This document shows positions 1-64,000 of a DNA stretch of 64,000 nt, one piece after another. The translations under genes and the position numbers were made by a program. Source of the DNA: an uncultured Pseudomonadales bacterium (GTDB taxonomy: Bacteria > Patescibacteriota > Microgenomatia > UBA1400 > UBA12028). Each line of letters starts with the position of its first letter. Position 1 is the first letter of the stretch. The notes beneath the pieces are model-generated. The model was not told where the DNA came from and did not search any database. It saw nothing but the letters and a program-made list of their open reading frames with translations. Location of the stretch: assembly GCA_964635905.1 (NCBI GenBank), contig CAZWPK010000001.1, forward strand, positions 155,863 to 219,862. Reading direction: 5' to 3'.

Positions 1-1
1 C

Positions 2-1525
2 TTGAATGCCGATATTGCCGACGTCTCGGTAAAATCAACCAGTTCATGGAAGTTAGCCATTTCTTGGGAGGCGCCAAGTGACGTAGGTTCTGGTGTGTCC
101 TCGTATGAGATCTATCGTTCCCCCGATGATTCCACCTACGCTAAAGTTGCAGAAACCACGGGGATAGCTTTTGTGGATACCGGACTGGCGCAATCGGAGT
201 ACTTCTACAAGGTTCGAGCGTGTGACAGCGTGAATAACTGTGGATCCTATAGCACGGCAGTATCATTGACCCCTACCGGAAAGTTCACAAGCGCCGCGAC
301 ACTCTCCACGGGACCCACGATTAGCAATATCACAACCAAACAAGCCAAAATCAGTTGGGGGACTGATCGAGCGTCGGATTCTAAAATCCAGTATGGAACC
401 AGTGCGGGATCGTACTTTACCTCCGAACCTAGTACCTCGACACAAACCACCGATCACAGCATCACGCTGACAAATCTGAGTCCGGGAACGACTTACTACT
501 ACAAAGCGAAATGGACCGATGAGGACGGAAACACTGGATCGAGTGCTGAAAAATCCTTTACCACCGAAGCAGCCCCCACGGTCAAAGATGTAAGTGTAAA
601 AAGCATCGGCTTAACCTCGGGAATCATTCAATTTACTTCCAGTGGCGCCTCAAAAGTAAAAATTTACTATGGCGAATCCACCGCCTTTGGCGGGGTGAAG
701 GAAGTCACGACCGGAACCTCGGAATCCACCTATACGGCACAAATTGAAGAGCTAGAAGATGGGGTGAAGTATTACTACAAAATCAATGCCTTTGACTCTG
801 AGAATGCGGAGTACGAAGGAACGATCCTAAATTTCTCCACGCTCCCACGTCCAAAGATTTCAACGGTACGTATCCAACAAGTCCGTAACACTGCGCAACC
901 CACAGTGTTGGTAAGTTGGGAAACCAATACGCCAACCTCCAGCATTATTTCCTACTATCCAACGTCAAATCCTGCGCAGGTGAAAGACGAAGTGAACGTG
1001 GAATTAAAAGAAGGGGAACATCAACTACTCATTCGTGGGTTACTACCGGAAACACCGTACACTTTGATTGTGAAGGGACGCGATCTAGCCGGGAATGAAG
1101 CAGCCTCGGATCCGCAGCGACTGACGACGGCGACCGATACGCGACCGGCGGCGATTACCGGCCTCACGGTCGAAGGTTCGGTGCAAGCATCGCAGAACAG
1201 CGAAGAATCCGTCGCACAACTCGTTGTCAGTTGGACGACGGATGAACCGGCAACCTCACAAGTAGAGTACGGGGAAGGAACAGGAACGTCCTATGCACAG
1301 AAAAGCCAGGAAGATGCAAATATGACCATCAATCATTTAGTCGTCATCACGGGTCTCTCACCCTCAAAGGTCTATCACTTGCGGGCCATCTCAAAAGATA
1401 AAGCAAACAATGAATCAAAATCCATTGATACCGTTACCATCACCGCCAAAGCCACGGATAACGCACTGGATTTAGTCATCACGAATTTGCGTCAGGTATT
1501 CGGTTTCTTAGGAGCTTTGCAATAA
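2..1525 (+). CDS. Fibronectin type III (FN3)-repeat surface protein, 5'-partial (runs off window start)
   Basis: ORF open to window edge. Repeated ~90-aa units with FN3-like signatures (W..P, SPGTTYYYK, Y.Y.V.A.D..GN.S). Ser/Thr-rich. Confidence 0.55.
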   Translation: MNADIADVSVKSTSSWKLAISWEAPSDVGSGVSSYEIYRSPDDSTYAKVAETTGIAFVDTGLAQSEYFYKVRACDSVNNCGSYSTAVSLTPTGKFTSAATLSTGPTISNITTKQAKISWGTDRASDSKIQYGTSAGSYFTSEPSTSTQTTDHSITLTNLSPGTTYYYKAKWTDEDGNTGSSAEKSFTTEAAPTVKDVSVKSIGLTSGIIQFTSSGASKVKIYYGESTAFGGVKEVTTGTSESTYTAQIEELEDGVKYYYKINAFDSENAEYEGTILNFSTLPRPKISTVRIQQVRNTAQPTVLVSWETNTPTSSIISYYPTSNPAQVKDEVNVELKEGEHQLLIRGLLPETPYTLIVKGRDLAGNEAASDPQRLTTATDTRPAAITGLTVEGSVQASQNSEESVAQLVVSWTTDEPATSQVEYGEGTGTSYAQKSQEDANMTINHLVVITGLSPSKVYHLRAISKDKANNESKSIDTVTITAKATDNALDLVITNLRQVFGFLGALQ

Positions 1526-1547
1526 TAAGCAGTAAGGAAACTCTCGT

Positions 1548-3680
1548 ATGCCTATTCGTTTATTTCAGCTTCAGGATAAGTCGCTGGAAAGTCATTTAAA
1601 AATCTTAGGTTCCTTAAGCCTCCTGGGAAATTTGTTGATTTTAACGGCAGTGATCGGTTTTGCCTTCTTTCAATTCCTCAATTTCAATCGTCGTGAGACG
1701 TCACACTATCGTGCATCGGTGCAGTACACGGTACAACGGGAAGAAAGACAACATCTACACTTTACCAGAGACTACGCAGTCTGGGATGACATGGTCGAAG
1801 CAGTGCGCAGGGAAGACACATCCTGGTTCGAATCGACGTTTTTTGGGACCTTATCTACTCTCGATATTCAATCCTTTTGGATTGTGAGTTCGCAGCGTGA
1901 ACTCTTTACTGTTAAAGCAGAAGGGTATGAAGAAGTCCAGTTGCCTGAATTTCAAGTTCCGGACGGGAAAAAGGATTTGGCATTCTTTGCCAGAATCCAA
2001 GGAAGAGTCTATCGCTTTCAAATCATCGAAATCGCCCCACACCTGTCGTCGCAACAACTGGTGGAACCAGCGTACCTAGTCTCTGCAGTGCACTGGGATG
2101 ATGCTTTGCTAGAGCATTTCGGAACTGTGACACAGTCATCTGTCGCCCTCACCTCCGCACCGCAACCAAAAGAGAGTCTGTTCTCAATGCAGTTCCAGCA
2201 TGAATTGGCGCAATTAGACACACAAGGAGATCCGATCTTTTTGGACATCCAACGGGAAAACTTGTTGCTAGTGTTATTCACTCAGTCGGTTACGTTAGCG
2301 ATTGTCTTGTTTATCGTGATTCTCATTCCAAGCATTGTTCTAAACTTAGTGCTCCAGCGAAAATGGATTGTGACACCACTTTCAACGATTCGTGCGATGC
2401 TATCCACCCATACCCATTTCTATTCTCCGGATGCGCACAATACGAAAAATGAATTAAAAATTCTTGCAACCCTCACCAAAGAATATATTGATCAGGAACA
2501 AGAAGCGGTGACCACATCCGAACACATGAAAGTACAAGCACAACGGTTAGTGGAAGCAAATAAACGCATCCGCGAAGAATTATTACATCGAGAACGCTTG
2601 TCGTTAGTGGTGGAAAACTCCACCAATGGGGTGCTCATTACGGACGAGAAAATGCAGATTGTGTATGTCAACCCGAGTTGGGAAAGGCTCAATGGTTATT
2701 CCTCCGCCGAAGTGCGCAATCAGACCCCTAGAATTGTGAAAAGCGGAAAGACAGATGTGAAGGTATATCAGGCGATGTGGGAAGCCTTAAATAACGGCAT
2801 TCCCTTTGTGACAGATGATATTGTAAACCGTCGTAAAGATGGCAAAGAATGGGAATGTCAGCTATCGGTCTATCCAATTCAAGAAGAGAATAGAACGATT
2901 AGTTATGTCGGGATTCAGCAAGATATTTCTAAACAAAAAGAAATCGATCGCATGAAAACAGATTTCATCTCGCTTGCATCCCATCAACTGCGGACCCCAT
3001 TATCTGCCTTACGTTGGTTTATCGAGTTGTTATTAAAAACAGCCCAATCCTTTTCCAAAGATCAGCAAGAACTGCTAGATAATTCCTATAAATCGACCTT
3101 GCGGATGATCTCCTTGGTAAACATGCTATTAAACATTTCTCGAATTGAGTCTGGACGATTGATTGTGGATTCAAAGTCCACAGATCTTGTTACGCTGGCC
3201 AAGGAAGTGATTACGGAACTGGAGCCTCGAATTCATCAAAAGCAAATTGAAATTCACACCACCTTCCCGGAGAATTTGGAGCCGGTGTTGACCGATCCCC
3301 AGTTAATCCGGGAGGTTTTTGCCAATTTGTTATCAAATGCTCTGAAATATTCCGCAGAAAAGAGTATGGTAGAACTAGGTATTACGCAGACTGATTCAAC
3401 GGTTCAAGTGTCCGTGAAGGATCAAGGCATCGGAATCCCACAGGAAGATCAAGATCATATCTTCCTGAAATTTTATCGCGGATCCAATGTGATGAAAACT
3501 GAAACGGATGGAACCGGACTTGGTCTGTATTTTATTAAAGAAATTATCCAAACCTGTGGAGGAAAGATCTGGTTTGAGAGTGTCAATGGGAAGGGAACAA
3601 CGTTTTTCTTTACGTTGCCACTCCATGGAAACCAAAGCCGTAGTGGAGAAGTGACGATTTCTCCTTCAGATCTGGGATAG
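1548..3680 (+). CDS. Sensor histidine kinase with N-terminal TM/periplasmic region and PAS domain
   Basis: H-box 'LASHQLRTPLSALRW'. HATPase_c G-boxes 'DQGIGIP' and 'GTGLGLYFIKEII...GKGTTFFFTLP'. PAS-like segment 'GVLITDEKMQIVYVNPSWERLNGY'. RBS AAGGAAA upstream. Confidence 0.85.
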   Translation: MPIRLFQLQDKSLESHLKILGSLSLLGNLLILTAVIGFAFFQFLNFNRRETSHYRASVQYTVQREERQHLHFTRDYAVWDDMVEAVRREDTSWFESTFFGTLSTLDIQSFWIVSSQRELFTVKAEGYEEVQLPEFQVPDGKKDLAFFARIQGRVYRFQIIEIAPHLSSQQLVEPAYLVSAVHWDDALLEHFGTVTQSSVALTSAPQPKESLFSMQFQHELAQLDTQGDPIFLDIQRENLLLVLFTQSVTLAIVLFIVILIPSIVLNLVLQRKWIVTPLSTIRAMLSTHTHFYSPDAHNTKNELKILATLTKEYIDQEQEAVTTSEHMKVQAQRLVEANKRIREELLHRERLSLVVENSTNGVLITDEKMQIVYVNPSWERLNGYSSAEVRNQTPRIVKSGKTDVKVYQAMWEALNNGIPFVTDDIVNRRKDGKEWECQLSVYPIQEENRTISYVGIQQDISKQKEIDRMKTDFISLASHQLRTPLSALRWFIELLLKTAQSFSKDQQELLDNSYKSTLRMISLVNMLLNISRIESGRLIVDSKSTDLVTLAKEVITELEPRIHQKQIEIHTTFPENLEPVLTDPQLIREVFANLLSNALKYSAEKSMVELGITQTDSTVQVSVKDQGIGIPQEDQDHIFLKFYRGSNVMKTETDGTGLGLYFIKEIIQTCGGKIWFESVNGKGTTFFFTLPLHGNQSRSGEVTISPSDLG

Positions 3681-3689
3681 GAGTTCGTT

Positions 3690-4070
3690 ATGGCGCAAAG
3701 TCCATCCGTTTTAATCGTGGAGGATGATCAGTTTTTAGGTTTAGCCTACACCCAATCATTCTCTACCAGTGGATTTCTTGTCCATCTGGTTACCGATGGA
3801 AAGGCGGCTCTGAGTGCAATTGCAGACCAGCGACCAGATCTGGTTATTTTGGATCTTGTCATGCCAACCATGAATGGAATGGATGTCCTGCGTGCGATCC
3901 GAAAAGATCCTAAAAATGCTGCCTTAAAAATCATTATTGCCACCAATGTCTCTTCACAGAAAGACGAAGAAGAATGCAAAACCTTAGGGGTGTGTGAGTA
4001 CCTCATCAAAACAAATAACTCGATCCATGATATTGTTACGCTTTCGAAAAAAGCGCTAGGTACACAATGA
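3690..4070 (+). CDS. Response regulator, receiver (REC) domain only
   Basis: CheY-like: 'VLIVEDD', phospho-acceptor region 'LVILDLVMP', conserved K-containing 'ATNVSSQKD'. 126 aa, no output domain. GGAG RBS. Confidence 0.8.
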   Translation: MAQSPSVLIVEDDQFLGLAYTQSFSTSGFLVHLVTDGKAALSAIADQRPDLVILDLVMPTMNGMDVLRAIRKDPKNAALKIIIATNVSSQKDEEECKTLGVCEYLIKTNNSIHDIVTLSKKALGTQ

Positions 4071-4430
4071 TTGCACTTTTGAAATCACCTCGGTAATTGG
4101 AGTTTGGCTTTTGGTGATAAATGCTTTCGCCCCTAGATCCATAGCTTTTTTAATCTCGGAATCTTGTCCCAAGTTAGAAGCGACGATCACGGGAATTTTT
4201 GATGTCGCCTCTGATACACGTAGTTGTTCTAGCACTTGAAAGCCATCGACTTTGGGCATGATCAAATCAAGCACAATACAGCAGGGTTGAAAGGTTTTAA
4301 TTTTCTCTAGCCCTTCTTGACCGTCATAAGCAATGTCGACTTCAAGTTTCTCGTTTTCAAATGCGAAGCGATAGGCACTCGCAAGAAAACGATCGTCTTC
4401 GATGATCAGTACTTTAGCCATGTTTCTCAT
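4056..4430 (-). CDS. Response regulator, receiver (REC) domain only
   Basis: 'KVLIIEDD...CIVLDLIMPKVDG...PVIVASN'. Start chosen at ATG 4430 (GGAG RBS 8 nt upstream); ORF track begins at TTG 4457. Convergent with 3690-4070. Confidence 0.75.
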   Translation of the reverse strand: MRNMAKVLIIEDDRFLASAYRFAFENEKLEVDIAYDGQEGLEKIKTFQPCCIVLDLIMPKVDGFQVLEQLRVSEATSKIPVIVASNLGQDSEIKKAMDLGAKAFITKSQTPITEVISKVQSLCT

Positions 4431-4495
4431 TGCAACATACTCCGATGCAAGAATCAATGTTGTCTCTTACATTCTAGATTTGATAGACTGAAACA

Positions 4496-5365
4496 ATGGA
4501 AGGTCGTAGCCTGGTTGAGGTCAAAGAGATTACAAAGACGTTTGTGGTTGGTGGACAGGAGATTCCGGTACTACGAGGAATCACTTTTTCAATCGAGCAA
4601 GGGGATTTTTGTATCCTTGTTGGTCCATCGGGATGTGGAAAATCTACGCTCCTGCATACCATTCTTGGACTCGAGCAACCCACAAGTGGGGAGGTCATTT
4701 TCTTAGGTGAGAATATTTATCATAATACCGATGAAGATTATCGCAGTAACTTTCGAAAAAAACATATTGGCATGATTTACCAGCAGCCAAACTGGATCAA
4801 ATCCATGAATGTGGTCGAAAATGTTGCTTTTCCGCTTATCTTATTGGGAATGGAAAAAGATCAGGCGTCGAAACGAGCATTGGACTTATTAACGGAAGTC
4901 AATTTAGCCGATTGGGCAAACTACATGCCCACAGAGCTATCTGGAGGACAACAACAGCGTATCGCTCTTGCGCGAGGTCTTGCGAATAATCCAGAAATTA
5001 TTATTGCCGACGAACCGACAGGAAACTTAGATTTCCAAGCAGGACAAAACGTGATGCAGCTACTGTCTGATTTAAACGTAAAACAGGGAAAAACGGTGAT
5101 CATGGTGACCCACGACTTGGAATATCTGCGCTATGCACGAAAAGCCGTGCGCTTGTTGGACGGGAGGGTCCTACAAATCTATACCGAAGAAACAATCCAT
5201 GAGTTAGTCAGTGAAGTGAAAACAAAACGCGGCGTCGGATCAAGTGCATCGTTGTCGTCGTTGGTTGATCCCATCGCGGAGCAACCTATTCAACCGACGC
5301 AACCCGTCACAACGAAGGTAGCAGTCCCAACAATGACAAAGAGCTCCACGAAAAAAACCGCATGA
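4496..5365 (+). CDS. ABC transporter ATP-binding protein (MacB/LolD/FtsE-like)
   Basis: Walker A 'GPSGCGKST', ABC signature 'LSGGQQQRIALARGL', Walker B 'IIIADEPTGNLD', H-loop 'VTHD'. Confidence 0.85.
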   Translation: MEGRSLVEVKEITKTFVVGGQEIPVLRGITFSIEQGDFCILVGPSGCGKSTLLHTILGLEQPTSGEVIFLGENIYHNTDEDYRSNFRKKHIGMIYQQPNWIKSMNVVENVAFPLILLGMEKDQASKRALDLLTEVNLADWANYMPTELSGGQQQRIALARGLANNPEIIIADEPTGNLDFQAGQNVMQLLSDLNVKQGKTVIMVTHDLEYLRYARKAVRLLDGRVLQIYTEETIHELVSEVKTKRGVGSSASLSSLVDPIAEQPIQPTQPVTTKVAVPTMTKSSTKKTA

Positions 5366-7455
5366 ATCTACCGACAGTACCCACCAGCACTACTCCAAAT
5401 GAACCTCGATTTTCTTGGATCCGTCATCCTGTCAAGACGATGAATCGAATTGGTGGAGGAATGCGATCTTTTCCATCTGGATTTGTTCGGTTTTTGCGCG
5501 TCTGGGTCTGGAGCATTGTAACCTTCACTGGACTGTTGCTGTTTTATTTACTCTACCGAATCTTTACCCGAATTACGTCGTTGCGGTTTTTCCCTGTGCC
5601 GTTAGGGAAGTTGATCATGCTCCCACTAACGAAAGTGTATCTCTACATCACCAATAGTAGTCGCTACGAGGAACGCACCATCAATCGCGTGAATTTAATC
5701 GAATTAGCCCTGCGCAACATGGTGTTTAAAAAATCCCGAGCAGTCATCACGGTGGGAGGCATGTCCATTGGAATTGGTGCGATTGTGTTTTTAGTGTCGG
5801 TCGGATACGGTATGCAGCAGCTGGTGATCAATCGCGTTGCGCGTTTGGATGAGTTACTCCAAGCCGATGTCAGTCCACAGCCGGGAAGTCGAGAACGCAT
5901 CAATGATGCTTCGATTGCCAAATTAAAAGATGTGGAAGAAGTGAAAGAAATTTTGCCGCTGATTGCCTCGGTGGCACGCGTCACCCTCAATAACTCTGTC
6001 TCCGATGTGCCTGTGTATGGGGTCACGACGACTTATTTACAGTCATCTGCGATTAAACCCACCCATGGAGAAATCTTCCAATCCGACGATTTATCCGTGG
6101 TACCCTCCACCGCAACGGTGGCTGGAATCAAAACCACACCAGAATTTAAAGAACCGCTCTATCCCGTCACTGCCAGATTTGTAGCGTCCTCGCTTGCCCG
6201 TATTCGAAAAGAACCGGCAAAAAGTGGGGCTCTTGAAGGATATGCCGTCATTGAGCAATCCATTCAAGCCACACTAGTGTGGGGAAAAAGCTTTCCGGAA
6301 GCCGAAACGATCGAAAAATCATCCGAAGGTGTGGCGCTCTCACCGTGGTTATTGGTGACTGTTCCAGTTTGGGAAGCGGCAAACTGTGATGAAACGTTAC
6401 CAAACTGTTACCAAGGAACGCATCAAAAAGTTGTCGATGATCTAGGTAACCCCGTCACGGTTCAAGGATATATTGCCCCGATTCAAGTCCTCATCGAACC
6501 CACAACGGCTGGGAGCGGGCGAGTGCTCGGAGAGATGGTCGAGGAAGAGCCAGGAACCGAAGGTCTAGTGTTGGCAGAGACGACCGAAGACGCTGGCTGG
6601 GTGGAAATCGCGTCGGAATCCTCACAGATTCAACAGGAAAAAGTTTCCAGCGTTCCCTTAGCCGCGAATGCCAAAAAAGTGGCCGTGGTAAACACCGCAA
6701 TGCTCAAGCTTCTCGGAATGACAGAAACGGAAGCTGTGGGGAAGACGATCCAAGCCTCCTTTATCGCCGTTGGCGATCTTATCGGCAAGGATGAGAAAGT
6801 AGAATCGATTGCGACCGATTACACGATCCTGGGCGTGGTTCCGGATGATAAGTCACCCTACTTCTATGTCCCATTTGTTGATCTGCGTGGAATTGGGATT
6901 GTGAACTATTCCCAACTTAAGGTGGTGACCTCCCAAAAGGAAAACTTGCCTGCGATGCGACAAAAAATTGAATCCATGGGATTTGCCACGCGCTCGGTAG
7001 CCGACACCGTCCAACAAATTGATCGCCTATTTGCGTCGGTCCGCGTGCTCCTTGGTATCTTAGGGATGGTCGCGCTGTCTGTCGCCGCGTTAGGCATGTT
7101 TAACACGCTGACCGTATCACTCTTGGAACGAACGCGCGAAGTGGGTCTGATGAAGGCCATGGGAATGAAATCGCATGAAGTACAAGAACTCTTTTTGACC
7201 GAATCCATGGTCATGGGATTTTTTGGTGGAATCTTGGGGATTGGCATGGGGTGGGGAGCAGGGAAGATGCTTGGGGTACTATTGTCCGCGCTCTCCCTGA
7301 CCAAAGGGCAAGGTTTTATCGACATTTCCTATTTACCCTTCTCGTTTACCGCATTTATCTTCCTCTTGTCATTAACAGTAGGAATTTGTACCGGTATCTA
7401 TCCAGCCAGGCGTGCAACGCGCATCAGTGCCCTGGACGCACTGCGCTATGAATAG
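5362..7455 (+). CDS. ABC transporter permease with FtsX/MacB-type C-terminal domain and large extracytoplasmic domain
   Basis: ATGA overlap with upstream ATPase. N-terminal TM, long central soluble region. C-terminal FtsX-like TM bundle 'LLGILGMVALSVAALGMFNT...ERTREVGLMKAMGM'. Confidence 0.75.
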   Translation: MNLPTVPTSTTPNEPRFSWIRHPVKTMNRIGGGMRSFPSGFVRFLRVWVWSIVTFTGLLLFYLLYRIFTRITSLRFFPVPLGKLIMLPLTKVYLYITNSSRYEERTINRVNLIELALRNMVFKKSRAVITVGGMSIGIGAIVFLVSVGYGMQQLVINRVARLDELLQADVSPQPGSRERINDASIAKLKDVEEVKEILPLIASVARVTLNNSVSDVPVYGVTTTYLQSSAIKPTHGEIFQSDDLSVVPSTATVAGIKTTPEFKEPLYPVTARFVASSLARIRKEPAKSGALEGYAVIEQSIQATLVWGKSFPEAETIEKSSEGVALSPWLLVTVPVWEAANCDETLPNCYQGTHQKVVDDLGNPVTVQGYIAPIQVLIEPTTAGSGRVLGEMVEEEPGTEGLVLAETTEDAGWVEIASESSQIQQEKVSSVPLAANAKKVAVVNTAMLKLLGMTETEAVGKTIQASFIAVGDLIGKDEKVESIATDYTILGVVPDDKSPYFYVPFVDLRGIGIVNYSQLKVVTSQKENLPAMRQKIESMGFATRSVADTVQQIDRLFASVRVLLGILGMVALSVAALGMFNTLTVSLLERTREVGLMKAMGMKSHEVQELFLTESMVMGFFGGILGIGMGWGAGKMLGVLLSALSLTKGQGFIDISYLPFSFTAFIFLLSLTVGICTGIYPARRATRISALDALRYE

Positions 7456-7470
7456 TCGTTTTCTCTTGGC

Positions 7471-7499
7471 TTCAAATCGCTGCGATCCTTTGGTACAAT
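7471..7499 (+). promoter_or_regulatory. Candidate sigma70 promoter for tRNA-Thr (-35 TTCAAA, 17-nt spacer, extended -10 TGgTACAAT)
   Basis: TTCAAA 7471-7476. TG at 7491-7492. TACAAT 7494-7499. tRNA 5' end at 7514. Confidence 0.35.
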
Positions 7500-7513
7500 C
7501 AACCCCTGGTGTT

Positions 7514-7589
7514 GCCACCTTAGCTCAGCTGGTAGAGCGTTCGCTTTGTAAGCGAAATGTCCAGGGTTCGAGTCCCTGAGGTGGCTCCA
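7514..7589 (+). tRNA. tRNA-Thr (anticodon UGU), CCA encoded
   Basis: Cloverleaf folded by eye: acceptor GCCACCT/AGGTGGC, D-stem GCTC/GAGC, anticodon stem TTCGC/GCGAA with loop TTTGTAA, T-stem CAGGG/CCCTG with loop TTCGAGT, then T-CCA. Confidence 0.85.
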
Positions 7590-7680
7590 ATACTTCTTGA
7601 GTTGTTTCTCCGTTTTTCTTTAAAAACTCTGTATGGAATGCGCCTGTTGGCCGATTCGGTCAGGAAGTTTCGGATGACCT

Positions 7681-7709
7681 TTGATAATCTGCTCGAGATT
7701 GTGTACAAT
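7681..7709 (+). promoter_or_regulatory. Candidate sigma70 promoter for rpmG (-35 TTGATA, 17-nt spacer, -10 TACAAT)
   Basis: TTGATA 7681-7686, TACAAT 7704-7709. AGGAGA RBS at 7734-7739, ATG 7744. Confidence 0.4.
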
Positions 7710-7743
7710 ACTTGTTCTTGACTTATCGCTATTAGGAGAAACT

Positions 7744-7935
7744 ATGGCAAAAGCTAAAAAAGGCCCACGCGGAACAATTGCACTCAAAAGCACCGAGAGT
7801 GGTCATATTACCCACTACACTTCCCGCAACAAGCGCAACGAACAGGAAAAAGGGCACGGTAAACTCGAACTGATGAAATACGATCCTACGCTTCGCAAAC
7901 ACGTGTTGCACAAAGAAGTTGAAAAACTCAAATAA
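7744..7935 (+). CDS. rpmG: 50S ribosomal protein L33
   Basis: 63-aa '[51 protein letters not shown]' matches L33 (K.K....G.H.YTT.KNKR...KLE..KYDP..R.HV..KE). ORF track used an upstream start; ATG 7744 has an RBS. Confidence 0.85.
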
Positions 7936-7952
7936 TCCTAGGTCGTCGTCGT

Positions 7953-8690
7953 ATGGCCATAAAACTACTCTCCCTCAATCTTGAAGGAGATAATCACTAC
8001 GAACGTGTTTTCCCATTTCTTTTAACCGAACGACCAGATGTCGTTTGTGTTCAGGAATTCTTTTTGGATGATCTGCCTCTATTTGAGGAGAAACTATCGA
8101 TGCACGGGTACGCGGTTGGCATGTGGACATGCTCACAAGAGAATGATGCGCGCATTTCTAAACGCGGACTAATGGGGGTGGCGATCTTTTCAAAACTCCC
8201 CCTGATTAACCCTGGTCATCAATGGTATGTCGGAGGAGAAGATCGCATTATTGAAATGTTTGTTCCTGAAAACTCTCCAGAAACCGTTAGTCGCGCGCTA
8301 CTGTATGCAGATATTCTAAAAGATGGGCAACTCTTCCGCATTGCCACCACGCACTTTACCTGGTCACCAGGTGGTAGTGTGACAGCGGTGCAGCACGAGC
8401 ATTTAGATCGATTACTTCCTATTTTGAAGTCAATTGAACCAGTTGTGATTGTGGGAGATTTCAATGCTCCACGCGGAAAAGCGATTTTTGAAACACTGGC
8501 ATCGCGGTATATCGATAACATTCCAGCCTCAATCACCACTACCATGGACCAACACTTACACCGTATGCCAGGACTACAATTTGTGGTCGATGTCTTATTC
8601 ACTAGTCCCTCCTACTTAGCATCGGACGTGCAAGTGGTCGACGGGGTATCGGATCACTGTGCAATCGTTGCCACAATTGATGTGCAATAA
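7953..8690 (+). CDS. Endonuclease/exonuclease/phosphatase (EEP, ExoIII/DNase I-like fold) family protein
   Basis: N-terminal 'VVCVQEF' (ExoIII catalytic Glu context), 'ATTHFTW', C-terminal 'SDHCAIV' (ExoIII SDHxPV). Confidence 0.7.
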   Translation: MAIKLLSLNLEGDNHYERVFPFLLTERPDVVCVQEFFLDDLPLFEEKLSMHGYAVGMWTCSQENDARISKRGLMGVAIFSKLPLINPGHQWYVGGEDRIIEMFVPENSPETVSRALLYADILKDGQLFRIATTHFTWSPGGSVTAVQHEHLDRLLPILKSIEPVVIVGDFNAPRGKAIFETLASRYIDNIPASITTTMDQHLHRMPGLQFVVDVLFTSPSYLASDVQVVDGVSDHCAIVATIDVQ

Positions 8691-8698
8691 GAGGGGAT

Positions 8699-9463
8699 AT
8701 GAGCGAAGTCATTACAGTTGCAACTCTTAACACAGAAGGTGGACAATGTGGACCACATAGCGCCAACATTCATCGATTCCTTCGTCAATTTTCGCCTCAA
8801 GTCCTAGGTGTTCAAGAAATTTTTCCTCCAGATACATCGTGGTTACAATCAACCTTGAATTCACAAGATGCTGCCTTTTTACCAAATTTTGAGGTTCGAG
8901 AGCCTCTTTCTGATCGGATTGCAGGTGTTGGATTGTATGGGGTTGCGTTGATTTCTGCATTTCGCCCTCTTGATGTGTCACAACACTATTTTACCGAAGA
9001 GAAATTTCCAAGTAGACCATTTGTCTCGGAGAAGGACTACCCAACTTCACGAGGAGTATTAACTGCAACCTATGCGGTGGGAAACAAAACTCTCCGCGTC
9101 GCAACCACGCACTTTACCTGGAGTCCCGATGGCAGCAATACTCCGGAACAGTGGGATGATTGGCATCGCCTGTCAACAGAGTTACGCAAACAGCAACCAG
9201 ATCTAATTATGGGTGATTTTAATGTCCCGCGCGGAACAAAATTAGGAACTACCATCACACGTACCTATCGGTCGGTGCTTCCCCCAACAATCCAAACAAC
9301 CATGGACCATCAATTGCATAAAGATCCACGCCTTCCACCGCGTGTGGTTGATTACATTTTGATTCCAAAACAGTCCCAAGTTACGATGGTTCCCCAAAGC
9401 GTGCACGTATGCTCAGGAGTATCGGATCACTGTGCTATAGTATGTGATATTAAATATAGATAA
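8699..9463 (+). CDS. EEP family protein, tandem paralog of 7953-8690
   Basis: 'LGVQEIF', 'ATTHFTWSPDGS', 'GDFNVPRG', 'SDHCAIV'. Collinear with upstream paralog (e.g. 'RIATTHFTWSPGGS' vs 'RVATTHFTWSPDGS'). Confidence 0.7.
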   Translation: MSEVITVATLNTEGGQCGPHSANIHRFLRQFSPQVLGVQEIFPPDTSWLQSTLNSQDAAFLPNFEVREPLSDRIAGVGLYGVALISAFRPLDVSQHYFTEEKFPSRPFVSEKDYPTSRGVLTATYAVGNKTLRVATTHFTWSPDGSNTPEQWDDWHRLSTELRKQQPDLIMGDFNVPRGTKLGTTITRTYRSVLPPTIQTTMDHQLHKDPRLPPRVVDYILIPKQSQVTMVPQSVHVCSGVSDHCAIVCDIKYR

Positions 9464-10274
9464 TATGTATTTAGAGCAAGAGCAAAAAACATTCCTTACA
9501 CGCAACTATGAGGTCGTTCATCTCAAGGAAAAGCGTACCCTTGATGCGGCACAGGCAGCTGCTGACCTTCTTAAGAAAGTGGATACACAAGGCTTTAGTG
9601 ATGTGTCGCAAGCCAACTGGCACGGGGAGTTATATTTTCAAGCAGTGACATTATTAACAAGTGCGGCAAAGGATGGCACCTCGTATGCGAAGGTTGCTCG
9701 GTTACTGGAGTACAGCGCGATGCTCCAATTTGCCCACGGTCCATTTGCGCAAACAACCGACGAAGCTAACAAACGCCTAGCCTATTTCACTACGGTGTTT
9801 GAAGGACGACATGACGCATCCGTGCGTGCCTTTCGAGAGTTTTTAAACGTCGTCGATTATCTCTCAATATTAGATACCAACGTAGAGACCGGTACTCAGT
9901 TACGCCATATCGTAGAACAACTACGCACAGATTTAACGCACCGGAGAGGTGAAAGTGGAATCTATATTATGCGCATTGAACGGGAACCACGCTTACGGGC
10001 CACGCAAGCCTGTATTGACTATCTAATTGATTATCGTTTAAAACACACCGACAACCCAACAGAACTGCGCAATGTGCTAAAAAAATACATCCAACGCATT
10101 GTCCCTAATGCTCCCGGAACCTCAGTTCAGGAAGCCCATCAGCATCTTGAAGCATTGATGCAGGCAAAAGGAAAAGAGGACAGTCTCGATCCCACAACGA
10201 TCCAAGAATTATTAACTGTTCGCTATATCGGAATTCAAGGGGAATTGTTACACCTTTCACCTAGTCGGTCCTAG
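9444..10274 (+). CDS. Hypothetical protein
   Basis: 276-aa ORF overlapping the stop of the EEP paralog. No motif recognised. Confidence 0.4.
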   Translation: MILNIDNMYLEQEQKTFLTRNYEVVHLKEKRTLDAAQAAADLLKKVDTQGFSDVSQANWHGELYFQAVTLLTSAAKDGTSYAKVARLLEYSAMLQFAHGPFAQTTDEANKRLAYFTTVFEGRHDASVRAFREFLNVVDYLSILDTNVETGTQLRHIVEQLRTDLTHRRGESGIYIMRIEREPRLRATQACIDYLIDYRLKHTDNPTELRNVLKKYIQRIVPNAPGTSVQEAHQHLEALMQAKGKEDSLDPTTIQELLTVRYIGIQGELLHLSPSRS

Positions 10275-11628
10275 GCATCAGCGCCAGAATATTGGAAGTT
10301 CCGTGCGTAAAGAGCGTAGGCAACTCCAGCGCGTTCTCAATCGCATGATCAATCCAGCTCTTGTCTCCATGTCGTTCAAGTAAGCTCTCTAACTGTTTTT
10401 CTAACTCTGTAGGGAGGGCTCGCCTGGAAATCGAACGTTGCTCAAAAATATCCCGAATGTTATGTTCCCATTCTCCCCAGGGTTCTAAGGTGAGGATAAA
10501 ACAGCCTGCTGCGGCAGCATCGTACGCCATATCCCCAGAAGGTTTGGTAATCACCCCATCTGCCCAAGGGAATCCATATCTGATCAAATATTCATTCGCC
10601 TGTACGACATGGGGAGAATAGAGAATGCGTAGAGGAGAGGACTCGTCATCCTTGGAACCCGTGGGGATTCCTTCCTGTTTGGCCACCGTATGCATCCGTT
10701 CGCGTAAATCATCATGCACTCCGACATACACAATGAGTTGAATTCCCGATTCATTTCCTCCGACAAGCTGCTCGCGAACCAGGGGAGCAAGGGAGCGTAC
10801 ACACGCCTCAATTTCATCTTGGTTATTTCCCAGTCCACCGGTGGTGATTAACAGACGCAGCTTGCGGGTATGATGTGCCGCTACGGTTTTGTGTTTTCGT
10901 GCTGCCACGATACGTGGATCGACTGGAGGACCGGTGACGATGACGCGTTTGGGGTCAACCTTTTTTTCTAACACATCTGCAAGTTCAAGAAAGGAGGTTT
11001 TTGTCGTGTCATCAAACACACAAAAACGCATGGAAGGAAGCTCCGCATGATCTAAGTATTGTGGACGTACGTGAGGATCTGTGACAACCTGCACGACATG
11101 TTTCCCCATGCCAGCCAGGATGTTCCCAGTTTCGTAATGAAACGAGAGAATTGGCGTCTGCACGTGCTCAAATAAATACAAGAGCGGGGTGGTGATGGCT
11201 TTGGTAATCGGTAACTTATTTCGTGCCTTCGTATCCACAAAATCTTTGAGCATTTTGAGGAGCTTATGACGTGCCATCGCTTTCCCCACTTCTTCGGTAA
11301 ACTCAATCGTATTCCAGTCTTTGCTCGAGACATAATTGGTGGGATCAACAAGCCAAGCTTTTTTTGGGTCCACCGCCTTCTTCCATACACCCATTGCCGC
11401 CGCCATGGCCATGGAATAATGGGCCCGTGAGAACAACACCTCCGGTCCATTTTCTCCAAAATAATCACTTACACCATGGAATCGTGCTAACTCATCACGA
11501 AAACTTGCGGCTACCGTCACAATGGGAATTCGTGTTTTTTCTAATAATGCCCGATCCTTTTTGAGCAAATGCAAATTTTCAGTGGCATTAAAGTCAAGTG
11601 ATGTGTCCATTACTATCGAGCATAGCAT
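10261..11628 (-). CDS. GT-B fold glycosyltransferase (MGDG synthase/UgtP/MurG-like, GT28-type)
   Basis: C-terminal 'RLLITTGGLGNN' and 'VITKPSGDMAYDAAAAGCFILTLEPWGEWEHN' resemble GT28 donor-binding motifs. Assignment by eye. Confidence 0.5.
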   Translation of the reverse strand: MLCSIVMDTSLDFNATENLHLLKKDRALLEKTRIPIVTVAASFRDELARFHGVSDYFGENGPEVLFSRAHYSMAMAAAMGVWKKAVDPKKAWLVDPTNYVSSKDWNTIEFTEEVGKAMARHKLLKMLKDFVDTKARNKLPITKAITTPLLYLFEHVQTPILSFHYETGNILAGMGKHVVQVVTDPHVRPQYLDHAELPSMRFCVFDDTTKTSFLELADVLEKKVDPKRVIVTGPPVDPRIVAARKHKTVAAHHTRKLRLLITTGGLGNNQDEIEACVRSLAPLVREQLVGGNESGIQLIVYVGVHDDLRERMHTVAKQEGIPTGSKDDESSPLRILYSPHVVQANEYLIRYGFPWADGVITKPSGDMAYDAAAAGCFILTLEPWGEWEHNIRDIFEQRSISRRALPTELEKQLESLLERHGDKSWIDHAIENALELPTLFTHGTSNILALMPRTD

Positions 11629-11711
11629 GAGCGGAAGAGAGAAGAAAAGGTAGTCATTAGCTTGTGCTTTACTTCGGGTTTTAAGACCTTCATACTGGAA
11701 TTACAGATACT

Positions 11712-12369
11712 ATGCATGACGAAAATCTGAGAAAAGAAATTGAGCGAAAACGCTTAGAAGGAATTAGTGCAGAAGAACTTGCCCAGTTGTACTCTGTGCC
11801 ACGAGGAACGGTGTATCAGTGGGTTAGAAACCTAACCTTATCTTCAGATGCGAGGAGCCGCTTGGAAAGTAATAGTATATTGGGGAGTAAGAAAGAGAGA
11901 GAGACCAGCCTAAAAAATAAACAGTTACAAGAACTCAAGATCAGGGAGACTGTTGTATCTGAGCTTGCCACGATCCAGTTACCCATATCAGTGGGGAAAC
12001 TACTGTGTGCATTTTTGTATTGGGCAGAGGGCGCAAAAGACAGAGTACCTTACTTTTATTAACTCTGATCCAAAAATGATTCATACATTTTTATACCTCT
12101 TTAGAAGGTTCTTTAATCCTGATGAAACGAAGTTTAGAGTAATCGTTCATTTACATCCGTATCACAATCCTACAGAAGTACTTTCTTTTTGGGCCACTAC
12201 TACAAAAATACCGTTATCTCAATTCAACAAACCCTACTTAAAGAAGAATTCTGGGATTAATAAAAAAGACGGATACCTAGGCTGCATAAGTGTCCGATAT
12301 TATGATGCCAAAATTGCCAAAGAGATATTCTGGCTATATACTACTTTTTCGAGCACATTAGGGGCGTAG
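11712..12369 (+). pseudogene. HTH-domain protein split by a +1 frameshift (two overlapping ORFs 11712-12062 and 11953-12369); stop codon overlaps tRNA-Trp 5' end
   Basis: N-terminal HTH 'ISAEELAQLYSVPRGTVYQWVRNL'. Frames switch near an A-run at ~12044-12050 ('gcaaaagacagag'). Second ORF continues 220 aa total. No DDE or recombinase motifs seen. Confidence 0.4.
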
Positions 12370-12430
12370 TTTAGTGGCAGAACAGGAGACTCCAAATCTC
12401 TTAGCGAGGGTCCGATTCCTTCCGCCCCTG
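12360..12430 (+). tRNA. tRNA-Trp (anticodon CCA), no encoded CCA end
   Basis: Acceptor AGGGGCG/CGCCCCT, U8. D-stem GTTT/GAAC. Anticodon stem GGAGA/TCTCT, loop CTCCAAA. T-stem GAGGG/CCTTC (one GU), loop TCCGATT. Discriminator G. Folded by eye. Confidence 0.75.
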
Positions 12431-12538
12431 CAAATATATTTAAGCTTGATTAATCAATGTAATTAATTCAATAAGAACGGTCTTTATCTTCCTTCGAACC
12501 TACTATATTTTGCGGAGTCTTTCGTTATAATACTCCAA

Positions 12539-13783
12539 ATGAATTACGAAAGAATGACTATTGATGAGCTAAAGATATTTTTGCAAGAATCTGTGCCATC
12601 TCAAGAATACTTCCAAAATCCGTATTTTTACTTAGAAAGGATGAGGGAAATAAGCGCAATCCTTTGGATGCCTAATCTAAAGTCTTGGCTGGTGACAGAC
12701 TATGCAACAGTAAATCAAGGTTTAAAAGACAAACGATTCTCAGTAAATAGAAAACAAAAATTCTTCGATAATCTCTCAACAAGTGAGTCTTCAGAACTAC
12801 AACCACTTAGGAACTTTTTTGAGCGATGGTTAATGTTTATAGATCCTCCTTATCATGAAAAACTGAAATCACTGCTGACAAAGTCATTTTCACCTGCATC
12901 GATGCGTCATTTTTCTGAACGCATCAGTAGCTCTGCAGAGAAAGTTTTGATTGATACCCCAAATGGTGAAGTTGATTTTCTCGAATCTTTTGCTATTCCC
13001 TATAGCGTGAATGCGCTGGCAGAAATCCTTGGGATCGATGCTGACGACTATATATCTATTGTTCATTGGACTGAGCAGTTATTGAGTTTCTATGGTGGAA
13101 ATTCGGCAGATATTAGTAAGGGTAGGGAAGCACTGCCTGCATATCATGGGCTAGTTCATTACATGAATAGTGTCATCGATTCAAAAAAAGAGAATGCTGG
13201 AGTAGATATTATCTCTGAACTTGTTCATTTTATGGATGAGGGCGTTATATCAAGAGATGAATTATCAGCTATCGTCGCAAACTTACTTGTAGATGGCCAC
13301 GAGCCTGTAGCTCATACGTTATCGAACGGAGTGTATGAATTGCTCCAAAATCCAGAGCAATTAAGAAAATTAAATGACAATCCAAGTTTAATTCCACAAA
13401 CTGCAGAGGAATTCCTGAGAATAAATCCATATTTCCAATATAGCGCTCGGAGAGCTACTGAAGATTTGGAATTAGGGGACGTGAGTATCAAGGAGAATGA
13501 AAGGGTGATGTTTATGTTGGGAGCTGCTAATAGAGATCCAAAGGTATTCGAGTCTCCAAACGAATTACAATTAGACCGTCAAGAAAATAAGCATCTGTCA
13601 TTTGGACAAGGAATTCATTTTTGTTTGGGTGCGGCACTTGGCAGAGCAACGACCAAGATTGCGCTCGAAAAAATTATTTCGACAAAAAATATTAGTACTA
13701 TCCCAAATCAACGATACGACTGGAAACAGTCCGTAGGCTACAGAGGGCTTCAGAGACTGCCATTGCATTGGGAATCAAAGTAA
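12539..13783 (+). CDS. Cytochrome P450
   Basis: Heme-thiolate loop 'FGQGIHFCLGAALGR', ExxR 'EEFLR', I-helix-like 'LLVDGHEPV'. 414 aa. Very low GC. Confidence 0.85.
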   Translation: MNYERMTIDELKIFLQESVPSQEYFQNPYFYLERMREISAILWMPNLKSWLVTDYATVNQGLKDKRFSVNRKQKFFDNLSTSESSELQPLRNFFERWLMFIDPPYHEKLKSLLTKSFSPASMRHFSERISSSAEKVLIDTPNGEVDFLESFAIPYSVNALAEILGIDADDYISIVHWTEQLLSFYGGNSADISKGREALPAYHGLVHYMNSVIDSKKENAGVDIISELVHFMDEGVISRDELSAIVANLLVDGHEPVAHTLSNGVYELLQNPEQLRKLNDNPSLIPQTAEEFLRINPYFQYSARRATEDLELGDVSIKENERVMFMLGAANRDPKVFESPNELQLDRQENKHLSFGQGIHFCLGAALGRATTKIALEKIISTKNISTIPNQRYDWKQSVGYRGLQRLPLHWESK

Positions 13784-14284
13784 ATCTTTTACAGTATATT
13801 CAATAAGAGCATTTTTCTTTTCATATAAAAAAGAAAAGATTTTTGGTGTATTTGACTGTATTGCATCTAGAAGGAAATGGGGAATATTTTCCACAACTTC
13901 TTTGTTTTTCGGATTCAAAGCCCAATCTACCTCTTTCCACTCCAATATACCTTCTTCTGAAGCAATCAAATCTCTTGTCTCGATGATATCTGGAATTTGA
14001 AATACAAAAAGGTGAGTTCCGCCAATGCGGTCTTCATCCTGTATGTACCATTGTACGATCCCTTTATAGTTTTCATTTTTAACTTCTACATGAAGACCTG
14101 ATTCCTCGAAAAGCTCCTTTTTAATATTCTGATCGGGTGTTTCATCTATTTCAATCTTTCCCCCTAAACCATTCCAGAGGAGAGCATTTGGTGGATAGTT
14201 TCGCAGCAACATAAGCACTCTATTTTTGGAAATACAAAAGCCAAGCGTGTATTTGACGTCAAAATTTACTTTGTTTTCAATCAT
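13775..14284 (-). CDS. NUDIX hydrolase
   Basis: Nudix box 'GGKIEIDETPDQNIKKELFEESGL' (Gx5Ex7REUxEExGU pattern). 169 aa. Convergent and overlapping the P450 3' end. Confidence 0.8.
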   Translation of the reverse strand: MIENKVNFDVKYTLGFCISKNRVLMLLRNYPPNALLWNGLGGKIEIDETPDQNIKKELFEESGLHVEVKNENYKGIVQWYIQDEDRIGGTHLFVFQIPDIIETRDLIASEEGILEWKEVDWALNPKNKEVVENIPHFLLDAIQSNTPKIFSFLYEKKNALIEYTVKDLL

Positions 14285-15531
14285 ATAATTTCTATGGTCT
14301 GACTTCTTTCAGGCCCTACAGAAATAATTCTAACAGGTATCTGGAGTTCATCTTCAATAAACTGCACATAATTCTGGCAATTTTTAGGAAGTTCCGAATA
14401 TTTTCTAGCTGAAGAAATATCAGTACTCCATCCTGGTAGGTCTTTATAGATTGGTCTCACGCTCAATAAGTTAAATATCTGGCCTGGTTGATCATTCTCG
14501 TCGTAGGATGTACAGACACGAATATTTTCAAAGCTGGAGAGCACATCTAATTTTGTGAGTGCTATTTCTTTTACCCCATTCATTTTAATTGCGTATTTCA
14601 ACATAGGGAGATCCAGCCATCCGCAGCGTCTTGGTCGTTTTGATATAGTCCCATACTCATGTCCAACCTCTCTCAATTTTGCTCCAGATTCATTTTCTTG
14701 CTCAGTTGGGAATGGGCCACTACCAACTCGTATCGTATAGGCTCTCACTATTCCCAAAACGTCTATCTCCAAAGGAGGAAGACCTACATTTGGAAATACT
14801 GATGATGCAAGTGTATTGTAAGCAACAGTGAAAGGGTATGTGCCAAAGGAATAATCGAGATAGAACGCTTGAGCAGACTCAAAAAGATACTTGCTTGTCT
14901 GAAAATTTTCAATAATGACTTCTGCGACTGGTCTGAAATATTTACTTAGAAGTTTTCCGTAGTGCAAATATTGTTCGACAATTTCTGATACATTTAGCTT
15001 TGTAGACTTTCCATATACATGTTCTAGTCTTCTCTTCTTTAACTCCCATACTTCATTTATTTTTGAAGCTAATATCTCTTTGTCTAAGAGGTCAACAAGT
15101 CGTATTCCATCTCTGTTAGTTTTGTCTTCATATGAGAATCCGACACCTAATTTTAGTGAACCAACTTTTTGTGAACGATATTCCTCTGACGCTTCATCCA
15201 GAGCAACATGATACGGCATGATTACATGGCATCTCGGATCGATAGAGAGTTTGAAGCTCGAGCTAAATGTTTTAACTTTTTCAATTTCTTTTAATAAAGT
15301 AGAGGGACTTATAGAACAGCCTTGAGCTATGAGCACAGGGTGACCAGAAAGTACTGAAGACGGTAAGTGAGAGAGGGGAAGTTTGTTTTCTCCGACAACA
15401 ACGGTATGTCCAGCATTGTTTGCCCCATTGAAACGAACGCCAGCATCAAAACGATTTCCAAGAAAATCTGCAATTTTCCCTTTACCTTCATCCCCAAATT
15501 GCAATCCGAGGAGGATTAATGAATTTGACAT
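14281..15531 (-). CDS. Adenylosuccinate synthetase homolog (PurA-like), divergent IMP-binding motifs
   Basis: 'GDEGKGKIADFL', 'NNAGHTV', 'TKLDVL', 'RVGSGPFPTE', 'GWLD', C-terminal 'SVGPERSQTI' all PurA-like. Canonical 'GTTGRGIGPAYEDK' is replaced by 'KLGVGFSYEDK'. Confidence 0.75.
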   Translation of the reverse strand: MSNSLILLGLQFGDEGKGKIADFLGNRFDAGVRFNGANNAGHTVVVGENKLPLSHLPSSVLSGHPVLIAQGCSISPSTLLKEIEKVKTFSSSFKLSIDPRCHVIMPYHVALDEASEEYRSQKVGSLKLGVGFSYEDKTNRDGIRLVDLLDKEILASKINEVWELKKRRLEHVYGKSTKLNVSEIVEQYLHYGKLLSKYFRPVAEVIIENFQTSKYLFESAQAFYLDYSFGTYPFTVAYNTLASSVFPNVGLPPLEIDVLGIVRAYTIRVGSGPFPTEQENESGAKLREVGHEYGTISKRPRRCGWLDLPMLKYAIKMNGVKEIALTKLDVLSSFENIRVCTSYDENDQPGQIFNLLSVRPIYKDLPGWSTDISSARKYSELPKNCQNYVQFIEDELQIPVRIISVGPERSQTIEII

Positions 15532-15766
15532 AGTAAGTCTACTTAAATGTTCGGATATAGTACAGTAAATTGATTCCAGATCGAATAGGAAGTTTTAGCT
15601 TGAAGAGTATTTTTTGTTAAATAGGTTCTGACGTCCTCCACTAAGCCCTGCAAAATAGAGATAGATTGATATTGCAATCTAAAAACCAACTTTCTCGAAT
15701 ATCGATCCACAAAGACATACAAAACTGGGTTCACAGTGACTTTGGGAAATGATATATTCTTCTTTT

Positions 15767-16113
15767 ATGTCTAATCTTTATAAAACAGTGGACTCTGTAC
15801 GAATAGAGTTTGAAAAGGGAGCATCTCAGCAAAACTATTAGCCTCTTTATACTCGAGTTATCACAAACTTGAAGACATTGATTCATTTATAGATAGCTCG
15901 GTTAAACTCTTCCCATCACTAAATTGTGGTATCGCAAGTGTGTATCTTAAACATCTTCTGGATCAAGGTGTGGTTATAAATGGTAAATATGATAACAATA
16001 ATCATACTTTTCTTGCGCTATGTGATGGAAAGATTGTCTACATAACTGCAGATCAATTTGGTGGACCAAAGATATATATAGGTCCGATGAATTTTGCTTG
16101 GAAGTTAAGGTAG
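15767..16113 (+). pseudogene. Frameshifted copy of the 114-aa protein family represented intact at 26945-27289
   Basis: Translation 'MSNLYKTVDSVRIEFEKG...' then -1 shift '...LFPSLNCGIASVYLKHLL..NHTFLAL.DGKIVYITADQFGGPKIYIGPMN' aligns with 26945-27289 product ('LFPTLNCGIASVYLEYVL..HHTFLFIDGITVVDITADQYAGPVIYIGPLN'). Confidence 0.55.
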
Positions 16114-16150
16114 GTTCGAACATCTTCCACGCACCCCAGTAGAATGTCCA
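16113..16150 (+). repeat. Degenerate copy of tRNA-Trp 3' end (T-arm/acceptor-like), repeat A
   Basis: 'GGTTCGAACATCTTCCACGCACCCCAGTAGAATG' begins at the stop codon of the pseudogene. Aligns to tRNA-Trp 3' half 'GGGTCCGATTCCTTCCGCCCCTGCA' and to repeats B-E. Confidence 0.45.
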
Positions 16151-16163
16151 TTGTCATGAAATA

Positions 16164-16778
16164 TTAATCTACGGTAGGAGATTGATGGTTCAAAAACCGG
16201 TCAATTTTATTTTCATGCAAAACAATAAATTCTTCATTGACAATATTGACCTCAGGATCTCTAAGTTCATCAATTAGTCCTACAGCTTGTAACTTTGTGA
16301 GAATCACCCCACTTCGAGTATGACCGTTCTTCCATTGTTCTTGATAAAAATGAATTGCATTAATCGCAGTTTCTCTATCCAATCTCATTCCTGAGAGTAT
16401 TTTTCTGACGGCTTCCCATTCATGGTAGCTATCATCTTCTTTAAATAAACCTAAATTCGCATCAATACTTTTTCGTACATCGCGCATTTCCATTGGGTTC
16501 AGGGGTATGAGAGTTGCCTCAGATGGACTATCGATCAGGCCAAGTAATTCAAGTTTAAGTAAAACCGTGCCTGCTGCTCCCGAACCATTTTTTCGATCTC
16601 TTACTAAAATGTCGATCATCTTTTGAGCTGAAAGATGATCGCCAATCTCTAGGTTGAAAAGGATCTTGTTGATTTCTTGCCAATCGACTGATTCAACATA
16701 CGCCTCACTCCACTCTCTTTTGTTAGAAAAACCTAATCGTTGCCAATCAGGAAGCTGTTGGTGTTGATCACCGTCCAT
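16164..16778 (-). CDS. Hypothetical protein with internal duplicated segment
   Basis: 204 aa. Two similar segments 'GTVLLKLELLGLIDSP' and 'GVILTKLQAVGLIDEL'. No known motif. Confidence 0.4.
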   Translation of the reverse strand: MDGDQHQQLPDWQRLGFSNKREWSEAYVESVDWQEINKILFNLEIGDHLSAQKMIDILVRDRKNGSGAAGTVLLKLELLGLIDSPSEATLIPLNPMEMRDVRKSIDANLGLFKEDDSYHEWEAVRKILSGMRLDRETAINAIHFYQEQWKNGHTRSGVILTKLQAVGLIDELRDPEVNIVNEEFIVLHENKIDRFLNHQSPTVD

Positions 16779-16949
16779 ATGTGATCAGATTAGCACGAAA
16801 TATTTGTGAGAAATAGGCTCCAACATCCATTTGTTTCCACGATATGCAAATGAAGACGCTCACTCCTATATGGGGTATAAGCGAAAGACGACTGGGGAGC
16901 AGTGTTTACGTTATGCCGAAAATATGCAATTGGCTCTAGAACGGAAATT

Positions 16950-16990
16950 GGTTCGAACATCCTCCACGAGTCCCTGCAAGGACATTTTTC
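16950..16990 (+). repeat. Degenerate copy of tRNA-Trp 3' end, repeat B
   Basis: 'GGTTCGAACATCCTCCACGAGTCCCTGCAAGGACAT' shares 'TCCCTGCAA' with the tRNA-Trp end 'CCCCTGCAAA'. Lies 9 nt after the stop of a 32-aa ORF remnant. Confidence 0.45.
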
Positions 16991-17027
16991 TCGAGTAAAA
17001 ACTTTTGACAGACGCGAGGAATCGAAC

Positions 17028-17771
17028 CTAAAACTCTTTTAGGTAACAGATTTTCTTTTCTCCATAAAATCGAAGATTCTTTGCTTTCCCAGCAAAACGT
17101 ATTTCTACAGCTGCAAAGTGTTCTTCAGAATGAAAGCTAAAAGTAAATCCTTTTGAAAAAGCAAGATGAAGAGTGTCTCTTTCTACTGCAAATGACTGGA
17201 ATGAGAGTAGTTTTTCAGCAAGAGAATCAAGAATAGAGTCAATTTCTTTTTTGGAATTTGATGAGCTTTCTATTAATGCTTTACCTTCTTCGTCTTTCAG
17301 ACTCCACTTCGCATAGGTACAAAATACTGAATCATTTGAAAACCGAGCTTGAAGGATGGTTCCATAAACGCGGAATATTTTTGTGATTGCTTGACCTTCA
17401 AGTGCTTGGAAATCTAGAGAGAGCTGGTTTTTCGTGATAGGAACCTTTTGTGCCAGTTGCTTCAACAAGTGGTATCTATCGAAACTATGACAAGCTTTTG
17501 GATTCAGAATCCCTCTATTTCCAACAGGTGACTTTTCAATCCTATCCAATGCATATGCATGGAGTTCGGTTGGGAATGAATAGAGTTCAAACTCTCCCTT
17601 ATCTGTTTCGATAAAATGGCGCCAAACTTTCCGTCCAATATAGTCAAAATAGGTAACGTAGGTGATCGTACCTACTCCGAAGTGGTCAAGGATACCTTGT
17701 AGCACTGGCAAGCTATAAATACTCTTCATGCAACTAATTATATCTTGGAATGGATAAATGGGCTCGATCAT
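17028..17771 (-). CDS. Hypothetical protein
   Basis: 247-aa ORF, AT-rich. No motif recognised. Confidence 0.4.
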   Translation of the reverse strand: MIEPIYPFQDIISCMKSIYSLPVLQGILDHFGVGTITYVTYFDYIGRKVWRHFIETDKGEFELYSFPTELHAYALDRIEKSPVGNRGILNPKACHSFDRYHLLKQLAQKVPITKNQLSLDFQALEGQAITKIFRVYGTILQARFSNDSVFCTYAKWSLKDEEGKALIESSSNSKKEIDSILDSLAEKLLSFQSFAVERDTLHLAFSKGFTFSFHSEEHFAAVEIRFAGKAKNLRFYGEKKICYLKEF

Positions 17772-17934
17772 CTCACGCCTTTGGCGGGCAAGCCTGCAAT
17801 GTTTTAGTTGTTCCCCAGGTGTTTAGAGAAAACCATCTCTAAGGTGGATTAGAATAAAATCTGCAACGGAATTTGATCACGTCGGTTACGTTCGAATTGT
17901 TTCAAGACAAGACCGTCTGTTGTATTGACAAAAC

Positions 17935-18246
17935 ATGTACAAAACCTATCATTCTTGTATGGCTTTAAAGCTTAGTTTTAATGAGGAAAAGAATCAAATA
18001 TTAAAAGCTACTCGCGGAATCTGTTTTGATGATGTGGTTGAAGCGATCAAGAAAAAGAAGCTTTTAGCTACTATTGCTCATCCAAGCACCAAACATTCAA
18101 ATCAGTGGATCTATATCATTGAGATTGAAGGCTATGCCTACGCAGTTCCGTACGTAAAAAACGCAAAAAAAAATGAAATATTTCTTAAAAGTGTCTATGC
18201 AAGTCGATTCATGACAAAAAAGTATATAAAAAGGAGAAGCAAATGA
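17935..18246 (+). CDS. BrnT-family (DUF497) type II toxin
   Basis: ~100-aa protein, 'FNEEKNQILKATRGICFDDVVEAI...IYIIEIEGYAYAVPYV', consistent with BrnT ribonuclease toxin. ATGA overlap with downstream BrnA-like gene. Confidence 0.6.
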   Translation: MYKTYHSCMALKLSFNEEKNQILKATRGICFDDVVEAIKKKKLLATIAHPSTKHSNQWIYIIEIEGYAYAVPYVKNAKKNEIFLKSVYASRFMTKKYIKRRSK

Positions 18247-18548
18247 AAAGAATCCAAGATCCTTTTATCAATCTGGTATTGGACGAAGAAGAGAAAGCAC
18301 TAGAAGAAACCTTTGAGCGCGGAGATTTTGAGGAAGATGCTCATCTTGAAGATACAAAGAAAATGCTGGAAGAAGCTGCTACACGCTATAGTCAGCTACA
18401 TACCTCAAAACCAGTTACCATTCGTATCAAGCAGCTAGATTTAATAAAAGTGAAATCAAGAGCGAAAGCCAAGAATATTCCCTATCAAACATTGATTGGT
18501 TCAGTTATCCATCAATATGCAGAGGGGAATGAAAAATTAAGTTTATAA
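18243..18548 (+). CDS. BrnA-family antitoxin (C-terminal RHH-like)
   Basis: C-terminal 'VTIRIKQLDLIKVKSRAKAKNIPYQTLIGSVIHQYAEG' matches BrnA hallmark (..ITIRLD.D....K..A...G.GYQT.IN..LREY). Confidence 0.65.
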   Translation: MKRIQDPFINLVLDEEEKALEETFERGDFEEDAHLEDTKKMLEEAATRYSQLHTSKPVTIRIKQLDLIKVKSRAKAKNIPYQTLIGSVIHQYAEGNEKLSL

Positions 18549-18550
18549 TA

Positions 18551-18593
18551 GGTTCAAACATTCTCCACGTGTCTTCTCCCAAGAAGTGCACAT
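18551..18593 (+). repeat. Degenerate copy of tRNA-Trp 3' end, repeat C
   Basis: 'GGTTCAAACATTCTCCACGTGTCTTCTCCCAAGAAGTGCACAT' directly after the BrnA stop codon. Confidence 0.45.
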
Positions 18594-18692
18594 CGACAAT
18601 ACGACTCTCCTCAACTAAAACTGCTATCAGAGCAATTGAGAGTATGCATAATAGTAGTTGCAATACTAATCCGCATAATGTATACTCAGTTC

Positions 18693-19868
18693 ATGATTAA
18701 CAGAGCAATTTCTCACAAAATCAAAGAGCTTCATCGAAAATACCCGGTGGTTTCTATCGTGGGCCCAAGACAATCTGGGAAAACTAGCTTGGCACAATAT
18801 CTTTTCCCTAACCATACTTACCATAATTTAGAAAATCTGGATATCTTGAGTCTGGCGAAGAGTGATCCAAAGGGTTTTCTTAAAATAGGCTCAGGAGAGC
18901 GTTTTGTTATTGATGAAATTCAAAAATTTCCAGATTTACTTTCTTATATTCAAGTTGAAGTTGATAGTCAAAAAAAAGATGGACAATTTGTCATCACTGG
19001 ATCACAGAATTTTTCAATTGCAGAAGGCATTTCACAATCATTGGCCGGGAGAGTTGCAAATTTTGTTTTATTACCTCTAACTCATGAAGAAATTACTACC
19101 AGTGAATATTCAAATCCTGTCGCAAACACAATCCAACAAATCATACTAAATGGTTTTTATCCTAGACCTCTGGTAAAAAATATCCAACCAGAGGATTTTT
19201 ATCGTGATTACTTAAGTACATACATCGAGCGAGATGTTCGGCAAATAAAAAACATCGGTGATCTGAGCACTTTTCAGAAATTCTTACAACTTTTAGCAGG
19301 GAGGGTAGGGCAACTTGTTAACTTTTCTTCCCTAGCCAATGATGTGGGGGTGAACTATAAAACGATCGAGTCTTGGTTAAGCATTTTGGAAGCCAGTTAT
19401 GTTGTTTACACGTTGCAGCCCTATTATGAGAATTATGGTAAAAGAGTCATTAAAAGTCCTAAAGTGTATTTTTATGATGTTGGTTTATTATGTCACCTCT
19501 TAAAAATTAATTCTGTTCATGAGCTTGAATCACATTTTGCATATGGTCAAATCTTTGAAAATTTTGTCATTACAGAAATGATTAAAACCAATTTCAATTT
19601 AAGAAAGAATGAGCAAGTCTACTTTTGGAGAGACAGTAATAGTAACGAGATTGATGCAGTGATTGATTCAGGCGAAAATAAACATGGAGTTGAGATCAAA
19701 GCTGGGAGTACTTTTAATATTGACATGCTTAAAGGACTATCGCAATGGCAATCACTAAATCCATCTAAAAATACTCCCACTCATCTGGTCTATAACGGAG
19801 AGCAGGAGCAAAAGGTACGAGATCATCAAGTTGTGAATTGGAAAACATTTCTAAGCAGTTTGAATTAA
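18693..19868 (+). CDS. AAA-family ATPase with DUF4143-type C-terminal domain (COG1373-like)
   Basis: Walker A 'GPRQSGKTSL'. Walker B-like 'RFVIDEIQKFPDL'. Overall architecture typical of the ATPase/DUF4143 family. Start moved to ATG 18693 ('MINRAISHKIKELHRKYPVVSIVGPRQSGKT'). Confidence 0.75.
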   Translation: MINRAISHKIKELHRKYPVVSIVGPRQSGKTSLAQYLFPNHTYHNLENLDILSLAKSDPKGFLKIGSGERFVIDEIQKFPDLLSYIQVEVDSQKKDGQFVITGSQNFSIAEGISQSLAGRVANFVLLPLTHEEITTSEYSNPVANTIQQIILNGFYPRPLVKNIQPEDFYRDYLSTYIERDVRQIKNIGDLSTFQKFLQLLAGRVGQLVNFSSLANDVGVNYKTIESWLSILEASYVVYTLQPYYENYGKRVIKSPKVYFYDVGLLCHLLKINSVHELESHFAYGQIFENFVITEMIKTNFNLRKNEQVYFWRDSNSNEIDAVIDSGENKHGVEIKAGSTFNIDMLKGLSQWQSLNPSKNTPTHLVYNGEQEQKVRDHQVVNWKTFLSSLN

Positions 19869-19870
19869 AG

Positions 19871-19910
19871 GGGTTGAATATCTTCTATTAACCCCTGCAA
19901 ACATAGGTTG
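19871..19910 (+). repeat. Degenerate copy of tRNA-Trp 3' end, repeat D (best match)
   Basis: 'GGGGTTGAATATCTTCTATTAACCCCTGCAAACAT' vs tRNA-Trp 'GAGGGTCCGATTCCTTCCGCCCCTGCAAATAT'. Begins 3 nt after the AAA ATPase stop. Confidence 0.5.
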
Positions 19911-20002
19911 AATCAAAATAATCGATTTTTCTATCAGTCATGCAACTCGCGCACCTTGCTCAAATTTCTTCTGATACTTGATCTGTATAGTATGCTTTAA
20001 CC

Positions 20003-20785
20003 ATGAGTAAAGATAAAATTCTTTCTCCACTTTTTTCAGAAAAGAATGTTAAAAAGAAAACACGTTTCAACTTTTTAGGCATTGGTATCGGCAGAGATAG
20101 GGATAAAAACGGCATTGATAACCAGCTAGACTCCGCGCGTTTTAGAGAATTGATGGGGGAATGGTATAAAGAGGAAAAAACGATACAAAGAGATCGTGAT
20201 GCGGGAAGAAAAGTCTCAAGGGAAGATGTTCAAAGAATTGACCGTCTCCGACTAAGAATTATCACTGAATGTATTCAGATTTTGGAGAAATGTAACAGTC
20301 CTAGATCCTACAGGAATTTATTAGAGACAGCAGCGTGCCTTTATTATGAGGCTGCAAGATTCCGTAGTTATGAGCTTATCGAAATTGCTCAGAAATACGA
20401 GCAAATAGCGGTACACCAACTTAAATTGCAAAAACCAACAGAAAATGTGAGCAATTTATTTAAAGGCTTGCCGAGAGCAAGGGACTTAAATCATGAGCTT
20501 AGTGCGATTGTAACTGGTGACGCTCGCTTTGACGAGGCTAAAATTAAAAGGATCTCAGGAGAGCTTATTGCACTTTACTATGCCTATGATGAGAACAAGT
20601 TAGCTCCCTATGACATGGGGAGAATTAAGTTTGACTATAGTACGGAACATATCGAGTTTAACGTCTTAAGTCTAGGAGGATGGATTATTGCTCAGCTAGT
20701 ATTAGAAGCACATAGTTTAGGTATCACGGATTTTTCCTCTTATATTCTCTTAAGGAACAGGATAGAGGACTTTCCGAAACGGTGA
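20003..20785 (+). CDS. Hypothetical protein
   Basis: 260-aa ORF. No motif recognised. Confidence 0.4.
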   Translation: MSKDKILSPLFSEKNVKKKTRFNFLGIGIGRDRDKNGIDNQLDSARFRELMGEWYKEEKTIQRDRDAGRKVSREDVQRIDRLRLRIITECIQILEKCNSPRSYRNLLETAACLYYEAARFRSYELIEIAQKYEQIAVHQLKLQKPTENVSNLFKGLPRARDLNHELSAIVTGDARFDEAKIKRISGELIALYYAYDENKLAPYDMGRIKFDYSTEHIEFNVLSLGGWIIAQLVLEAHSLGITDFSSYILLRNRIEDFPKR

Positions 20786-20867
20786 AACCTAAGAAATCGA
20801 AAGATTTTCTCTCAAGCAGAGAACCAATCAACAATCTCACTGAGTAAGGAACGTTCTAGTGAAATAA

Positions 20868-21545
20868 CCTGACCATCTAGTGCGGATACAGTCTCCAGTT
20901 ACTATTGCAGATTAAGAAGCAGAGAAGAGTATTCGCTCAATTATTTCCACTGCATTCCCAGACCATCGAATTCTAGGAGAGGAAGAGGGGACTAACACCT
21001 CGGATTTTTCGTATTTATGGATCATTGATCCAATTGATGCAACAAAGAACTATTTACGACACATCCCACTTTTTGCTACCCAGCTTGCGCTGATGAAGGA
21101 TGGAGAAGTGATTCTTGGAGTATCGAACTCTCCTGAAATTGGCGAACTGCTGTATGCGGAGAAAGGACAGGGAACCTATTGCAATGACACAAAAATCTCG
21201 GTCTCACAGAAGTCATCGATTCAAGAAGCATATCTAAGCTATCGTAGTGTCGGATATTTTCAGAGAAGCGGTCGCATGGAACAGTTTTTGAAGCTAGAAA
21301 ACGACACGCAGGCTCATCGTGGCTTTGGAGATTTTTGGGGATACCATCTATTGGCCCAAGGGAAAGTAGACATTATGCTGGAAGGGAATACGAAGCTGTG
21401 GGACGTTGCGGCAGTATCCATTCTTGTCAGCGAGGCAGGGGGAACGGTCACAGATTTTGAAGGGAACCCCATCAACGAATCCACAACATCCATTATTGCC
21501 ACAAATGGACACCTTCATACTGCAGTGGCAGGATACTTTTTCTAA
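20868..21545 (+). pseudogene. Inositol monophosphatase (SuhB/IMPase) family pseudogene: 5'-truncated with in-frame TAA
   Basis: In-frame translation '..PVTIAD*EAEKSIRSIISTAFPDHRILGEEEG...WIIDPIDATKNYL' matches IMPase motifs (DLVTEAD.AAE..I...YP.H.ILGEE; WIIDPIDGT.NF). TAA at 20913-20915. First ~40 codons absent. The intact-looking part is ORF 21093-21545. Confidence 0.6.
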
Positions 21546-21571
21546 TCTTGAACTAACTGGACAATATTTCC

Positions 21572-22570
21572 TTGCACCAATCATCGGTGGCTCGGCATGC
21601 AAAATTCCTCTGGTATACTCAAACAATGACAATTATTTCCTTTTTAAATCCAGTTAATCTTGCACAAGAAAAAGAAAAATTCTTCAATTCTGACTCGTAT
21701 CATCCGCAGCTTTGCTATGACTGGAATGAACAAGAGATCGCAGCCTGGATAAACCGGGAACCTGAATATGCTTCCTTTTCAAAAGCCATACTTTCACAAG
21801 ATAGCGACGCCATTGAAAAGGAGGGTAGACATGCGTTCTCAACTGTAATGGATCCTCAGTTGCTTAACCTAGCTACCACTGTTACTTCGAAGCCTCCACA
21901 ACTCTTTTCTACTCCGGATATAAGTAAAGTTGTATCCTCTTTTGAAGATGCCTTTTCCTTTTTTGGACTAGACTACACGATTGAAGTGAGCGAAGCACAT
22001 GGCTTTAACTTTAGACCTGTCCATGAGGAAAAGAAAATTGTTGTGAGTACACATCTAAACATGCAGTTTTTTTCCCTTGATGGAGAGATTAAGCACGAGT
22101 TGTTGCATGTGATTCGAAATGTAAACACACAATCTTCCTCTATTCCATTTTCAGCAAACTACTTACCAACCGAAGAAGGATTGGCAACCTACTTTCAAGA
22201 TTATGTGGGCTTACATGGCGAATCCTCGTTATTCCAACATGCGGCTGAATATGTCATGACGAACACTGCCTTACATGGGTCGTTACGCGATATCACTGCC
22301 TTTTTGCAAACCATTGGGTTTAGCAAAGAACTGGCATGGCAACGCGCTATTCGTCACAAATTCGGTTTCATTGATACGGCCCAACCCGGTGACAATCTGA
22401 AACCAAGTATGTATTTCTATTGGCAACAAAAAATAAAAGCCATCTCTGATGCCGAAAAGCTACGATTACTATCAGGAAAGATTAGGCTTGATGAGCTAAC
22501 AAACTATCCGACTTATTCAGGAATCATTCCCAAAGAGAAATGCATACAATTTTATGCGTTGTCCATCTAA
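21572..22570 (+). CDS. HExxH metallopeptidase-like protein resembling DUF1704 / QEGLA-motif family
   Basis: 'IKHELLHVIRN' (HExxH) followed by 'PTEEGLATYFQ' (QEGLA-like). 332 aa. Confidence 0.4.
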   Translation: MHQSSVARHAKFLWYTQTMTIISFLNPVNLAQEKEKFFNSDSYHPQLCYDWNEQEIAAWINREPEYASFSKAILSQDSDAIEKEGRHAFSTVMDPQLLNLATTVTSKPPQLFSTPDISKVVSSFEDAFSFFGLDYTIEVSEAHGFNFRPVHEEKKIVVSTHLNMQFFSLDGEIKHELLHVIRNVNTQSSSIPFSANYLPTEEGLATYFQDYVGLHGESSLFQHAAEYVMTNTALHGSLRDITAFLQTIGFSKELAWQRAIRHKFGFIDTAQPGDNLKPSMYFYWQQKIKAISDAEKLRLLSGKIRLDELTNYPTYSGIIPKEKCIQFYALSI

Positions 22571-22684
22571 AAAGGCATTCCGATCGCTTTGTTAGTTGCT
22601 AGCGGGGGGAAAAGAGAGCTTCTAGTGGGTCTAATGGACAACAGGCACTTGAAAAGCACATAGAAAGCACTATAATAGTCCCAT

Positions 22685-22939
22685 ATGGATACAACTGGAA
22701 CTCAAGTAAAAGTGACACTCCCTGATCCTCTCTACGAGTATGCAAGTAGTAAGGCAGGGAAGTTTGGGATTACCCTTTCCTCGTATATTAAAAACCTCAT
22801 TCTTAATGATGTTAAAGATATGGACTTTCCTGTCTATCAAGCATCCAAAAAGACTGAAGCGTCGTATCAGAAAGCAGTCCAAGAGAAAAACGAAGCTACT
22901 GAAGTTAAAAATATTAATGCTTTTTTTGACACGTTATGA
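22685..22939 (+). CDS. RHH-type antitoxin (ParD/RelB-like)
   Basis: 'VKVTLPDPLYEYASSKAGKFGITLSSYIKNLI' ribbon-helix-helix pattern. 84 aa. ATGA overlap with downstream toxin gene. Confidence 0.5.
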   Translation: MDTTGTQVKVTLPDPLYEYASSKAGKFGITLSSYIKNLILNDVKDMDFPVYQASKKTEASYQKAVQEKNEATEVKNINAFFDTL

Positions 22940-23202
22940 AAAGAATAACGTTTAGTCCAACGTTTCAAAAAAAACTGAAGATCCTTCACAGAAAAGATAA
23001 AAATCTTATTGAGAAGATTAGAAAACAGCTTCTTTTGTTTCAAGAGAACCCTAAGCATCCCTCATTACGTCTTCACAAATTGAAAGGCGACTTACAAAAT
23101 ACCTGGAGTTTATCTATAACAATGAGTTTCCGACTGCTTTATACTGAAGACACCGAATACTATTTTTTTGACATGGGCGAGCATGATGAGATTTATCGAT
23201 AA
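22936..23202 (+). CDS. RelE/ParE-family type II toxin
   Basis: 88 aa, '...NPKHPSLRLHKLKGDLQNTWSLSITMSFRLLY' typical RelE/ParE core. Operon partner of upstream RHH protein. Confidence 0.6.
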   Translation: MKRITFSPTFQKKLKILHRKDKNLIEKIRKQLLLFQENPKHPSLRLHKLKGDLQNTWSLSITMSFRLLYTEDTEYYFFDMGEHDEIYR

Positions 23203-23225
23203 GATAAATTTGCTACAATGCAGTT

Positions 23226-23876
23226 ATGATTAAAGCTGTTGTGTTCGATCTCGATGATACGTTGTTACAGACACGGGAGACAAAGTTTGCCGCCATCAAA
23301 TATGCGGGTGAGCACTTCTATGGTCAATCCATCTCCGATGAAACCATCAACAGCCACTGGGGAAAACCATTTCGCGAGTTCACCGCGTTAGTCTTTGGAG
23401 ATGTCGATTCCGTGGACGGCATTATTAGTAACTACAAATCCATTGTTCAGCAATTCAAAAACCGTGAGCATCCAGGTACCGGAGAAACACTTGAACTACT
23501 CTTCCCACACTACAACGTGTGTATCTTAAGCTCAGCCGCACAAAGCTTAGTAATGTACGATTTGGAGACTGCCGGGCTGCCCATCCAGAAGTTTACTTTT
23601 ATCCAGGCAGCCGAGGATACTAAGGTTCATAAACCTGATCCTAAAGTTTTTATTCCTACCTTAAAAGTTCTCCACGATCTTGAAATTGAACCAAACAATG
23701 TTCTCTATGTAGGTGACATTGTGTCTGACTATGTAGCAGCTAACGGGGCAGGAGTGCACTTTAGAGGAATTGCAGATCGGACCATTTCTCAGGCAGAATT
23801 TGAAAAAGCAGGTGCAACCACAATCTTAAGTATTCGTGAGTTACCTACGCTACTTTCTAACTGGACAGCGTCATAA
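23226..23876 (+). CDS. HAD-superfamily hydrolase (phosphatase)
   Basis: Motif I 'VVFDLDDTLL', motif IV 'YVGDIVSDYVAA'. Confidence 0.7.
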   Translation: MIKAVVFDLDDTLLQTRETKFAAIKYAGEHFYGQSISDETINSHWGKPFREFTALVFGDVDSVDGIISNYKSIVQQFKNREHPGTGETLELLFPHYNVCILSSAAQSLVMYDLETAGLPIQKFTFIQAAEDTKVHKPDPKVFIPTLKVLHDLEIEPNNVLYVGDIVSDYVAANGAGVHFRGIADRTISQAEFEKAGATTILSIRELPTLLSNWTAS

Positions 23877-23892
23877 GAAAAAACTTTCCCAT

Positions 23893-24369
23893 ATGTTTAA
23901 TCATGTGACTTCACAGTATCAGTGTCCAATCTGTCTTGGGATCCGAGGCGGCAATGACAACAATACCCTTATTCGTCAGAGTGACATTGTGTATACCGAT
24001 GACCAAGTCATGGTATTCGTCGCTTCCTACTTTATTGAAAGTAACCTAGGACACTTGATTGTAGTTCCTAAACAGCATGTTGAGCACCTCTATGATCTCT
24101 CGGATGAGGTGGGAGCCAGAATTATCTCAGTAGCCCGACACATGGCAATTGCGATGAAACAGGCTTATGAATGTGAAGGGGTAATGCTACTTCAGAATAA
24201 CGAACCTGCTAGCGGACAACATGCATTCCATTTTCATCTCCACCTCTTTCCACGCTATTCCACTGATCAATTTTTTTCTCATGTAGAGAACAAACGTGAA
24301 ACTTCAGCAGAGGAACGATTGCCGTATGCTGAAAAGATTCGAGGGGCGTTATGTGGGCAATCTACCTGA
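23893..24369 (+). CDS. HIT (histidine triad) family protein with N-terminal CxxC
   Basis: Histidine triad 'HFHLHLFPR'. N-terminal 'CPICLG'. Start moved to ATG 23893. Confidence 0.65.
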   Translation: MFNHVTSQYQCPICLGIRGGNDNNTLIRQSDIVYTDDQVMVFVASYFIESNLGHLIVVPKQHVEHLYDLSDEVGARIISVARHMAIAMKQAYECEGVMLLQNNEPASGQHAFHFHLHLFPRYSTDQFFSHVENKRETSAEERLPYAEKIRGALCGQST

Positions 24370-24579
24370 GACGCACAATTGCAATTTAGTATCCACCTAG
24401 GAGGATACATTGTTAGGAAATACTCGTTTCTCAACACGACGTCCATCCTGGGCGAACAACATTCTGCCTTCAGCAAACTAGCAAACTGTACCATTCCATA
24501 ATAAATGTATCTAGACCCATAATTAGAAAGATTGAGTTGTTTGTGTTAAAATGCTCCTCTTATCTGTAGAAAGATTTCT

Positions 24580-24861
24580 ATGACAAAAGAACAACTTACT
24601 GACTTAATCTCCAGTGCAAGAACATATTATGGCTCTCTTGATATGGCCTCAATTCATCCTTTAGTAGTAGAACTATCTGAAGCATTCAGTATTGCTCCAA
24701 CTATTGCGCAAAAGTTAATCGTTGGATTTCCCGCACAAGTTATAGTAGATGGTATTGGACAAGTAACTGTCCCAGACTTAGTGGAAGATGATGACGCCGC
24801 AATACTTGTTCGAGAAGGTAAGATCACAGAATTGGTAAACCGGATCTGTGAACGAAGGTAA
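24580..24861 (+). CDS. Hypothetical protein
   Basis: 93-aa ORF. No motif recognised. Confidence 0.3.
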   Translation: MTKEQLTDLISSARTYYGSLDMASIHPLVVELSEAFSIAPTIAQKLIVGFPAQVIVDGIGQVTVPDLVEDDDAAILVREGKITELVNRICERR

Positions 24862-24934
24862 CGTACGCAGTTCAAACGTCCTCTGTATGAAATAGTTAAA
24901 GTAGTGTACATATGTAGAGGGATCATCACTCACT

Positions 24935-25867
24935 ATGTCACACACTTTCTTTACACGCCCTCCCGACCAGATTGAGAAACGAACCATTGGGAGAGGGAAA
25001 ACCACCACGATTACCATTTACTCCTTTTTAAAGTCAACGCATGCCTATGCAGAGTCGTTTGGTTTTCAATGGAAACGCTATGCGAAAGTTCAAATTGATC
25101 GTTTCAACGGCACCAAGATTACCAAAAGCCATTTAGAGCAGTTGTTAGGATTCCCGTTATCGAAGCTTAAAAACCAGACAGTGTTGGAAATAGGCTCTGG
25201 AGCCGGCCGCTATACCGATCTTTTTCGTACCCTTGCTCACCATGTCATCACCGTGGACCCCAGCGCTATCGACAGTAATGTCGGAATTGGATCAAGCTCG
25301 GTTACTGCTGTGCGTGCAGACCTCTTTGATCTGCCGATACAACCGGAGAAAATCGACCTGGTGTTCTGTCGAGGAGTCCTGCAGCATACCCAAGATCCCA
25401 TCGCGGCGATTGAGCAACTGTGTAGGTATGCAAAGGTCGGAGGACTGGTAGCCTTTGACGTCTATCCCCGTAACTGGCAATCACTCTTCTATACCAAGTA
25501 TTATCTCCGTGCCATCACCAAACGATTACCCAAAAAACAGTTTGCTAAGTTTCTGGAGCGCAATATCCCGTGGATGCTACGACTAAAAGTAAAATTTCTG
25601 AATCCGCTCTTTCCCGACATCCGTTTCATTCGTGAGATCCCCAACATCGTGTTTCCCATTGCAGACTACACTCGATATAAGCCACTGGCTAGTCTATCGT
25701 TTGAACAGCAGGTCCAATGGTCAATCTTAGATACCTTTGACATGTATACCCCGGAATTTGACACTCCACTCTCGTTTGAAGAAGTCCTTGCAAACCTACC
25801 CAAAAACATGGAAGTTGTTCGAGCGGATCGGGATCAATATCATTTTGTTTTCAAACGGGTGAAATAA
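24935..25867 (+). CDS. Class I SAM-dependent methyltransferase
   Basis: Motif I 'VLEIGSGAGRYTDLF', acidic loop 'VITVDP', motif 'FCRGVLQH'. Confidence 0.7.
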   Translation: MSHTFFTRPPDQIEKRTIGRGKTTTITIYSFLKSTHAYAESFGFQWKRYAKVQIDRFNGTKITKSHLEQLLGFPLSKLKNQTVLEIGSGAGRYTDLFRTLAHHVITVDPSAIDSNVGIGSSSVTAVRADLFDLPIQPEKIDLVFCRGVLQHTQDPIAAIEQLCRYAKVGGLVAFDVYPRNWQSLFYTKYYLRAITKRLPKKQFAKFLERNIPWMLRLKVKFLNPLFPDIRFIREIPNIVFPIADYTRYKPLASLSFEQQVQWSILDTFDMYTPEFDTPLSFEEVLANLPKNMEVVRADRDQYHFVFKRVK

Positions 25868-25922
25868 CACTGTTACCAAGCACACATTTCTTCTTTGAAC
25901 TCCTTTTGGTATTATCCTGATA

Positions 25923-26261
25923 ATGATCATCACAACATCAACGCCATTTACTCTCGAAGAAATTGAACAGTTAAAAGAGCAATTTGAAGTCTATGTGAAA
26001 ACAGTTATCGACATAGAACTGAAACAGTGTAGTGCAGGAATGAATCGTCACTTTCAAGGAGAACAGATTCTGTTATCAACGGGATCCAAACAGAGTAATC
26101 TATGGGGAGGCGGAATTGATTTGGAGACGCTAGAAATTGATTTTAACTCCTTCATTAATATCCGTCCACGAGACAAGAATACGAAAAATGAAATACAAAG
26201 TGAAGAAATTAAAGCACAGTACGAAAAACTGACAAAATATTTTTTCCAGGAAATAGTATGA
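25923..26261 (+). CDS. Hypothetical protein
   Basis: 112-aa ORF. Confidence 0.3.
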   Translation: MIITTSTPFTLEEIEQLKEQFEVYVKTVIDIELKQCSAGMNRHFQGEQILLSTGSKQSNLWGGGIDLETLEIDFNSFINIRPRDKNTKNEIQSEEIKAQYEKLTKYFFQEIV

Positions 26262-26533
26262 ATTCCACACAGATGTTACTCGGCTCATTATCAAATGATC
26301 TTTTTCGAGTTGCTAGTTGCGCTCAACGAGGATCAACGCAAGCTGCATCGAGGTTTTTGACTGAAGCCAAGCGATGGGCAATTTCATTGCAATCACAAAC
26401 CGTGGCTGCGTATATCAAAACTATTGCAAACGATATTGCGCAAAGAGAGGTGAGTGATATCTCAATTGAATCTGCTGAACGGTACCTAATGTACGGAATT
26501 TTGTTGCAAAACTATACGCTTCATCACACCTAG
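26258..26533 (+). CDS. Hypothetical protein
   Basis: 91-aa ORF, ATGA overlap with upstream ORF. Its TAG stop overlaps repeat E. Confidence 0.3.
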   Translation: MNSTQMLLGSLSNDLFRVASCAQRGSTQAASRFLTEAKRWAISLQSQTVAAYIKTIANDIAQREVSDISIESAERYLMYGILLQNYTLHHT

Positions 26534-26565
26534 GTTCAAACGTGTCCCATGAATCCTAATACGCC
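26533..26565 (+). repeat. Degenerate copy of tRNA-Trp 3' end, repeat E
   Basis: 'GGTTCAAACGTGTCCCATGAATCCTAATACGCC' shares the GGTTCRAAC head with repeats A-C. Confidence 0.4.
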
Positions 26566-26883
26566 ATGTCATCCTCACAAAAAACCATAGACTACCTAAT
26601 AGACCAGATGTCGCAAGCAGGGCAAATTCGTACTCGCAAACTGTTTAGTGAGTACGCAATCTATTGCGATTCGAAAGTGGTCGCTTTTGTCTGCGACGAT
26701 GAACTGTTTGTTAAACCTACAGATGCGGGTCGACAGTCTATTGGCTCCGTCGTTGAAAAGCCCGCCTATCCTGGAAGTAAACTATACTTTTGGATCTCTG
26801 GCGATCAATGGGAAGATCCTGACTGGTTATCCCAATTAATTCAACGAACAGCCACAGTCCTACCACTTCCTACCAAGAAATAG
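26566..26883 (+). CDS. TfoX/Sxy N-terminal domain-like protein
   Basis: 'RKLFSEYAIYCDSKVVAFVCDDELFVK' resembles TfoX_N (RKMFGGYGLY.DGKMFALI.DD.LYLK). Confidence 0.45.
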   Translation: MSSSQKTIDYLIDQMSQAGQIRTRKLFSEYAIYCDSKVVAFVCDDELFVKPTDAGRQSIGSVVEKPAYPGSKLYFWISGDQWEDPDWLSQLIQRTATVLPLPTKK

Positions 26884-26944
26884 AAAGTGGAATAGTCAAC
26901 AACTCAAATTAGATACAAAAAACAGCAACGGGGTCATTTTTTGT

Positions 26945-27289
26945 ATGAGAGATTTTTTGGAAGTAATACAACACGCTCGATTTGAGTTTCAAAACCGTAG
27001 AGTCTCAAAGAGTCTTCTTTCCATGTTGTATCAAAAGTACCAGCACATAGAAAATATCGAATTATTTATTGAGAGAGCTTCTGTTTTATTCCCAACTCTT
27101 AATTGTGGAATTGCAAGCGTGTATCTTGAGTATGTACTAGGAACTGGAAGGGTAGTCCAAGGGAAATTCAACACACATCATCACACGTTTCTGTTTATCG
27201 ATGGGATAACCGTCGTAGACATAACTGCTGATCAGTACGCAGGACCAGTAATCTATATTGGCCCACTGAATGTTCCCAGGACAATTTGA
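26945..27289 (+). CDS. Hypothetical protein (intact member of family with pseudogene copy at 15767-16113)
   Basis: 114 aa. 'LFPTLNCGIASVYL...ITADQYAGPVIYIGP' conserved with the pseudogene copy. Confidence 0.45.
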   Translation: MRDFLEVIQHARFEFQNRRVSKSLLSMLYQKYQHIENIELFIERASVLFPTLNCGIASVYLEYVLGTGRVVQGKFNTHHHTFLFIDGITVVDITADQYAGPVIYIGPLNVPRTI

Positions 27290-27298
27290 GCTAGTGTC

Positions 27299-27328
27299 TC
27301 TCCTTCTTTACAGAAGGAGAACATTTTT
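27299..27328 (+). terminator. Candidate intrinsic terminator
   Basis: 8-bp stem TCTCCTTC/GAAGGAGA (27299-27306 / 27313-27320), loop TTTACA, then ACATTTTT. 10 nt after the stop at 27289. Confidence 0.35.
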
Positions 27329-27483
27329 AACTTCAATGAGAATAGCGGTACACTCTCTCTACTTGCAACAAATGGAATATTGCATGACGCCGGATCAAAT
27401 TGTTTCAGCACCTCAACTACAACACCTAAATATTCCTACATTGACATCCTTCTGCACGACCTGTTTTACTTAACCATAGTAGT

Positions 27484-27966
27484 TTGAATAACCCTTTTAG
27501 GAGCGGTATGACACTTTCTCGATTTGCAGCATCCATGAGTATGGCTGCCGTTGTTCTTCTCACGATCTCTGTTTCCCCTTCTTTTGCTGCTCCGCGTACA
27601 GGGACACTGTACACTTCGAAAGAAAAGGGCATGGGTGTGCAAGTGATCCCGTATGTGACAGCCGATAAACATAGTGTTTTTCTGGATTTTTCAGCGACCA
27701 ATCTTTCCTCAGTTGAGTACATTAAATACAACCTAAACTACGACACCTCCAAAGGACTTCGAGGAGCGGAAGGGATGAAGTGGCCACTAAAAGCAGAGTA
27801 CAAGCTCTTTAAAGGTGTTCCCTATGTTCGTCAACATATTTTATTAGGAACCTGTTCAAAGAACATCTGTAGTTATGATTCTAACGTCAAAAACTTCCGT
27901 TTGACCGTAACGACCAAATATAAAGGTAAAGCTGCCGAACAAACCAGAGTTGTATCGTTTAACTAA
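27484..27966 (+). CDS. Secreted hypothetical protein (signal peptide)
   Basis: N-terminal 'MSMAAVVLLTISVSPSFAAP' signal-like. Confidence 0.4.
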   Translation: MNNPFRSGMTLSRFAASMSMAAVVLLTISVSPSFAAPRTGTLYTSKEKGMGVQVIPYVTADKHSVFLDFSATNLSSVEYIKYNLNYDTSKGLRGAEGMKWPLKAEYKLFKGVPYVRQHILLGTCSKNICSYDSNVKNFRLTVTTKYKGKAAEQTRVVSFN

Positions 27967-27976
27967 CCTTTGACTG

Positions 27977-28426
27977 TTATTTTTCCTGAGAGGAAGCGCC
28001 GACAAAACGCTCGGTATCTACGGATGGGGTTTGGGATGCAACATCTAGGGGCTCCAACGATGCGCGCATGTGAGCGATGATCTCTCGTAGAGATTCAGGC
28101 TCTACCATTGTCGTTGCCGGCATAATCGAAATTTTACCAGAAGTGGATGCAGCAATCACAATCCGTTCTCCATTTGGGAACGTAATTTGTGTTCCAGAGG
28201 CCCCTTGTGAAAGGGTAGAGCCACTCGGGTATTCTAGCGCGTACCCGGATTCTAGATTTTCCAATAGTGCCCAAGTAATTGGACTTGGACTTCTGATCGG
28301 TACGGCCGTTCTAGTAAAGGAAGGTAACTGCGCAGTTCCCAGGACAATCCCAAGAATCCCAACAACAATTAAACCAACACAGACAATGGCACGAACGCGC
28401 ATAGGAAGTGACATAGGTAGATGCAT
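27977..28426 (-). CDS. Hypothetical membrane-anchored protein
   Basis: N-terminal TM 'AIVCVGLIVVGILGIVLG'. Confidence 0.35.
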   Translation of the reverse strand: MHLPMSLPMRVRAIVCVGLIVVGILGIVLGTAQLPSFTRTAVPIRSPSPITWALLENLESGYALEYPSGSTLSQGASGTQITFPNGERIVIAASTSGKISIMPATTMVEPESLREIIAHMRASLEPLDVASQTPSVDTERFVGASSQEK

Positions 28427-28611
28427 ACAATCAATCTTCGTTCGATTGGCAACATCTCTTCTTTGTATACAAGATCACAGCATTCTTCGTCAAACCTTGA
28501 TTTACTCATACGATCCCTGTACGTGTATCGGAAGTAAACGACCTCACCAGAGATGTGATCAAAATCACTTCAATGCTACCTCCATTCAGGTATATTCAAC
28601 GAGGTGAATAT

Positions 28612-29088
28612 ATGAAACAAAAGAACATTATTGTCCTCGAATCTCAGATCTATTCTTGTTTGTCGCATCCTAAGCGGCTAGAGATCCTCAACTTTCTTTC
28701 ATCGCAGCCGCGTACCGTGATGGAAATTGTAAAAAGCATGCACCTCTCGCAATCCAATGTTTCCCAGCATCTGGCACTTTTAAAGAAAATGGATTTAGTC
28801 GTCTGCCAAAAGGACGCTCAACATCGCGTATATCAGTTACGCTCGAAGGAAATTCAGGAGCTTTTTGCACGAACTCGTCATCTTATTTTGGATAGCGTAG
28901 GTCTACAAGAAGTCGATGATGTTAATCGACTACAACTGCATGTTGATCCCATCTGTGGCATTGAGCTTACGGTGAAAGCAGCGGCTAGCTCTGTGCTGCA
29001 TGACCATCATCGCTACTATTTTTGCGGATACGGATGTGAAAAACAATTCCGTTCCAGCATGAATCCTTCCAAAGAAATGACGATTTAG
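28612..29088 (+). CDS. ArsR/SmtB-family transcriptional regulator fused to C-terminal YHS/TRASH metal-binding domain
   Basis: wHTH 'PKRLEILNFLSSQPRTVMEIVKSMHLSQSNVSQHLALLKKMDLV'. C-terminal 'DPICGIEL......YYFCGYGCEKQF' (YHS). Start at ATG 28612 with GAGGTG RBS. Confidence 0.65.
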   Translation: MKQKNIIVLESQIYSCLSHPKRLEILNFLSSQPRTVMEIVKSMHLSQSNVSQHLALLKKMDLVVCQKDAQHRVYQLRSKEIQELFARTRHLILDSVGLQEVDDVNRLQLHVDPICGIELTVKAAASSVLHDHHRYYFCGYGCEKQFRSSMNPSKEMTI

Positions 29089-29158
29089 AAGCATTGCCAT
29101 TGTGTGGTGCTGTAATTGGTCTCCTGTAAGGAAGTGCGTTCTTGTACAATACAAAAAC

Positions 29159-30394
29159 ATGACCGTTACCTCGACCCATATTCAGCGGGTGTATCTTTCC
29201 TTATTACTCTGTAATACCTTGGCCGCTTCCCTGATCTGGGGTGTGAATACCTTATTTCTGTTAGAAGCGGGACTCAGTAATACTCAGGCGTTTTTAGCCA
29301 ACGCGTTTTTTACCATCGGACAGGTACTCTTTGAAGTTCCAACAGGAATGCTTGCAGATTTGAAAGGGCGTAGATTCTCTTATCTATTAGGAACACTTAC
29401 TTTAGCTGTTTCTACATTCTTCTATTTGCTGGCGTGGATGCTGCATGCTCCGTTTTGGGCGTGGGCGATTGCTTCGATGGTCTTAGGATTGGGATTTACA
29501 TTTTTTTCTGGAGCAACCGAAGCATGGCTAGTCGATGCCTTAACGCATGCTCGTCACAAGGGAAGTTTAGAAGTCGTGTTTGCAAAAGGTCAGATGGCTT
29601 CTGGAGTCGCAATGCTTGTTGGGTCAGTCTTTGGAGGGATACTTGCGCAACGCACAACCTTAGGAGGACCCTATATCCTCCGATCATTGTTACTTCTTGG
29701 TACGTTCGTCATTGCCTGGCTCTATATGAAAGATTGGGGCTTTACCCCCAAAAAGAGAACTTCGCTTTCCAATGACATCCATGAACTGTTTTCGAATTCT
29801 ATGACCTATGGACTACGCCGTCCTTCAGTATCCTGGGTCATGCTATCGGCACCGTGGATCTCCGGTGTTTCTTTCTATGCCTTTTATGCGCTTCAACCCT
29901 ACTTATTAGAGCTCTATAAGGATCCGAAAGCCTATACCATCGCTGGACTGGCGGCCGCAATCGTAGCTGGTTCACAAATTCTGGGAGGAGCATTGGCTGG
30001 AAAACTTGGAGTACTGTTTTCTCAGCGCACACAAGTACTGCTCGTCGCCACCATTGCAGGAGCCATGGCATTACTTCTCGTGGGTCTTGTTTCGCAGTTT
30101 TGGCTGGCAATCGTACTATTATCTGCGTGGGGATTAGTTTCCGCAGCTGCACTTCCTGTGCGTCAAGCCTATTTAAACGGCTTAATTCCGACACAACAAC
30201 GAGCCACAGTACTCTCGTTCGACTCGTTAGTTGGATCGCTGGGTGGGGTCGTTATCCAACCAATTCTGGGGCGGGTTGCAGACACTACCAGTTATGGGTG
30301 GTCTTTTATTTCTGCCGCTGGTATTCAAGTTTTCTCGTTGCCGTTCTTATGGAAAGCAAAACAACAGAACGCAGTGTCCGATCCATTGTCGTAG
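29159..30394 (+). CDS. MFS transporter
   Basis: 12 predicted TM segments. Loop 2-3 motif 'GMLADLKGRR'. Start at ATG 29159. Confidence 0.65.
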   Translation: MTVTSTHIQRVYLSLLLCNTLAASLIWGVNTLFLLEAGLSNTQAFLANAFFTIGQVLFEVPTGMLADLKGRRFSYLLGTLTLAVSTFFYLLAWMLHAPFWAWAIASMVLGLGFTFFSGATEAWLVDALTHARHKGSLEVVFAKGQMASGVAMLVGSVFGGILAQRTTLGGPYILRSLLLLGTFVIAWLYMKDWGFTPKKRTSLSNDIHELFSNSMTYGLRRPSVSWVMLSAPWISGVSFYAFYALQPYLLELYKDPKAYTIAGLAAAIVAGSQILGGALAGKLGVLFSQRTQVLLVATIAGAMALLLVGLVSQFWLAIVLLSAWGLVSAAALPVRQAYLNGLIPTQQRATVLSFDSLVGSLGGVVIQPILGRVADTTSYGWSFISAAGIQVFSLPFLWKAKQQNAVSDPLS

Positions 30395-30775
30395 ATGCGC
30401 TATCCTGTAATTCTTATGCCAGATCAATCCGCATTAGTCCATCAACACTGTGTGCCTTGTGAAGGGGGGACCGCTCCTCTTACAAAAGAGGAATACAGCG
30501 TCTATCTTCCCCAGGTTTCATCCTGGGCTATTACTCCCGATGAGAAACGGATCGAAAAGGAATTTAGCTTTCAGCACTTTTTGGATGGAGTTGCCTTTAT
30601 GAATGCGGTTGCCACACTAGCAGAATCCCAAGGACACCATCCCGATCTCTTTTTACATGATTTTAAACAGGTCAGGGTATCGTTGTGGACGCATGCCATT
30701 GGAGGGCTGTCCATTAACGACTTTGTGCTGGCGACCAAAATCGACCAACTAAAACTTCCCGTTCAATCGAAGTAG
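30395..30775 (+). CDS. Pterin-4a-carbinolamine dehydratase (PCD/DCoH)
   Basis: Signature 'ESQGHHPDLFLHDFKQVRVSLWTHAIGGLSINDF' (E..HHP...........H..GG.S..D). Confidence 0.8.
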   Translation: MRYPVILMPDQSALVHQHCVPCEGGTAPLTKEEYSVYLPQVSSWAITPDEKRIEKEFSFQHFLDGVAFMNAVATLAESQGHHPDLFLHDFKQVRVSLWTHAIGGLSINDFVLATKIDQLKLPVQSK

Positions 30776-30786
30776 AAGCTATTAGC

Positions 30787-31608
30787 TTGGGCATGCGGTA
30801 TACTATACCGCTTATGCCGCATAAAGAGATCGAGATTGCCGCACTGTCAAATCTACCCATCGCAGAAAAGGGAAACGCACAACGACGATTCTCCACTGCG
30901 TTTTGGGAGAGTGTTTTTAAAGAACTGTCAAAATTTCCAGTACTTATTCTTGCGGGAAACCTGTTTGTTTCGTGCCCGGATGATACCGAAGAAATTGTGC
31001 AACGGCGTCTGGATCTGCTGCTACATCTTCTAAAACACGTTCACTCGATTCCAATTGCCATACTTGGGCAGAGAGAAGGAGAGCATGGCCACGCTGACTT
31101 GATAAAGAAGCAACTTCGTAGAGCAGGGGTTAATGTGCTTACGGGATCACCCAAACACCATGTCGTGTCCGTTCGATTTAGAACACATGCGCGATTCCCA
31201 GGTCAGACAATTCGCTTTCTTGGACTATCAGGAGAACGAGCGGGAGTTCGTGTCAGCGTTTCTGATGTTGGGACGGCACAATCGCCAGAAATTCCGCAGA
31301 TTGCAGTCGATGAAGGTCTTCTTCAAACCTATTTGTCTGAGCTTGAATCCACTGAAACAGTGACTCCAGTGATCCCGATCCTTCCGATGGTGATTGATAG
31401 AACGCTTTCCGAAATGCTTGATCAGCATACAACAATGCTCCATTCCGTAATTGTTGGAGCAGGGGACAGACTACATACACCACGCAGCACTACAGGAGGG
31501 GTTCCCATTTACTCTGTGTCGGTACCGACAATGGAGCAACTTCAATTTCGAGATGAAATTAAGCCAATAGATCTGATTACACGCATTCCACTGCATCCAC
31601 GCGACTAG
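30787..31608 (+). CDS. Hypothetical protein
   Basis: 273-aa ORF. Weak 'ILAGNLF' only. No firm family. Confidence 0.3.
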   Translation: MGMRYTIPLMPHKEIEIAALSNLPIAEKGNAQRRFSTAFWESVFKELSKFPVLILAGNLFVSCPDDTEEIVQRRLDLLLHLLKHVHSIPIAILGQREGEHGHADLIKKQLRRAGVNVLTGSPKHHVVSVRFRTHARFPGQTIRFLGLSGERAGVRVSVSDVGTAQSPEIPQIAVDEGLLQTYLSELESTETVTPVIPILPMVIDRTLSEMLDQHTTMLHSVIVGAGDRLHTPRSTTGGVPIYSVSVPTMEQLQFRDEIKPIDLITRIPLHPRD

Positions 31609-31713
31609 AAGTATGTGTTTTAGGTGTATAGTAGGAACAAAACGCTCGTGGAGAACGAGGGAAAACTAAATATTCCTGTATACTAAAAAAACAAGAAAAG
31701 GAGCTTTCGTCCT

Positions 31714-32454
31714 ATGAAAGGTGTCATTCTCGCTGGTGGATTAGGAACACGACTATATCCTCTCACCCATGTAACCAACAAACATTTGCTTCCCATCTAC
31801 AACAAACCGATGGTGTTTTATCCAATCGACACCTTAGTCAAAGCAGGGATCACGGAAATCCTCATTGTAACTAGTGGCCCACACGTTGGACACTTTTTAG
31901 GGGTTCTTAAAAATGGAGCGGAGTTGGGTGTGACTCATCTAGAGTACGCCTATCAAGAGAAACCCAATGGTGGAATTGCGGATGCGTTGGCGTTGGCCGA
32001 AGATTTTGCCGATGGTGAAGATATCGCAGTGATTCTGGGAGACAACACCACGGATGCGGATATTAAAGCAGCTGTGTCTAATTTCACACAAGGTTCTGTT
32101 GTCTTCCTTCGACAAGTTGATGATCCTCATCGCTTTGGAGTTGCGGAATTTGATTCGAAGGATAACCAAAAGATTGTTGGAATTCAAGAAAAACCCAAAG
32201 ACCCTAAATCCAACTTTGCGGTGACCGGTTTGTACTTGTATGACAATAAGGTCTTTGAGTACATCAAGAAATGTGATCCCAACTTTGCTGGACGTGGAGA
32301 ACTCGAAATTACCGAAGTAAACAATTTCTATATTGCCGACGGCAAGCTTTCCTGGGAAGAACTTAAAGGCTTCTGGAGTGATGCAGGAACCTTTAAATCC
32401 ATGCATGCTGCCTCCACCTACTGGGCACAAAAAGACACACCAGAAACAACGTAA
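31714..32454 (+). CDS. Sugar-phosphate nucleotidyltransferase (NDP-sugar pyrophosphorylase, RfbA/GlmU-N-like)
   Basis: N-terminal 'MKGVILAGGLGTRLYPLT' (G.G.RL.PLT). Confidence 0.75.
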   Translation: MKGVILAGGLGTRLYPLTHVTNKHLLPIYNKPMVFYPIDTLVKAGITEILIVTSGPHVGHFLGVLKNGAELGVTHLEYAYQEKPNGGIADALALAEDFADGEDIAVILGDNTTDADIKAAVSNFTQGSVVFLRQVDDPHRFGVAEFDSKDNQKIVGIQEKPKDPKSNFAVTGLYLYDNKVFEYIKKCDPNFAGRGELEITEVNNFYIADGKLSWEELKGFWSDAGTFKSMHAASTYWAQKDTPETT

Positions 32455-32718
32455 CAAAAGCTACAAAAAGGAGTTTGCTATGGGAACTATGGATCAAGGT
32501 GAATCATGGAATGGGCAGGAATCCGCAGATTTTCAACCGTCAAAAATTGACAGAATCTTGCTAAGAGCGCTACATGATAACTCTATACAATCACGAGTTC
32601 TAAAAGCTGTTGGCGCGGAAACAATTGCTGCTGTTGCAACACTTGTTACTGCACAAGACCAAAACACCATTCAAAAACTGGAAGAAGAATTTAAAGACGA
32701 CACAGTCTAAAGCCATTT

Positions 32719-34461
32719 TTGTTCTACATCGATCCACTGTGCTATACTGATTTTCTTATGCTAAAAAAACTTTTGGCAGTGGTAATAGCGGTGATCGGAG
32801 CAAATTGGCTAGTCTACGGAAATGGTCTCCCAGTGGATGGATCCCTTGGTTCGTTTTATTTCATTCTTCTTGGTAATCTCTGTATTCACTTGGCGTTTTT
32901 TTCGAAACAAGCAACCTCCAAGCAACATCTAGCTAGAGTGGTTTCCGTCCTTTCAGTTGCTTCCTCTTTTCTTGCACTCTTTCGAGCAAGTAACATTGAT
33001 ACCTTTTGGTTGACCGCGCAGTCGTATGGTCTGTCGATGCTGGCTTTGTATGTAAGCGCTCTGTCCCATCTTCAATTTGGTTCCATCGTCGAACTACTGA
33101 TGGTTCCATTCCGGTTATTTTCTGCCTGGATTGATGCCGCAGGGCATCTTCTACATCATGAACTTTCAGCTCTCATTCAACGTAGCACTCAGGGTTTTCG
33201 TACGCATCCCAAAACAGTAAATTTTCGCCAAGAGACCGTATCCGCTCTTCTTCGTGGGGTAGCTATCACGGTTCCCGTGGTCATTGTGGTCGTGAGCCTT
33301 CTGGCGCAGGCAGATCCCATTTTTTCCAACACCATTGAAAATCTCTTTCGACTTCCACATCTGTCCATTAGCATCCCCGGTCGAGTGATCTTTAGCCTCA
33401 TCGTTGCCGCCGTACTAGCGCCCGTGGCATTTTTGCGTATTTCAAGAGAGTTTCATTCACCACTGATGCGATCGGACTATAAGAAATTCGGATTAGAATT
33501 TTCAATGCTCGCTGGAGCGGTAGCTAGTGTATTGGCACTCTTTCTCGTCATTCAATTCCGTTATCTCTTCCTAGTTGTACCTGATCAATCCTTGCAGTCC
33601 TTTGGCATGGCCACCTACTCTGACTATGTGCGCAAAGGCTTTGGCGAACTCCTCGTTGTAGCCATGATTGTGTATAGCGTGGTTGCCACAAGCTATGTGG
33701 TGTTTCGAGCGCAAGGAGCAACGGGCACGCTTCTCAAGCGACTTAATTTAGTCCTGCTCACAGAAATGGGTATTTATATTCTCTCGATTCTTCGGCGCGT
33801 CATGCTCTATCAAGCAGAGCATGGGTTAACCCGAGTGCGTGTCTATGGAACGTTATTCTTAGGGATGTTAATTGCGTTGACTGTGGTTCTTCTACTGCGC
33901 TATCTGGCAACCAAGAAACGAGCTTGGTATCGAATGGAAGCGGGGATTGTGATCAGTACGGTGCTTCTTTCTGGGCTGCTGAATGTGGATCATTTGATTG
34001 CCACTGTCTGGAAACCCACGGTAAACAAGGAGGTTGACTATATGTATATCGCCCGGTTATCTGCGGATGCCAGTGAGGGCTGGATCCAAGCTGTCGAAGA
34101 GATCAAACAACTTCCATCTCCCCGTTGGTTAACGCAAACACGTTACACCGACGAGGAAGCCCGACAAATTGTCTATAGCTACCGGACCTTAAACCAGCTC
34201 ATCGATACCTATGGAGTATTGGCATGGGATTACGGAACGAGGCTTGATCAAGTTGTCTTTCATCCCGACTACACCAAACCCACTTCGCCACTACGGTATA
34301 ACATTGCCAAAGCACGCGCATACCAACAACTGCACGCAACCATTCCTCCTAGTACCATGCAGGAGTATGTTTCGATCTATCGACAACTGTATGCAAAACT
34401 GTCACCAAAGCAAAAGAACATGCTCTATGATCGTTCCTACGAGTCACCGTTAACGCAGTAA
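32719..34461 (+). CDS. Polytopic membrane protein, unknown function
   Basis: 580 aa with >10 hydrophobic segments. Confidence 0.35.
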   Translation: MFYIDPLCYTDFLMLKKLLAVVIAVIGANWLVYGNGLPVDGSLGSFYFILLGNLCIHLAFFSKQATSKQHLARVVSVLSVASSFLALFRASNIDTFWLTAQSYGLSMLALYVSALSHLQFGSIVELLMVPFRLFSAWIDAAGHLLHHELSALIQRSTQGFRTHPKTVNFRQETVSALLRGVAITVPVVIVVVSLLAQADPIFSNTIENLFRLPHLSISIPGRVIFSLIVAAVLAPVAFLRISREFHSPLMRSDYKKFGLEFSMLAGAVASVLALFLVIQFRYLFLVVPDQSLQSFGMATYSDYVRKGFGELLVVAMIVYSVVATSYVVFRAQGATGTLLKRLNLVLLTEMGIYILSILRRVMLYQAEHGLTRVRVYGTLFLGMLIALTVVLLLRYLATKKRAWYRMEAGIVISTVLLSGLLNVDHLIATVWKPTVNKEVDYMYIARLSADASEGWIQAVEEIKQLPSPRWLTQTRYTDEEARQIVYSYRTLNQLIDTYGVLAWDYGTRLDQVVFHPDYTKPTSPLRYNIAKARAYQQLHATIPPSTMQEYVSIYRQLYAKLSPKQKNMLYDRSYESPLTQ

Positions 34462-34521
34462 TCTGGAGGGCATGGAAGGAAGACTGCAACTTGTGCTACT
34501 GTGTAAGAAGAGCGCAATGGT

Positions 34522-35313
34522 ATGAACTACCCACAAATATTCTTGGAATCTTTTGATGTTCTTACGTTATTGATGGCCACAACCGTATTTTTTTGGCTAA
34601 TTCTGGTTGCATCTTGGGTTGTGATTCTTGTTTTTTTCATTATCACCAGAGGGAAATTTCTCAAAAAAAGTCAGAAAAAAGTGGAAGCTGTCAAAAAACT
34701 GACAAAGAAAGAGAAAAATATCATTCTGGAAAGGCAAAGTCGATACTTCCTTGGCGTGGTAGGTGGTGCTTTGTTTCTATCGATTAGTATCGGTCATTTT
34801 GTCGGTTGGTATTTGCAGGAGAGTGTTCTTATTGCAATCTTGTCTTTGGGCCTACTTTGGATTCTATGGATGCTCCGATCGATGAAGCTTCCAGCGTGGA
34901 TAATGGCCACTCCACTTATCTTGGCGATCACTCTGGCTGTGGTGATCACAGCTAATCAAGGGATACTCGTGTATCCTGATCGGGTAGTGTATAAAAGTGT
35001 CACCAGTGACAAGGGTTCTTTCTCCCGAGAGTTTTTCGCTACACCCAAGATGCAACTGATTATTTACTGTTGGAAAAACCCTCGAAGAGGTGGATACCGA
35101 CGAGTGGAACTACCACGACTTTGTGGGAGTTATTTAAACTCGCCAACAGTCGCCCGTTTTGGTGTGGTAGGAGATATCAACACCCGTCGCATTGATGACA
35201 TTAATGCGGTCATCATTTCCACGTTCAATCTTGTCTGCACTGGTTCCCCCTATATCGATGACAATCCCTTCTTCTTTGAAGTTATCTGCCGCAAAAATCC
35301 GACCCTTGATTAG
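34522..35313 (+). CDS. Membrane protein, unknown function
   Basis: Four N-terminal TM segments then soluble C-terminal region. Confidence 0.35.
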   Translation: MNYPQIFLESFDVLTLLMATTVFFWLILVASWVVILVFFIITRGKFLKKSQKKVEAVKKLTKKEKNIILERQSRYFLGVVGGALFLSISIGHFVGWYLQESVLIAILSLGLLWILWMLRSMKLPAWIMATPLILAITLAVVITANQGILVYPDRVVYKSVTSDKGSFSREFFATPKMQLIIYCWKNPRRGGYRRVELPRLCGSYLNSPTVARFGVVGDINTRRIDDINAVIISTFNLVCTGSPYIDDNPFFFEVICRKNPTLD

Positions 35314-35615
35314 GCGAACCTAGCGTGTGCCATGCACGCAGTATGACTCTGCATTTTGACAATACCGTCGACCCTCTAAAAGTGGTCGCACGCGATCAAG
35401 CTAGCTGTTTCTAGTGTGAAGAGCATTAATGAGCATCTAACTATGATATAGTCATTCAATATGGTTCAGTGCGGAGTGAGAAGAAGTCCGAAAATTCTGC
35501 CAATTTCTCGAGAACAGGGTCACTTTATTCTTACATGTCGCTTACTCCCTTGTGGTGGGGGATTGTCCAAGAGAAGTCATGCTATACAATCATCATCAGC
35601 AATCGTGGAGTATCT

Positions 35616-36218
35616 ATGAAAAACAATTTGTTTCACCGCAGTACCTATCTTTCGATTCCGCTAGCCCTACTCCTTGCAGCAACCCCAGTTCAGGCAGCCA
35701 CCATACAAGACCTCTCTGCAGAATCCTCGTATTGGTGTAATACCAAGGTCACCATTCCCATCGATGGCTTGGATCCGGATTTTCGCTATCAAGTCCGCGT
35801 AGAGCAAATCTCCACCAGAAGCTGTCGTACGGGCACCGATACCTCTGGCTCGTGGACCAATAACGGAAAGATTGTCTCTCCCACTGGCTCTACAATCTGG
35901 AACTACAATTTCGGTGAATATGGCACCTTTCGAGCCAGTGTCTGGCAAGAAGGGAAGGAACTCAGTTCTATCTGCTTTGAAATTGCCGCCCAAGGACAGC
36001 TAAAAAATGTGGAAAAAGGCTGTGGCACTCGAGTAAACTTGTCAACAACCGGTTTCTCAACTCCCACCCCAACCCCCAGAGTCGTCTATGTTTATCCGAC
36101 CACCTCTATCAACCGACCTTCGGATACTGTGCTTTCTGACATTCAAAAGGCATTTGATGAGTTCCTGCGACGCTACTACCCAAGCCTCGTCAGTGACGTA
36201 AGAGTCTATCGAAACTAA
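35616..36218 (+). CDS. Secreted hypothetical protein (signal peptide)
   Basis: 'MKNNLFHRSTYLSIPLALLLAATPVQAAT' signal-like. Start at ATG 35616 after GGAG. Confidence 0.4.
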   Translation: MKNNLFHRSTYLSIPLALLLAATPVQAATIQDLSAESSYWCNTKVTIPIDGLDPDFRYQVRVEQISTRSCRTGTDTSGSWTNNGKIVSPTGSTIWNYNFGEYGTFRASVWQEGKELSSICFEIAAQGQLKNVEKGCGTRVNLSTTGFSTPTPTPRVVYVYPTTSINRPSDTVLSDIQKAFDEFLRRYYPSLVSDVRVYRN

Positions 36219-36495
36219 GACCAGAAGTTCCTTCTCTCACTTCCTCAAGAACTTGCTTTCCAGATAGGCCTGTAATATAATAGAACGCTTGGTTATAAGG
36301 CTAATTGCCTGTATCCAAGTTGTCTTGTTTTTCCTAGCGTATCGACACGATACACCCAGGGAATACACCGACAAATTGCCCTTTTCCATGTGTGATCAAT
36401 AAACCCAATTTCCAGGTGGAACCAGTGGGGATACATCAAGTGTCCCTAGTATTCCGCCTGGAAAGCAGTCCAGGGGATGAGCGAAAGAGGGAAAG

Positions 36496-37161
36496 TTGAA
36501 GACAGATCGCGTCTTTAAGTTCGCAATCGTACTGATTCTAGCGCTGATTGCGTTAGCATCGGTGCTGATGTTCGTTGTTTCAGAGGTCGGTGCTCAAGGG
36601 CACCCGATCATCACAATTTTGCGGACAGAGCCCCGTGATCCAGGGGCTAGGGTTTGGTTCAATGTCCAGAACATGCCCGCCGGTTGGCGGGTCTTGTTCG
36701 ACGACGGGCGCGCCGCCTACCCGTCGAGCGTTGAAACCAGCTCCGAAGTTTGGAGCTGGTGGTTTTACCCAGGGCAGTATCAACTGTCCTTCGGAGTTCC
36801 GGGTAACACCAGGACAATGTGTCTGGTGGTGGGCCCAGACCACCAGGTAAGCTTTTGTCCGGTAGTTTCCGCAGCGACGTTGACGCCCATCCCTGCCCAA
36901 GCTCCTGCGGAAGGTCTCGTGGGGTTCAACGCCCCTCCTCCGGATCAAAACTGGGTTCAGGTTTTGGCTCCCAGGCTCAGAATTCGGGAATGCCCAGCGC
37001 TCTCTTGCCAGGTTGTCGCGCGTGCAACCTGGCACTCGTACCTTATTCAACTGGCCGCTGAGCCGGTCCTCGCGGACGGCTACACCTGGGTCCCCGTCTC
37101 TTGGGGACCCGGGCTGCAAGGTTGGACCGCGGCGGAGTACACGACGTACGCCGCCGGCTAG
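36496..37161 (+). CDS. Membrane-anchored protein with C-terminal SH3b-like domain; body encoded by a ~65% GC segment
   Basis: N-terminal TM 'FAIVLILALIALASVLMFVV'. C-terminal 'YLIQLAAEPVLADGYTWVPVSWGPGLQGWTAAEY' SH3b-like. GC3-rich codons from ~36590. Confidence 0.45.
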   Translation: MKTDRVFKFAIVLILALIALASVLMFVVSEVGAQGHPIITILRTEPRDPGARVWFNVQNMPAGWRVLFDDGRAAYPSSVETSSEVWSWWFYPGQYQLSFGVPGNTRTMCLVVGPDHQVSFCPVVSAATLTPIPAQAPAEGLVGFNAPPPDQNWVQVLAPRLRIRECPALSCQVVARATWHSYLIQLAAEPVLADGYTWVPVSWGPGLQGWTAAEYTTYAAG

Positions 37162-37287
37162 AATCACATGGAAGAGGATCTCCCGTGCCCCGAAAGGGGT
37201 GCGGGAGAATCCGAGAAATTTATCGTAGTTGTTTAACGTAATGAAGACAAACTTGTCACCCATGCATCATAAGAAATTTAAAACCAT

Positions 37288-37773
37288 ATGTCGAAAAATG
37301 AACGATTAATCCTTCCAAATAAGCGTGTCCTTACAGACCCGAGGGAGGTTGCCAAATTTGAACGCATTGCCTCCACTCCGAATCCGTATGCAATTGATAC
37401 GCTCTATGCAGGTCGTTTTGCTGCAGATCAATTCAAAATGGTCACAGGAATCGTAGCGGTCTATGAAGAAGATGATCCAGAGTATGGAACGATACGTGGG
37501 CATGTCCATCGGGTTCCAGATGTGGAAGTTACCAAACCTAGTAAGACTCGACCCGATGCACACTATTATTTTTTGGTAAAACCAAAAATAGGAAAAACGA
37601 TTTTAATTAGACTGACTGCGACGAATTCCTTAAAAGTTATTCAGTATTCGCTAGATGAATTTCCAGCGAATGGATCAACTTTCCTTAAAGGAAATCTGGA
37701 AGAACAGCGTGATTTTATGATACGAACGTATCATAATTTTTTAGCGTCCTATTTTCAAAATCATCGAGAATAA
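37288..37773 (+). CDS. Hypothetical protein (paralog of 37795-38271)
   Basis: 161 aa. 'PNPYAIDTLYAGR' and 'HRVPDVEVTKPSKTRPD' align with the next ORF. Confidence 0.4.
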   Translation: MSKNERLILPNKRVLTDPREVAKFERIASTPNPYAIDTLYAGRFAADQFKMVTGIVAVYEEDDPEYGTIRGHVHRVPDVEVTKPSKTRPDAHYYFLVKPKIGKTILIRLTATNSLKVIQYSLDEFPANGSTFLKGNLEEQRDFMIRTYHNFLASYFQNHRE

Positions 37774-37794
37774 GGTTCTTTAAAAGCAGTACCT

Positions 37795-38271
37795 ATGACT
37801 GAATCCATGTATCGACTTGTAACCGCAACCGCAGTCATTACGGATGAAGATCTGCAGCTTGAATTTATTCGACGTGCTGGGATCCCAAACCCACAAGCGT
37901 CAACCTTGCTCTTGCGTAAGAGACCTGTTGCGCTAGAATTTACCCCGGTTGTGCCAAAAGTAGCTCAAGTTCAAAGAAATGATCCTCAAAGAGGGTGGGT
38001 CAATGATCAACCGGTGTATAGAGTGCCTGATCTATGGATTACCCATCCTGACTATCCTGATTTCAAGGACAGTCTGATTTTTCAGGTACTGACCGGTCAA
38101 CACCAATCTATTTTGGTTCAATTAAGTGTCAGTCATGTGCTAGAAAATATTCAAGCTCAGCTTCGGCAAGAACGAAGTCTTGTAAATAGGAATAGTCTAT
38201 TAGTAAAAGAACAACAAATCCTGTATAAGTACCAATCGTATTTGGCATTCCGCTTCGGACGCCGCAGTTAA
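37795..38271 (+). CDS. Hypothetical protein (paralog of 37288-37773)
   Basis: 158 aa. 'PNPQASTLLLRKR' and 'YRVPDLWITHPDYPDF' align with the upstream ORF. Confidence 0.4.
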   Translation: MTESMYRLVTATAVITDEDLQLEFIRRAGIPNPQASTLLLRKRPVALEFTPVVPKVAQVQRNDPQRGWVNDQPVYRVPDLWITHPDYPDFKDSLIFQVLTGQHQSILVQLSVSHVLENIQAQLRQERSLVNRNSLLVKEQQILYKYQSYLAFRFGRRS

Positions 38272-38282
38272 AAAAGAACCCT

Positions 38283-38666
38283 ATGAAACTTATTGAAGCC
38301 GCTGGACAACGAACACAAAATAAAACATTTAATAGACCGCCCATTACCCATGGATATGCCTTCAACGCACAGCATCAAAAAATTCCATCTGAAATATCTC
38401 AGGCGGATGTCTATCAAGCGATTGCGGATGCTCGGAAAGATGGAACACTAATCCGTTTGGATAAAGGAAAATATGTTTTTGATTACAACAGCTTTTCTTC
38501 ATTGCAAGAACTGATTGCAACGCTGTATCAATTAGAACCAAACTCCGATCGAGAAATTCACTATGTTATTTTGCCCCTTGATCTTAAGGAGGATCAGAAG
38601 GTAGCTCCTTCCCGAAGTCAAGAATTTTGGAACACTGTTCCCACTCTTTCCCGTCCCCGGGATTAG
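38283..38666 (+). CDS. Hypothetical protein
   Basis: 127-aa ORF, 11 nt after the previous gene. Confidence 0.35.
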   Translation: MKLIEAAGQRTQNKTFNRPPITHGYAFNAQHQKIPSEISQADVYQAIADARKDGTLIRLDKGKYVFDYNSFSSLQELIATLYQLEPNSDREIHYVILPLDLKEDQKVAPSRSQEFWNTVPTLSRPRD

Positions 38667-38683
38667 CGAGTACACTGTAGCGT

Positions 38684-39034
38684 ATGGCTTCGCGTGTCTT
38701 TCACAATCTCATTTGGACTAATCATGCGCTCGATCGACTCGAAGAACGCAAACTTTCCCAATCCATTGCCTGGACTGCGTTTCGCTATCCCGACAAGGTC
38801 CTGAAGGGACGCCTCCCAGGTTCCTTTGAATACCAAAAACGCTATCAATCCTCTCTCATTACCCTCATTGCTAAGAAAAATGATCAAGGGGAATGGGTGG
38901 TGCTCTCTGTCTGGATCGATCCACCGCTAGCCGGTACCTGGGATGCCAAGAAGAAAGCCTACTGGAAGGAATATCAAAAAGCCGGATTTTTTGGCAAATG
39001 GTGGGTGATCTTTAAACAAACACTACATATCTAG
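38684..39034 (+). CDS. Small protein resembling DUF4258 family
   Basis: 'NHALDRLEERKLS' near N-terminus (H-A..R..ER pattern). Weak by-eye assignment. Confidence 0.3.
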   Translation: MASRVFHNLIWTNHALDRLEERKLSQSIAWTAFRYPDKVLKGRLPGSFEYQKRYQSSLITLIAKKNDQGEWVVLSVWIDPPLAGTWDAKKKAYWKEYQKAGFFGKWWVIFKQTLHI

Positions 39035-39047
39035 GCATTCTCTTTCT

Positions 39048-39257
39048 ATGAACAGAACTGTATTTAGCTACCAGTGGATAGCCTCCTTTCTTAAACCAAG
39101 CTCACAGGTCTCGGAGCAGCAAATGAAGTCTGCTATTGAGAATAATGTAAAAAAGTTTGGAAAAACCTACGATCTACTATCTGAATATGACAGAAAGAAT
39201 CTTCGAGATCCCGAAGTTTTGGCTAAGCCTTTACAGTTGCAGAATATTTCACTGTAA
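39048..39257 (+). CDS. Hypothetical small protein
   Basis: 69 aa, last gene of the tight 37288-39257 same-strand array. Confidence 0.25.
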   Translation: MNRTVFSYQWIASFLKPSSQVSEQQMKSAIENNVKKFGKTYDLLSEYDRKNLRDPEVLAKPLQLQNISL

Positions 39258-39665
39258 CGCATTTGCAATATTGCTAATGCTATAACAGTAATCATTGCAT
39301 CCTTCTGATATACTATCGCAAGGAAGTGACCATAATCACAAAAAGAATGACGTATTGAATTGGCGTGTGGCCCTAGGTAATTTCTTGGGGAGACGAGGAG
39401 AGGGGCGAATCTTTGAATGAGATTCGCAATCGGACTGAATAGTTGGAAAACCAACGATTCAAGTATCTGCGGGAACCCTCCGGTGCATGAACATCGTTAC
39501 GACGGTCAGTTAAACCTCTTTTGTAAAAAAGAGAACAAAGCTGTCTTCCGGATTCATCTTCTTTTTGATTCGCTTGCTTCTTTCAATAGATCCACTGTTT
39601 AACGTGGCGGTATAACGCTGCAGTTAACTTTGGTGACTTTTTATAGCGCCCTAAGGAGCTAAACT

Positions 39666-41408
39666 ATGTGTGGAATTTTTTGTACCGTGGGAACCAACCC
39701 GACAGCCGCCCAACGCACGCTTGAAGGATTAAAAACTCTAGAATATCGTGGGTATGACAGTTGGGGAGTAGCATTTGCAGACCTTCGTTCTCAAGTGGAA
39801 GTGTATAAACAAGTTGGCAAGATCGGAAAAGCGACGCTTCCAGCGATTCCGGATAACACCATCGCGATTGGACATACCCGTTGGGCAACCCACGGGGGAG
39901 TGACGGTAGAAAATGCCCATCCCCATACCGATTGTTCTGGACGCTTTGCAATCGTGCATAACGGCATTGTGGAAAACTACCAGGAACTCAAAAACGAACT
40001 AACAGCAGTAGGGCACACGTTTACTTCCACGACGGACTCTGAGACCATCGCCCATCTAGTCGAAGAACTTTCCAAGACCGACGCCATCGATCAAGCGGTG
40101 CTGCACACCGCCAAACGCTTACGGGGACTAAACGCCATCATTGTCTTGGATGCAAAAACTCAACGGCTGTATGCAGTTTGCCAAGGATCCCCCTTAGTCG
40201 TTGCCAAGAATGATCAAGGATATCAATTGGCCAGTGATGCGGTCGCCTTCACCGATCCATTAACCCAAGTCCTCTACCTGTCCCCAGGATACATGGTGGA
40301 ACTTTCGCTAGATTTCTGTCGACTCAGTACCATTGACACGAACTCCGAAGAACCCTTAGCCTGGCAACCACTTCCTAAGCTCAATGCCAGTACCCAGTTA
40401 GGCCCACATCCGCATTACCTGATCAAAGAGATCCATGAGCAGCCAGGACTGGTTCGTACCCTAGCCGGAAGTGAAAGTACTCCGATTGCATTCTCTCCTA
40501 GTGGTCGAGTCTTCCTAATCGGTTGTGGAACGGCCTATCATGCCGCATTGCTGGCAACCTACTGGTTTGCCCAAACAGGAAAACTTGCGTCGGCATATAG
40601 CGGCAGTGAGTTCTTTTCGATTCGTCATGTCGTAAGCTCGAAAGATACTGTGATCTTTTATTCCCAGAGTGGAGAGACGATTGATGTGGTTGAACATGCA
40701 CGGTATTTGGCAGAGAAGAAGATTTCCACAATCGCCATCACCAACAACGCCCATTCCTCGCTGGCACGCATCGTACACACCGTCATACCCTTGGACGCCG
40801 GAACTGAGCAATCGGTCTTGGCAACCAAGTCATTCACGCTAATGCTGGCGCATTCCTTGCGATTACTGCACCCCATGGAAACACTCAAAAGTGACTTCCT
40901 GGCTGCAGCCAACGCGATGGACGCGCTCGTTTCGGTTCCAGCCTTGGAACAAACAATCACCCCGGTTGCGAATCTGATCAAGTCGACCCAGCATTTATTT
41001 GTCATCGGACGTGGTGTCTGGTATCCCTTGGCTCTCGAAGCTGCCTTAAAAATAAAAGAGGTGACCTACATCCATGCGGAAGGATTTGCGGGAGGGGAAC
41101 TCAAACATGGAGCAATCGCCCTCATTTCAACGGGAACCCCATGTTTGGTCTTTGTCCCGAACGATGACTCTAGAGAGATCATTCTCTCCAATGCAATGGA
41201 ACTGAAGGCCCGCGGAGCAGTGTTAATTGGAATATCGTCCACCAATGAAGAAATGTTTGATTTCCACATTCCGGTTGCCTGGACCAACCAAGCGGCGCCA
41301 CTGACCGCCATTGTGCCGATGCAGCTGTTGGCTTATCAACTCGCAATTCTCTTGGGACGCGATCCGGATAAACCACGTAACTTAGCAAAATCTGTCACTG
41401 TACGCTAG
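39666..41408 (+). CDS. glmS: Glutamine--fructose-6-phosphate aminotransferase (isomerizing)
   Basis: N-terminal nucleophile 'MCGIFCTVG', GATase-2 'RGYDSWGVA', 'HTRWATHG', two SIS domains, C-terminal 'GELKHGAIALI' and 'LAYQLA..LGRDPDKPRNLAKSVTV'. Confidence 0.9.
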   Translation: MCGIFCTVGTNPTAAQRTLEGLKTLEYRGYDSWGVAFADLRSQVEVYKQVGKIGKATLPAIPDNTIAIGHTRWATHGGVTVENAHPHTDCSGRFAIVHNGIVENYQELKNELTAVGHTFTSTTDSETIAHLVEELSKTDAIDQAVLHTAKRLRGLNAIIVLDAKTQRLYAVCQGSPLVVAKNDQGYQLASDAVAFTDPLTQVLYLSPGYMVELSLDFCRLSTIDTNSEEPLAWQPLPKLNASTQLGPHPHYLIKEIHEQPGLVRTLAGSESTPIAFSPSGRVFLIGCGTAYHAALLATYWFAQTGKLASAYSGSEFFSIRHVVSSKDTVIFYSQSGETIDVVEHARYLAEKKISTIAITNNAHSSLARIVHTVIPLDAGTEQSVLATKSFTLMLAHSLRLLHPMETLKSDFLAAANAMDALVSVPALEQTITPVANLIKSTQHLFVIGRGVWYPLALEAALKIKEVTYIHAEGFAGGELKHGAIALISTGTPCLVFVPNDDSREIILSNAMELKARGAVLIGISSTNEEMFDFHIPVAWTNQAAPLTAIVPMQLLAYQLAILLGRDPDKPRNLAKSVTVR

Positions 41409-41425
41409 GTATATACTAGGGCTTA

Positions 41426-42631
41426 ATGTCGGAACTGTTGCGTTCTACGTTGGGTGACTATGCTCTTTCCCAAGAGTTGTGGGGGGCATGGAGTGGAATT
41501 TTCATCCAGCGTGAAAACAAAACCGCCAGCCCTCCCATGTCCCGACGTGCATTCCTTGGTCTTCTTGCCCAAGCAGGGGTAGCCACCGGAGGACTGCTAG
41601 CCGCGCGTAGCGTGGAAAATTATTCCGTCCCCTGGGAACTTACCGATGACGAACGGCAGCAGTTTATTAACAAAGCCGCGCAATTTCCGGACCAAGAATA
41701 TGGGATCCACCCGGATTTTGAATATCCCAGCCTGGAAGATCCTGATCCAGAGGCTTGGACCAAATCGTCAGATTTTTTGCATGCATTAGAAGGCGATCAT
41801 TTTGCCACCGTATTTGTGGCGTTGCAGGATTGTGAAATTCCTGTTGCCATGGAAAAGACCCGCCGGCGTATCCACATGATGCTCAAACGCAACATTCGAC
41901 CGCTTATAAGTTTGGGGCTGCGAAAGCGCGGAATGGTAGGACATCCGTTTGACGCAGTGAATGAACGTCAGCTGATCGACTGGATGAAGCGGTGGGCGCA
42001 GTTTCTGCACGGATTTAAAGATGTCCCGATGGATATTCGTTTCTTATTTGAAATGCAGGTTCCACCCTTAAGCTGGGTAACCTATGCGCGATCCTGGAAC
42101 ATGGATGAGCAGTTTCATGCAGAACGTTTTCGCTACCTGCATACCCAGATGTATCACTTCACCCAGACACTGGGAATTAGTAACCTTCGTTTTGTATTGT
42201 GTGGGTCTTCAGCCGGTGGATCCTTACTTCCTTATGTTCCCAATGAAGGAGTAGGTGCTATCGGAACCGACCTGTTTGATTTCTCTGGAGGAAAGACGAA
42301 TCTTTTTGCTGCGTTTAATTTGGTGTTTGGTCTCTCCTATGTCACCCGGGAGGTGGATCGAACCTTGGCAGATGTGCAAGAAGCTTCCATTCTTGCCGGC
42401 AATGTTCCGATGTACTTGTCTGAAATTGGCTCACTAACCCATGATGTTGCCTGGACGGAGTCGGTACTCCTGAAAGCCTTTTCTAAGGGCTTTAACGGTG
42501 CGGGGTGGCTCAATTACAATAAGACGTATACCAATCGGCCCACAGAAACCGATTGGAACGTTACCCCAGAAATTCTTTCGATGTTGGTCAACTTGCAGAA
42601 AGCCATCAACGCACAGCGCGTGCGCAACTAA
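41426..42631 (+). CDS. Hypothetical exported protein with Tat-type signal
   Basis: 'MSRRAFLGLLAQAGVATGGLLAARS' twin-arginine motif S-R-R-x-F-L. Confidence 0.4.
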   Translation: MSELLRSTLGDYALSQELWGAWSGIFIQRENKTASPPMSRRAFLGLLAQAGVATGGLLAARSVENYSVPWELTDDERQQFINKAAQFPDQEYGIHPDFEYPSLEDPDPEAWTKSSDFLHALEGDHFATVFVALQDCEIPVAMEKTRRRIHMMLKRNIRPLISLGLRKRGMVGHPFDAVNERQLIDWMKRWAQFLHGFKDVPMDIRFLFEMQVPPLSWVTYARSWNMDEQFHAERFRYLHTQMYHFTQTLGISNLRFVLCGSSAGGSLLPYVPNEGVGAIGTDLFDFSGGKTNLFAAFNLVFGLSYVTREVDRTLADVQEASILAGNVPMYLSEIGSLTHDVAWTESVLLKAFSKGFNGAGWLNYNKTYTNRPTETDWNVTPEILSMLVNLQKAINAQRVRN

Positions 42632-45261
42632 ATCTTGGAGGGATACACCCGTTTACGAATTTCCTCAACGATAATAATTGTCGCTCCAGTCGCAATACAG
42701 AGTGCCCATTCCGATAACGAGAGGGAAGTAGTGTGGAGGAAACGCTGCATAAAAGGGAGAGAAACCGCACCGATGTGTAGTAGTACGACGGTAAAGGTAG
42801 CTAGCAGAAGCGGCTTATTTCCAAATAGTGGCAAGGTAAACAGCGAGCGATTACTGCGACAGTTCCAGGCATTAAACCACTGGAATGCTGCAAGTGTAGT
42901 CAGAGACATGGTCAGGGCTTTAATGTGATCGCCGCCATCGGATGCAATATAGACTCCGATGGTTCCCGCCATCATCGTCAATCCCAGAATTCCAATTCGA
43001 ATCCAAGCAGCGCGATCAATGAGGGCTGTTTCTGATTTACCCCAATTGCGTTTTAGTAATCCATGTTCGCGTGGCTCCATCGACAGGGCCACATCCAAAA
43101 ATCCGTCTGTTACTAAGTTAAGCCAAATGATTTGCACCGGGAGGAGGGGAGCCGCAAGTCCCAAGAGTAAGGCAACCGCTAAGGTAAGGGCTTCGCCCAC
43201 ACCCGTGGAGAGCAAATAGGAGATCACATGCTTGATGGTTAAGTAGAGTCCACGACCTTCTTTAATTGCAGCGGTGATGCTTTTAAAGTTGTCATCCAGG
43301 AGGACAATATCTGCCGCTTCTTTAGCTACTTCGGTTCCGATCCGTCCCATTGCAATTCCTAAATCTGCTGCCACTAACGATGCCGCATCATTGACCCCAT
43401 CACCGGTCATGGCAATGGTTTCCCCCAACGCGCGATATGCGGTGATCAATCGTAATTTATCTTCCGGAGCGACACGGGCGAACACGGTCGTGGAGCGTAA
43501 ATAGGTTGGCAACTTCTCCTCGGGAATCGAGGACAATTGATCGCCGGTAATGACCCCATCCTCTGGACTATAGATTCCCACACTGGTAGCGATGGCAATC
43601 GCGGTATTGGGATGATCTCCCGTAATCATGACCACGCGAATTCCAGCTGCTTTTGCCAGTCCAATTGCTTCTTTTGCTTCAGGATGAATCGTATCTTGCA
43701 TGGCAACAATGGCCAGTAATGAGAGGTGGTCGAGTGTTTTGTGACTGGCTTGAAGTCTAGACGACTTCGTGGCAATTGCCACACAGCGTAACCCTTGGGA
43801 GGTGAGTTTCTCCATGGATTCTTCTAATCGACGTTGTTCAGTTTGGGTGAGGGCACAATGCGATAACACACGCTCGGGGGCTCCGATCAGTGCCGTGATG
43901 AAACATCCATCTTGATCAAAGACATGGGTGGAATATTTGGTGGAGTAATCGAAGGGAACATGCGAAATCGATTGCAGTGGAGGGGGCGTTGGGAGTTTGT
44001 GCGCAACCACCAAGAGCGCTCCTTCGGTGGGATCCCCAATTACATTCCAGCGTTTTGTGGTTGAATCTTGAACGACTTGCGCGGAGGCAGCGGCAGATAA
44101 AATCCCTGAAAGTAACGACAATGATTTTTTTTCAGACGCACTTGCTGGGTCTGGGGTCATGGATCCGGTGGGTTGATAGCCTTCTCCAGTGACCGCATAG
44201 GTAGCATCCAAGGTTTGAATTGTGATCACCGCCAATTGATTGAGCGTAATGGTTCCGGTCTTATCGACTGCGATGATACTGGCTTGACCCAATGCTTCGA
44301 CAGCGGCTAATTTTTTGACCAATGCCTGATGTTTGCTCATGCGTGACACACTTTGGGCAAGCACCAAGGTCAAAATGACTGGGAGACCCTCCGGTATTAA
44401 GGAAACAGCCATCGAAATAACGGTAAAAAAGGTTTCCATCCAGGGGCGATTCTTGAATAGAGAAATCGTAAAGAACACCACGCTAAATACCCCAACGGCA
44501 ATCACAATCCCTCTGGAGAGTTCATCCAATTTCCGCTTGAGCGGTACTTGCGTATCGAGCTGCGAGAGTTCCTGGGCAAGCGATCCAATATGAGTGTTGG
44601 TCCCAGTGGCCACGACGATTGCCGTTGCCATCCCGGAAGAAACATACGTTCCACTAAAGATCATGTTTTTACGATCAGCGACTGGGAGTTTTTCGACATC
44701 CAATTTGTCGGTGGTTTTGTGGATGGGATACGATTCTCCGGTTAATGATGATTCATCCACAGAGAATCGATTGATCGAAAGCAAGCGACAGTCCGCGGCA
44801 ACTTTTTCTCCTTCTCGTAACACAATCACATCACCGGGAACCAGCCGCGTGGAATCAATCGTTTGTGGTTCTGATTGGCGGAGTACCGTGGCGGTGGTTC
44901 CGGATAACTGACGTAAGGATTCCAAGGTCTTTTGCGCTTTGCCTTCTTGAAACGTGCCAATGAGGGCATTAAAGAGCAACACGATCCCAATAATGATGCT
45001 GTCCAAGTGCTCTCCAAAAAGTGCCATGAGCACGGCACTTCCCAGTAAGACCAAAATCAAGGGTGAGGCAAACTGTGAGGCAAACACCACCCATAAAGGT
45101 TTACTGGGGCTCCCAGGCAGGCGATTTTCCCCGAACTCGGATAGCCGGCGTTTGGCTTCCGCAGCCGAAAGCCCATCCGGGGCTGATTCTAAATGCGCAA
45201 CGACCGCATCACTTGATACCGAGTGCCAAGATACTAGGGTGCGAAGCGTACCAGGTTGCAT
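42628..45261 (-). CDS. P-type cation-transporting ATPase (type II, Ca2+/Mg2+-like)
   Basis: 'AVDKTGTITLN' (DKTGT phosphorylation site), 'MTGDGVNDAASL', 'TGES'-region, 10 TM segments. 877 aa. Confidence 0.85.
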   Translation of the reverse strand: MQPGTLRTLVSWHSVSSDAVVAHLESAPDGLSAAEAKRRLSEFGENRLPGSPSKPLWVVFASQFASPLILVLLGSAVLMALFGEHLDSIIIGIVLLFNALIGTFQEGKAQKTLESLRQLSGTTATVLRQSEPQTIDSTRLVPGDVIVLREGEKVAADCRLLSINRFSVDESSLTGESYPIHKTTDKLDVEKLPVADRKNMIFSGTYVSSGMATAIVVATGTNTHIGSLAQELSQLDTQVPLKRKLDELSRGIVIAVGVFSVVFFTISLFKNRPWMETFFTVISMAVSLIPEGLPVILTLVLAQSVSRMSKHQALVKKLAAVEALGQASIIAVDKTGTITLNQLAVITIQTLDATYAVTGEGYQPTGSMTPDPASASEKKSLSLLSGILSAAASAQVVQDSTTKRWNVIGDPTEGALLVVAHKLPTPPPLQSISHVPFDYSTKYSTHVFDQDGCFITALIGAPERVLSHCALTQTEQRRLEESMEKLTSQGLRCVAIATKSSRLQASHKTLDHLSLLAIVAMQDTIHPEAKEAIGLAKAAGIRVVMITGDHPNTAIAIATSVGIYSPEDGVITGDQLSSIPEEKLPTYLRSTTVFARVAPEDKLRLITAYRALGETIAMTGDGVNDAASLVAADLGIAMGRIGTEVAKEAADIVLLDDNFKSITAAIKEGRGLYLTIKHVISYLLSTGVGEALTLAVALLLGLAAPLLPVQIIWLNLVTDGFLDVALSMEPREHGLLKRNWGKSETALIDRAAWIRIGILGLTMMAGTIGVYIASDGGDHIKALTMSLTTLAAFQWFNAWNCRSNRSLFTLPLFGNKPLLLATFTVVLLHIGAVSLPFMQRFLHTTSLSLSEWALCIATGATIIIVEEIRKRVYPSKI

Positions 45262-45373
45262 GCTCTCTAGCCTAGCAGATGGACACCCCAGGTGACTAGA
45301 GGAAATCGTTCGTACAACATCTACTCAAGAAACCAATTTTTACTGTTGTAGTCATCCAAATCAAGCTGCTAGG

Positions 45374-47137
45374 ATGGGGGGTATGGCAGAAAAAAAAGAA
45401 CACGGACTTCTAGACGCATTTTCCTCCACGGCGATTGCAGGCAATGATATTTTGTCGTCGTGTTTGTATGTGTGTGGAATCGCGATTATTTTCGCGGGTG
45501 TTTGGGCACCGCTCGTCTTCGTTGTGATTGGGCTGGTGCTCTATCTGTATAAGCACGTGTATACCGAAGTGGTCGAAGCACTCCCTCTAAATGGCGGAGC
45601 CTACAACTGTCTACTCAATGCCTCCACGAAATCCCTCGCAGCAGTCGCGGGCGTGATGACCACGCTTTCGTATGTTGCTACCAGTGTGATCTCTGCAAAA
45701 ACTGCTTCTGAATATGTGCACACGGTTTGGCACGGATTACCAGTGCTGCCAATGACAGCCGGGATCATCGTCTTTTTTGCAATTCTGGTGATTTTGGGAG
45801 TAAAAGATAGTGCCAAGGTTGCCAAAGGAATCTTTACTCTACATATCTTTACCTTGACACTCTTTGTAACCATTGGAGTTTTGGGGATCATTAATAACGG
45901 TGTCGGTTTTCTAGCGGAAGGATTCTTTAAAACGCAGGAATTATTTGCACAGGAAGGCGCCGCAAAGATGTTGTTCTTTGCATTTTCAGCATCGCTGCTA
46001 GGAGTCTCAGGATTTGAAAGCAGTGCCAACTTTGTTGAAGAACAAGCTCCGGGCGTGTTTCGAAAAACACTCAAAAGCATGCTTCTAGGAGTTGTGCTGT
46101 TTAATCCCCTGATTACCATCGTGGTGTTACAGTCGTTAGACTTACACACCATTGCCCAAGTCAAAGACTTTGTCCTAGCCGATAGCGCGCTCCAAATTGG
46201 AGGTGTGGGCCTAAAATACCTCGTGGTTGCGGATGCTTTCCTAGTGCTTTCCGGTGCGGTCCTTGCCTCCTTTGTGGGAGCCTCCGGACTACTCTATCGA
46301 ATGACCTTAGATCATTGTTTGCCCAGTACAATCTTGTTACCTAAGTTGCGCTCTCGGAATCAAAATACCACACGAATTATCGTGGCCTTTGCACTTTTAT
46401 GTCTCTCGATCCTATTTGTTACCAAAGGGGCGCTCTTGTCCCTAGCAGGGGTCTATACTATTAGTTTCTTGGGAGTTATGACGCTGTTTGCCTTTGGAAA
46501 TGTGATCTTGCGAATGACACGACCGGATCTAAAACGCACGTATCGCGGACCATTGTTGTATGCCTTTATTGCAGCTGCAGCAACTGGGGCGGGAATTGTA
46601 GGGAATATCTTAATTGATCCCAAAAATCTTGTTTACTTTCTAACCTACTTTATCCCGGCGATCGCGCTCGTGATGACTATGATTTTTCGCGACTATGTAC
46701 TGGAAGCGATTCTGCATGCCGTGGAGCAATTCCCATTGCTGCATAACCGAGTGCGTCCCTGGTTTGAGCACGTAATTCGCCCAAGGATCATCTTATTTGC
46801 CCATCATCCGCATAAGCTGTATCACTCGTTAGAATACATCCGCAAAAATGAAACAAGTCGGAACATTACCGTCGTCTTTTGCAAGGAATCCGGCGAACGC
46901 AGTGAAGTGTTGCTTTCAAAGTTTGAGCAGTATATCGCAACGTTCAAAGAGGCCAGTGTGTTTGAAAATTTGTCGATCTCACTTGTCGTTGAAGAGCAAC
47001 AAACCTTTGGGCCAGAAGTAGTCAAAGCCTATGCCAATCGCTATCGTATTCAACGGAATAATGTCTTTATCGGCTCCATTCATGATTCCCATGACTTTAG
47101 CTTCGAACAGCTTGGGGGAGTGCGGATCATCCAATAG
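45374..47137 (+). CDS. APC-family amino acid/polyamine permease with C-terminal cytoplasmic extension
   Basis: ~12 TM segments, then ~140-aa soluble tail. Confidence 0.65.
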   Translation: MGGMAEKKEHGLLDAFSSTAIAGNDILSSCLYVCGIAIIFAGVWAPLVFVVIGLVLYLYKHVYTEVVEALPLNGGAYNCLLNASTKSLAAVAGVMTTLSYVATSVISAKTASEYVHTVWHGLPVLPMTAGIIVFFAILVILGVKDSAKVAKGIFTLHIFTLTLFVTIGVLGIINNGVGFLAEGFFKTQELFAQEGAAKMLFFAFSASLLGVSGFESSANFVEEQAPGVFRKTLKSMLLGVVLFNPLITIVVLQSLDLHTIAQVKDFVLADSALQIGGVGLKYLVVADAFLVLSGAVLASFVGASGLLYRMTLDHCLPSTILLPKLRSRNQNTTRIIVAFALLCLSILFVTKGALLSLAGVYTISFLGVMTLFAFGNVILRMTRPDLKRTYRGPLLYAFIAAAATGAGIVGNILIDPKNLVYFLTYFIPAIALVMTMIFRDYVLEAILHAVEQFPLLHNRVRPWFEHVIRPRIILFAHHPHKLYHSLEYIRKNETSRNITVVFCKESGERSEVLLSKFEQYIATFKEASVFENLSISLVVEEQQTFGPEVVKAYANRYRIQRNNVFIGSIHDSHDFSFEQLGGVRIIQ

Positions 47138-47506
47138 TTATTGACGAATGTTGGGTGGAAGCTTACTTAACGAGGTTTTTAGCTGTTCTGTGAAGATGCC
47201 ACTGATCGCACGGACCCACTCTTCAAGACTTCTATAATCGTGCTCAGTTCCGTTCTGGTCCACTTGGGGAACCTGAGACTTTGATAGCGAAATCGTCCAT
47301 TGGTTGACGACGGCTACAGCAATCCTTTTTTCTCGCATGGTCTTCTCATTGAGACGGGTCACCCAGGTAATGTATTCGTTAAATTGGACTAACTCAGTGG
47401 CAGTAATCGCCGGTGTATCAATAGATCCACGATGCGCGATAGAGTCGCGAAGACGAGCCTCTCGTTGTTTGCCGCTAGGAGCTAGCACGTCAATACGTGT
47501 CATAGG
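47138..47506 (-). CDS. Hypothetical protein
   Basis: Start trimmed to 'MTRIDVLAPS' to avoid overlap with the M50 peptidase gene. Confidence 0.3.
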   Translation of the reverse strand, partial: PMTRIDVLAPSGKQREARLRDSIAHRGSIDTPAITATELVQFNEYITWVTRLNEKTMREKRIAVAVVNQWTISLSKSQVPQVDQNGTEHDYRSLEEWVRAISGIFTEQLKTSLSKLPPNIRQ

Positions 47507-48117
47507 AGGATCTTTAAAATAGCTGTAATAATTGGTGAAAGCAATGAGCTGGCTGCAGAGGTGCCATTCCAGGGAACAATCAAAAAGATCAATATCAGAG
47601 TGCCATACTGATGCAACAGGGCATCCCATTCTGTGGCAACGGATTTTGGTGCGAGTCCAATCAGAATCTTGCCCCCATCTAAAGGATGAACGGGAATCAA
47701 GTTAAACATAGCCAGCCCCACGTTAGTGTAGACCGTAATCATGATTGCCTCCGCAACGACTGCGGGCAAGGGAAGCGCATGAAATGCTAGCGATAAGAGG
47801 ACTGCTAAGATTAAGTTGCTTGCGGGACCGGCGGCTGCAATCAGCGCTGAATCCCGCTTGGGGTTTTGGAGGTTGTAGGGGTCAAAAGGTACCGGTTTTC
47901 CCCATCCTAGACCCACAAACAGTAGTGCCAGTGTTCCCAACGGATCCAAATGAACCAGGGGATTTAAGGATAATCGTCCTTGTAATCTGGCCGTAGGATC
48001 CCCCAGGCGATCCGCCATGAAGGCGTGCGCAAACTCATGAATGGTCAAGGTGACGATCAGAGCTCCTGCTACGAGGATAAACTCGAAGGGGTTTTCGGTC
48101 AGTAGTCGTAATAACAT
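47500..48117 (-). CDS. Site-2 protease family (peptidase M50) membrane metalloprotease
   Basis: 'LTIHEFAHAFMA' HExxH in TM helix, 'NLIPVHPLDGGKIL' LDG motif. Confidence 0.7.
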   Translation of the reverse strand: MLLRLLTENPFEFILVAGALIVTLTIHEFAHAFMADRLGDPTARLQGRLSLNPLVHLDPLGTLALLFVGLGWGKPVPFDPYNLQNPKRDSALIAAAGPASNLILAVLLSLAFHALPLPAVVAEAIMITVYTNVGLAMFNLIPVHPLDGGKILIGLAPKSVATEWDALLHQYGTLILIFLIVPWNGTSAASSLLSPIITAILKILL

Positions 48118-48213
48118 CCACCTATCATACCATCTCCAACGCCTTCCCTGAGTAGTTTTTTTGAGGAACTTCTGATAGAATAGCCGTTCAACTGAATTTT
48201 AAGGAAGTCTTGT

Positions 48214-48408
48214 ATGGCAACTCACTGCTTTTTATGTCTGAAAAATGCGGATGTCGGAAATAATGTTTCCCACGCAAAAAACCGAACGAAGCGTCTGCGC
48301 AAACCAAACTTGCATCGTTCAACCTTGTCAATCAACGGCGCAAAAAAGAAAATTTCTTTGTGTACCCGTTGTCTTCGCATGGTTAAAGCCCCTGCAGTCC
48401 AGGCATAA
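48214..48408 (+). CDS. rpmB: 50S ribosomal protein L28
   Basis: 'CFLCLKNADVGNNVSHAKNRTKRLRKPNLH' matches L28 (C...GK....GNN.SHA.N.TKRRF.PNL). AAGGAAG RBS. Confidence 0.8.
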   Translation: MATHCFLCLKNADVGNNVSHAKNRTKRLRKPNLHRSTLSINGAKKKISLCTRCLRMVKAPAVQA

Positions 48409-48557
48409 TCCTCGTGCAATATATTTACATTCGTTGCCCATTTCAACAGCTCTTTAATGGATTTGTAGTGCGAAAGAAACAATGGATCCGATCGGTCGGA
48501 GTAATGGCAGACGGTCATAGTATCGTACGATCCCTTCGCCAGTGTGACTCCAATCCA

Positions 48558-49484
48558 CTAGGAATCAAACTGGACCTGCGAAAATGGTTGTGGAGTTTTT
48601 CCTTCCACTTGAACTTGGGTGATGTGTAATTGATCATTTTTCACTTCACACGCTAGAATCTTGACTCTCTTTTGGGTTTTGCCAATTGGAGATAACGTCC
48701 AGATTCCTGGCCAAGGATGAAATCCTCTCCACAGGTTGACAACAGTCTGTGGGGTGGTGTCGATACCTAACAGCGTGTGGATGGGTAGTGGTGCTGGACT
48801 TAGGTTTCCCATCCGTAGGGCAGTCAGGACGTCCCAAGGGATAAAACCGTCTTCTCGTTGCAGCATTCGAGCCACTGGCGTAGGGGAAAGATCCGGCTGT
48901 GGGGTACTGGTTTTTTTCTCTGCAAACGCTGCAATCGAATCAGCCAGTGTGGTTCCTACCACTTCAAAGGCAGCCTGGTAGTACTCGCTTGCTGTCCAAT
49001 CTTTCTGCACCACAAAGGGAAACTGGGCCACGATGGGACCATGATCCAGCTTGGCATCCATCACCATGAGGGTAACGGCAGAATCCGTTAGACCTGAGGC
49101 AAGCACAAACTGACCCGGTGAGGAACCACGAAAGGCAGGAAGAGCAGAAGGGTGCACGTTTAAGGGAGCAATGATCGGAAGATCTAATAGCCACTGGGGA
49201 ACAATGTATCCAAAATCCACAACTAACAAGAAATCTGGTCGAGCCTGCGCTTGGAGTTTCTCCTGAAGAGGCTGATCAATCTTTCGCTGTACGAGTTCAA
49301 CGAGAAGTTGGTGTGCAGTTCCAAATTGATGAAGGGGATTTGGGGTAATCTGTTGAAGGCGTCCAACTGGTTTTGGCTGTGGGGTGATGATCAAACGAAT
49401 CGCAAACCGCGAATCATTTAATAGCGCTTGTGCGCAGGAAACGGTGCGAGTGGTGGTGCCGGCAATCCAAACAGAATATGCCAT
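48558..49484 (-). CDS. fmt: Methionyl-tRNA formyltransferase
   Basis: 'NVHPSALPAFRGSSPGQ' (Fmt NVH.SLLP.WRGAAPI.), N-terminal 'ITPQPKPVGR'. Downstream of def on the same strand. Confidence 0.8.
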   Translation of the reverse strand: MAYSVWIAGTTTRTVSCAQALLNDSRFAIRLIITPQPKPVGRLQQITPNPLHQFGTAHQLLVELVQRKIDQPLQEKLQAQARPDFLLVVDFGYIVPQWLLDLPIIAPLNVHPSALPAFRGSSPGQFVLASGLTDSAVTLMVMDAKLDHGPIVAQFPFVVQKDWTASEYYQAAFEVVGTTLADSIAAFAEKKTSTPQPDLSPTPVARMLQREDGFIPWDVLTALRMGNLSPAPLPIHTLLGIDTTPQTVVNLWRGFHPWPGIWTLSPIGKTQKRVKILACEVKNDQLHITQVQVEGKTPQPFSQVQFDS

Positions 49485-49488
49485 AGGG

Positions 49489-50070
49489 TTAAAATGCTTC
49501 TAAGACTTCTTTGTCCATTGCAACTAATTTTTTCCCAACATACTCATAGACAGGCAGATCATATTTTAAGGAATAGTCGGTAAACAAGATTCCTTCTAAG
49601 TGATCAAATTCATGTTGGATCACGCGGGCCAAAAAACCATCTGCGCGTTCTTCTTTGGTCACCATCGTGTCATTTTCCATCGTCTCAAACGCAATCTCTA
49701 TCCATTCATAACGGGGAACCGGACCATAGATTTTAGGAATGGAGAGACAGCCTTCTAAGATGGGATCTTCAGGGTCGGGTCCCAATGTGACATCCGCAGA
49801 GTGTGAAGTAAACACGGGATTTGCGTAGACTTTCAAATCTAAGACACTCGGATCCGCTTCCGGATCGGCAGATAACCAGGTGACAAAGAGGCGAGCATTT
49901 TTTCCAATTTGTGGGGCGGAGAGTCCCACTCCTTGAGGATTGGTTTGTGCCATGACCGTATCTTGGAGTGCGGTGATCATTTCTTGCGTTTTTTTGTCCC
50001 AGACAATCGGCTTACACACCGTACGCAAGATTTCGTTGGGAACAATGGTGAGGGGACGAACATCGGGCAT
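49489..50070 (-). CDS. def: Peptide deformylase
   Basis: 'GVGLSAPQIG', 'EGCLSIP', 'QHEFDHLEG' (three PDF motifs). Confidence 0.85.
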   Translation of the reverse strand: MPDVRPLTIVPNEILRTVCKPIVWDKKTQEMITALQDTVMAQTNPQGVGLSAPQIGKNARLFVTWLSADPEADPSVLDLKVYANPVFTSHSADVTLGPDPEDPILEGCLSIPKIYGPVPRYEWIEIAFETMENDTMVTKEERADGFLARVIQHEFDHLEGILFTDYSLKYDLPVYEYVGKKLVAMDKEVLEAF

Positions 50071-50076
50071 AGGGAA

Positions 50077-52266
50077 TTATTTCTTGGCTGGAGTTGCAGA
50101 GAGACTGGCAATCCGATCCTTGGCTACTTGACTAGACGCGTTGATAAATTCTATCACATACTGATACTGTTCCTTCGCTTGTTGGGTTTTTTCTTGGGCT
50201 TGATAGAGTTCGGCCAACTGAATCCGCGCATTCTCATCCACCGGTCGCAAGCGCAACGCCTCCAGCAGGTACGTTTCTTCCTCATTCGATTTCCCTTGGG
50301 CACGGGCGATGACTGCCAGACTATAGACAAGTTTTGAATCCGTGGGAGCCAACAAGCGAGCTGCAGTTAACGTCTTGATGGCTTCCTCATAAAAGCTTGG
50401 GTTTAATTGTGACAGTAATAAAAAGATGCGTGCGCGTGTTTTGTAGAAATTTAAATGCGCGGGATTCTGACTAATTACTTCATCGGACATCGAAATGGAA
50501 TACTGCGTAAGCGTTGCCGCATTGGTACTATCTTTCCCAACGGATAAGGCATACGCCATACGGGCAGAGATATACGCCAGCTCATCCCGGAAAACTGGCT
50601 CATTGGGCAGCATATCCACGGCCTGTTGTGACGCATAGAATGCGCTTTGCAGACTTGTACCACTTGCCGCTTTGGCCTGACTGTGGAAGGTATCGGCAAT
50701 ATAGAGTTTTCGAATGGAATTTCCCAAAAGTATCCCAACCAGACAGACCCCAGCAAGTTGTGCCCACTGCACCATGGTAAAGTCTGCGGTGGTTTTTGCA
50801 TGGCTGTCACGGACGGCCACAGCCGTTTCGTGGCTAGAATACAGCTGCCAGGCAATGGCAGGAAAGAGAAAGGTCAACAGCGACACCATGACCGTCGAGA
50901 ATCCAAAAAAGTTGGACACGGACAGGGCGACTAATCCGGACGAGAGGGAAAGTAAGAGAAGTGCATTCTCCGACGATACTGGTTTAGAAGTGGTTTTCCT
51001 GACGGCCCAAAAAAAAGGCAGGAGTGTAAAGGAACCAATCATGACACTATAACTTAACAATCCCACCATTCCCGTGGTTGCCAAGTAATTTAAAAATTCG
51101 TTGTGGGCTTTGTTGTAGAGGAAATCCCACTCTGACAAAAGGTTGTGGGCCAGGGGACGATCGCGATAATAACTGTAGGCAAACGTTTCGACACCGGAGC
51201 CAAGGAGTGGATGACGTTTGAAGACATCAATTGCTCCTTGCCAGACGACTTTACGGATATCACCGGATTCAGAACCGCCCACTTCTAACGCGGGTCCTGC
51301 CACCGGAGCCGGAGTAGGGGCGATGGAAACGCTCGAACTTGGGAGGAGACGCGCTGTTAGCTGTGTCACCTTGCTGTTAAACGGGGTGCCAATGACTGCC
51401 ATCAGGACAACAAACAGTAGTCCAGTTCCAAGAAAGGGGAGAAGGACTGATTGGGGCTTCACGAGTTGTCGTTGCCGTACAACAATTCCCACTCCCAAGA
51501 CGCCAAATCCTACGACTGCCCCTAAGATTCCGGAGCGTGACTGGGTAAAAAACAAGACACTTGTACACAACGCACACACGAGAAACCAAGCAGCCGGTTG
51601 CAGGTAGCGTTGTAGAGTTGGGCGAGCGGATGAGCGCGCGGCTGACAACGATGTCAGGAAGGTCGCAATCGCCAACGGTAGGGCGACGATCAAATAGGCA
51701 GCTAGCCAGTTGGGCTGGCCAAACGTCCCAAAGACTCTTGATTGTACATCCTGCACCCAACAGGACACCGTAAAGTCACCTGAAATCAGCACACAGCTGG
51801 GTGATACTCCAAAGTGTTCAGGGAAGGCATACGCCGCCGCAATCACTGCCCCGATCAGGAACGAGCGTAGCAAACGGAGGAGATCTTTTTTCGAGACAAA
51901 ATGTAACCAGCCACTAAATAGAATTGCATAGGAAAGTGTAGAGAACAGTCCACCATTGAAGCGCGAATAGTATCCCAGCCAGGACGTCCGACTGTGGAGG
52001 GTAACGAGCGTCGACAATAATTGTGAGACCACAAAGGCAGCAATCGGCACCGTAAATGGAGTCTTCGGGAGCTGGATTTTTTGCTGTTTAATCCATTCCA
52101 CACTAAGACAAAACAGCACGATGCTGGCGGAAAGATAGACTAAAAGCATCTTGGGAAATTCAAACAATTCATCCGACTGAAAGGAGACTGCCAGAGGTAA
52201 ACCTAAGAACAGCAGATGATAGATCATCACAGGAATACGGTGAAGAGTGGCAAGAAATTTGGACAT
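50077..52266 (-). CDS. O-antigen ligase/polymerase-like polytopic membrane protein with C-terminal TPR repeats
   Basis: ~10 TM N-terminal half with Wzy_C-like region. C-terminal repeat helices 'YEEAIKTLTAARLLAP', 'LAVIARAQGKSNEEETYLLEALRLRP'. Confidence 0.5.
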   Translation of the reverse strand: MSKFLATLHRIPVMIYHLLFLGLPLAVSFQSDELFEFPKMLLVYLSASIVLFCLSVEWIKQQKIQLPKTPFTVPIAAFVVSQLLSTLVTLHSRTSWLGYYSRFNGGLFSTLSYAILFSGWLHFVSKKDLLRLLRSFLIGAVIAAAYAFPEHFGVSPSCVLISGDFTVSCWVQDVQSRVFGTFGQPNWLAAYLIVALPLAIATFLTSLSAARSSARPTLQRYLQPAAWFLVCALCTSVLFFTQSRSGILGAVVGFGVLGVGIVVRQRQLVKPQSVLLPFLGTGLLFVVLMAVIGTPFNSKVTQLTARLLPSSSVSIAPTPAPVAGPALEVGGSESGDIRKVVWQGAIDVFKRHPLLGSGVETFAYSYYRDRPLAHNLLSEWDFLYNKAHNEFLNYLATTGMVGLLSYSVMIGSFTLLPFFWAVRKTTSKPVSSENALLLLSLSSGLVALSVSNFFGFSTVMVSLLTFLFPAIAWQLYSSHETAVAVRDSHAKTTADFTMVQWAQLAGVCLVGILLGNSIRKLYIADTFHSQAKAASGTSLQSAFYASQQAVDMLPNEPVFRDELAYISARMAYALSVGKDSTNAATLTQYSISMSDEVISQNPAHLNFYKTRARIFLLLSQLNPSFYEEAIKTLTAARLLAPTDSKLVYSLAVIARAQGKSNEEETYLLEALRLRPVDENARIQLAELYQAQEKTQQAKEQYQYVIEFINASSQVAKDRIASLSATPAKK

Positions 52267-52311
52267 AGTCTGACACGTATCATAGCAAGGGATAGAAAGA
52301 GGCGATAGAGT

Positions 52312-53328
52312 TTGCTAGGATGGGCATCCATGAGACTCTTTGCTTCTGAGTTGTTCACCTTTGATCTGGGCACACAAAACTCTCTCTTGATGGGAGAAAA
52401 AAAGACCATTAATGCGTATGTGCCGTCGGTGGTCTTTGCCGATCCCTTGGGAAACACGACGTTTGTGGGTGATGATGCACTCGTGCATCAAAGTGATGGG
52501 AGTGTCCTGACATCCACCTGTCTACATCAGGGACACATCGTCGATCGACAAAACGTGCTCACTTTGTTGGAGTCGATGGTGGCAACCGTCGCCAGACCCA
52601 TGGTGGCAAAGCTTTTACCCGTTCCCTGTATCGTGGCTGTGTCGTCCACCTTTTCTCCCACCGATGCATTTTTGTATAAAGAGGTCTTTCGATCCGTAGG
52701 ATTCCTGCCAATTTTTGTACCCAGTAGCGTGGGCATTGCGGCCGCCGTGCATGTCAAAAAGAAAGCAGCGGTGCAGCTGGTACTGGATTGTGGGGCCAGC
52801 AAACTGGAACTTGCAGTGATCAAATCCGGTCAACTGAGTCGAAGTGCAATGCTCTCCTGGGGAGGAGAAGCCCTTGATCAGCAGATTCAGTCAGCCTTCG
52901 TGATCGAACTGCAAACGATTTTCCCCCTTCGTGATGTCCGTAGCTTAAAGCACATGCTTTCCCCGTTAAAGGCCGCCAATGAAGCATCCCATGTGTTGCG
53001 AGGAAAACATACCAAGACAGGAAAAGTTGTCTCGGTACGCTTGACTAGTGATCATCTCAAATCTGCAACGACACAGTGGCTCTCCATTGTTACAGCGTGG
53101 ATTCAAGCGTTCTTAGCGGAGTTGCCGGCGGGGACACTGTCCGCCCTCTCACAGGAAGGACTCGTGATTTCTGGGGGCTTGTCACAACTGCAAGGGTTGG
53201 AACACGCGCTCGAAGACGCACTGTCGTTAAAAGTTACCTCCATCTCACGTCCACAGGTCGCTGCGGGGATGGGCTTGCAAACACTACAGGCACAATCTGC
53301 ACTATCCGACCATCGAATTGTCATTTAA
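52312..53328 (+). CDS. mreB: Rod shape-determining protein MreB (divergent actin-like ATPase)
   Basis: Phosphate-1 'FDLGTQNSLL' (MreB DLGTANT), 'PSVVF', 'LVLDCGASKLELAVI' (phosphate-2). Followed by mreC/mreD/PBP2. Start could be the Met 6 codons downstream. Confidence 0.6.
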   Translation: MLGWASMRLFASELFTFDLGTQNSLLMGEKKTINAYVPSVVFADPLGNTTFVGDDALVHQSDGSVLTSTCLHQGHIVDRQNVLTLLESMVATVARPMVAKLLPVPCIVAVSSTFSPTDAFLYKEVFRSVGFLPIFVPSSVGIAAAVHVKKKAAVQLVLDCGASKLELAVIKSGQLSRSAMLSWGGEALDQQIQSAFVIELQTIFPLRDVRSLKHMLSPLKAANEASHVLRGKHTKTGKVVSVRLTSDHLKSATTQWLSIVTAWIQAFLAELPAGTLSALSQEGLVISGGLSQLQGLEHALEDALSLKVTSISRPQVAAGMGLQTLQAQSALSDHRIVI

Positions 53329-53331
53329 CGT

Positions 53332-54081
53332 ATGCGGTCATCATCGTTGTACTGGATCATCCTCACTAGCGTCGCATTCCTCCTGCTCATTGTTTCCTAT
53401 CTTCCCGGTGTACAGGGTGCCACCCAACCACTCCATCGGGAAAAAGAAAAGCAGCGTGCCGCGATCGTCGCGGTTTTGTGGAGAGAGTATGAATCGATGC
53501 GATTACAAACGTTCCAAGACAAACTCCAACATCGTCTAGAACTGTTGGAACGTGAGAACCGCATGTTGTATGCTGCCCTGGCAACAGTGTCGGCACAACG
53601 CGATTTACTAGATGGCGCTAGTGTAAGTGCCACCCGGGATGCTTCCCGAAGTGGAGTATTGTCACGAGATCTTTCAGGCTGGTTTGTTATTCAAGAAACT
53701 CCAGCAGTGATTGCCGCATCCACACTAATCTATCAAGACGGTGTTGTGATCGGGGAAGTAAATGCGACAAGCTCCGCAGTGATCCCAGTTGTATTGGTTT
53801 CCAAGCGCAACACACCGATGCTTGTAATGCACCAACCGACCGCCTTGGTGGGAACGCTGACAATCCAAGGACAAACACCGAACGTAGAATTCTTCCAACG
53901 TGTAGAAGGGATTGCGGTAGGGGATTTGTTTACCACCTTGCCGACCAGAAACTTAGAACACGCTGCGGCGCTCGGAACAGTCGCATCCATCCAAACACAG
54001 CCATCGGATCCGGTGTCTGTCGTACAGCTCCAGTTTATTGCACACCCGGGTGTGGGTGAGCGTGTGGAGGTGGGACAATGA
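53332..54081 (+). CDS. mreC: Rod shape-determining protein MreC
   Basis: N-terminal TM, coiled-coil 'LQHRLELLERENRMLYAALA', beta-rich C-terminus. Position between mreB and mreD. Confidence 0.55.
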   Translation: MRSSSLYWIILTSVAFLLLIVSYLPGVQGATQPLHREKEKQRAAIVAVLWREYESMRLQTFQDKLQHRLELLERENRMLYAALATVSAQRDLLDGASVSATRDASRSGVLSRDLSGWFVIQETPAVIAASTLIYQDGVVIGEVNATSSAVIPVVLVSKRNTPMLVMHQPTALVGTLTIQGQTPNVEFFQRVEGIAVGDLFTTLPTRNLEHAAALGTVASIQTQPSDPVSVVQLQFIAHPGVGERVEVGQ

Positions 54082-54473
54082 GAGAAACCCAGAACTGGTT
54101 ACTGCTTATCGTCGTCTGGATCCTTGAACATGCCCTCGGAGTTCCATTTCTGTCTACGCTTGCTGTTGCCAAACACCCACTGGATCGTTTCCCATGGGGA
54201 TGGGTTGTCTTGTCCCTTGGAAATGATGTGCTCGGCGGATACCGACTTGGTAGTACGTTGGGTGTTCTCGCACTCGCACTCTTTCTTAAACCCCTCCAAA
54301 AAAACAGTGCAGGGATACTGTTCTTTGCGGTAAGTATCACCACGCTCGTTGCGATTCTGCAACTACTTTCCGGGAATTTTAATGGAGTCACCGTTGCACT
54401 CTTTTTGTGTGTAAGTATAGGAGGACCGCTGTGGGCAGGAAAACGCGCCGCTTCATTCATCGAAATCGGATAA
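54078..54473 (+). CDS. mreD: Rod shape-determining protein MreD (small polytopic membrane protein)
   Basis: 131-aa hydrophobic protein, ATGA overlap with mreC. Assigned by position. Confidence 0.4.
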   Translation: MRETQNWLLLIVVWILEHALGVPFLSTLAVAKHPLDRFPWGWVVLSLGNDVLGGYRLGSTLGVLALALFLKPLQKNSAGILFFAVSITTLVAILQLLSGNFNGVTVALFLCVSIGGPLWAGKRAASFIEIG

Positions 54474-56122
54474 CAGAAATTGGCTTTTCACCAGTCTTTG
54501 CGCCGGTCGTGCCGCGACTCCGGTTGTGGATTGGGGTGGCGCTTTCGATCCTGATTGTGTTTGGTCTGCGGTTAACCGATATTATGGTCCTTCGGGGAAA
54601 GAATTTTCGGGCAATGGCAGATTCCAATCGTCTGCAGACATTGTCAGTTCTACCTAGTCGTGGAATCCTAACCGATCGAAAAGGAATTGCTCTTACCGAG
54701 AATGGGCGGCAATTCTATGCGGTGGCTACAGCCTCGGCGCAATCGCTGTATCCAAAAAAAACACATCCCATTACTTCCTCTGAGGCTGCAAGTCTTCAAC
54801 TGGAACGCTTATCGAGTGTGCTGGCGGTTCCCACTCGCTCCTATCCCTTCGCTCCAGCCCTCACCCACGTGGTCGGATATATTGGCTTTCCGACACGCAG
54901 CGATATTACCCAAAAATATATTGGAGTAGATGAACGGGTCGGAAAAACGGGAGCAGAATACCTCTTTGATTCCACGCTGCGTGGTGTTTCCGGAAGTGAC
55001 ACGTATGAACTATCGTCCAACGGGAAAGTCACTAGCAAAGTGTCCCAACAGTTGCCACTGCGGGGAAAAAGTCTCACACTCTCAATTGACGCCGCGTTAA
55101 CCAACACCTCCTATGAGGCACTCGGGGAGTATACGGGAGCAGTGGTCGTAGTGGATATTTCGAGTTCTTCGTTACTTGCACTTACGAGCAAGCCTTCCTT
55201 TGAACTCTCCTCGTTAGGGCAGGCGTTATCGGATCCAAAAAAACCATTGCTCAATCGAGCGGTTTCCAACTATCCTCCTGGAAGTACGTTCAAGCTCATC
55301 ACCGCGCTGGCTGCACTCGAAACAGGCAAGATGACAGCTGACACTACCGTGGTAGATGAAGGACAACTCAAGGTGGGAGAGCAAACGTTTGGAAACTGGT
55401 ATTTCCGTCAATACGGAAGAACGGAAGGAGCCATCAGTCTGACTCGAGCCTTAGCCCGAAGTAACGATATTTATTTTTATACCGCAGCCCAGCAGGTGGG
55501 TCCGGAAGCCATGGATGATATTGCATTCAAACTAGGGCTGGGCCGACCAACCGGAATCGGATTAATGGAAGAACAGACGGGACTGCTTCCCACACCCGAA
55601 TGGAAAGAAAAAGAAGTTGGAACCAAATGGTACTTGGGAGACACGTATCATATGGGAATTGGACAAGGTTTTGTTCTAGCTACTCCGGTGCAAATTGCCA
55701 ATATGACGGCTGCCATCGGCCGGAGTGGTCAGTGGTGTGAATTGTCGTTAACACCCCATTCCCAGCCCACCTGCGAGGATAGTGAGATCAAACCAGAGAG
55801 CCTTCAAACGGTGGTCACGGGGATGGTGCAAGCCTGTAGCAACGGTGGTACTGCGTTTCCATTTTTCCCACACAATGAAGTTGCCAGCGAAGATCTAAAA
55901 GTAGCCTGTAAAACTGGAACAGCAGAATACGGTCCCTCGGATGAGAAAGGACATAAGAAAACCCATGGCTGGTTTACCATGTTCTATCCGACCAACGAAC
56001 CGGAAGTTGCGATCACCGTGTTGGTAGAATCCACACCAGAAAAACAGTTCTTAGAAGGCTCCGCCGATGCTGCCCCAATTGCTCTCAAAGTCTTTGAAGA
56101 ATGGAAAAAAATGGGAAAGTAA
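54407..56122 (+). CDS. mrdA: Penicillin-binding protein 2 (peptidoglycan D,D-transpeptidase)
   Basis: 'PPGSTFKLITALAAL' (SxxK), 'SND', 'KTGTAEYG' (KTG). True start probably GTG ~54509 just after the mreD stop. ORF-track start lies inside mreD. Confidence 0.8.
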   Translation: MCKYRRTAVGRKTRRFIHRNRITEIGFSPVFAPVVPRLRLWIGVALSILIVFGLRLTDIMVLRGKNFRAMADSNRLQTLSVLPSRGILTDRKGIALTENGRQFYAVATASAQSLYPKKTHPITSSEAASLQLERLSSVLAVPTRSYPFAPALTHVVGYIGFPTRSDITQKYIGVDERVGKTGAEYLFDSTLRGVSGSDTYELSSNGKVTSKVSQQLPLRGKSLTLSIDAALTNTSYEALGEYTGAVVVVDISSSSLLALTSKPSFELSSLGQALSDPKKPLLNRAVSNYPPGSTFKLITALAALETGKMTADTTVVDEGQLKVGEQTFGNWYFRQYGRTEGAISLTRALARSNDIYFYTAAQQVGPEAMDDIAFKLGLGRPTGIGLMEEQTGLLPTPEWKEKEVGTKWYLGDTYHMGIGQGFVLATPVQIANMTAAIGRSGQWCELSLTPHSQPTCEDSEIKPESLQTVVTGMVQACSNGGTAFPFFPHNEVASEDLKVACKTGTAEYGPSDEKGHKKTHGWFTMFYPTNEPEVAITVLVESTPEKQFLEGSADAAPIALKVFEEWKKMGK

Positions 56123-56254
56123 GAAAAAGTAGTTCTTAACCAAATAGTATATCAAAATCAGTCAATCAAAGACATGTTTGCAATCACATCCTGCATTCAG
56201 TAAACTTCCAAAGTTCCCAAGAAAATTATTCTTTGAACACACGAAATAATCCGT

Positions 56255-56500
56255 GTGACTATTTTGGGTTTGGGAATGGAAAGGATTACTATGAACTTGA
56301 CAGAGACTACGCAAGCGGGTCTAATGATCGAAACCGTTGTGGCTCAGAAGACTAGGACCGAAATGACTGTAGGCAACGCAACGTTACGACGCGAAGATAC
56401 AAAGGAAGGGGCGATCTATACGTTAAACGATCAGGAACTCAAGGCTAATGAAATTACTACGAAAGTAGTTTTAGCAGCAATGCGTTCGACACGACAGTAA
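56255..56500 (+). CDS. Hypothetical small protein
   Basis: 81-aa ORF. Confidence 0.25.
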   Translation: MTILGLGMERITMNLTETTQAGLMIETVVAQKTRTEMTVGNATLRREDTKEGAIYTLNDQELKANEITTKVVLAAMRSTRQ

Positions 56501-56511
56501 AGAATTTCTTA

Positions 56512-56543
56512 AAAAACCGGTCTTTTAGAGGCCGGTTTTTTTA
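56512..56543. terminator. Candidate bidirectional intrinsic terminator
   Basis: 'AAAACCGGTCTTTTAGAGGCCGGTTTTTTT': hairpin AACCGG..CCGGTT flanked by A-run and T-run, between convergent genes. Confidence 0.4.
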
Positions 56544-58256
56544 TGGCCAAACAGATGCGATCCACTTCGCCCAAAATGGGGAAGTATCCGCTGCCACTTT
56601 TACCGGAATGGTAATCGTTTGCGGCTGCGAAGAGGTATTTTTTCTCCCATCACATCCAATGTTCTGTACCATCCAGGTATACGTTCCGGGATTGAGTGTG
56701 GTTGGGAAAGAAACTTGAGTGTCGGTGGGACTCAGATCAATACTATGGATTGGTTTCTTTGATGGTGAGGCTACGAATCCTTCATACACTACAATGCGCT
56801 GTTGTTCCGCTTTGTCACTAACTTCCCACTGCAAGGCACTTGGATTATGAACGAGGCGCATTCCAACAGCTTTGGGTTCCGACATCGTACAACGATCGAC
56901 AGGTTCTTGGGATCGTAAGACAGTCTGGATGGCAGGGATGGCCGCTGGTGGCAATCCGTCCCAGTTATAGATCACCGAGAGGGCAGCAGACGCCGTCGCG
57001 TTAAATAACGAGGACTGTAATCCCGAGATCCAGTCTTTTGTTTCAAACCCCGCAGAGTATTCAATCGCTCCCCAGATTGGATTTCCATTCCAGGCAATCA
57101 TTCTGGAAAAATCCGGATGTGAGAGAGGGTTTTTGGCATACCCATAAAAGCTCATCCCTGGTTGGGAATAGAAGTTATATGCTCCCGCCGCGTAATTGGT
57201 GTAGCGTGGTTCCCCGGCCAGTGCTTCGCTCCACACATGAGTATAGATCTTTGACTTCTCAATCCCAAGTTTTGTAATGTTGCGGGCGTTCTCTTCTAAG
57301 TACTGGGCAACTACCTTTGTACGGGTGGTCAACAGACACTCTGCGGTGTCTGTAAACCCAGAACAGGCTGCACGTTCTCCGCAGGTTGGCTGACCAACAG
57401 GACAGGAGTAGTCTTGGATCCCGCGATATCCATAGGGTTTGAATTCATCAGCGGGCGTGACCGATGCGTTTAACGAGACTTCGGTTCCAATCGACAGACC
57501 CACAAAGAGATCTTCTTTTCCTTGGGCTTCCCATTCCTCACGTTTCTTGGCAATCTCTTCGACGATCACGGCCAAGCGCTGACCTTGAATATCCCGATAC
57601 GTTGTACTCCGTAATGGATTGTTGAGCAGATTGGGTGGAGGAGCAATCCTGAAACCACCACCACCCCAGTTACGGATATTTAGTGTCATGGGTGTCGTCC
57701 AATTTTGCCACTCTACATTCCATTTGTTGTCCGGATTGTATCCAGCAATGAATCGACGTTTAAAATCCTCAGGATTTTTTTGACGACTAAAGAATTTGGG
57801 ATCTGTCTTGGTTCCATCGGAATCCCACCAGTTATAGAGCTCTGGCAAATTATCCCACCATTGGAATCCATTCAAGGGTACAAAGACAGGGAAGTTTTGC
57901 TCCTCGGCAATCTCTAATATTCGTCGCATTTTGATGGCATAGACAGAATCACTTGATGGCGTATCCATGGGAGTATTCATGTACTCCATCAATGTGGACC
58001 ACGAAAGCGTAGCAGATGACCTCTGCTCCAAAGAAGGGGTATTGAGAATAGTTGATCGCATCGAGGTAATTGCCGCAACAACCTTTGGCTTTACCTCCAA
58101 CTTCCAGGTCTCTTCTTCCACTGACCAATCCAACTCATTAATGGAAGCAAAATTCAGCACGATATGCGGCTTTGTGGAAGCAAAGACAGAAGAAGGAACA
58201 ACACCCATCAAGACTAGGACAAAAAGAAATGCCAGGAACACACGAAAAAGCCTCAT
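56541..58256 (-). CDS. Secreted hypothetical protein (possible carbohydrate-active enzyme)
   Basis: Signal peptide 'MRLFRVFLAFLFVLVLMGVVPSSVFAST'. 571 aa. No catalytic motif assigned. Confidence 0.4.
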   Translation of the reverse strand: MRLFRVFLAFLFVLVLMGVVPSSVFASTKPHIVLNFASINELDWSVEEETWKLEVKPKVVAAITSMRSTILNTPSLEQRSSATLSWSTLMEYMNTPMDTPSSDSVYAIKMRRILEIAEEQNFPVFVPLNGFQWWDNLPELYNWWDSDGTKTDPKFFSRQKNPEDFKRRFIAGYNPDNKWNVEWQNWTTPMTLNIRNWGGGGFRIAPPPNLLNNPLRSTTYRDIQGQRLAVIVEEIAKKREEWEAQGKEDLFVGLSIGTEVSLNASVTPADEFKPYGYRGIQDYSCPVGQPTCGERAACSGFTDTAECLLTTRTKVVAQYLEENARNITKLGIEKSKIYTHVWSEALAGEPRYTNYAAGAYNFYSQPGMSFYGYAKNPLSHPDFSRMIAWNGNPIWGAIEYSAGFETKDWISGLQSSLFNATASAALSVIYNWDGLPPAAIPAIQTVLRSQEPVDRCTMSEPKAVGMRLVHNPSALQWEVSDKAEQQRIVVYEGFVASPSKKPIHSIDLSPTDTQVSFPTTLNPGTYTWMVQNIGCDGRKNTSSQPQTITIPVKVAADTSPFWAKWIASVWP

Positions 58257-58377
58257 ATGCTCTTATTGTACGAAAGACCTCAAGAAATAGGAAATAGTAG
58301 TTGCAGTATTCTCAAGTTGACATAGCCTATAGTAAGAACTAAAATATATAGACTGTCCGCTTACAGGGCGAAACCCC

Positions 58378-58626
58378 ATGGCATCACGCCTGGGAAAGTG
58401 CTCTGTGAAAACAGGAGATGAGGAATTGGAATTCGAGTTAGGCAAGACCTATGTGGCAAAGGCCAAGAGAAATGGTTTTCAGGTGGGAGGCAAGTATTTG
58501 ATCACTGACATCAAAGGTTGCCGTGTAACTGTCACTCCCCAGGGGAACACCCCCGGGGTTAGGTTCACTGTCAACCCGGCAGATGTTCGCCGCGGTGACC
58601 TGCAGTCAGCAGGGCTCGATGCCTAA
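58378..58626 (+). CDS. Hypothetical small protein
   Basis: 82-aa ORF. Confidence 0.3.
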   Translation: MASRLGKCSVKTGDEELEFELGKTYVAKAKRNGFQVGGKYLITDIKGCRVTVTPQGNTPGVRFTVNPADVRRGDLQSAGLDA

Positions 58627-58647
58627 ACATTTTTTTCTCATCGCTGT

Positions 58648-58674
58648 CGGCACCCTACGGGGTGCCGATTTTCC
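58648..58674. terminator. Candidate intrinsic terminator
   Basis: Perfect 8-bp stem CGGCACCC/GGGTGCCG with TACG loop, followed by ATTTTCC. Between convergent genes. Confidence 0.4.
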
Positions 58675-58676
58675 AT

Positions 58677-59150
58677 CTACTGACGTTTTACTTTATATAC
58701 CACTGGAGGATTCTCTCTAAGCGTTCGCTCTCTTTTATCAACTGGGACGAGTTGACGACGTGTATTTATTCGTTTGGCAGGGAAGTTGACCTTTAATTCC
58801 TCCAATACCTCTAGAATTAACAAAAAGACTTGATCACCACTAAGACCTTCTTTGGCTTGTTTTTCTTGAACATCTTTGAGAAGTCGGAGTAAAGTCAGAG
58901 TGTCATCCGTTTCTCGATGACCTAGTCCACCTGGAGGCGCATTCGAAACGATACGATACCAGCCAATCGCATTGAGAGCTTCCAATCGATCAGCAGAAAT
59001 CTGACCTTTGGAAATCGCCTCTAGAAGGGAAAATTCTACCGTTGAAGGGGGGATATCGTTTCCGAATTGTCCAATTCTGCTTTGTAAAATCCATTCCCGT
59101 ATTTCCTCTTTTAATCCTGAGCGGGTCTCTTGATTGATCCGAAGTGACAT
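58677..59150 (-). CDS. Hypothetical protein
   Basis: 157-aa ORF. Confidence 0.3.
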   Translation of the reverse strand: MSLRINQETRSGLKEEIREWILQSRIGQFGNDIPPSTVEFSLLEAISKGQISADRLEALNAIGWYRIVSNAPPGGLGHRETDDTLTLLRLLKDVQEKQAKEGLSGDQVFLLILEVLEELKVNFPAKRINTRRQLVPVDKRERTLRENPPVVYKVKRQ

Positions 59151-59433
59151 ATCTCCTTTTACATTTCTACTATCCTATCCAATTTTCTATGGCAGAAGAG
59201 CTCAGCTTTTTGTATGAGAAGCGTAATTTCGGGAGTAGGTTACCCAAAAGTGCTTGTGATAATTCTATTTCGATTGAGTGAAGAGAATTTTCGCTTTAAA
59301 TGTAAGAAATATCTTATCAGACCGATTGTATTACTGGAAGTAGAAAATATATTTCTTTCGCAAAATATTGAGTGAAAAATTTGCAGTAATCAAAAACTTA
59401 TATATGCGAACTTAGGAATGATATAATTTCGTC

Positions 59434-59745
59434 ATGGCTCTTGCATCCGAATATGATAACTCACCTGACGAGATGATTCTTTGGGAAGACAGAGAGTACC
59501 GATTTAAAAGATTTCAACAGCTGACAGAGGGACAATCTATGCAGCTTAAAATCTCTGATCTCACGCCTTCTCAAACAAAGGATGGTCTTCGTAGTGCTAC
59601 CAGCCAAGATCCAATTTCTGCATATTATGATGTAAACACAGGGAAAATCATCATTTGTGATGGGAATCATCGCTATTATGATTTTAAGCCGGATAATGAT
59701 TGGAACAGAAAAATATTGGTAAAAAAAACAACGCAGCCACTGTAA
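59434..59745 (+). CDS. Small ParB/sulfiredoxin-fold-like protein (PSQ ... DGNHR motif)
   Basis: 'LTPSQTKD' and 'ICDGNHRYY' resemble ParB-N/Srx motifs. Paralog of the next ORF. Confidence 0.35.
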   Translation: MALASEYDNSPDEMILWEDREYRFKRFQQLTEGQSMQLKISDLTPSQTKDGLRSATSQDPISAYYDVNTGKIIICDGNHRYYDFKPDNDWNRKILVKKTTQPL

Positions 59746-59749
59746 AACT

Positions 59750-60088
59750 ATGTCAGAAATAACCGCACCGCAGAGTTACGAAAGCTATCAGCAAGCAAAC
59801 AGTGAGAAATACAGGGGATGTTTGGAAGAATTTCTACAATTAAAAGTTGGAGGTGAAATGAAAATTGAAATTGGGTTTCTTCATCCCAGTCAAAAACCTC
59901 CCGATAAAACTGAAGCGATAGTACCGATTGATAGTCGGCGAATTGAAGTATTTGAAAATACGGTAGCAGGCAAACGTCGAATTACTCTCCAAGGTGGAAA
60001 TCATCGCTTTTGGAACGCGGTAAGAACGGGATTCTATGATACTCAGGTCACCGTTGTTAAAGTTCCGAATCCATATATCGAGTATTAG
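59750..60088 (+). CDS. Small ParB/sulfiredoxin-fold-like protein, tandem paralog
   Basis: 'LHPSQKPPD' and 'LQGGNHRFW'. Collinear with upstream ORF. Confidence 0.35.
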   Translation: MSEITAPQSYESYQQANSEKYRGCLEEFLQLKVGGEMKIEIGFLHPSQKPPDKTEAIVPIDSRRIEVFENTVAGKRRITLQGGNHRFWNAVRTGFYDTQVTVVKVPNPYIEY

Positions 60089-60132
60089 TGGTAACCAAAC
60101 ACCTTTGAATTTTTTATTTTCGGTTGCGTTTT

Positions 60133-60444
60133 TTACATTCTTTCTCGTTGGTCAAATCTCTTATACAACCCTGTAACTTGTCCAGCTGCAGAATACAGAT
60201 CTAATTCAGTTTGTGTCTTAGTCTGATTCGAAACCAGCTTTCGATCAATACTCGAGAGTATTACGGAATAATCGAACATCCTTGAGTTCACAATGAGATG
60301 TCGGAATAAAGGGTACACCGGTAGCAGCCAAGCAAGCGCTGCTACAGGATCAAACTTACTCAAATCATCAGGAAAAAGCTGATCTGCCTTCTCCAGATGT
60401 TCTTGTACAATTCGAATTGCACTTTCTCTATTAATAATTTCCAT
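60133..60444 (-). CDS. Hypothetical protein
   Basis: 103-aa ORF. Confidence 0.3.
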   Translation of the reverse strand: MEIINRESAIRIVQEHLEKADQLFPDDLSKFDPVAALAWLLPVYPLFRHLIVNSRMFDYSVILSSIDRKLVSNQTKTQTELDLYSAAGQVTGLYKRFDQRERM

Positions 60445-60492
60445 ACGGTGTACGTATTTCGTGGTTATAAGAACCGATGTAAAACGTTGGTG

Positions 60493-61026
60493 TTAGAATC
60501 GCGCCAATATCTCGTTTACTCCACCACCTTTCCATGTTGATAACGCTCCCCCTGATTGATCAATCACAACAAAGGTGTGCGCTGAGGTGACATTGTATTT
60601 GGATTTGAGCGTTTGCGCCGTATCAAAATTCACCGTCACAATCGTCATTCCGGCAGGAAGGTCAGAAATATTCTCATTAAAGTCCCGGGTTGCTTGAGTA
60701 CAGCTGGTACAACTTGGTGCGGTAAAGAAATATAGAGTAGGTCCGACCTTTGCATAGTCCAATGCAGCTGCCTCAGAGGTAAAGTCCACCCGTCTAGCAG
60801 AAGGCAGTCCACCTTTTCCAACTTCGCCATTTGCCATCACGCTCTCCTCTATGCCAGTACCATTTCCATTTTCATCCTTAGACGAATCCAGGAGCGATCC
60901 CAAGGAAGCAGAATCTGCAGTTAAAGAAGCAGGAGTTGGTGAAGGCAAAAGACTAGTGCGAATTCGAGCACAACCTGTTAAAGTAAATGACAAAACGAGG
61001 AGTGTAAGAAGCAGTTTTTTATTCAT
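60493..61026 (-). CDS. Thioredoxin-fold lipoprotein (CxxC)
   Basis: Lipobox 'LTGC' after signal peptide. 'FTAPSCTSCTQ' CxxC motif. Confidence 0.55.
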   Translation of the reverse strand: MNKKLLLTLLVLSFTLTGCARIRTSLLPSPTPASLTADSASLGSLLDSSKDENGNGTGIEESVMANGEVGKGGLPSARRVDFTSEAAALDYAKVGPTLYFFTAPSCTSCTQATRDFNENISDLPAGMTIVTVNFDTAQTLKSKYNVTSAHTFVVIDQSGGALSTWKGGGVNEILARF

Positions 61027-61095
61027 AGAATCCTTGAGTAATATTTGTGGATAACTATAGCATTCAAGGATAAATAGTAAAGAGAAGGAGCAACT

Positions 61096-61626
61096 GTGGA
61101 ATTAACATTTGGAACACAAGCTGGTTACAACGATAAGAAAATCTTTGTGCGTACCGATCACTACGCCCGAAATGAATCGAAAAGTGGTATACCTGTTCCT
61201 CAAGTGATTTCAGACGAAGTCAGAGAAAAGCTTTTCGTTAAAGGCAACTACACGGATGTAAAAGGGGGCAGATATCTTTCTACTGATAAACTACTTGATG
61301 TTGCTGCTACTCCCGATGGACTTTTTCAGGTCCTCAACTTATTACGACATGAGACAGGAAATGTTGCCAACGAAGTAATGTCAGTGAACTTTGGATACAA
61401 ACCTGAACAAAATGAAGCACTATTGCCCATCATCAACAACTACAATGCAATGCTTCGAGCAATCAATACGATTCTCATCTCCCTACAACCACAAATCAGT
61501 GGTCAAGAAGTCCTAGCATCTGTTCAAAAAGCAAAGAATGATATTGAGAAATCGCTATCTTTGCTCGAACGGGAGTTGAGAGGATTAACTGAGAAAGTAA
61601 CTTCAACAACGGACAAAAGAGCTTAA
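61096..61626 (+). CDS. Hypothetical protein
   Basis: 176-aa ORF. Confidence 0.3.
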   Translation: MELTFGTQAGYNDKKIFVRTDHYARNESKSGIPVPQVISDEVREKLFVKGNYTDVKGGRYLSTDKLLDVAATPDGLFQVLNLLRHETGNVANEVMSVNFGYKPEQNEALLPIINNYNAMLRAINTILISLQPQISGQEVLASVQKAKNDIEKSLSLLERELRGLTEKVTSTTDKRA

Positions 61627-61883
61627 GTACGTGTTCTTTTTGGATTTAACGCTGTATGTATCTCGCTGATTTCCAGCCGCATTTCGTTGAGCGCAGCGAT
61701 TAATTGATTGCGGTGATGGTCATCTTCCGTCTTTTCTTCACCAAGTTTTGAGATAAACACGGATACCACTAGGGGGTTTGACCTTGCAAACAAGGAAAGC
61801 ATTTCTTCTGGTGCTGATCCATTTGCATATGCATGGAATAATTCTTTTAGTGATGCCATACTGCGTTTACCTGTGACAAGCAA
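61623..61883 (-). CDS. Hypothetical small protein
   Basis: 86-aa ORF. Confidence 0.25.
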   Translation of the reverse strand: MLVTGKRSMASLKELFHAYANGSAPEEMLSLFARSNPLVVSVFISKLGEEKTEDDHHRNQLIAALNEMRLEISEIHTALNPKRTRT

Positions 61884-62733
61884 ACAATCTGTTCAGACTG
61901 CTTGGTTTCAATCCATACCGGAACTAAAAACGAGTATCCGATTCCAGATGAGTGCAGAGGTTACTCCTGCATCTCTGAAAGTTTTGGGATTCAGCGAACG
62001 TGAAACAGACATCATTATACGCTATGCCAATCAACACCCCATACAAGAACTGGGAGAATGGTGTCAAAAAAATGCAATCTCGATCGTAACTAATTCCGAT
62101 ACCGTATATCCACATCTTCTTTCACAAATCGCTGATCCTCCAGAAGCTCTCTATAGTAAAGGAGCATTACCTAGTGACTTGGTTCCCAAAATTGCAGTAG
62201 TCGGGACACGACACGTCACTTCGTACGGAAGAATGGTTACAGAACGGCTCACGAGTCAGTTAGTCGAACTTGGATTCACAATTGTATCGGGCATGATGTA
62301 TGGCGTAGACACCATTGCGCATGTAACAACGGTAAAAAGCAAGGGAACAACCATTGGTGTTCTTGGGTATGGGTTTGGTGTTCCGTACTATCCTAGAGAA
62401 CAACAACACGTAGCAGAAGCAATTCTATCTTCAGGTGGATGTTTGATTTCTGAGTATCCACCCTGGCAACCACCTACACGCTATACCTTTCCACAACGTA
62501 ACCGTATTGTTTCAGGTCTCAGTCTTGGTGTGATTGTTACAGAGGCAGCTGCGAAAAGTGGAAGCAAGATTACTGCACGACTGGCAGCAGAGCAGGGGCG
62601 CGAAGTGTTCGCAATTCCTGGTCCGATTGATTCTCCCTACAGTGAAGGAACCAAAGAACTGATCAATCTAGGGGCAACTCTAGTGTCGAATGCTGATGAC
62701 ATTCTAGAACAACTACGCTTGGAAACTAGCTGA
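61873..62733 (+). CDS. dprA: DNA processing protein A (DprA/Smf)
   Basis: Rossmann-like 'IAVVGTRHVTSYGRMVTERL', 'IVSGMMYGVDTIAH', 'IVTEAAAKSGSKITAR'. Followed by topA, the usual gene order. Confidence 0.75.
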   Translation: MTSKQSVQTAWFQSIPELKTSIRFQMSAEVTPASLKVLGFSERETDIIIRYANQHPIQELGEWCQKNAISIVTNSDTVYPHLLSQIADPPEALYSKGALPSDLVPKIAVVGTRHVTSYGRMVTERLTSQLVELGFTIVSGMMYGVDTIAHVTTVKSKGTTIGVLGYGFGVPYYPREQQHVAEAILSSGGCLISEYPPWQPPTRYTFPQRNRIVSGLSLGVIVTEAAAKSGSKITARLAAEQGREVFAIPGPIDSPYSEGTKELINLGATLVSNADDILEQLRLETS

Positions 62734-62778
62734 CAACATTTCAGCTCAATTAGTCTAGGTGACCAATTGCAGCCGTGT

Positions 62779-63009
62779 TTAGGAACGGGTCACAGTAACG
62801 AGAAGTCCATCTCGTCGCAGACTAACCTGCGCCTGTGTAAGCTGCTGGTATTCCTTGGGAAGAGTTGCTAAGAGCAGTAGTCCAAGTGCTTGGGATTTTG
62901 TCGGTGTGAGATTGCGATCCATATCATCTTTTGGAGAAAAGATGGCTTCAAACTCTTCTGCTACATATTCTTTGTCAAGAAAAAATTGTAAGGAATCAGT
63001 ATCTGTCAT
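62779..63009 (-). CDS. Hypothetical small protein
   Basis: 76-aa ORF. Confidence 0.25.
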   Translation of the reverse strand: MTDTDSLQFFLDKEYVAEEFEAIFSPKDDMDRNLTPTKSQALGLLLLATLPKEYQQLTQAQVSLRRDGLLVTVTRS

Positions 63010-63215
63010 AGGTCCTTTCTGTTAAAACTACGTTATTAGTATACACTTTTGTCGCATTCTATCTAAAAAACACACTACTATAGCTAGAATTTCCTCTCTC
63101 CTGCTACAATATATCCTTTCCGATGCGGTATGCTTAGTGCTTGGCGGTTTCAAACAATAGGGTCGCCAACTCCTACAGTGTGGTCGTAGAACAGATAGAC
63201 AAGAAGAGTACGTGT

Positions 63216-64000
63216 ATGAAAAATTTGGTTATTGTTGAATCACCGACGAAAGCTCGAACTCTCAAGAAATTCTTGGGAGCTGACTTTGCCATCGAAGCCT
63301 CCATGGGGCATATTCGTGATCTTCCAAAGAGTAAATTAGGAATCGATGTTGCGCATGACTTTGAGCCGGACTATGTTCGCTCTGAAGGAAAAACAGCGGT
63401 CATCACCAAACTTAAAAAACTCGCCAAAGACGCAGACATGATCTATCTCGCAACTGACCCTGACCGAGAAGGAGAAGCAATCTCCTGGCATATTAAGTCG
63501 ATCATTGAAGATTCTGCCAAAACCAAGAAAGAGAAAGATTCTCTTAAGACCAAGTTTGCCCGAGCAACCTTTCACGAAATTACAAAGAGCGCAATCTTGG
63601 ATGCAATCGCACATCCCAGCACCCTCAATATGGCGCTGGTGGATGCACAACAAGCACGACGCGTTTTGGATCGATTAGTCGGATACTATCTCTCTCCAGT
63701 CTTATGGAAAAAAGTGCGACGTGGACTCTCAGCTGGCCGTGTGCAATCGGTGGCGTTACGTCTGATTGTCGACCGAGAGCGCGAACGTGAAGCCTTTGTG
63801 CCTGTGGAATACTGGGAAGTCTTTGTGGACGTTACCACGCAAGCTTCGGAAGCCCTGCGCATCCAGCTCTTTAAAGTTGCGGGAAAAGAATTTGTGGCGG
63901 ATACGAAGGCATTGGTGGATCCGATTGTTGCGGATCTAAAAGTGGCCAATTATACGGTAGCCGACATTCAGGAGACCAAGCGCATTCGAGCCCCCTACGC
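63216..64000 (+). CDS. topA: DNA topoisomerase I, 3'-partial (runs off window end)
   Basis: Toprim N-terminus 'MKNLVIVESPTKARTLKKFLG...SMGHIRDLP', 'DPDREGEAISWH'. No stop before window end. Confidence 0.85.
   Translation, partial: MKNLVIVESPTKARTLKKFLGADFAIEASMGHIRDLPKSKLGIDVAHDFEPDYVRSEGKTAVITKLKKLAKDADMIYLATDPDREGEAISWHIKSIIEDSAKTKKEKDSLKTKFARATFHEITKSAILDAIAHPSTLNMALVDAQQARRVLDRLVGYYLSPVLWKKVRRGLSAGRVQSVALRLIVDREREREAFVPVEYWEVFVDVTTQASEALRIQLFKVAGKEFVADTKALVDPIVADLKVANYTVADIQETKRIRAPY

Follow-up and report, generated by a model that had tools for sequence, protein, structure and literature searches.

Staphylococcal SCC/SCCmec elements, which form composite islands, are integrated by Ccr enzymes, which are large serine recombinases (LSRs); their units accrete in tandem, with direct repeats and terminal inverted repeats, and some units (psiSCC) lack a recombinase (PMC12648241). 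In Prochlorococcus, tycheposons form tRNA-seeded islands in which new elements push older ones inward and partial tRNA copies are scattered (10.1101/2020.12.28.424599). Integron arrays without a nearby integrase, known as CALINs, are common (PMC4889954). Serine integrases recognize the same outer (zinc-ribbon) motif in both of their attachment sites, with the motif lying 5 bp nearer to the centre in attB than in attP (PMC3783163).

We analyzed a stretch of 64,000 nucleotides (the window) from a Woesebacteria-like CPR genome. The window contains a low-GC island (12.4-28 kb; 39% GC versus 46-47%) that begins at the 3' end of tRNA-Trp. We propose that this region is an accessory island anchored at tRNA-Trp and that its repeats are attR-type scars of site-specific integration, most likely by an LSR; we put the probability of this explanation at about 0.68.

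Comparison with known systems

As with SCC/SCCmec, an enzyme of the LSR class would insert DNA at the 3' end of a single conserved housekeeping gene, and the tandem units lie between direct repeats, have terminal inverted repeats, and in some cases lack a recombinase. However, the target here is a tRNA gene (its T-arm and acceptor end) instead of rlmH, in a CPR host; a unit can be as small as one gene of ~0.7 kb with its promoter, while SCC elements are 3-60 kb; most of the arrays lack any recombinase; and the LSRs are of a distinct family, with C-terminal codons that overlap the tRNA. To our knowledge, tRNA targets are unusual among the serine integrases of phages and ICEs.

The characterized serine integrases (A118/LI, Bxb1, phiC31, and SPbeta) share with this system the Resolvase and Recombinase domains, the location of the integrase gene beside the attachment site, a short core of identity, and an outer motif whose distance from the centre is 5 bp greater in attP than it is in attB (PMC3783163; 23 versus 18 nt here). 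In contrast, canonical integrases yield one prophage per site, whereas many scars pile up here, and the right-hand (P') motif is weak here.

As in integrons and CALINs, there are one-gene cassettes, each followed by a conserved repeat that resembles a recombination site and is in a single orientation, and toxin-antitoxin cassettes are present. But there is no IntI, no R''/R' boxes, and no hairpin that is supported by covariation; promoters are carried by the cassettes themselves; the array is anchored at a tRNA and not at attI; and the implicated enzyme is a serine and not a tyrosine recombinase. The preliminary description of this region had offered an integron-like array as one explanation, but the defining tests for an integron came out negative, and the enzyme that is implicated by elements in two related genomes (L049 and L050, see below) is an LSR and not an integron or tyrosine integrase. 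The array works like an SCC/ccr composite island or an integron, yet it is not an integron.

Like tycheposons, the island is seeded at a tRNA and was probably built by serial integration, in a streamlined genome with few other mobile elements. Tycheposons differ: they encode tyrosine recombinases and have replication modules, each unit is many kb long, and their repeats are true partial tRNAs, whereas the repeat here appears to be a recombinase-specific look-alike that is 5 nt longer.

A family of repeats downstream of tRNA-Trp

The tRNA-Trp gene (CCA; 12360..12431, + strand) was identified by ARAGORN and Rfam. (For context, a frameshifted ORF with an HTH domain, at 11712..12369 on the + strand, overlaps the start of the tRNA with its 3' end; it does not correlate with arrays in other genomes.) The preliminary description reported five repeats, A to E, that share a head and/or a tail. 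The head, GGTTCRAACATYYTCCACG, does have three exact matches in the window (A at 16113, B at 16950, and C at 18551) versus 0.09 expected from shuffled sequences, but the tail alone, CCCCTGCAAA, is not significant, with 5 matches in the window at up to one mismatch versus 4.4 expected. When we searched the window with a hidden Markov model that was trained solely on repeat copies from other genomes, the best match was a copy that had been missed, r0 (15619-15655, E = 2.6e-11), followed by B (E = 2e-10), A (E = 7e-6), and C (E = 2.8e-4). Repeats D (E = 0.53) and E (E = 0.5) are marginal, as is a candidate eroded seventh copy at 16811-16841 (E = 1.2). These are the top seven matches in the 64 kb, and all of them are on the + strand and within 15.6-26.6 kb. 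The repeat family is real, with four robust copies (r0, A, B, and C).

The copies vary in how much of the sequence remains. r0 (15619..15655, +; AAATAGGTTCTGACGTCCTCCACTAAGCCCTGCAAAA), which was found by both the repeat search and the model, belongs to subfamily ii and is followed by a "type 1" tRNA-flank spacer. Repeat A (16108..16145, +) has an intact head and an eroded tail, CACCCCAGTAGAAT, and the possible extra copy at 16811..16841 (+) reads AAATAGGCTCCAACATCCATTTGTTTCCACG. Repeat B is part of a full junction (16945..17031, +) with an L-arm, a spacer, and an R-arm: the L-arm (16945-16980) matches the consensus except at one base, the "type 2" spacer contains TTTTTCTCGAGT, and the R-arm (17018-17031) is GGAATCGAACCTAA. 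Repeat C (18547..18576, +) has its head intact and its tail gone. Repeat D (19867..19924, +) has a degenerate head and a good tail, CCCCTGCAAACAT, followed by a degenerate R-arm/type-1 flank, TAGGTTGAATCAAAATAATCG (19904-19924). Repeat E (26531..26560, +) is eroded, and its TAG is the stop codon of a 91-aa ORF; the orthologue of this cassette in a related genome (L038) has the same TAG-GTTC ending.

Every copy was originally said to lie directly after the stop codon of a plus-strand ORF. This is true of A, C, D, and E (in A and E, the stop codon is the TAG of TAGGTTC) but fails for r0 and B. B comes after the 5' end of a gene on the minus strand (16164-16778), where the small + strand ORFs are not credible; r0 is upstream of the minus-strand purA.

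Genes and units of the island

Just inside the island, 60 nt past tRNA-Trp, is an R-arm (12491..12503, +; CCTTCGAACCTAC), which repeats the head in inverted orientation. Next comes a TATAAT box (12526-12531), 7 nt ahead of the ATG of the first island gene, and this arrangement of tRNA-Trp, R-arm, and TATAAT-type box is also found in L031 and L036. By Pfam and composition, the first unit (12432..15618, GC ~37%) encodes a cytochrome P450 (12539-13783, +), a NUDIX protein (13775-14284, -), and adenylosuccinate synthetase (purA, 14281-15531, -). Next is a pseudogene (15769..16113, +) paralogous to the YunG-like gene (26945-27289), and its TAG stop forms the opening three bases of repeat A. A BrnT-like/CopG-antitoxin-like pair (17959..18548, +; Pfam hits below the gathering cut-offs) has its stop directly before repeat C, and a cassette with an AAA_14/DUF4143 ATPase (18695..19868, +; Pfam) lies between repeats C and D.

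The block of ~11 genes at 20003..26530 (+) has no recognisable internal repeats. Among its genes are, by Pfam, a truncated inositol monophosphatase, a toxin-antitoxin pair of the YafQ type, HAD, HIT, a methyltransferase, and DUF5674, as well as the 91-aa ORF; several of these genes are repeat-flanked cassettes in other genomes. The distal end of the island (26566..28000, +) encodes TfoX_N, the YunG-like protein, and small ORFs. The core genome then restarts with ArsR-MFS-Pterin_4a, and these same genes adjoin tRNA-Trp in L036, which is a near-empty site. Gene order was identical among same-species contigs from several samples, which showed no presence/absence polymorphism. The array in the window is eroded, with several scars decayed or lost, and it is apparently static.

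One-gene cassettes in related genomes

The ~35-nt element, AGGTTCGAACATCCTCCACGAGTCCCTGCAAAT, is common to at least 7 related genomes and is restricted to DNA downstream of tRNA-Trp. In the window, L031/L023, L034, L035, L037, L038, L048, L049, and L050, every copy is on the tRNA-Trp strand and on its downstream side; L-arm copies are absent from the ~10 kb of core sequence that flanks tRNA-Trp on its opposite side and from the remaining 48 kb of the window. Across 185,579 species genomes, the exact head pattern matched two related MAGs, in the locus-bearing contigs only.

Gene content at the locus is different in each relative, and at each related locus that was measured, the GC content of the island is below that of the flanking core (by ~1 to 8 points). 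In L031, an intact tRNA and R-arm site is upstream of 11 cassettes, and the array has at least 11 units of ~0.5-1.6 kb (typically ~0.7 kb) with one ORF apiece. In the one-gene units of multi-cassette arrays, the stop codon is built into the L-arm, and R-arm/promoter modules recur at the 5' end.

Geometry of the putative attachment site

Similarity to the last 45 nt of the resident tRNA-Trp is significant for r0 (p ~ 0.0007), B (p = 0.004), and D (p = 0.0007), mostly due to CCCTGCAAA, but not for A, C, or E. We rejected the idea that the repeats arose as copies of the resident tRNA 3' end and then decayed. Their sequence is conserved in its own right: it exceeds the tRNA segment by 5 nt and is identical over ~30 nt between genomes with differing tRNA-Trp alleles.

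In the window's tRNA-Trp, the motif GGGTCCGA is 18 nt ahead of the CCCTGCA core. The spacing between AGGTTCGA and CCCTGCA measures 18 nt in all of the scorable tRNA-Trp genes (8 of 11 were scorable) and 23 nt in 14/14 L-arms with an intact core. A 5-bp shift such as this one of GGTTCGA relative to the core separates attP from attB half-sites of serine integrases, and we read the repeats as attR-type scars. Furthermore, L-arm subfamilies i and ii pair freely with three spacer types, which places the breakpoints at the CCCTGC core. Judging from these sequences, the repeat is most likely an element-borne half of an attachment site joined to the tRNA core, and tRNA-Trp, which anchors the island, is by inference the left arm of attB. 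In the reconstructed attB and attP, dyad symmetry was not significant, and the right-hand P' arm motif was weak.

LSR elements at the same site

In two genomes (L049 and L050/L051), an LSR-encoding element of 8-10 kb lies between tRNA-Trp and one L-arm. The LSR of L049 (PF00239 and PF07508, 562 aa) is on the opposite strand from the tRNA, and its gene ends inside the 3' end of tRNA-Trp; the L-arm is 9.6 kb away, and the native tRNA flank comes after it. The LSR of L050/L051 is 52% identical and has the same layout, in an 8.3-kb element with a cI-like repressor. The left and right junctions have in common just CCCTGCA in L049 and just CCCTGCAAG in L050. Among 120 homologues of the LSR, 24 end in LQGxx(E/D)SN and 18 have an FWR-type tail motif. 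These tails are translated antisense tRNA-Trp, which implies that these homologues also abut tRNA-Trp. No excised (attP) form was found among the 120 homologues or in viral, plasmid, and phage collections. The distal L-arm of L049 and L050 might belong to an older cassette instead of the LSR element.

As the preliminary description stated, the window has no recombinase gene. Among 53 non-nested window ORFs of at least 150 aa, all of which were scanned save one degenerate fragment that overlaps glmS, there were no Pfam matches to recombinases or transposases, and tblastn of the recombinase identified outside the window found no match in it. In the window and in 9 of 11 related loci, no recombinase lies closer than 10 kb to tRNA-Trp.

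Alternative explanations

These nine loci would be expected if no dedicated recombinase were involved. In an alternative that we consider unlikely, the conserved junctions of 35-110 nt (L-arm, spacer, R-arm, and promoter) provide portable homology and punctuate the array as terminators and promoters, cassettes come, go, and are shuffled through RecA after DNA uptake, and the resemblance to the tRNA reflects an ancient duplication of its flank. The window does encode DprA, with the TfoX_N gene within the island, and the junction module, including a -10 box that is 6-8 nt ahead of the ATG, recurs between unrelated genes; the free assortment of L-arm subfamilies and spacers is predicted equally well. 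However, homologous recombination leaves unexplained both the constant +5 nt offset from the tRNA geometry and, in two genomes, the precise placement of LSR elements between the tRNA and an L-arm. Nor does it explain why the orientation of the L-arm tracks tRNA-Trp and not the adjacent gene (B and r0 flank minus-strand genes), or why other CPR classes have a conserved repeat head with different tails. Also, orthologous cassettes keep working without an L-arm, as with the window's YafQ pair, whose L-arm is gone.

It seems quite improbable that full-size LSR elements alone integrated and that each was later cut to its last gene and an attR scar, with the cassettes as debris. Full LSR elements are present at the tRNA-Trp site, and erosion is visible in the window (the pseudogene, the truncated inositol monophosphatase, and lost repeats), but decay would not account for arrays of at least 11 one-ORF units with embedded stop codons and recurrent 5' modules. 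Furthermore, no LSR remnant was found in any array, and in L049 and L050 the L-arm is 30-40 nt past the last gene and does not overlap its stop.

We give very little credence to a REP/REPIN-like or RNA-level element, in which a hairpin of the L- and R-arms terminates or stabilises transcripts and is spread by a RAYT-type transposase or by selection: the arms can pair (a 9-11 bp stem with a variable loop, z of -2 to -4 in some junctions) and usually come right after stop codons, but covariation is absent, with a positive covariation term, terminator-like sites are no commoner than in shuffled sequences and none is at an L-arm, the copies are at one locus and not dispersed, no Y1/RAYT gene was found, and L-arms also adjoin the 5' ends of opposite-strand genes.

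Proposed serial integration by a serine recombinase

Under our proposal, the L-arms (consensus AAATAGGTTCGAACATCCTCCACGAGTCCCTGCAAAT) would be attR-type scars left where DNA integrated at the tRNA-Trp 3' end. A scar would consist of an element-borne P half-site, which is a T-arm look-alike with GGTTCGA 23 nt from the crossover core, and then the CCCTGCA(A) core in common with the tRNA acceptor end, followed by whatever tRNA 3' flank was then current. The T-arm of tRNA-Trp would be the attB version of the motif, 5 bp nearer to the core. We infer that an LSR made the scars, and the most likely enzyme would be the LSR family that is encoded at the tRNA-proximal end of the 8-10 kb elements in relatives. 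Repeated integration would yield an array of units with an L-arm at the end of each. Many units open with an R-arm (the inverted motif copy) and their own -10 box just ahead of the ATG.

The preliminary description had suggested serial integration at tRNA-Trp that leaves remnants of attachment sites, and this is supported by the position of the repeat in at least 7 genomes and by the two bracketed LSR elements. It had also suggested that older remnants are displaced downstream, but we found no age gradient: the identity of the copies does not vary with distance from tRNA-Trp (rho = -0.25, p = 0.21). Serial site-specific accretion is most likely how the island grew. Canonical serine integrases do not re-use attL, so serial accretion would require a relaxed, Ccr-like enzyme or cassettes that regenerate attB. 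SCC elements that lack ccr are mobilised in trans, and by analogy, the one-gene cassettes may have been moved in trans by an LSR-type enzyme. As a hotspot of gene capture, the locus would be partly novel in kind, and relatives carry one-gene cassettes at the same spot.

A variable genomic island at tRNA-Trp

We propose that the repeats 3' of tRNA-Trp are attR-type scars of integration into the 3' end of this gene, most likely by a large serine recombinase (LSR). The GC content of the window drops from 46% to 39% precisely where tRNA-Trp (12360..12431, + strand) ends, and goes back up at about 28 kb. The region begins at a tRNA 3' end, is deviant in composition, and is variable among relatives, as is typical of tRNA-targeting genomic islands. 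Gene order is identical in contigs from five samples of the window's own species. The island encodes a P450, a NUDIX protein, purA, two orphan minus-strand genes, a BrnT/antitoxin-like pair, a DUF4143 ATPase, an inositol monophosphatase, a YafQ-type pair, and HAD, HIT, methyltransferase, DUF5674, TfoX_N and YunG-like genes. Some of these genes have decayed: the inositol monophosphatase (21093-21545, +) is truncated to 150 amino acids (a related locus, L038, has a full-length homologue of 265 amino acids), and a stop-interrupted paralogue (15769-16113, +) of the YunG-like gene (26945-27289) precedes repeat A.

Homologues of the conserved gene of 455 amino acids that adjoins the tRNA carry the names Woesebacteria, Pacebacteria or Patescibacteria; where a MAG is labelled "Pseudomonadales", as happens occasionally, the label is a misnomer. 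Beyond the island, the window also has a glmS ribozyme (39351-39557, +; Rfam RF00234, 45.3 bits) upstream of glmS (39666-41408).

Repeat copies in the window

The preliminary description listed five repeats, A to E. Their head, GGTTCRAACATYYTCCACG, has three exact matches (A at 16113, B at 16950, and C at 18551) where 0.09 are expected, but the tail CCCCTGCAAA alone occurs at chance level. The list was also incomplete, as a repeat search recovered another full copy, r0, at about 15620-15654. To avoid circularity, we scanned the window with an HMM built from 22 copies, all from other genomes. The top seven matches in the 64 kb all lie on the + strand between 15.6 and 26.6 kb: r0 (E = 2.6e-11), B (E = 2e-10), A (E = 7e-6), C (E = 2.8e-4), E (E = 0.5), D (E = 0.53), and a possible eroded copy at 16811-16841 (E = 1.2). 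Every copy had been thought to lie directly after the stop codon of a plus-strand ORF. This holds for A, C, D and E, which follow credible ORFs (at A and E, the stop codon is the TAG of TAGGTTC), but not for B, which comes after the 5' end of a minus-strand gene (16164-16778), or for r0, which sits upstream of the minus-strand purA.

Arrays of one-gene units in related genomes

One MAG contig (L031 and L023) has an array and is syntenic with 7.5-12.4 kb of the window. Downstream of tRNA-Trp, it has at least 11 units of about 0.5-1.6 kb (typically ~0.7 kb), each of which contains one ORF and terminates in TAGGTTCGAACATCCTCCACGAGTCCCTGCAAAT. When we scanned one genome per species for the exact head, we obtained 26 loci, mostly single chance matches (by our own estimate, ~35 loci were expected by chance), while this contig had six matches spaced about 670 bp apart. 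Orthologous loci that we collected via the 455-amino-acid gene have at least six copies (L034), three (L037), two (L035), or one (L038 and L048), and L033 and L036 have none. A scan of metagenomes gave one additional copy (L032). In the related loci, the copies always share the strand of tRNA-Trp and lie on its 3' side; the core DNA on the opposite side has none. In every locus that we measured, the GC content of the array was below that of the flanking core by about 1 to 8 points.

In L036 the site is nearly empty, and the MFS-Pterin_4a genes found there correspond to those on the far side of the island in the window. Homologous cassettes occupy differing array positions in different genomes. 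The YafQ pair is common to the window and L034; the YunG-like gene and inositol monophosphatase also recur between genomes; and a cassette with DUF5674 and a 91-amino-acid protein is found in both the window and L038, with TAG-GTTC at its end in both. Several of the recurring cassettes in the window have lost their flanking repeats. The array in the window is an eroded instance that lacks a recombinase. An age gradient along the arrays is not supported (identity to the consensus versus distance from the tRNA, rho = -0.25, p = 0.21).

In the window (28555-32454) and in L036, the MFS and NTP_transferase genes are on the distal side of the island, but in L033-L035 and L038 they are on the other side of the tRNA-Thr/L33 block. 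This difference points to a rearrangement that had a breakpoint at the tRNA-Trp locus or close to it.

Anatomy of the junctions

The consensus of the ~35-nt repeat (head plus tail, or L-arm) is AAATAGGTTCGAACATCCTCCACGAGTCCCTGCAAAT (23 copies). There are two subfamilies, GAAC...CGAGTCCC and TGAC...CTAAGCCC, and both are present in the window. At a junction, the L-arm is followed by one of three recurrent types of spacer, often by an inverted copy of the head (the R-arm, G(G/C)TCGAACCTAA), and then by a -10 box that precedes the next ATG by 6-8 nt. The window's own tRNA-Trp also has an R-arm (12491-12503) and a -10 box (12526-12531) on its 3' side. Cassette genes that start 6-8 nt past a TATAAT or TATACT box are found in the window (12526-12539, 18681-18695, and 22671-22685), in L023 (1399-1410), and in the tRNA flank of L036. 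Because this leaves no space for a Shine-Dalgarno sequence, it suggests that the transcripts are leaderless and that the cassettes carry their own promoters. In scans for promoters and terminators, the counts were equal to those in shuffled sequences; the sole suggestive feature was that individual -10 boxes are placed immediately in front of ATGs. One spacer ("type 1"; L031 5400-5450, L031 5985-6005, and the L035 junction at 9488) contains CCATTCCTTCCGTCCTTG, which agrees at 16 of 18 positions with GATTCCTTCCGCCCCTG, the 3' end of tRNA-Trp in its other allele. Junctions seem to contain nested remnants from at least two integrations.

Large serine recombinases adjoin tRNA-Trp in two elements

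In L049, a 562-amino-acid LSR with Resolvase and Recombinase domains is convergent with tRNA-Trp, and its final ten codons are the antisense of the tRNA's 3' end. An L-arm (E = 1e-8) lies 9.6 kb beyond the LSR/tRNA junction, and after it comes the type 1 sequence, which in L031 is found immediately after tRNA-Trp. In L050/L051, which we reached independently via an LSR that is only 52% identical to that of L049, the LSR overlaps tRNA-Trp and begins an 8.3 kb element with a cI-like repressor, after which comes an L-arm (E = 1e-5). The two junctions of each element share only a short core, as attL and attR of an LSR element do: CCCTGCA in L049 and CCCTGCAAG in L050. The same core ends r0, B and D in the window. 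Joining the LSR of L049 to its L-arm gives a predicted protein for the excised form that ends in ...LQGLVEDVRTHLSSTSVF.

Among 120 homologues of these LSRs, 24 end in LQGxx(E/D)SN and 18 have an FWR-type tail motif. Both tails are translated antisense tRNA-Trp, so these homologues also adjoin tRNA-Trp. We did not find the excised (attP) form among the 120 homologues or in viral, plasmid, and phage collections: two motif scans and one LSR-profile scan of the viral collection gave only chance or very distant matches, and the full junction had no BLAST match in plasmids and phages. In the reconstructed attB and attP, dyad symmetry was not above background and the P' motif was weak. A conserved LSR peptide, LEPEK, is encoded by CTCGAACCTGAAAAA (L049 9560-9800, in the 3' coding region of the LSR), so GGTTCGAG-like motifs recur close to the attachment site within the recombinase gene itself. 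In distant viral relatives of the LSR (L052 and L053), GGTTCGAAC motifs are present as well, and L052 terminates at a T-arm-like sequence.

The preliminary description was right that the window has no recombinase: its 53 non-nested ORFs of at least 150 amino acids have no match to a recombinase or transposase Pfam, tblastn with the LSR was negative, and the Resolvase and Recombinase gene that adjoins the attachment junction in L049 and L050/L051 is absent. In the arrays other than L049 and L050, there is no recombinase within 10 kb and no array contains LSR fragments; in the gene tables of 10 related loci, the only recombinases are serine recombinases. Three other candidates for the enzyme were rejected. 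A conserved, divergent DUF6938 gene looks glycosyltransferase-like when its sequence is inspected and is found in over 900 CPR proteins, and a helical protein near the array (9444-10274) is poorly conserved. An HTH ORF that abuts the tRNA lacks a catalytic domain and is missing from several of the genomes with arrays. This frameshifted ORF (11712-12369, +) extends at its end into the start of tRNA-Trp, and has a weak HTH_23/HTH_17 match at its N-terminus and a C-terminal part that is LAGLIDADG-like by eye, with no match to Pfam or to PDB sequences. L031, L033 and L038 have it intact and L034-L037 lack it, so it does not go together with the arrays.

The repeats resemble the attP arm of a serine integrase

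The L-arm consensus aligns best to the 3' ends of tRNA-Trp, with a score of 31 for L031 and L034 (z = 6.3-6.7, 0 of 2,000 shuffles) and of 26 for the window (z = 4.2). Other tRNAs also score via the generic T-arm (tRNA-Tyr, 29), so the Trp-specific part is CCCTGCAAA, which extends beyond the end of the tRNA into the flank.

A simple explanation would be that the repeats are decayed copies of the resident tRNA-Trp. Against the 3' 45 nt of that gene, r0, B and D are individually significant matches; A, C and E are not. An HMM built from six copies in the window did not match the 3' end of tRNA-Trp even at E < 100. Furthermore, the L-arm is identical over ~30 nt across genomes with two quite different tRNA-Trp alleles, ...GGTCCGATTCCTTCCGCCCCTG (the window type) and ...GGTTCGAATCCTGGTAGCCCTG, so it is not a decaying copy of the resident gene. 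We rejected the resident tRNA as a simple source, and the data are in favour of a distinct sequence that is borne by the element.

The spacing within the repeats supports integration by an LSR. From the start of AGGTTCGA to CCCTGCA, the distance is 18 nt in every tRNA-Trp gene that we could score (8 of 11), and 23 nt in every L-arm whose core is intact (14 of 14, among them r0 and B of the window). Serine integrases read the same outer motif with their zinc ribbon domain in attP and attB, but it is 5 bp nearer to the centre in attB (Rutherford et al., PMC3783163). The same 5-bp shift is seen here, so the L-arm looks as a P arm should if the B arm is supplied by the T-arm of the tRNA. An attR would then be an L-arm with the old flank of the tRNA after it. 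In L031, the R-arm starts 9 nt after the end of the tRNA, which is a B'-like distance.

Comparison with other repeat and cassette systems

We discarded DNA-uptake sequences because the repeat is not genome-wide, CRISPR because the spacing is wrong, and pairing with the anti-Shine-Dalgarno sequence because the cassettes look leaderless. Xer dif and pdif are 28-bp sites with an 11-6-11 partial palindrome, and inspection of the consensus revealed no such symmetry. REP/REPIN sequences are dispersed between genes throughout a genome that has a RAYT gene; in the DNA that we examined, our copies are at one locus per genome, and we found no match to a Y1 transposase.

The preliminary description had offered an integron-like array as an alternative. 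The locus fails the defining tests: IntI, a tyrosine recombinase, is not found beside the array, and no ORF in the window matches PF00589. A CALIN has at least two genuine attC sites. The boxes of attC are R'' = RYYYAAC and R' = GTTRRRY, and we did not find them in the 26 aligned copies that we inspected. The head reads TTCGAAC or TTCTGAC and the R-arm CTCGAACCT, with GTTCGAA or GTTCGAG on the other strand, and none of these fits R'' or R'. The L- and R-arms could form an outer stem of 9-11 bp, with modest folding z-scores, but there are no compensatory changes (the covariation term is positive), and we do not favour an attC-like hairpin.

Parts of the proposed mechanism have precedents. Integration by serine recombinases is also known from serine-integrase prophages, and combined with tandem accretion at one housekeeping gene it is known from SCC elements (PMC12648241). 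Tycheposons are tRNA islands with scattered partial tRNAs (10.1101/2020.12.28.424599), and cassette arrays without an integrase are known as CALINs (PMC4889954).

How the cassettes might accumulate

To our knowledge, canonical serine integrases do not re-use attL. In L031, an intact site (tRNA plus R-arm) lies upstream of 11 cassettes. We favour the view that the one-gene units are recombinase-less cassettes that would be mobilised in trans, like SCC elements without ccr, because the units are uniform, a stop codon is built into the L-arm, and the units have 5' modules in common. Alternatively, the units may have arisen by decay of full elements or by homologous exchange.

The head recurs in other CPR lineages

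The head of the repeat is found with other tails in other lineages of CPR. An Adlerbacteria contig (L020, PLCJ01000003.1, 1-8000) has, within 8 kb, 5-7 copies on the same strand (as many as 11 when counted by eye) whose tail is G(C/G)GGAGCAAAA, and an unclassified MAG has 5-7 copies with the tail GCGCCGGAGCAAAA. Contig L009 (CAVOJZ010000002.1, 1-8000) has a dense same-strand array of the same head with a different tail and with R-arms that read GAGGATTCGAACC. There is no tRNA inside the 8-kb segments of L020 and L009 that we examined. Single copies are found in Vogelbacteria, Patescibacteria and Saccharibacteria contigs. In a Saccharibacteria contig (L027, CAYRER010000028.1), the head is joined at 2847-2878 to the tail ACCCGCAC, which is the 3' end of tRNA-Gly(CCC) (3282-3353). 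This copy is 435 nt upstream of the tRNA, not downstream, and the distance from TTCGA to the core (counted by eye from the sequences) is again 5 nt longer than in tRNA-Gly. This suggests a conserved head that is recognized by the recombinase and a tail that is specific to the target.

Implications

In the literature that we searched, neither this system nor any integron in CPR is described. Three features are new: the use of the tRNA T-arm by a serine recombinase as its attB motif, the cassettes that hold one gene and bear promoters, and the host range within CPR. A broader reading, to which we give roughly one chance in three, is that Woesebacteria, Adlerbacteria, Vogelbacteria and Saccharibacteria have a CPR-specific platform for gene capture, in which probably leaderless one-gene cassettes with promoters are stacked at tRNA 3' ends by an LSR family whose recognition motif mimics the universal T-arm, with the adjoining tail of the site matched to a particular tRNA. 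This would be integron-like, with a different class of enzyme.

The T-arm as the attB counterpart of a motif read by serine integrases, offset from its place in attP by the textbook 5 bp, is a clean natural case of site mimicry. A specific enzyme family and DNA signal are indicated, and both are testable; recombinases with ~50-bp sites would be candidates for genome-engineering toolkits. As far as we know, the genomes of CPR (Patescibacteria) are tiny and contain few recognised mobile elements, and integrons have not been described in them. This locus is a recurrent and precisely bounded site for acquiring small metabolic, detoxification, and toxin-antitoxin genes, which are different in every relative. 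If the one-gene cassettes are mobile, then the integron principle would have been invented a second time, independently.

Follow-up and report, generated by a model that had tools for sequence, protein, structure and literature searches.

A GC-rich, long-resident gene with conserved flanks and a predicted structured mRNA in a CPR-type genome

The patch of high GC content between positions 36590 and 37215 of the window (by which we mean the whole 64-kb stretch of DNA analysed here) is a real, long-resident gene; it is neither a recent arrival nor an assembly chimera. Considered as a whole, the reading that we favour, at roughly even odds (about 50%), is that the composition of this gene is old and possibly foreign, that it is maintained and not decaying, and that it is connected with a structured mRNA. 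A GC-rich patch in a genome of low GC is usually taken as a sign of recent horizontal transfer or of misassembly; this one is long-standing, lies in conserved synteny, has a stationary composition and coincides with an mRNA that is predicted to be exceptionally structured. If this picture were confirmed, the gene would be a clear case of RNA-level selection maintaining the base composition of a protein-coding gene, and would represent a new kind of regulatory mRNA architecture for the candidate phyla radiation, a group that is still poorly understood.

The GC content of 36590-37215 is 61.3%, against 44.8% for the whole window, and in a quantitative GC scan the region gives the 600-bp maximum of the window (GC 0.612, about 3.5 SD from the 600-bp mean of 0.448, with an SD of 0.047). 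The excursion reported in an earlier note on this DNA is thus genuine, but its figures (about 65% GC in a 47% genome) are not those measured. The island corresponds to the mature-protein part of a gene on the + strand plus a GC-rich hairpin 3' of the stop codon. The parts of this gene are the following:

36496-37161, + strand: GC-rich coding cassette, 221 aa, TTG start; open in the sense frame at every locus
36496-36594, + strand: putative signal peptide or N-terminal anchor, read from the sequence as MKTDRVFKF, a hydrophobic stretch and VGA, then QG
36598-36870, + strand: N-domain type 1, W- and C-rich, predicted all-beta, with hardly any relatives beyond its own family
36931-37158, + strand: divergent bacterial SH3 (SH3_3-like) domain, here named SH3b-alpha, assigned by profile homology

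The open reading frame has a GC of 0.595 (GC1/2/3 of 0.61/0.51/0.66) and the remaining 63 ORFs of the window a mean of 0.44 (0.52/0.38/0.41), which makes it the strongest outlier of the 64 genes (z = 3.4 in GC, and likewise in GC3). Both the GC expected from its amino acids (53%) and its synonymous GC3 excess (+0.195) are the highest of the 64. About 0.09 of the 0.16 by which its GC exceeds that of the other window genes is due to a protein rich in Ala, Pro, Gly, Trp and Val and poor in Lys, and the rest is synonymous GC3 enrichment; to call the codons GC3-saturated, as was done earlier, overstates a GC3 of 0.66. Translational selection on codon bias seems an unlikely cause, this GC3 being far above that of mreB (0.53), the highest housekeeping gene in a window that holds no ribosomal protein genes.

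Abrupt transitions had been claimed at both ends of the island. The one near 37215 is indeed sharp and matches the end of the GC-rich hairpin, but the one near 36590 is an effect of signal-peptide composition and not a junction: GC3 is at 0.57-0.60 already from the start codon, and total GC dips over the signal peptide because hydrophobic codons push GC2 down to 0.27-0.40. The reading frame does run continuously from the signal/TM region into the GC-rich body, and since GC3 is raised over the whole coding sequence, the island is not one acquired domain.

Seven related loci were recovered at this site, with five distinct alleles (the short contigs L087 and L088 stop before it), and the gene is present in the same place and orientation in 7/7, with no empty site. 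The contig L095, from an independent sample, carries the same allele, 100% identical together with its flanks, and in L001, L002/L085, L003, L086 and L094 the slot, in conserved synteny, is filled by GC-rich orthologues (58-62% GC). Samples in which this lineage occurs are SRR25168019, SRR31757421, SRR21621038 and SRR29476923/27. Synonymous divergence between alleles is near saturation (pS 0.66-0.68), and their GC3 is nevertheless 0.64-0.70, against about 0.41 in the window genes. An assembly chimera, or the recent in-frame fusion of a domain from a foreign source, which were the two explanations offered in the earlier note, would account for the compositional contrast and for that alone; with the identical allele and flanks in a second sample, the syntenic orthologues in five more assemblies (of differing sample origin), the GC3 raised from codon 1 and the ancient divergence of the alleles against them, they are hardly credible.

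The coding sequence diverges much more than its surroundings, its nucleotide identity to the window being 46-73% against up to 88-93% for the immediate flanking genes. Compared with L094, the coding sequence is 46% identical at the DNA level and the adjoining genes g249 and p161 are 88% and 91% identical, while for L001 the protein is 73% identical (dS 0.92) and the backbone genes 93-97% (dS 0.26-0.49). The sense frame is under purifying selection (dN/dS 0.14-0.24 against orthologues); together with the protein homology, these values led us to reject a structured non-coding RNA in place of a gene. The locus is mosaic, with breakpoints within and around the gene, and three allele types with differing domain content and non-homologous N-domains are found at the one site. 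All cassettes have a TTG or GTG start codon, a common signal-peptide end (AQG), a C-terminal AAG-stop and domains that are homologous within each type.

It is conceivable, if improbable, that foreign high-GC ORFs were repeatedly captured into a fixed slot, in the manner of integron cassettes, each allele type being an independent import. Three architectures with non-homologous N-domains, each of them GC-rich, do sit in one slot between conserved flanks. However, the flanks show no integrase, an attC-like site that recurs is lacking, as the 3' hairpin occurs once per locus (on the same grounds an integron gene cassette was rejected), no Pfam recombinase is found among the ten genes scanned from 32719 to 42631 or in the precomputed Pfam matches listed for the related-locus genes, and donor sequences were not found in protein and metagenome searches. 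Moreover, because the cassettes share their ends and their within-type domains, recombination inside one gene family fits better than the capture of unrelated ORFs.

The mosaic structure could also suggest that GC-biased gene conversion at a recombination hotspot raised the GC content, which we regard as distinctly improbable: neighbours with as much recombination or divergence, or more, do not share the high GC (GC3 of 0.44-0.52 in g263, 0.31-0.40 in g127 and 0.30-0.35 in p161), and the leader, part of the same expression unit, has a GC of 0.47. The target of a diversity-generating retroelement was likewise considered and rejected, as neither blastn nor tblastn found any part of the gene a second time in the 64-kb window; no reverse-transcriptase family was seen among the neighbouring genes scanned, which are a subset of the window ORFs. 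The neighbours of the gene are a DUF4153 protein, unknown proteins and glmS, and the two tRNAs of the window lie 24-29 kb away. Anchored on glmS, a scan of the GTDB species representatives gave no match above 47% identity, so that these include neither the source genome nor a close relative.

The product is probably a small secreted or membrane-anchored SH3b protein, formed by a signal peptide, a variable N-domain and the SH3b domain. The N-terminal signal/TM segment proposed earlier is supported, with K/R residues, about 22 hydrophobic residues and VGA-QG (the AQG motif being invariant), and with residues 2-32 modelled as a helix by AlphaFold. N-domain type 1 has no Pfam match and no similarity to N-domain type 2, and its AlphaFold strands have a pLDDT of 50-67; its outside matches are P0138 (a repeat protein without a Pfam family, E 3.5e-6) and, more weakly, P0085 and P0148, in both of which the alignment extends over the SH3b region. 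The AlphaFold model as a whole (from four sequences) has a pLDDT of 48, and for residues 122-221, where short strands are predicted, the values are 25-39.

The earlier description of the protein as SH3b-like is supported indirectly, via profile matches to SH3_3 repeat proteins. The window protein gives no Pfam match at E<=10 (thus not reaching the SH3_3 gathering score of 27 bits), nothing in PHROGs at E<=0.01 and no sequence-level match in the PDB, and PADLOC returned nothing for it or its neighbours. A family profile search of 1.8 billion representative proteins found 263 proteins at E<=1e-3, of which 47 reach E<=1e-10, with matches falling mostly on profile positions ~135-207, in the C-terminal ~70 positions of the profile. 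SH3_3 (PF08239) is present in 9/10 of the profile matches checked; of the eight top-ranked ones checked, seven contain 3-5 tandem SH3_3 copies (E 1e-26 to 1e-67) and one is a TPR-plus-SH3_3 protein. Against the SH3_3 model, P0001 (20.5 bits) and P0002 (17.1 bits), both orthologues, stay below the cutoff of 27, covering positions 2-52 and 2-53 of its 54, and the L094 allele from the same site passes the Pfam cutoff with 32 bits. The protein thus resembles secreted SH3_3 proteins and lysins in the profile-level homology of its C-terminal part, its putative signal peptide and its small modular architecture, and differs from them in having no catalytic domain, in that its own SH3b domain lacks a Pfam match and in that N-domain type 1 belongs to no family. 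The SH3b domain would presumably bind cell-wall ligands, and the protein, strain-variable and probably secreted, may be a means by which these bacteria attach to the cell wall of the organisms that they live on.

Around and within the variable coding sequence, several elements are predicted at the DNA or RNA level:

36253-36281, + strand: promoter-like site, with -35 TTGCTT (36253-36258), a 17-nt spacer and -10 TATAAT (36276-36281)
36288-36495, + strand: conserved 5' leader, ~200 nt, non-coding, GC ~0.47
36380-36392, + strand: leader pairing segment CCTTTTCCATGTG, complementary to the first bases past the stop codon (inverted repeat I2)
36409-36464, + strand: long hairpin in the leader, TTTCCAGGTGGAA...TTCCGCCTGGAAA; inner stem GGGGATAC/GTGTCCC (inverted repeat I1 and alifold consensus)
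36820-36849, + strand: internal mRNA hairpin, CTGGTGGT...ACCACCAG, in the codons for MCLVVGPDHQV
37165-37177, + strand: 3' pairing segment CACATGGAAGAGG, complementary to leader 36380-36392
37176-37212, + strand: 3' hairpin, a 16-bp GC-rich stem with a GAAA loop, ~-32 kcal/mol, without a U-tract

The promoter-like sequence GGCCTGTAATATAAT is invariant in 6/6 aligned loci and probably acts as a promoter; a simple promoter scan missed it because the -35 of the window matches at just 3/6 positions. The leader (190 nt aligned) is 77-93% identical to the window across loci whose coding sequences are at 46-73%, holds long invariant blocks, occurs once per locus (nhmmer) and ends in a purine-rich, SD-like GAGGG (near 36485) right before the TTG start; in the window, an in-frame reading of it is precluded by a stop at 36478-36480. 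The trailer with the 3' hairpin is 88-97% identical to the window. The hairpin (CCCCGAAAGGGGTGCGGGAG) is near-invariant in all alleles, single-copy in the window and missing after the adjacent genes, while the sequence downstream of it is unrelated between loci. As the stem-loop is followed by AATCCGAGAAAT with no U-tract, it does not have the form of an intrinsic terminator, and a terminator scan made no call. No Rfam 15 family was found over 36000-37700 at E<=1, and the leader alone gave merely noise-level matches to microRNA hairpins (E 0.5-8); the glmS ribozyme at 39351-39557, serving as positive control, was detected. An SRP or 6S RNA in the leader was rejected, with no Rfam match and a candidate motif that is not conserved.

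The leader and the trailer are complementary over 13-14 nt in every allele. The duplex has a dG of -21.5 to -23.6 kcal/mol in 5/5 alleles, which is reached by <=1/1000 shuffles, and it appears in the predicted full-transcript MFE structure of all five, so that a conserved 5'/3'-UTR interaction within one transcript is predicted for each of them. One position of the 3' segment, facing a leader U, is G in the window and in L094 and A in the others, and since G.U thus alternates with A-U, the pairing is maintained solely as + strand RNA. This bears on a further alternative, namely that 36380-36392 and 37165-37177 are the DNA sites of an invertase and the gene a phase-variable invertible segment. 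A 13-nt inverted repeat flanking the gene downstream of a promoter would suit such a switch; nevertheless, the gene has one orientation in all seven assemblies, a recombinase family is absent from the neighbouring genes scanned, the variable position is compatible with pairing on one strand only, and the fold predicted for the sense RNA is 33 kcal/mol better than that for the antisense, leaving this alternative very improbable.

Changes in the long leader hairpin are solely pairing-preserving (U.G to U-A, C-G to U.G) and co-vary with allele type. In the 3' stem, two adjacent pairs are G.U/U.G in the window and L002, A-U/U.G in L001 and L003, and A-U/U-A in L094. The internal hairpin of the coding sequence has two pairs altered on both sides with pairing kept, as counted on a structure derived from the same three sequences: C-G to U-A in L001 (through Leu CTG>TTG and Gln CAG>CAA) and G-C to A-U in L002. 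All of this evidence is computational, and with five distinct alleles the covariation is thin: in the leader and hairpin, the majority of pairs are invariant and thus uninformative on structure.

The cassette mRNA is predicted to be unusually structured and closed by the 5'-3' pairing. Against synonymous shuffles, the type-A alleles have z values of -5.5, -8.0 and -3.0, with control means of -0.8 (AT-rich) and -0.78 (GC-matched) and control extremes of -3.6 (one AT-rich gene) and -5.4 (one GC-rich gene). Dinucleotide shuffles give z of -6.5 for the sense and -3.8 for the antisense strand, and the alifold consensus has a z of -7.4, against -0.3 to -2.4 in five control genes; the unrelated N-domain type 2 reaches an alifold z of -4.35. 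The type-B and type-C alleles, equally GC-rich, are unremarkable as single sequences (z of -1.3 and -2.3, respectively). In the SH3b-alpha segment, which is just as GC-rich, conserved structure is not significant (z -1.2).

In the explanation that we favour, this CPR-type host, whose genome resembles Ca. Woesebacteria going by one NCBI label of a related MAG, would have a fixed expression site, whose promoter-like sequence, leader and 3' hairpin are nearly constant between strains, and between these flanks the coding cassette would be replaced or reshuffled, giving the three domain architectures, with high GC (58-62%) as a long-standing, stationary trait of every cassette version. The GC-rich composition may be retained through selection for a strongly structured mRNA; this is suggested by a coding sequence that outfolds composition-matched controls, by structure that is kept between alleles and by the 13-14 nt over which leader and trailer pair. 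The causal direction could run either way, with GC kept for the structure or the structure arising as a by-product of GC. Tentatively, and with the odds somewhat against it, one may go further and propose a lineage-specific "closed, structured mRNA" cassette, in which the leader and the 3' hairpin close the transcript and RNA-level selection keeps the interchangeable coding sequences GC-rich and base-paired, so that their composition would be set by mRNA architecture and not by mutation bias or recent transfer. If true, such a cassette could permit strain-specific swaps of host-cell-wall-binding modules under one fixed regulatory device.

The amino-acid composition of the protein resembles that of SH3b proteins from high-GC bacteria, which hints at an old foreign origin of the gene. 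In a rival account, a high-GC donor (e.g. Actinomycetota or Chloroflexota) passed the gene to an ancestor of the lineage, slow or incomplete amelioration and protein constraint preserved its composition, the RNA structure has no significance of its own and the conserved flanks are regulatory sequences of an ordinary kind. We consider this account rather unlikely, while giving it real weight. The GARP/FYMINK ratio of 2.1 (2.5 in the mature part) is close to that of the SH3b profile matches (median 2.1) and not to that of host proteins (0.7-1.3), P0004, the closest relative outside the family, is found on a contig of 62% GC (GC1/2/3 of 0.65/0.51/0.74), and the window lineage has 13 S>W against 3 W>S synonymous changes. 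Of the high-GC donor invoked in the earlier note, a distant high-GC ancestry therefore remains plausible and a recent import does not.

Against an old transfer with ongoing decay, GC3 is still 0.64-0.70 at nearly saturated synonymous sites, and the equilibrium GC3 is estimated at 0.66, equal to the current value (0.48 for backbone genes; three taxa only, limited by saturation). This estimate follows from the pooled synonymous changes, 29 S>W at 75 ancestral S sites and 19 W>S at 25 ancestral W sites, which give no sign of ongoing amelioration in these three taxa. Under the Lawrence-Ochman regressions (own calculation), GC1 and GC3 mutually fit a genome of ~56-58% GC, and because they agree there is no sign of GC3 decaying first. 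Among the 1.8 billion representative proteins, no high-GC relative exceeds ~40% identity, N-domain 1 has no relatives from high-GC organisms, and outside the family only distant SH3_3 repeat proteins appear; just three family members, and no donor with close homologues, were found among 5.8 billion clusters. A protein-pattern scan of the JGI metagenomes gave no relatives of the protein, and a 19-mer of the leader gave five chance matches there, within unrelated high-GC coding sequence, and nothing in IMG/VR. Finally, the account leaves unexplained the z values of -5 to -8 against GC-preserving shuffles and the conserved consensus structure.

In the framework of Lawrence and Ochman, compositionally atypical genes and islands are reportedly attributed to horizontal transfer followed by amelioration. 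The present case resembles such genes in that one gene departs strongly from the host norm in GC, GC3 and amino-acid usage (z = 3.4 in both GC and GC3). It differs in that no mobility genes or att sites lie beside it and no direct repeats of the cassette occur, in that the gene occurs in all relatives sampled (no patchy presence in the seven related loci), in that it bears no signature of amelioration despite synonymous saturation, and in that its regulatory flanks are native and conserved.

For the preferred reading, in which the composition is maintained and tied to mRNA structure, a close parallel is the hbs mRNA of B. subtilis, where the 5'-UTR and the 3'-UTR interact at long range over 14 bp, which modulates cleavage by RNase Y (PMC5737220). 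In both, 13-14 bp of complementarity (here predicted) connect a structured 5' leader to the 3' UTR of the same short mRNA, and the 3' partner adjoins a terminal hairpin, which makes a role in nuclease access or mRNA stability plausible. By this analogy, the cassette architecture would most likely control mRNA stability or nuclease access, together with translation. Here, unlike in hbs, the host is an unrelated CPR-type organism, the interaction is predicted from sequence, and the two arms enclose a hypervariable, GC-rich coding region with unusually strong predicted structure. In the icaR mRNA of S. aureus, the 3'-UTR pairs with the SD region (PMC3868564). The intramolecular 5'-3' UTR pairing predicted here is similar and its duplex could serve as an RNase III substrate, but the paired leader segment lies ~100 nt upstream of the SD-like GAGGG, which is left uncovered, and the 3' UTR is ~55 nt long instead of >300 nt.

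A hypervariable surface-protein gene has also been described in a CPR Gracilibacterium with a 29% GC genome, where PTD-repeat variation occurs in one population (PMC6851277). That case shares with ours the CPR genome, a single locally hypervariable gene, a probably extracellular protein and a diversifying pressure; here, by contrast, whole domains are exchanged between strains, the gene forms a GC island and its RNA flanks are conserved.

The opposite strand of the gene holds one further feature:

36580-37263, - strand: spurious antisense ORF, 227 aa, a by-product of the GC-rich coding sequence

The long antisense frame was correctly regarded as spurious from the start: in the orthologues, the antisense strand is free of stops for at most 154, 115 and 177 aa, against 228 in the window, and we rejected it as a true gene given that it is not kept. 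The protein of the window is itself absent from the records, and the gene called on the identical contig L095 is this antisense ORF, on the wrong strand, a practical instance of how gene callers mis-annotate this locus.

The 200-bp sliding GC profile rises from about 0.47 to 0.59-0.65 across roughly 36500-37200 and then drops to 0.40, and the maximum of all 600-bp windows (0.612; mean 0.448, SD 0.047) lies at this region. The excursion described in the earlier note is real, although its figures (65% against 47%) were slightly high, since 36590-37215 has 61.3% GC and the whole window 44.8%. The features of this region are the following:

36253-36281, forward strand: promoter-like TTGCyT-N17-TATAAT, invariant across loci
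Upstream of the coding sequence, forward strand: leader of ~200 nt, its aligned 190 nt being 77-93% identical to the window in other loci
36409-36464, forward strand: leader hairpin of 24 bp
36496-37161, forward strand: target ORF (221 aa, TTG start), coinciding with the GC island
36580-37263, reverse strand: antisense ORF (227 aa), overlapping the target
37176-37212, forward strand: 3' hairpin with a 16-bp GC-rich stem and a GAAA loop, without a U-tract

Among the 64 non-overlapping ORFs of the window, the target gene is the top outlier both in GC (0.595, z 3.4) and in GC3 (0.66 versus 0.41 on average, z 3.4), a value for which the initial description "GC3-saturated" is an overstatement. The protein is abundant in Ala, Pro, Val, Gly and Trp, with only 0.9% Lys, and under host codon preferences its amino-acid sequence leads to an expected GC of 53%, the highest among the window genes. 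The excess beyond this value comes from synonymous codon choice: GC3 is 0.66 where 0.46 is expected, a surplus that also exceeds that of every other window gene. No junction exists at the 5' transition previously placed at about 36590: the first 30-45 codons already have a GC3 of 0.57-0.60, and the total GC is lower near the start because the signal-peptide codons have a GC2 of 0.27-0.40. The 3' edge is abrupt, as had been noticed, because the GC-rich hairpin comes after the stop codon. A possible second compositional island, opposite in sign, is the low-GC stretch at ~11950-20000 (600-bp windows <0.38; genes with 0.33-0.39 GC and GC3 of ~0.29-0.33), where a tRNA-Trp (12360-12431) and a cyclodipeptide-synthase-associated type of cytochrome P450 (12539-13783) are encoded.

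Two origins had been proposed for the GC-rich segment, an assembly chimera and a recent import from a high-GC donor. Across 5.8 billion protein clusters, just three relatives of the target protein were found, each in a related genome. A common gene order is seen in two loci from other assemblies, L001 (contig of 146 kb) and L002: DUF4153, 263-aa gene, g249 (the upstream secreted-protein gene), target and an array of 160-aa paralogues. In L001, whose contig extends further, glmS and a P-type ATPase come next. Using g249 as a search anchor, we found additional loci: L085 carries the L002 allele, L086 comes from a MAG labelled Candidatus Woesebacteria by NCBI, L094 holds a third allele type, and L095, from an independent sequencing run, equals the window in all segments compared (three upstream genes, leader, coding sequence, 3' element and the adjoining downstream gene p161). 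The chimera is contradicted by this identical allele and by the GC-rich copies at syntenic positions in related loci. All complete copies are GC islands (57-62%) on contigs with 45-47% GC, and the partial L086 copy reaches 66% over the mature-protein part. Recent import is at odds with this ubiquity and with type-A pairs involving L002 being near synonymous saturation (pS 0.66-0.68), with GC3 still 0.66-0.70 in each allele. The sense-frame dN/dS, from codon alignments, is 0.14-0.24. The target is, on firm grounds, a real, old and syntenic gene for an SH3b-type, probably secreted protein.

The earlier note also mentioned long spurious ORFs, and one is indeed present on the opposite strand. Its stop-free run is 228 aa in the window only, and 154, 115 and 177 aa in other loci; we regard it as spurious because the open run is not kept. 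In L095 (4673-5356, reverse strand), an automatic gene caller chose this antisense ORF instead of the target gene, and the true 221-aa product of the window is absent from the protein collection. GC-rich genes of low-GC genomes can be mis-stranded in public annotation. The g249 gene (35469-36218; likely true start 35616) encodes a conserved secreted protein of ~200 aa without known family, having only five relatives among the 5.8 billion clusters, one of them from a Ca. Woesebacteria MAG; it is listed at 249 aa from an upstream GTG, and its orthologues are called at 195-200 aa.

The N-terminus of the target protein, with K/R residues, ~22 hydrophobic residues and then VGA-QG, reads as a probable Sec signal peptide or anchor, and AlphaFold models residues 2-32 as a helix. 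A family profile searched against 1.8 billion representative proteins retrieved 263 relatives at E<=1e-3, matching mostly over the last ~70 profile positions and usually in 3-5 stretches per protein. SH3_3 (PF08239) was present in nine of ten matches checked, and in tandem copies in seven of the eight top-ranked ones. Scores just under the SH3_3 threshold, over the whole model, were obtained for the orthologues P0001 and P0002, and the L094 allele passes that threshold. Since the window's own C-terminal domain (SH3b-alpha) has no Pfam match, we class it as a divergent SH3b domain through transitive homology, without direct membership. The preceding N-domain 1 is predicted, with low confidence, to be all-beta; beyond the target family its matches come down to essentially one repeat protein without annotation, and two weaker outside matches reach it from the SH3b domain. 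No catalytic domain was found in the protein. It would bind a cell wall; because the genome is of CPR type, a taxon assignment that comes from one NCBI label on a related MAG, this wall may belong to a host organism. Among GTDB species representatives, the closest glmS is <=47% identical.

Comparison of the alleles reveals three cassette types.

Cassette types: loci; N-terminal domain; C-terminal domain
Type A: window, L001, L002; N-domain 1; SH3b-alpha
Type B: L003, and L086 (partial, N-domain only); N-domain 2; SH3b-alpha
Type C: L094; N-domain 2; a different, canonical SH3_3 domain

The two N-domains have no detectable similarity to each other, and N-domain 2 weakly resembles SH3_5. Between the window and L001, backbone proteins are 93-97% identical (dS 0.26-0.49), whereas the target protein is 73% identical (dS 0.92, dN 0.22). 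Type-A alleles are nearly equidistant (73, 67 and 71% identity) although the L002 backbone is far more distant, and a sliding identity plot places breakpoints within the gene, the N-domain core being 92% identical and the signal peptide and C-terminal half 59-69%. In L094, DNA identity to the window is only 46% for the cassette, against 88% and 91% for the genes immediately adjoining it. The cassette has clearly been exchanged or reshuffled between conserved non-coding flanks, which could double as homology arms for allele replacement.

The wider region is a recombination mosaic (nucleotide identities in L094 of 65% for DUF4153, 88% for g249 and 91% for p161). Amid neighbours at 93-97% identity, the 263-aa gene (34522-35313; 53% identical between window and L001, dS 2.6) and the 127-aa gene (38283-38666; 52%, dS 1.2) are hyperdivergent, and neither is GC-rich. 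A 273-aa gene (30787-31608) is missing in L001 (alignment gap about 30900-31600). Between the 263-aa gene and g249, L002 (2779-4261) and L085 (6416-7898) contain two extra genes, NTP_transf_5/DUF6036 and a metallophosphoesterase, of which L086 (6975-7724) has the metallophosphoesterase only. Downstream of the target (37288-38271) lie the tandem, cytoplasmic-looking paralogues of ~160 aa, without Pfam, PHROGs or PADLOC match, in two copies in the window, three in L001 (10858-12355), three in L094 (5702-7189) and five in L002 (6008-8475); their divergence is very uneven (identity of 76-90% to L001 and 23-44% to L002), and their layout recalls immunity-type gene arrays beside a secreted protein.

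As to where the composition came from, SH3b relatives outside the family show an amino-acid bias of high-GC organisms, with a median GARP/FYMINK ratio of 2.1; the target has 2.1 (mature part 2.5), against 0.7-1.3 for window proteins, and the contig that encodes P0004, its closest out-of-family relative, has 62% GC. The bias of these relatives and the P0004 contig make an old origin in a high-GC lineage plausible, the similarity being remote and composition-matched profile matches partly expected. Equilibrium GC3, from polarised synonymous changes (for which parsimony is weak at such divergence), is 0.66 in the target, against 0.48 in backbone genes. Each of the four domain modules is rich in GC, and the leader has a host-like GC of 0.47 though part of the same expression unit. 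Together with the near-saturated pS, these observations disfavour simple persistence of a foreign signature. It is well established that the GC-rich composition is common to all cassette versions, without visible decay.

The non-coding flanks are highly conserved and proved more informative than any other part of the locus. The 280 nt from g249 to the start codon are conserved far above the coding sequence, even against loci with synonymously saturated backbones, and the ~50 nt immediately after the stop are 88-97% identical in all alleles, with unrelated sequence beyond. An SD-like purine run precedes the start in all alleles. A non-ATG start (TTG or GTG) followed by AA occurs at 36496 in the window and in L001, L002, L003, L086 and L094, so that all cassette allele types have kept a weak start codon. 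In the 3' hairpin, two adjacent stem pairs are G.U/U.G, A-U/U.G or A-U/U-A in different alleles, changes (one step being a double change) that keep pairing on the forward-strand RNA. The reverse complement of the leader segment 36380-36392 (CCTTTTCCATGTG) lies at 37165-37177. The resulting duplex (13-14 bp, dG -21.5 to -23.6 kcal/mol) is found in 5/5 alleles, its energy is reached by <=1/1000 shuffles, and it is part of the minimum-energy fold for every full-length predicted transcript. Leader and trailer, the 3' element after the stop, occur once each per locus, and the flanks are nearly invariant among the five distinct alleles, which leaves little covariation.

The coding region was analysed by single-sequence MFE against synonymous-codon shuffles preserving protein, codon usage and GC. 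The z values were -5.5 (window), -8.0 (L001), -3.0 (L002), -2.3 (L094) and -1.3 (L003), against a mean of about -0.8 (range +0.9 to -3.6) for 14 window genes and -0.78 for 12 GC-matched ORFs from high-GC genomes. Eleven of the latter fall within +1.2 to -1.5; the outlier, as extreme as the target (z -5.4; L010, Thermomicrobium sp., forward ORF at offset 3718), may overlap a structured RNA or repeat. Dinucleotide shuffling with an independent tool gave -6.5 for the sense strand (MFE -308.7 kcal/mol) and -3.8 for the antisense (-275.7), the asymmetry that G.U pairing on the mRNA strand predicts. In a consensus test on the three type-A alleles (alifold energy against codon-column shuffles), z was -7.4 for the target and -4.45 for the mature part only, with five control genes at -0.3 to -2.4. 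By sub-region, it was -4.0 for N-domain 1, -4.35 for N-domain 2 (three alleles), -1.7 for linker plus SH3b-alpha (type-A alleles) and -1.2 for SH3b-alpha (four alleles); the type-B and type-C alleles and the SH3b segment do not stand out in their structure scores. An internal hairpin (36820-36849) keeps its pairing through two double changes, one wholly by synonymous substitutions. Pairs changed on both sides number 18, against 9.4 +/- 2.0 in controls, a count to which we give little weight because the same three sequences had supplied the structure.

These folding computations on five distinct alleles support an mRNA that is unusually rich in structure and closed by pairing of leader with trailer. 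Such an architecture might maintain the GC richness of the cassette, and might control mRNA stability or translation by analogy with the hbs mRNA, where RNase Y cleavage is modulated by a 14-bp 5'/3'-UTR interaction (PMC5737220). In icaR, the SD region is paired by the 3' UTR (PMC3868564), a geometry that differs from the leader-trailer pairing described here. Pairing between 5' and 3' UTRs, SH3b proteins and islands of deviant composition are known individually, and no description of their full combination as in the target was found in Rfam or the literature searched. What seems new is the joint occurrence, in a genome of CPR type, of a GC island that is stationary, a modular and hypervariable cassette, conserved flanks predicted to pair and a coding region with exceptional structure. 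Leader and trailer match no Rfam family, although Rfam does detect, 2 kb downstream, a glmS ribozyme (RF00234) at 39351-39557, in front of glmS (39666-41408). This ribozyme scores 45.3 bits where the gathering score is 37, and its surrounding intergenic DNA aligns poorly with L001.
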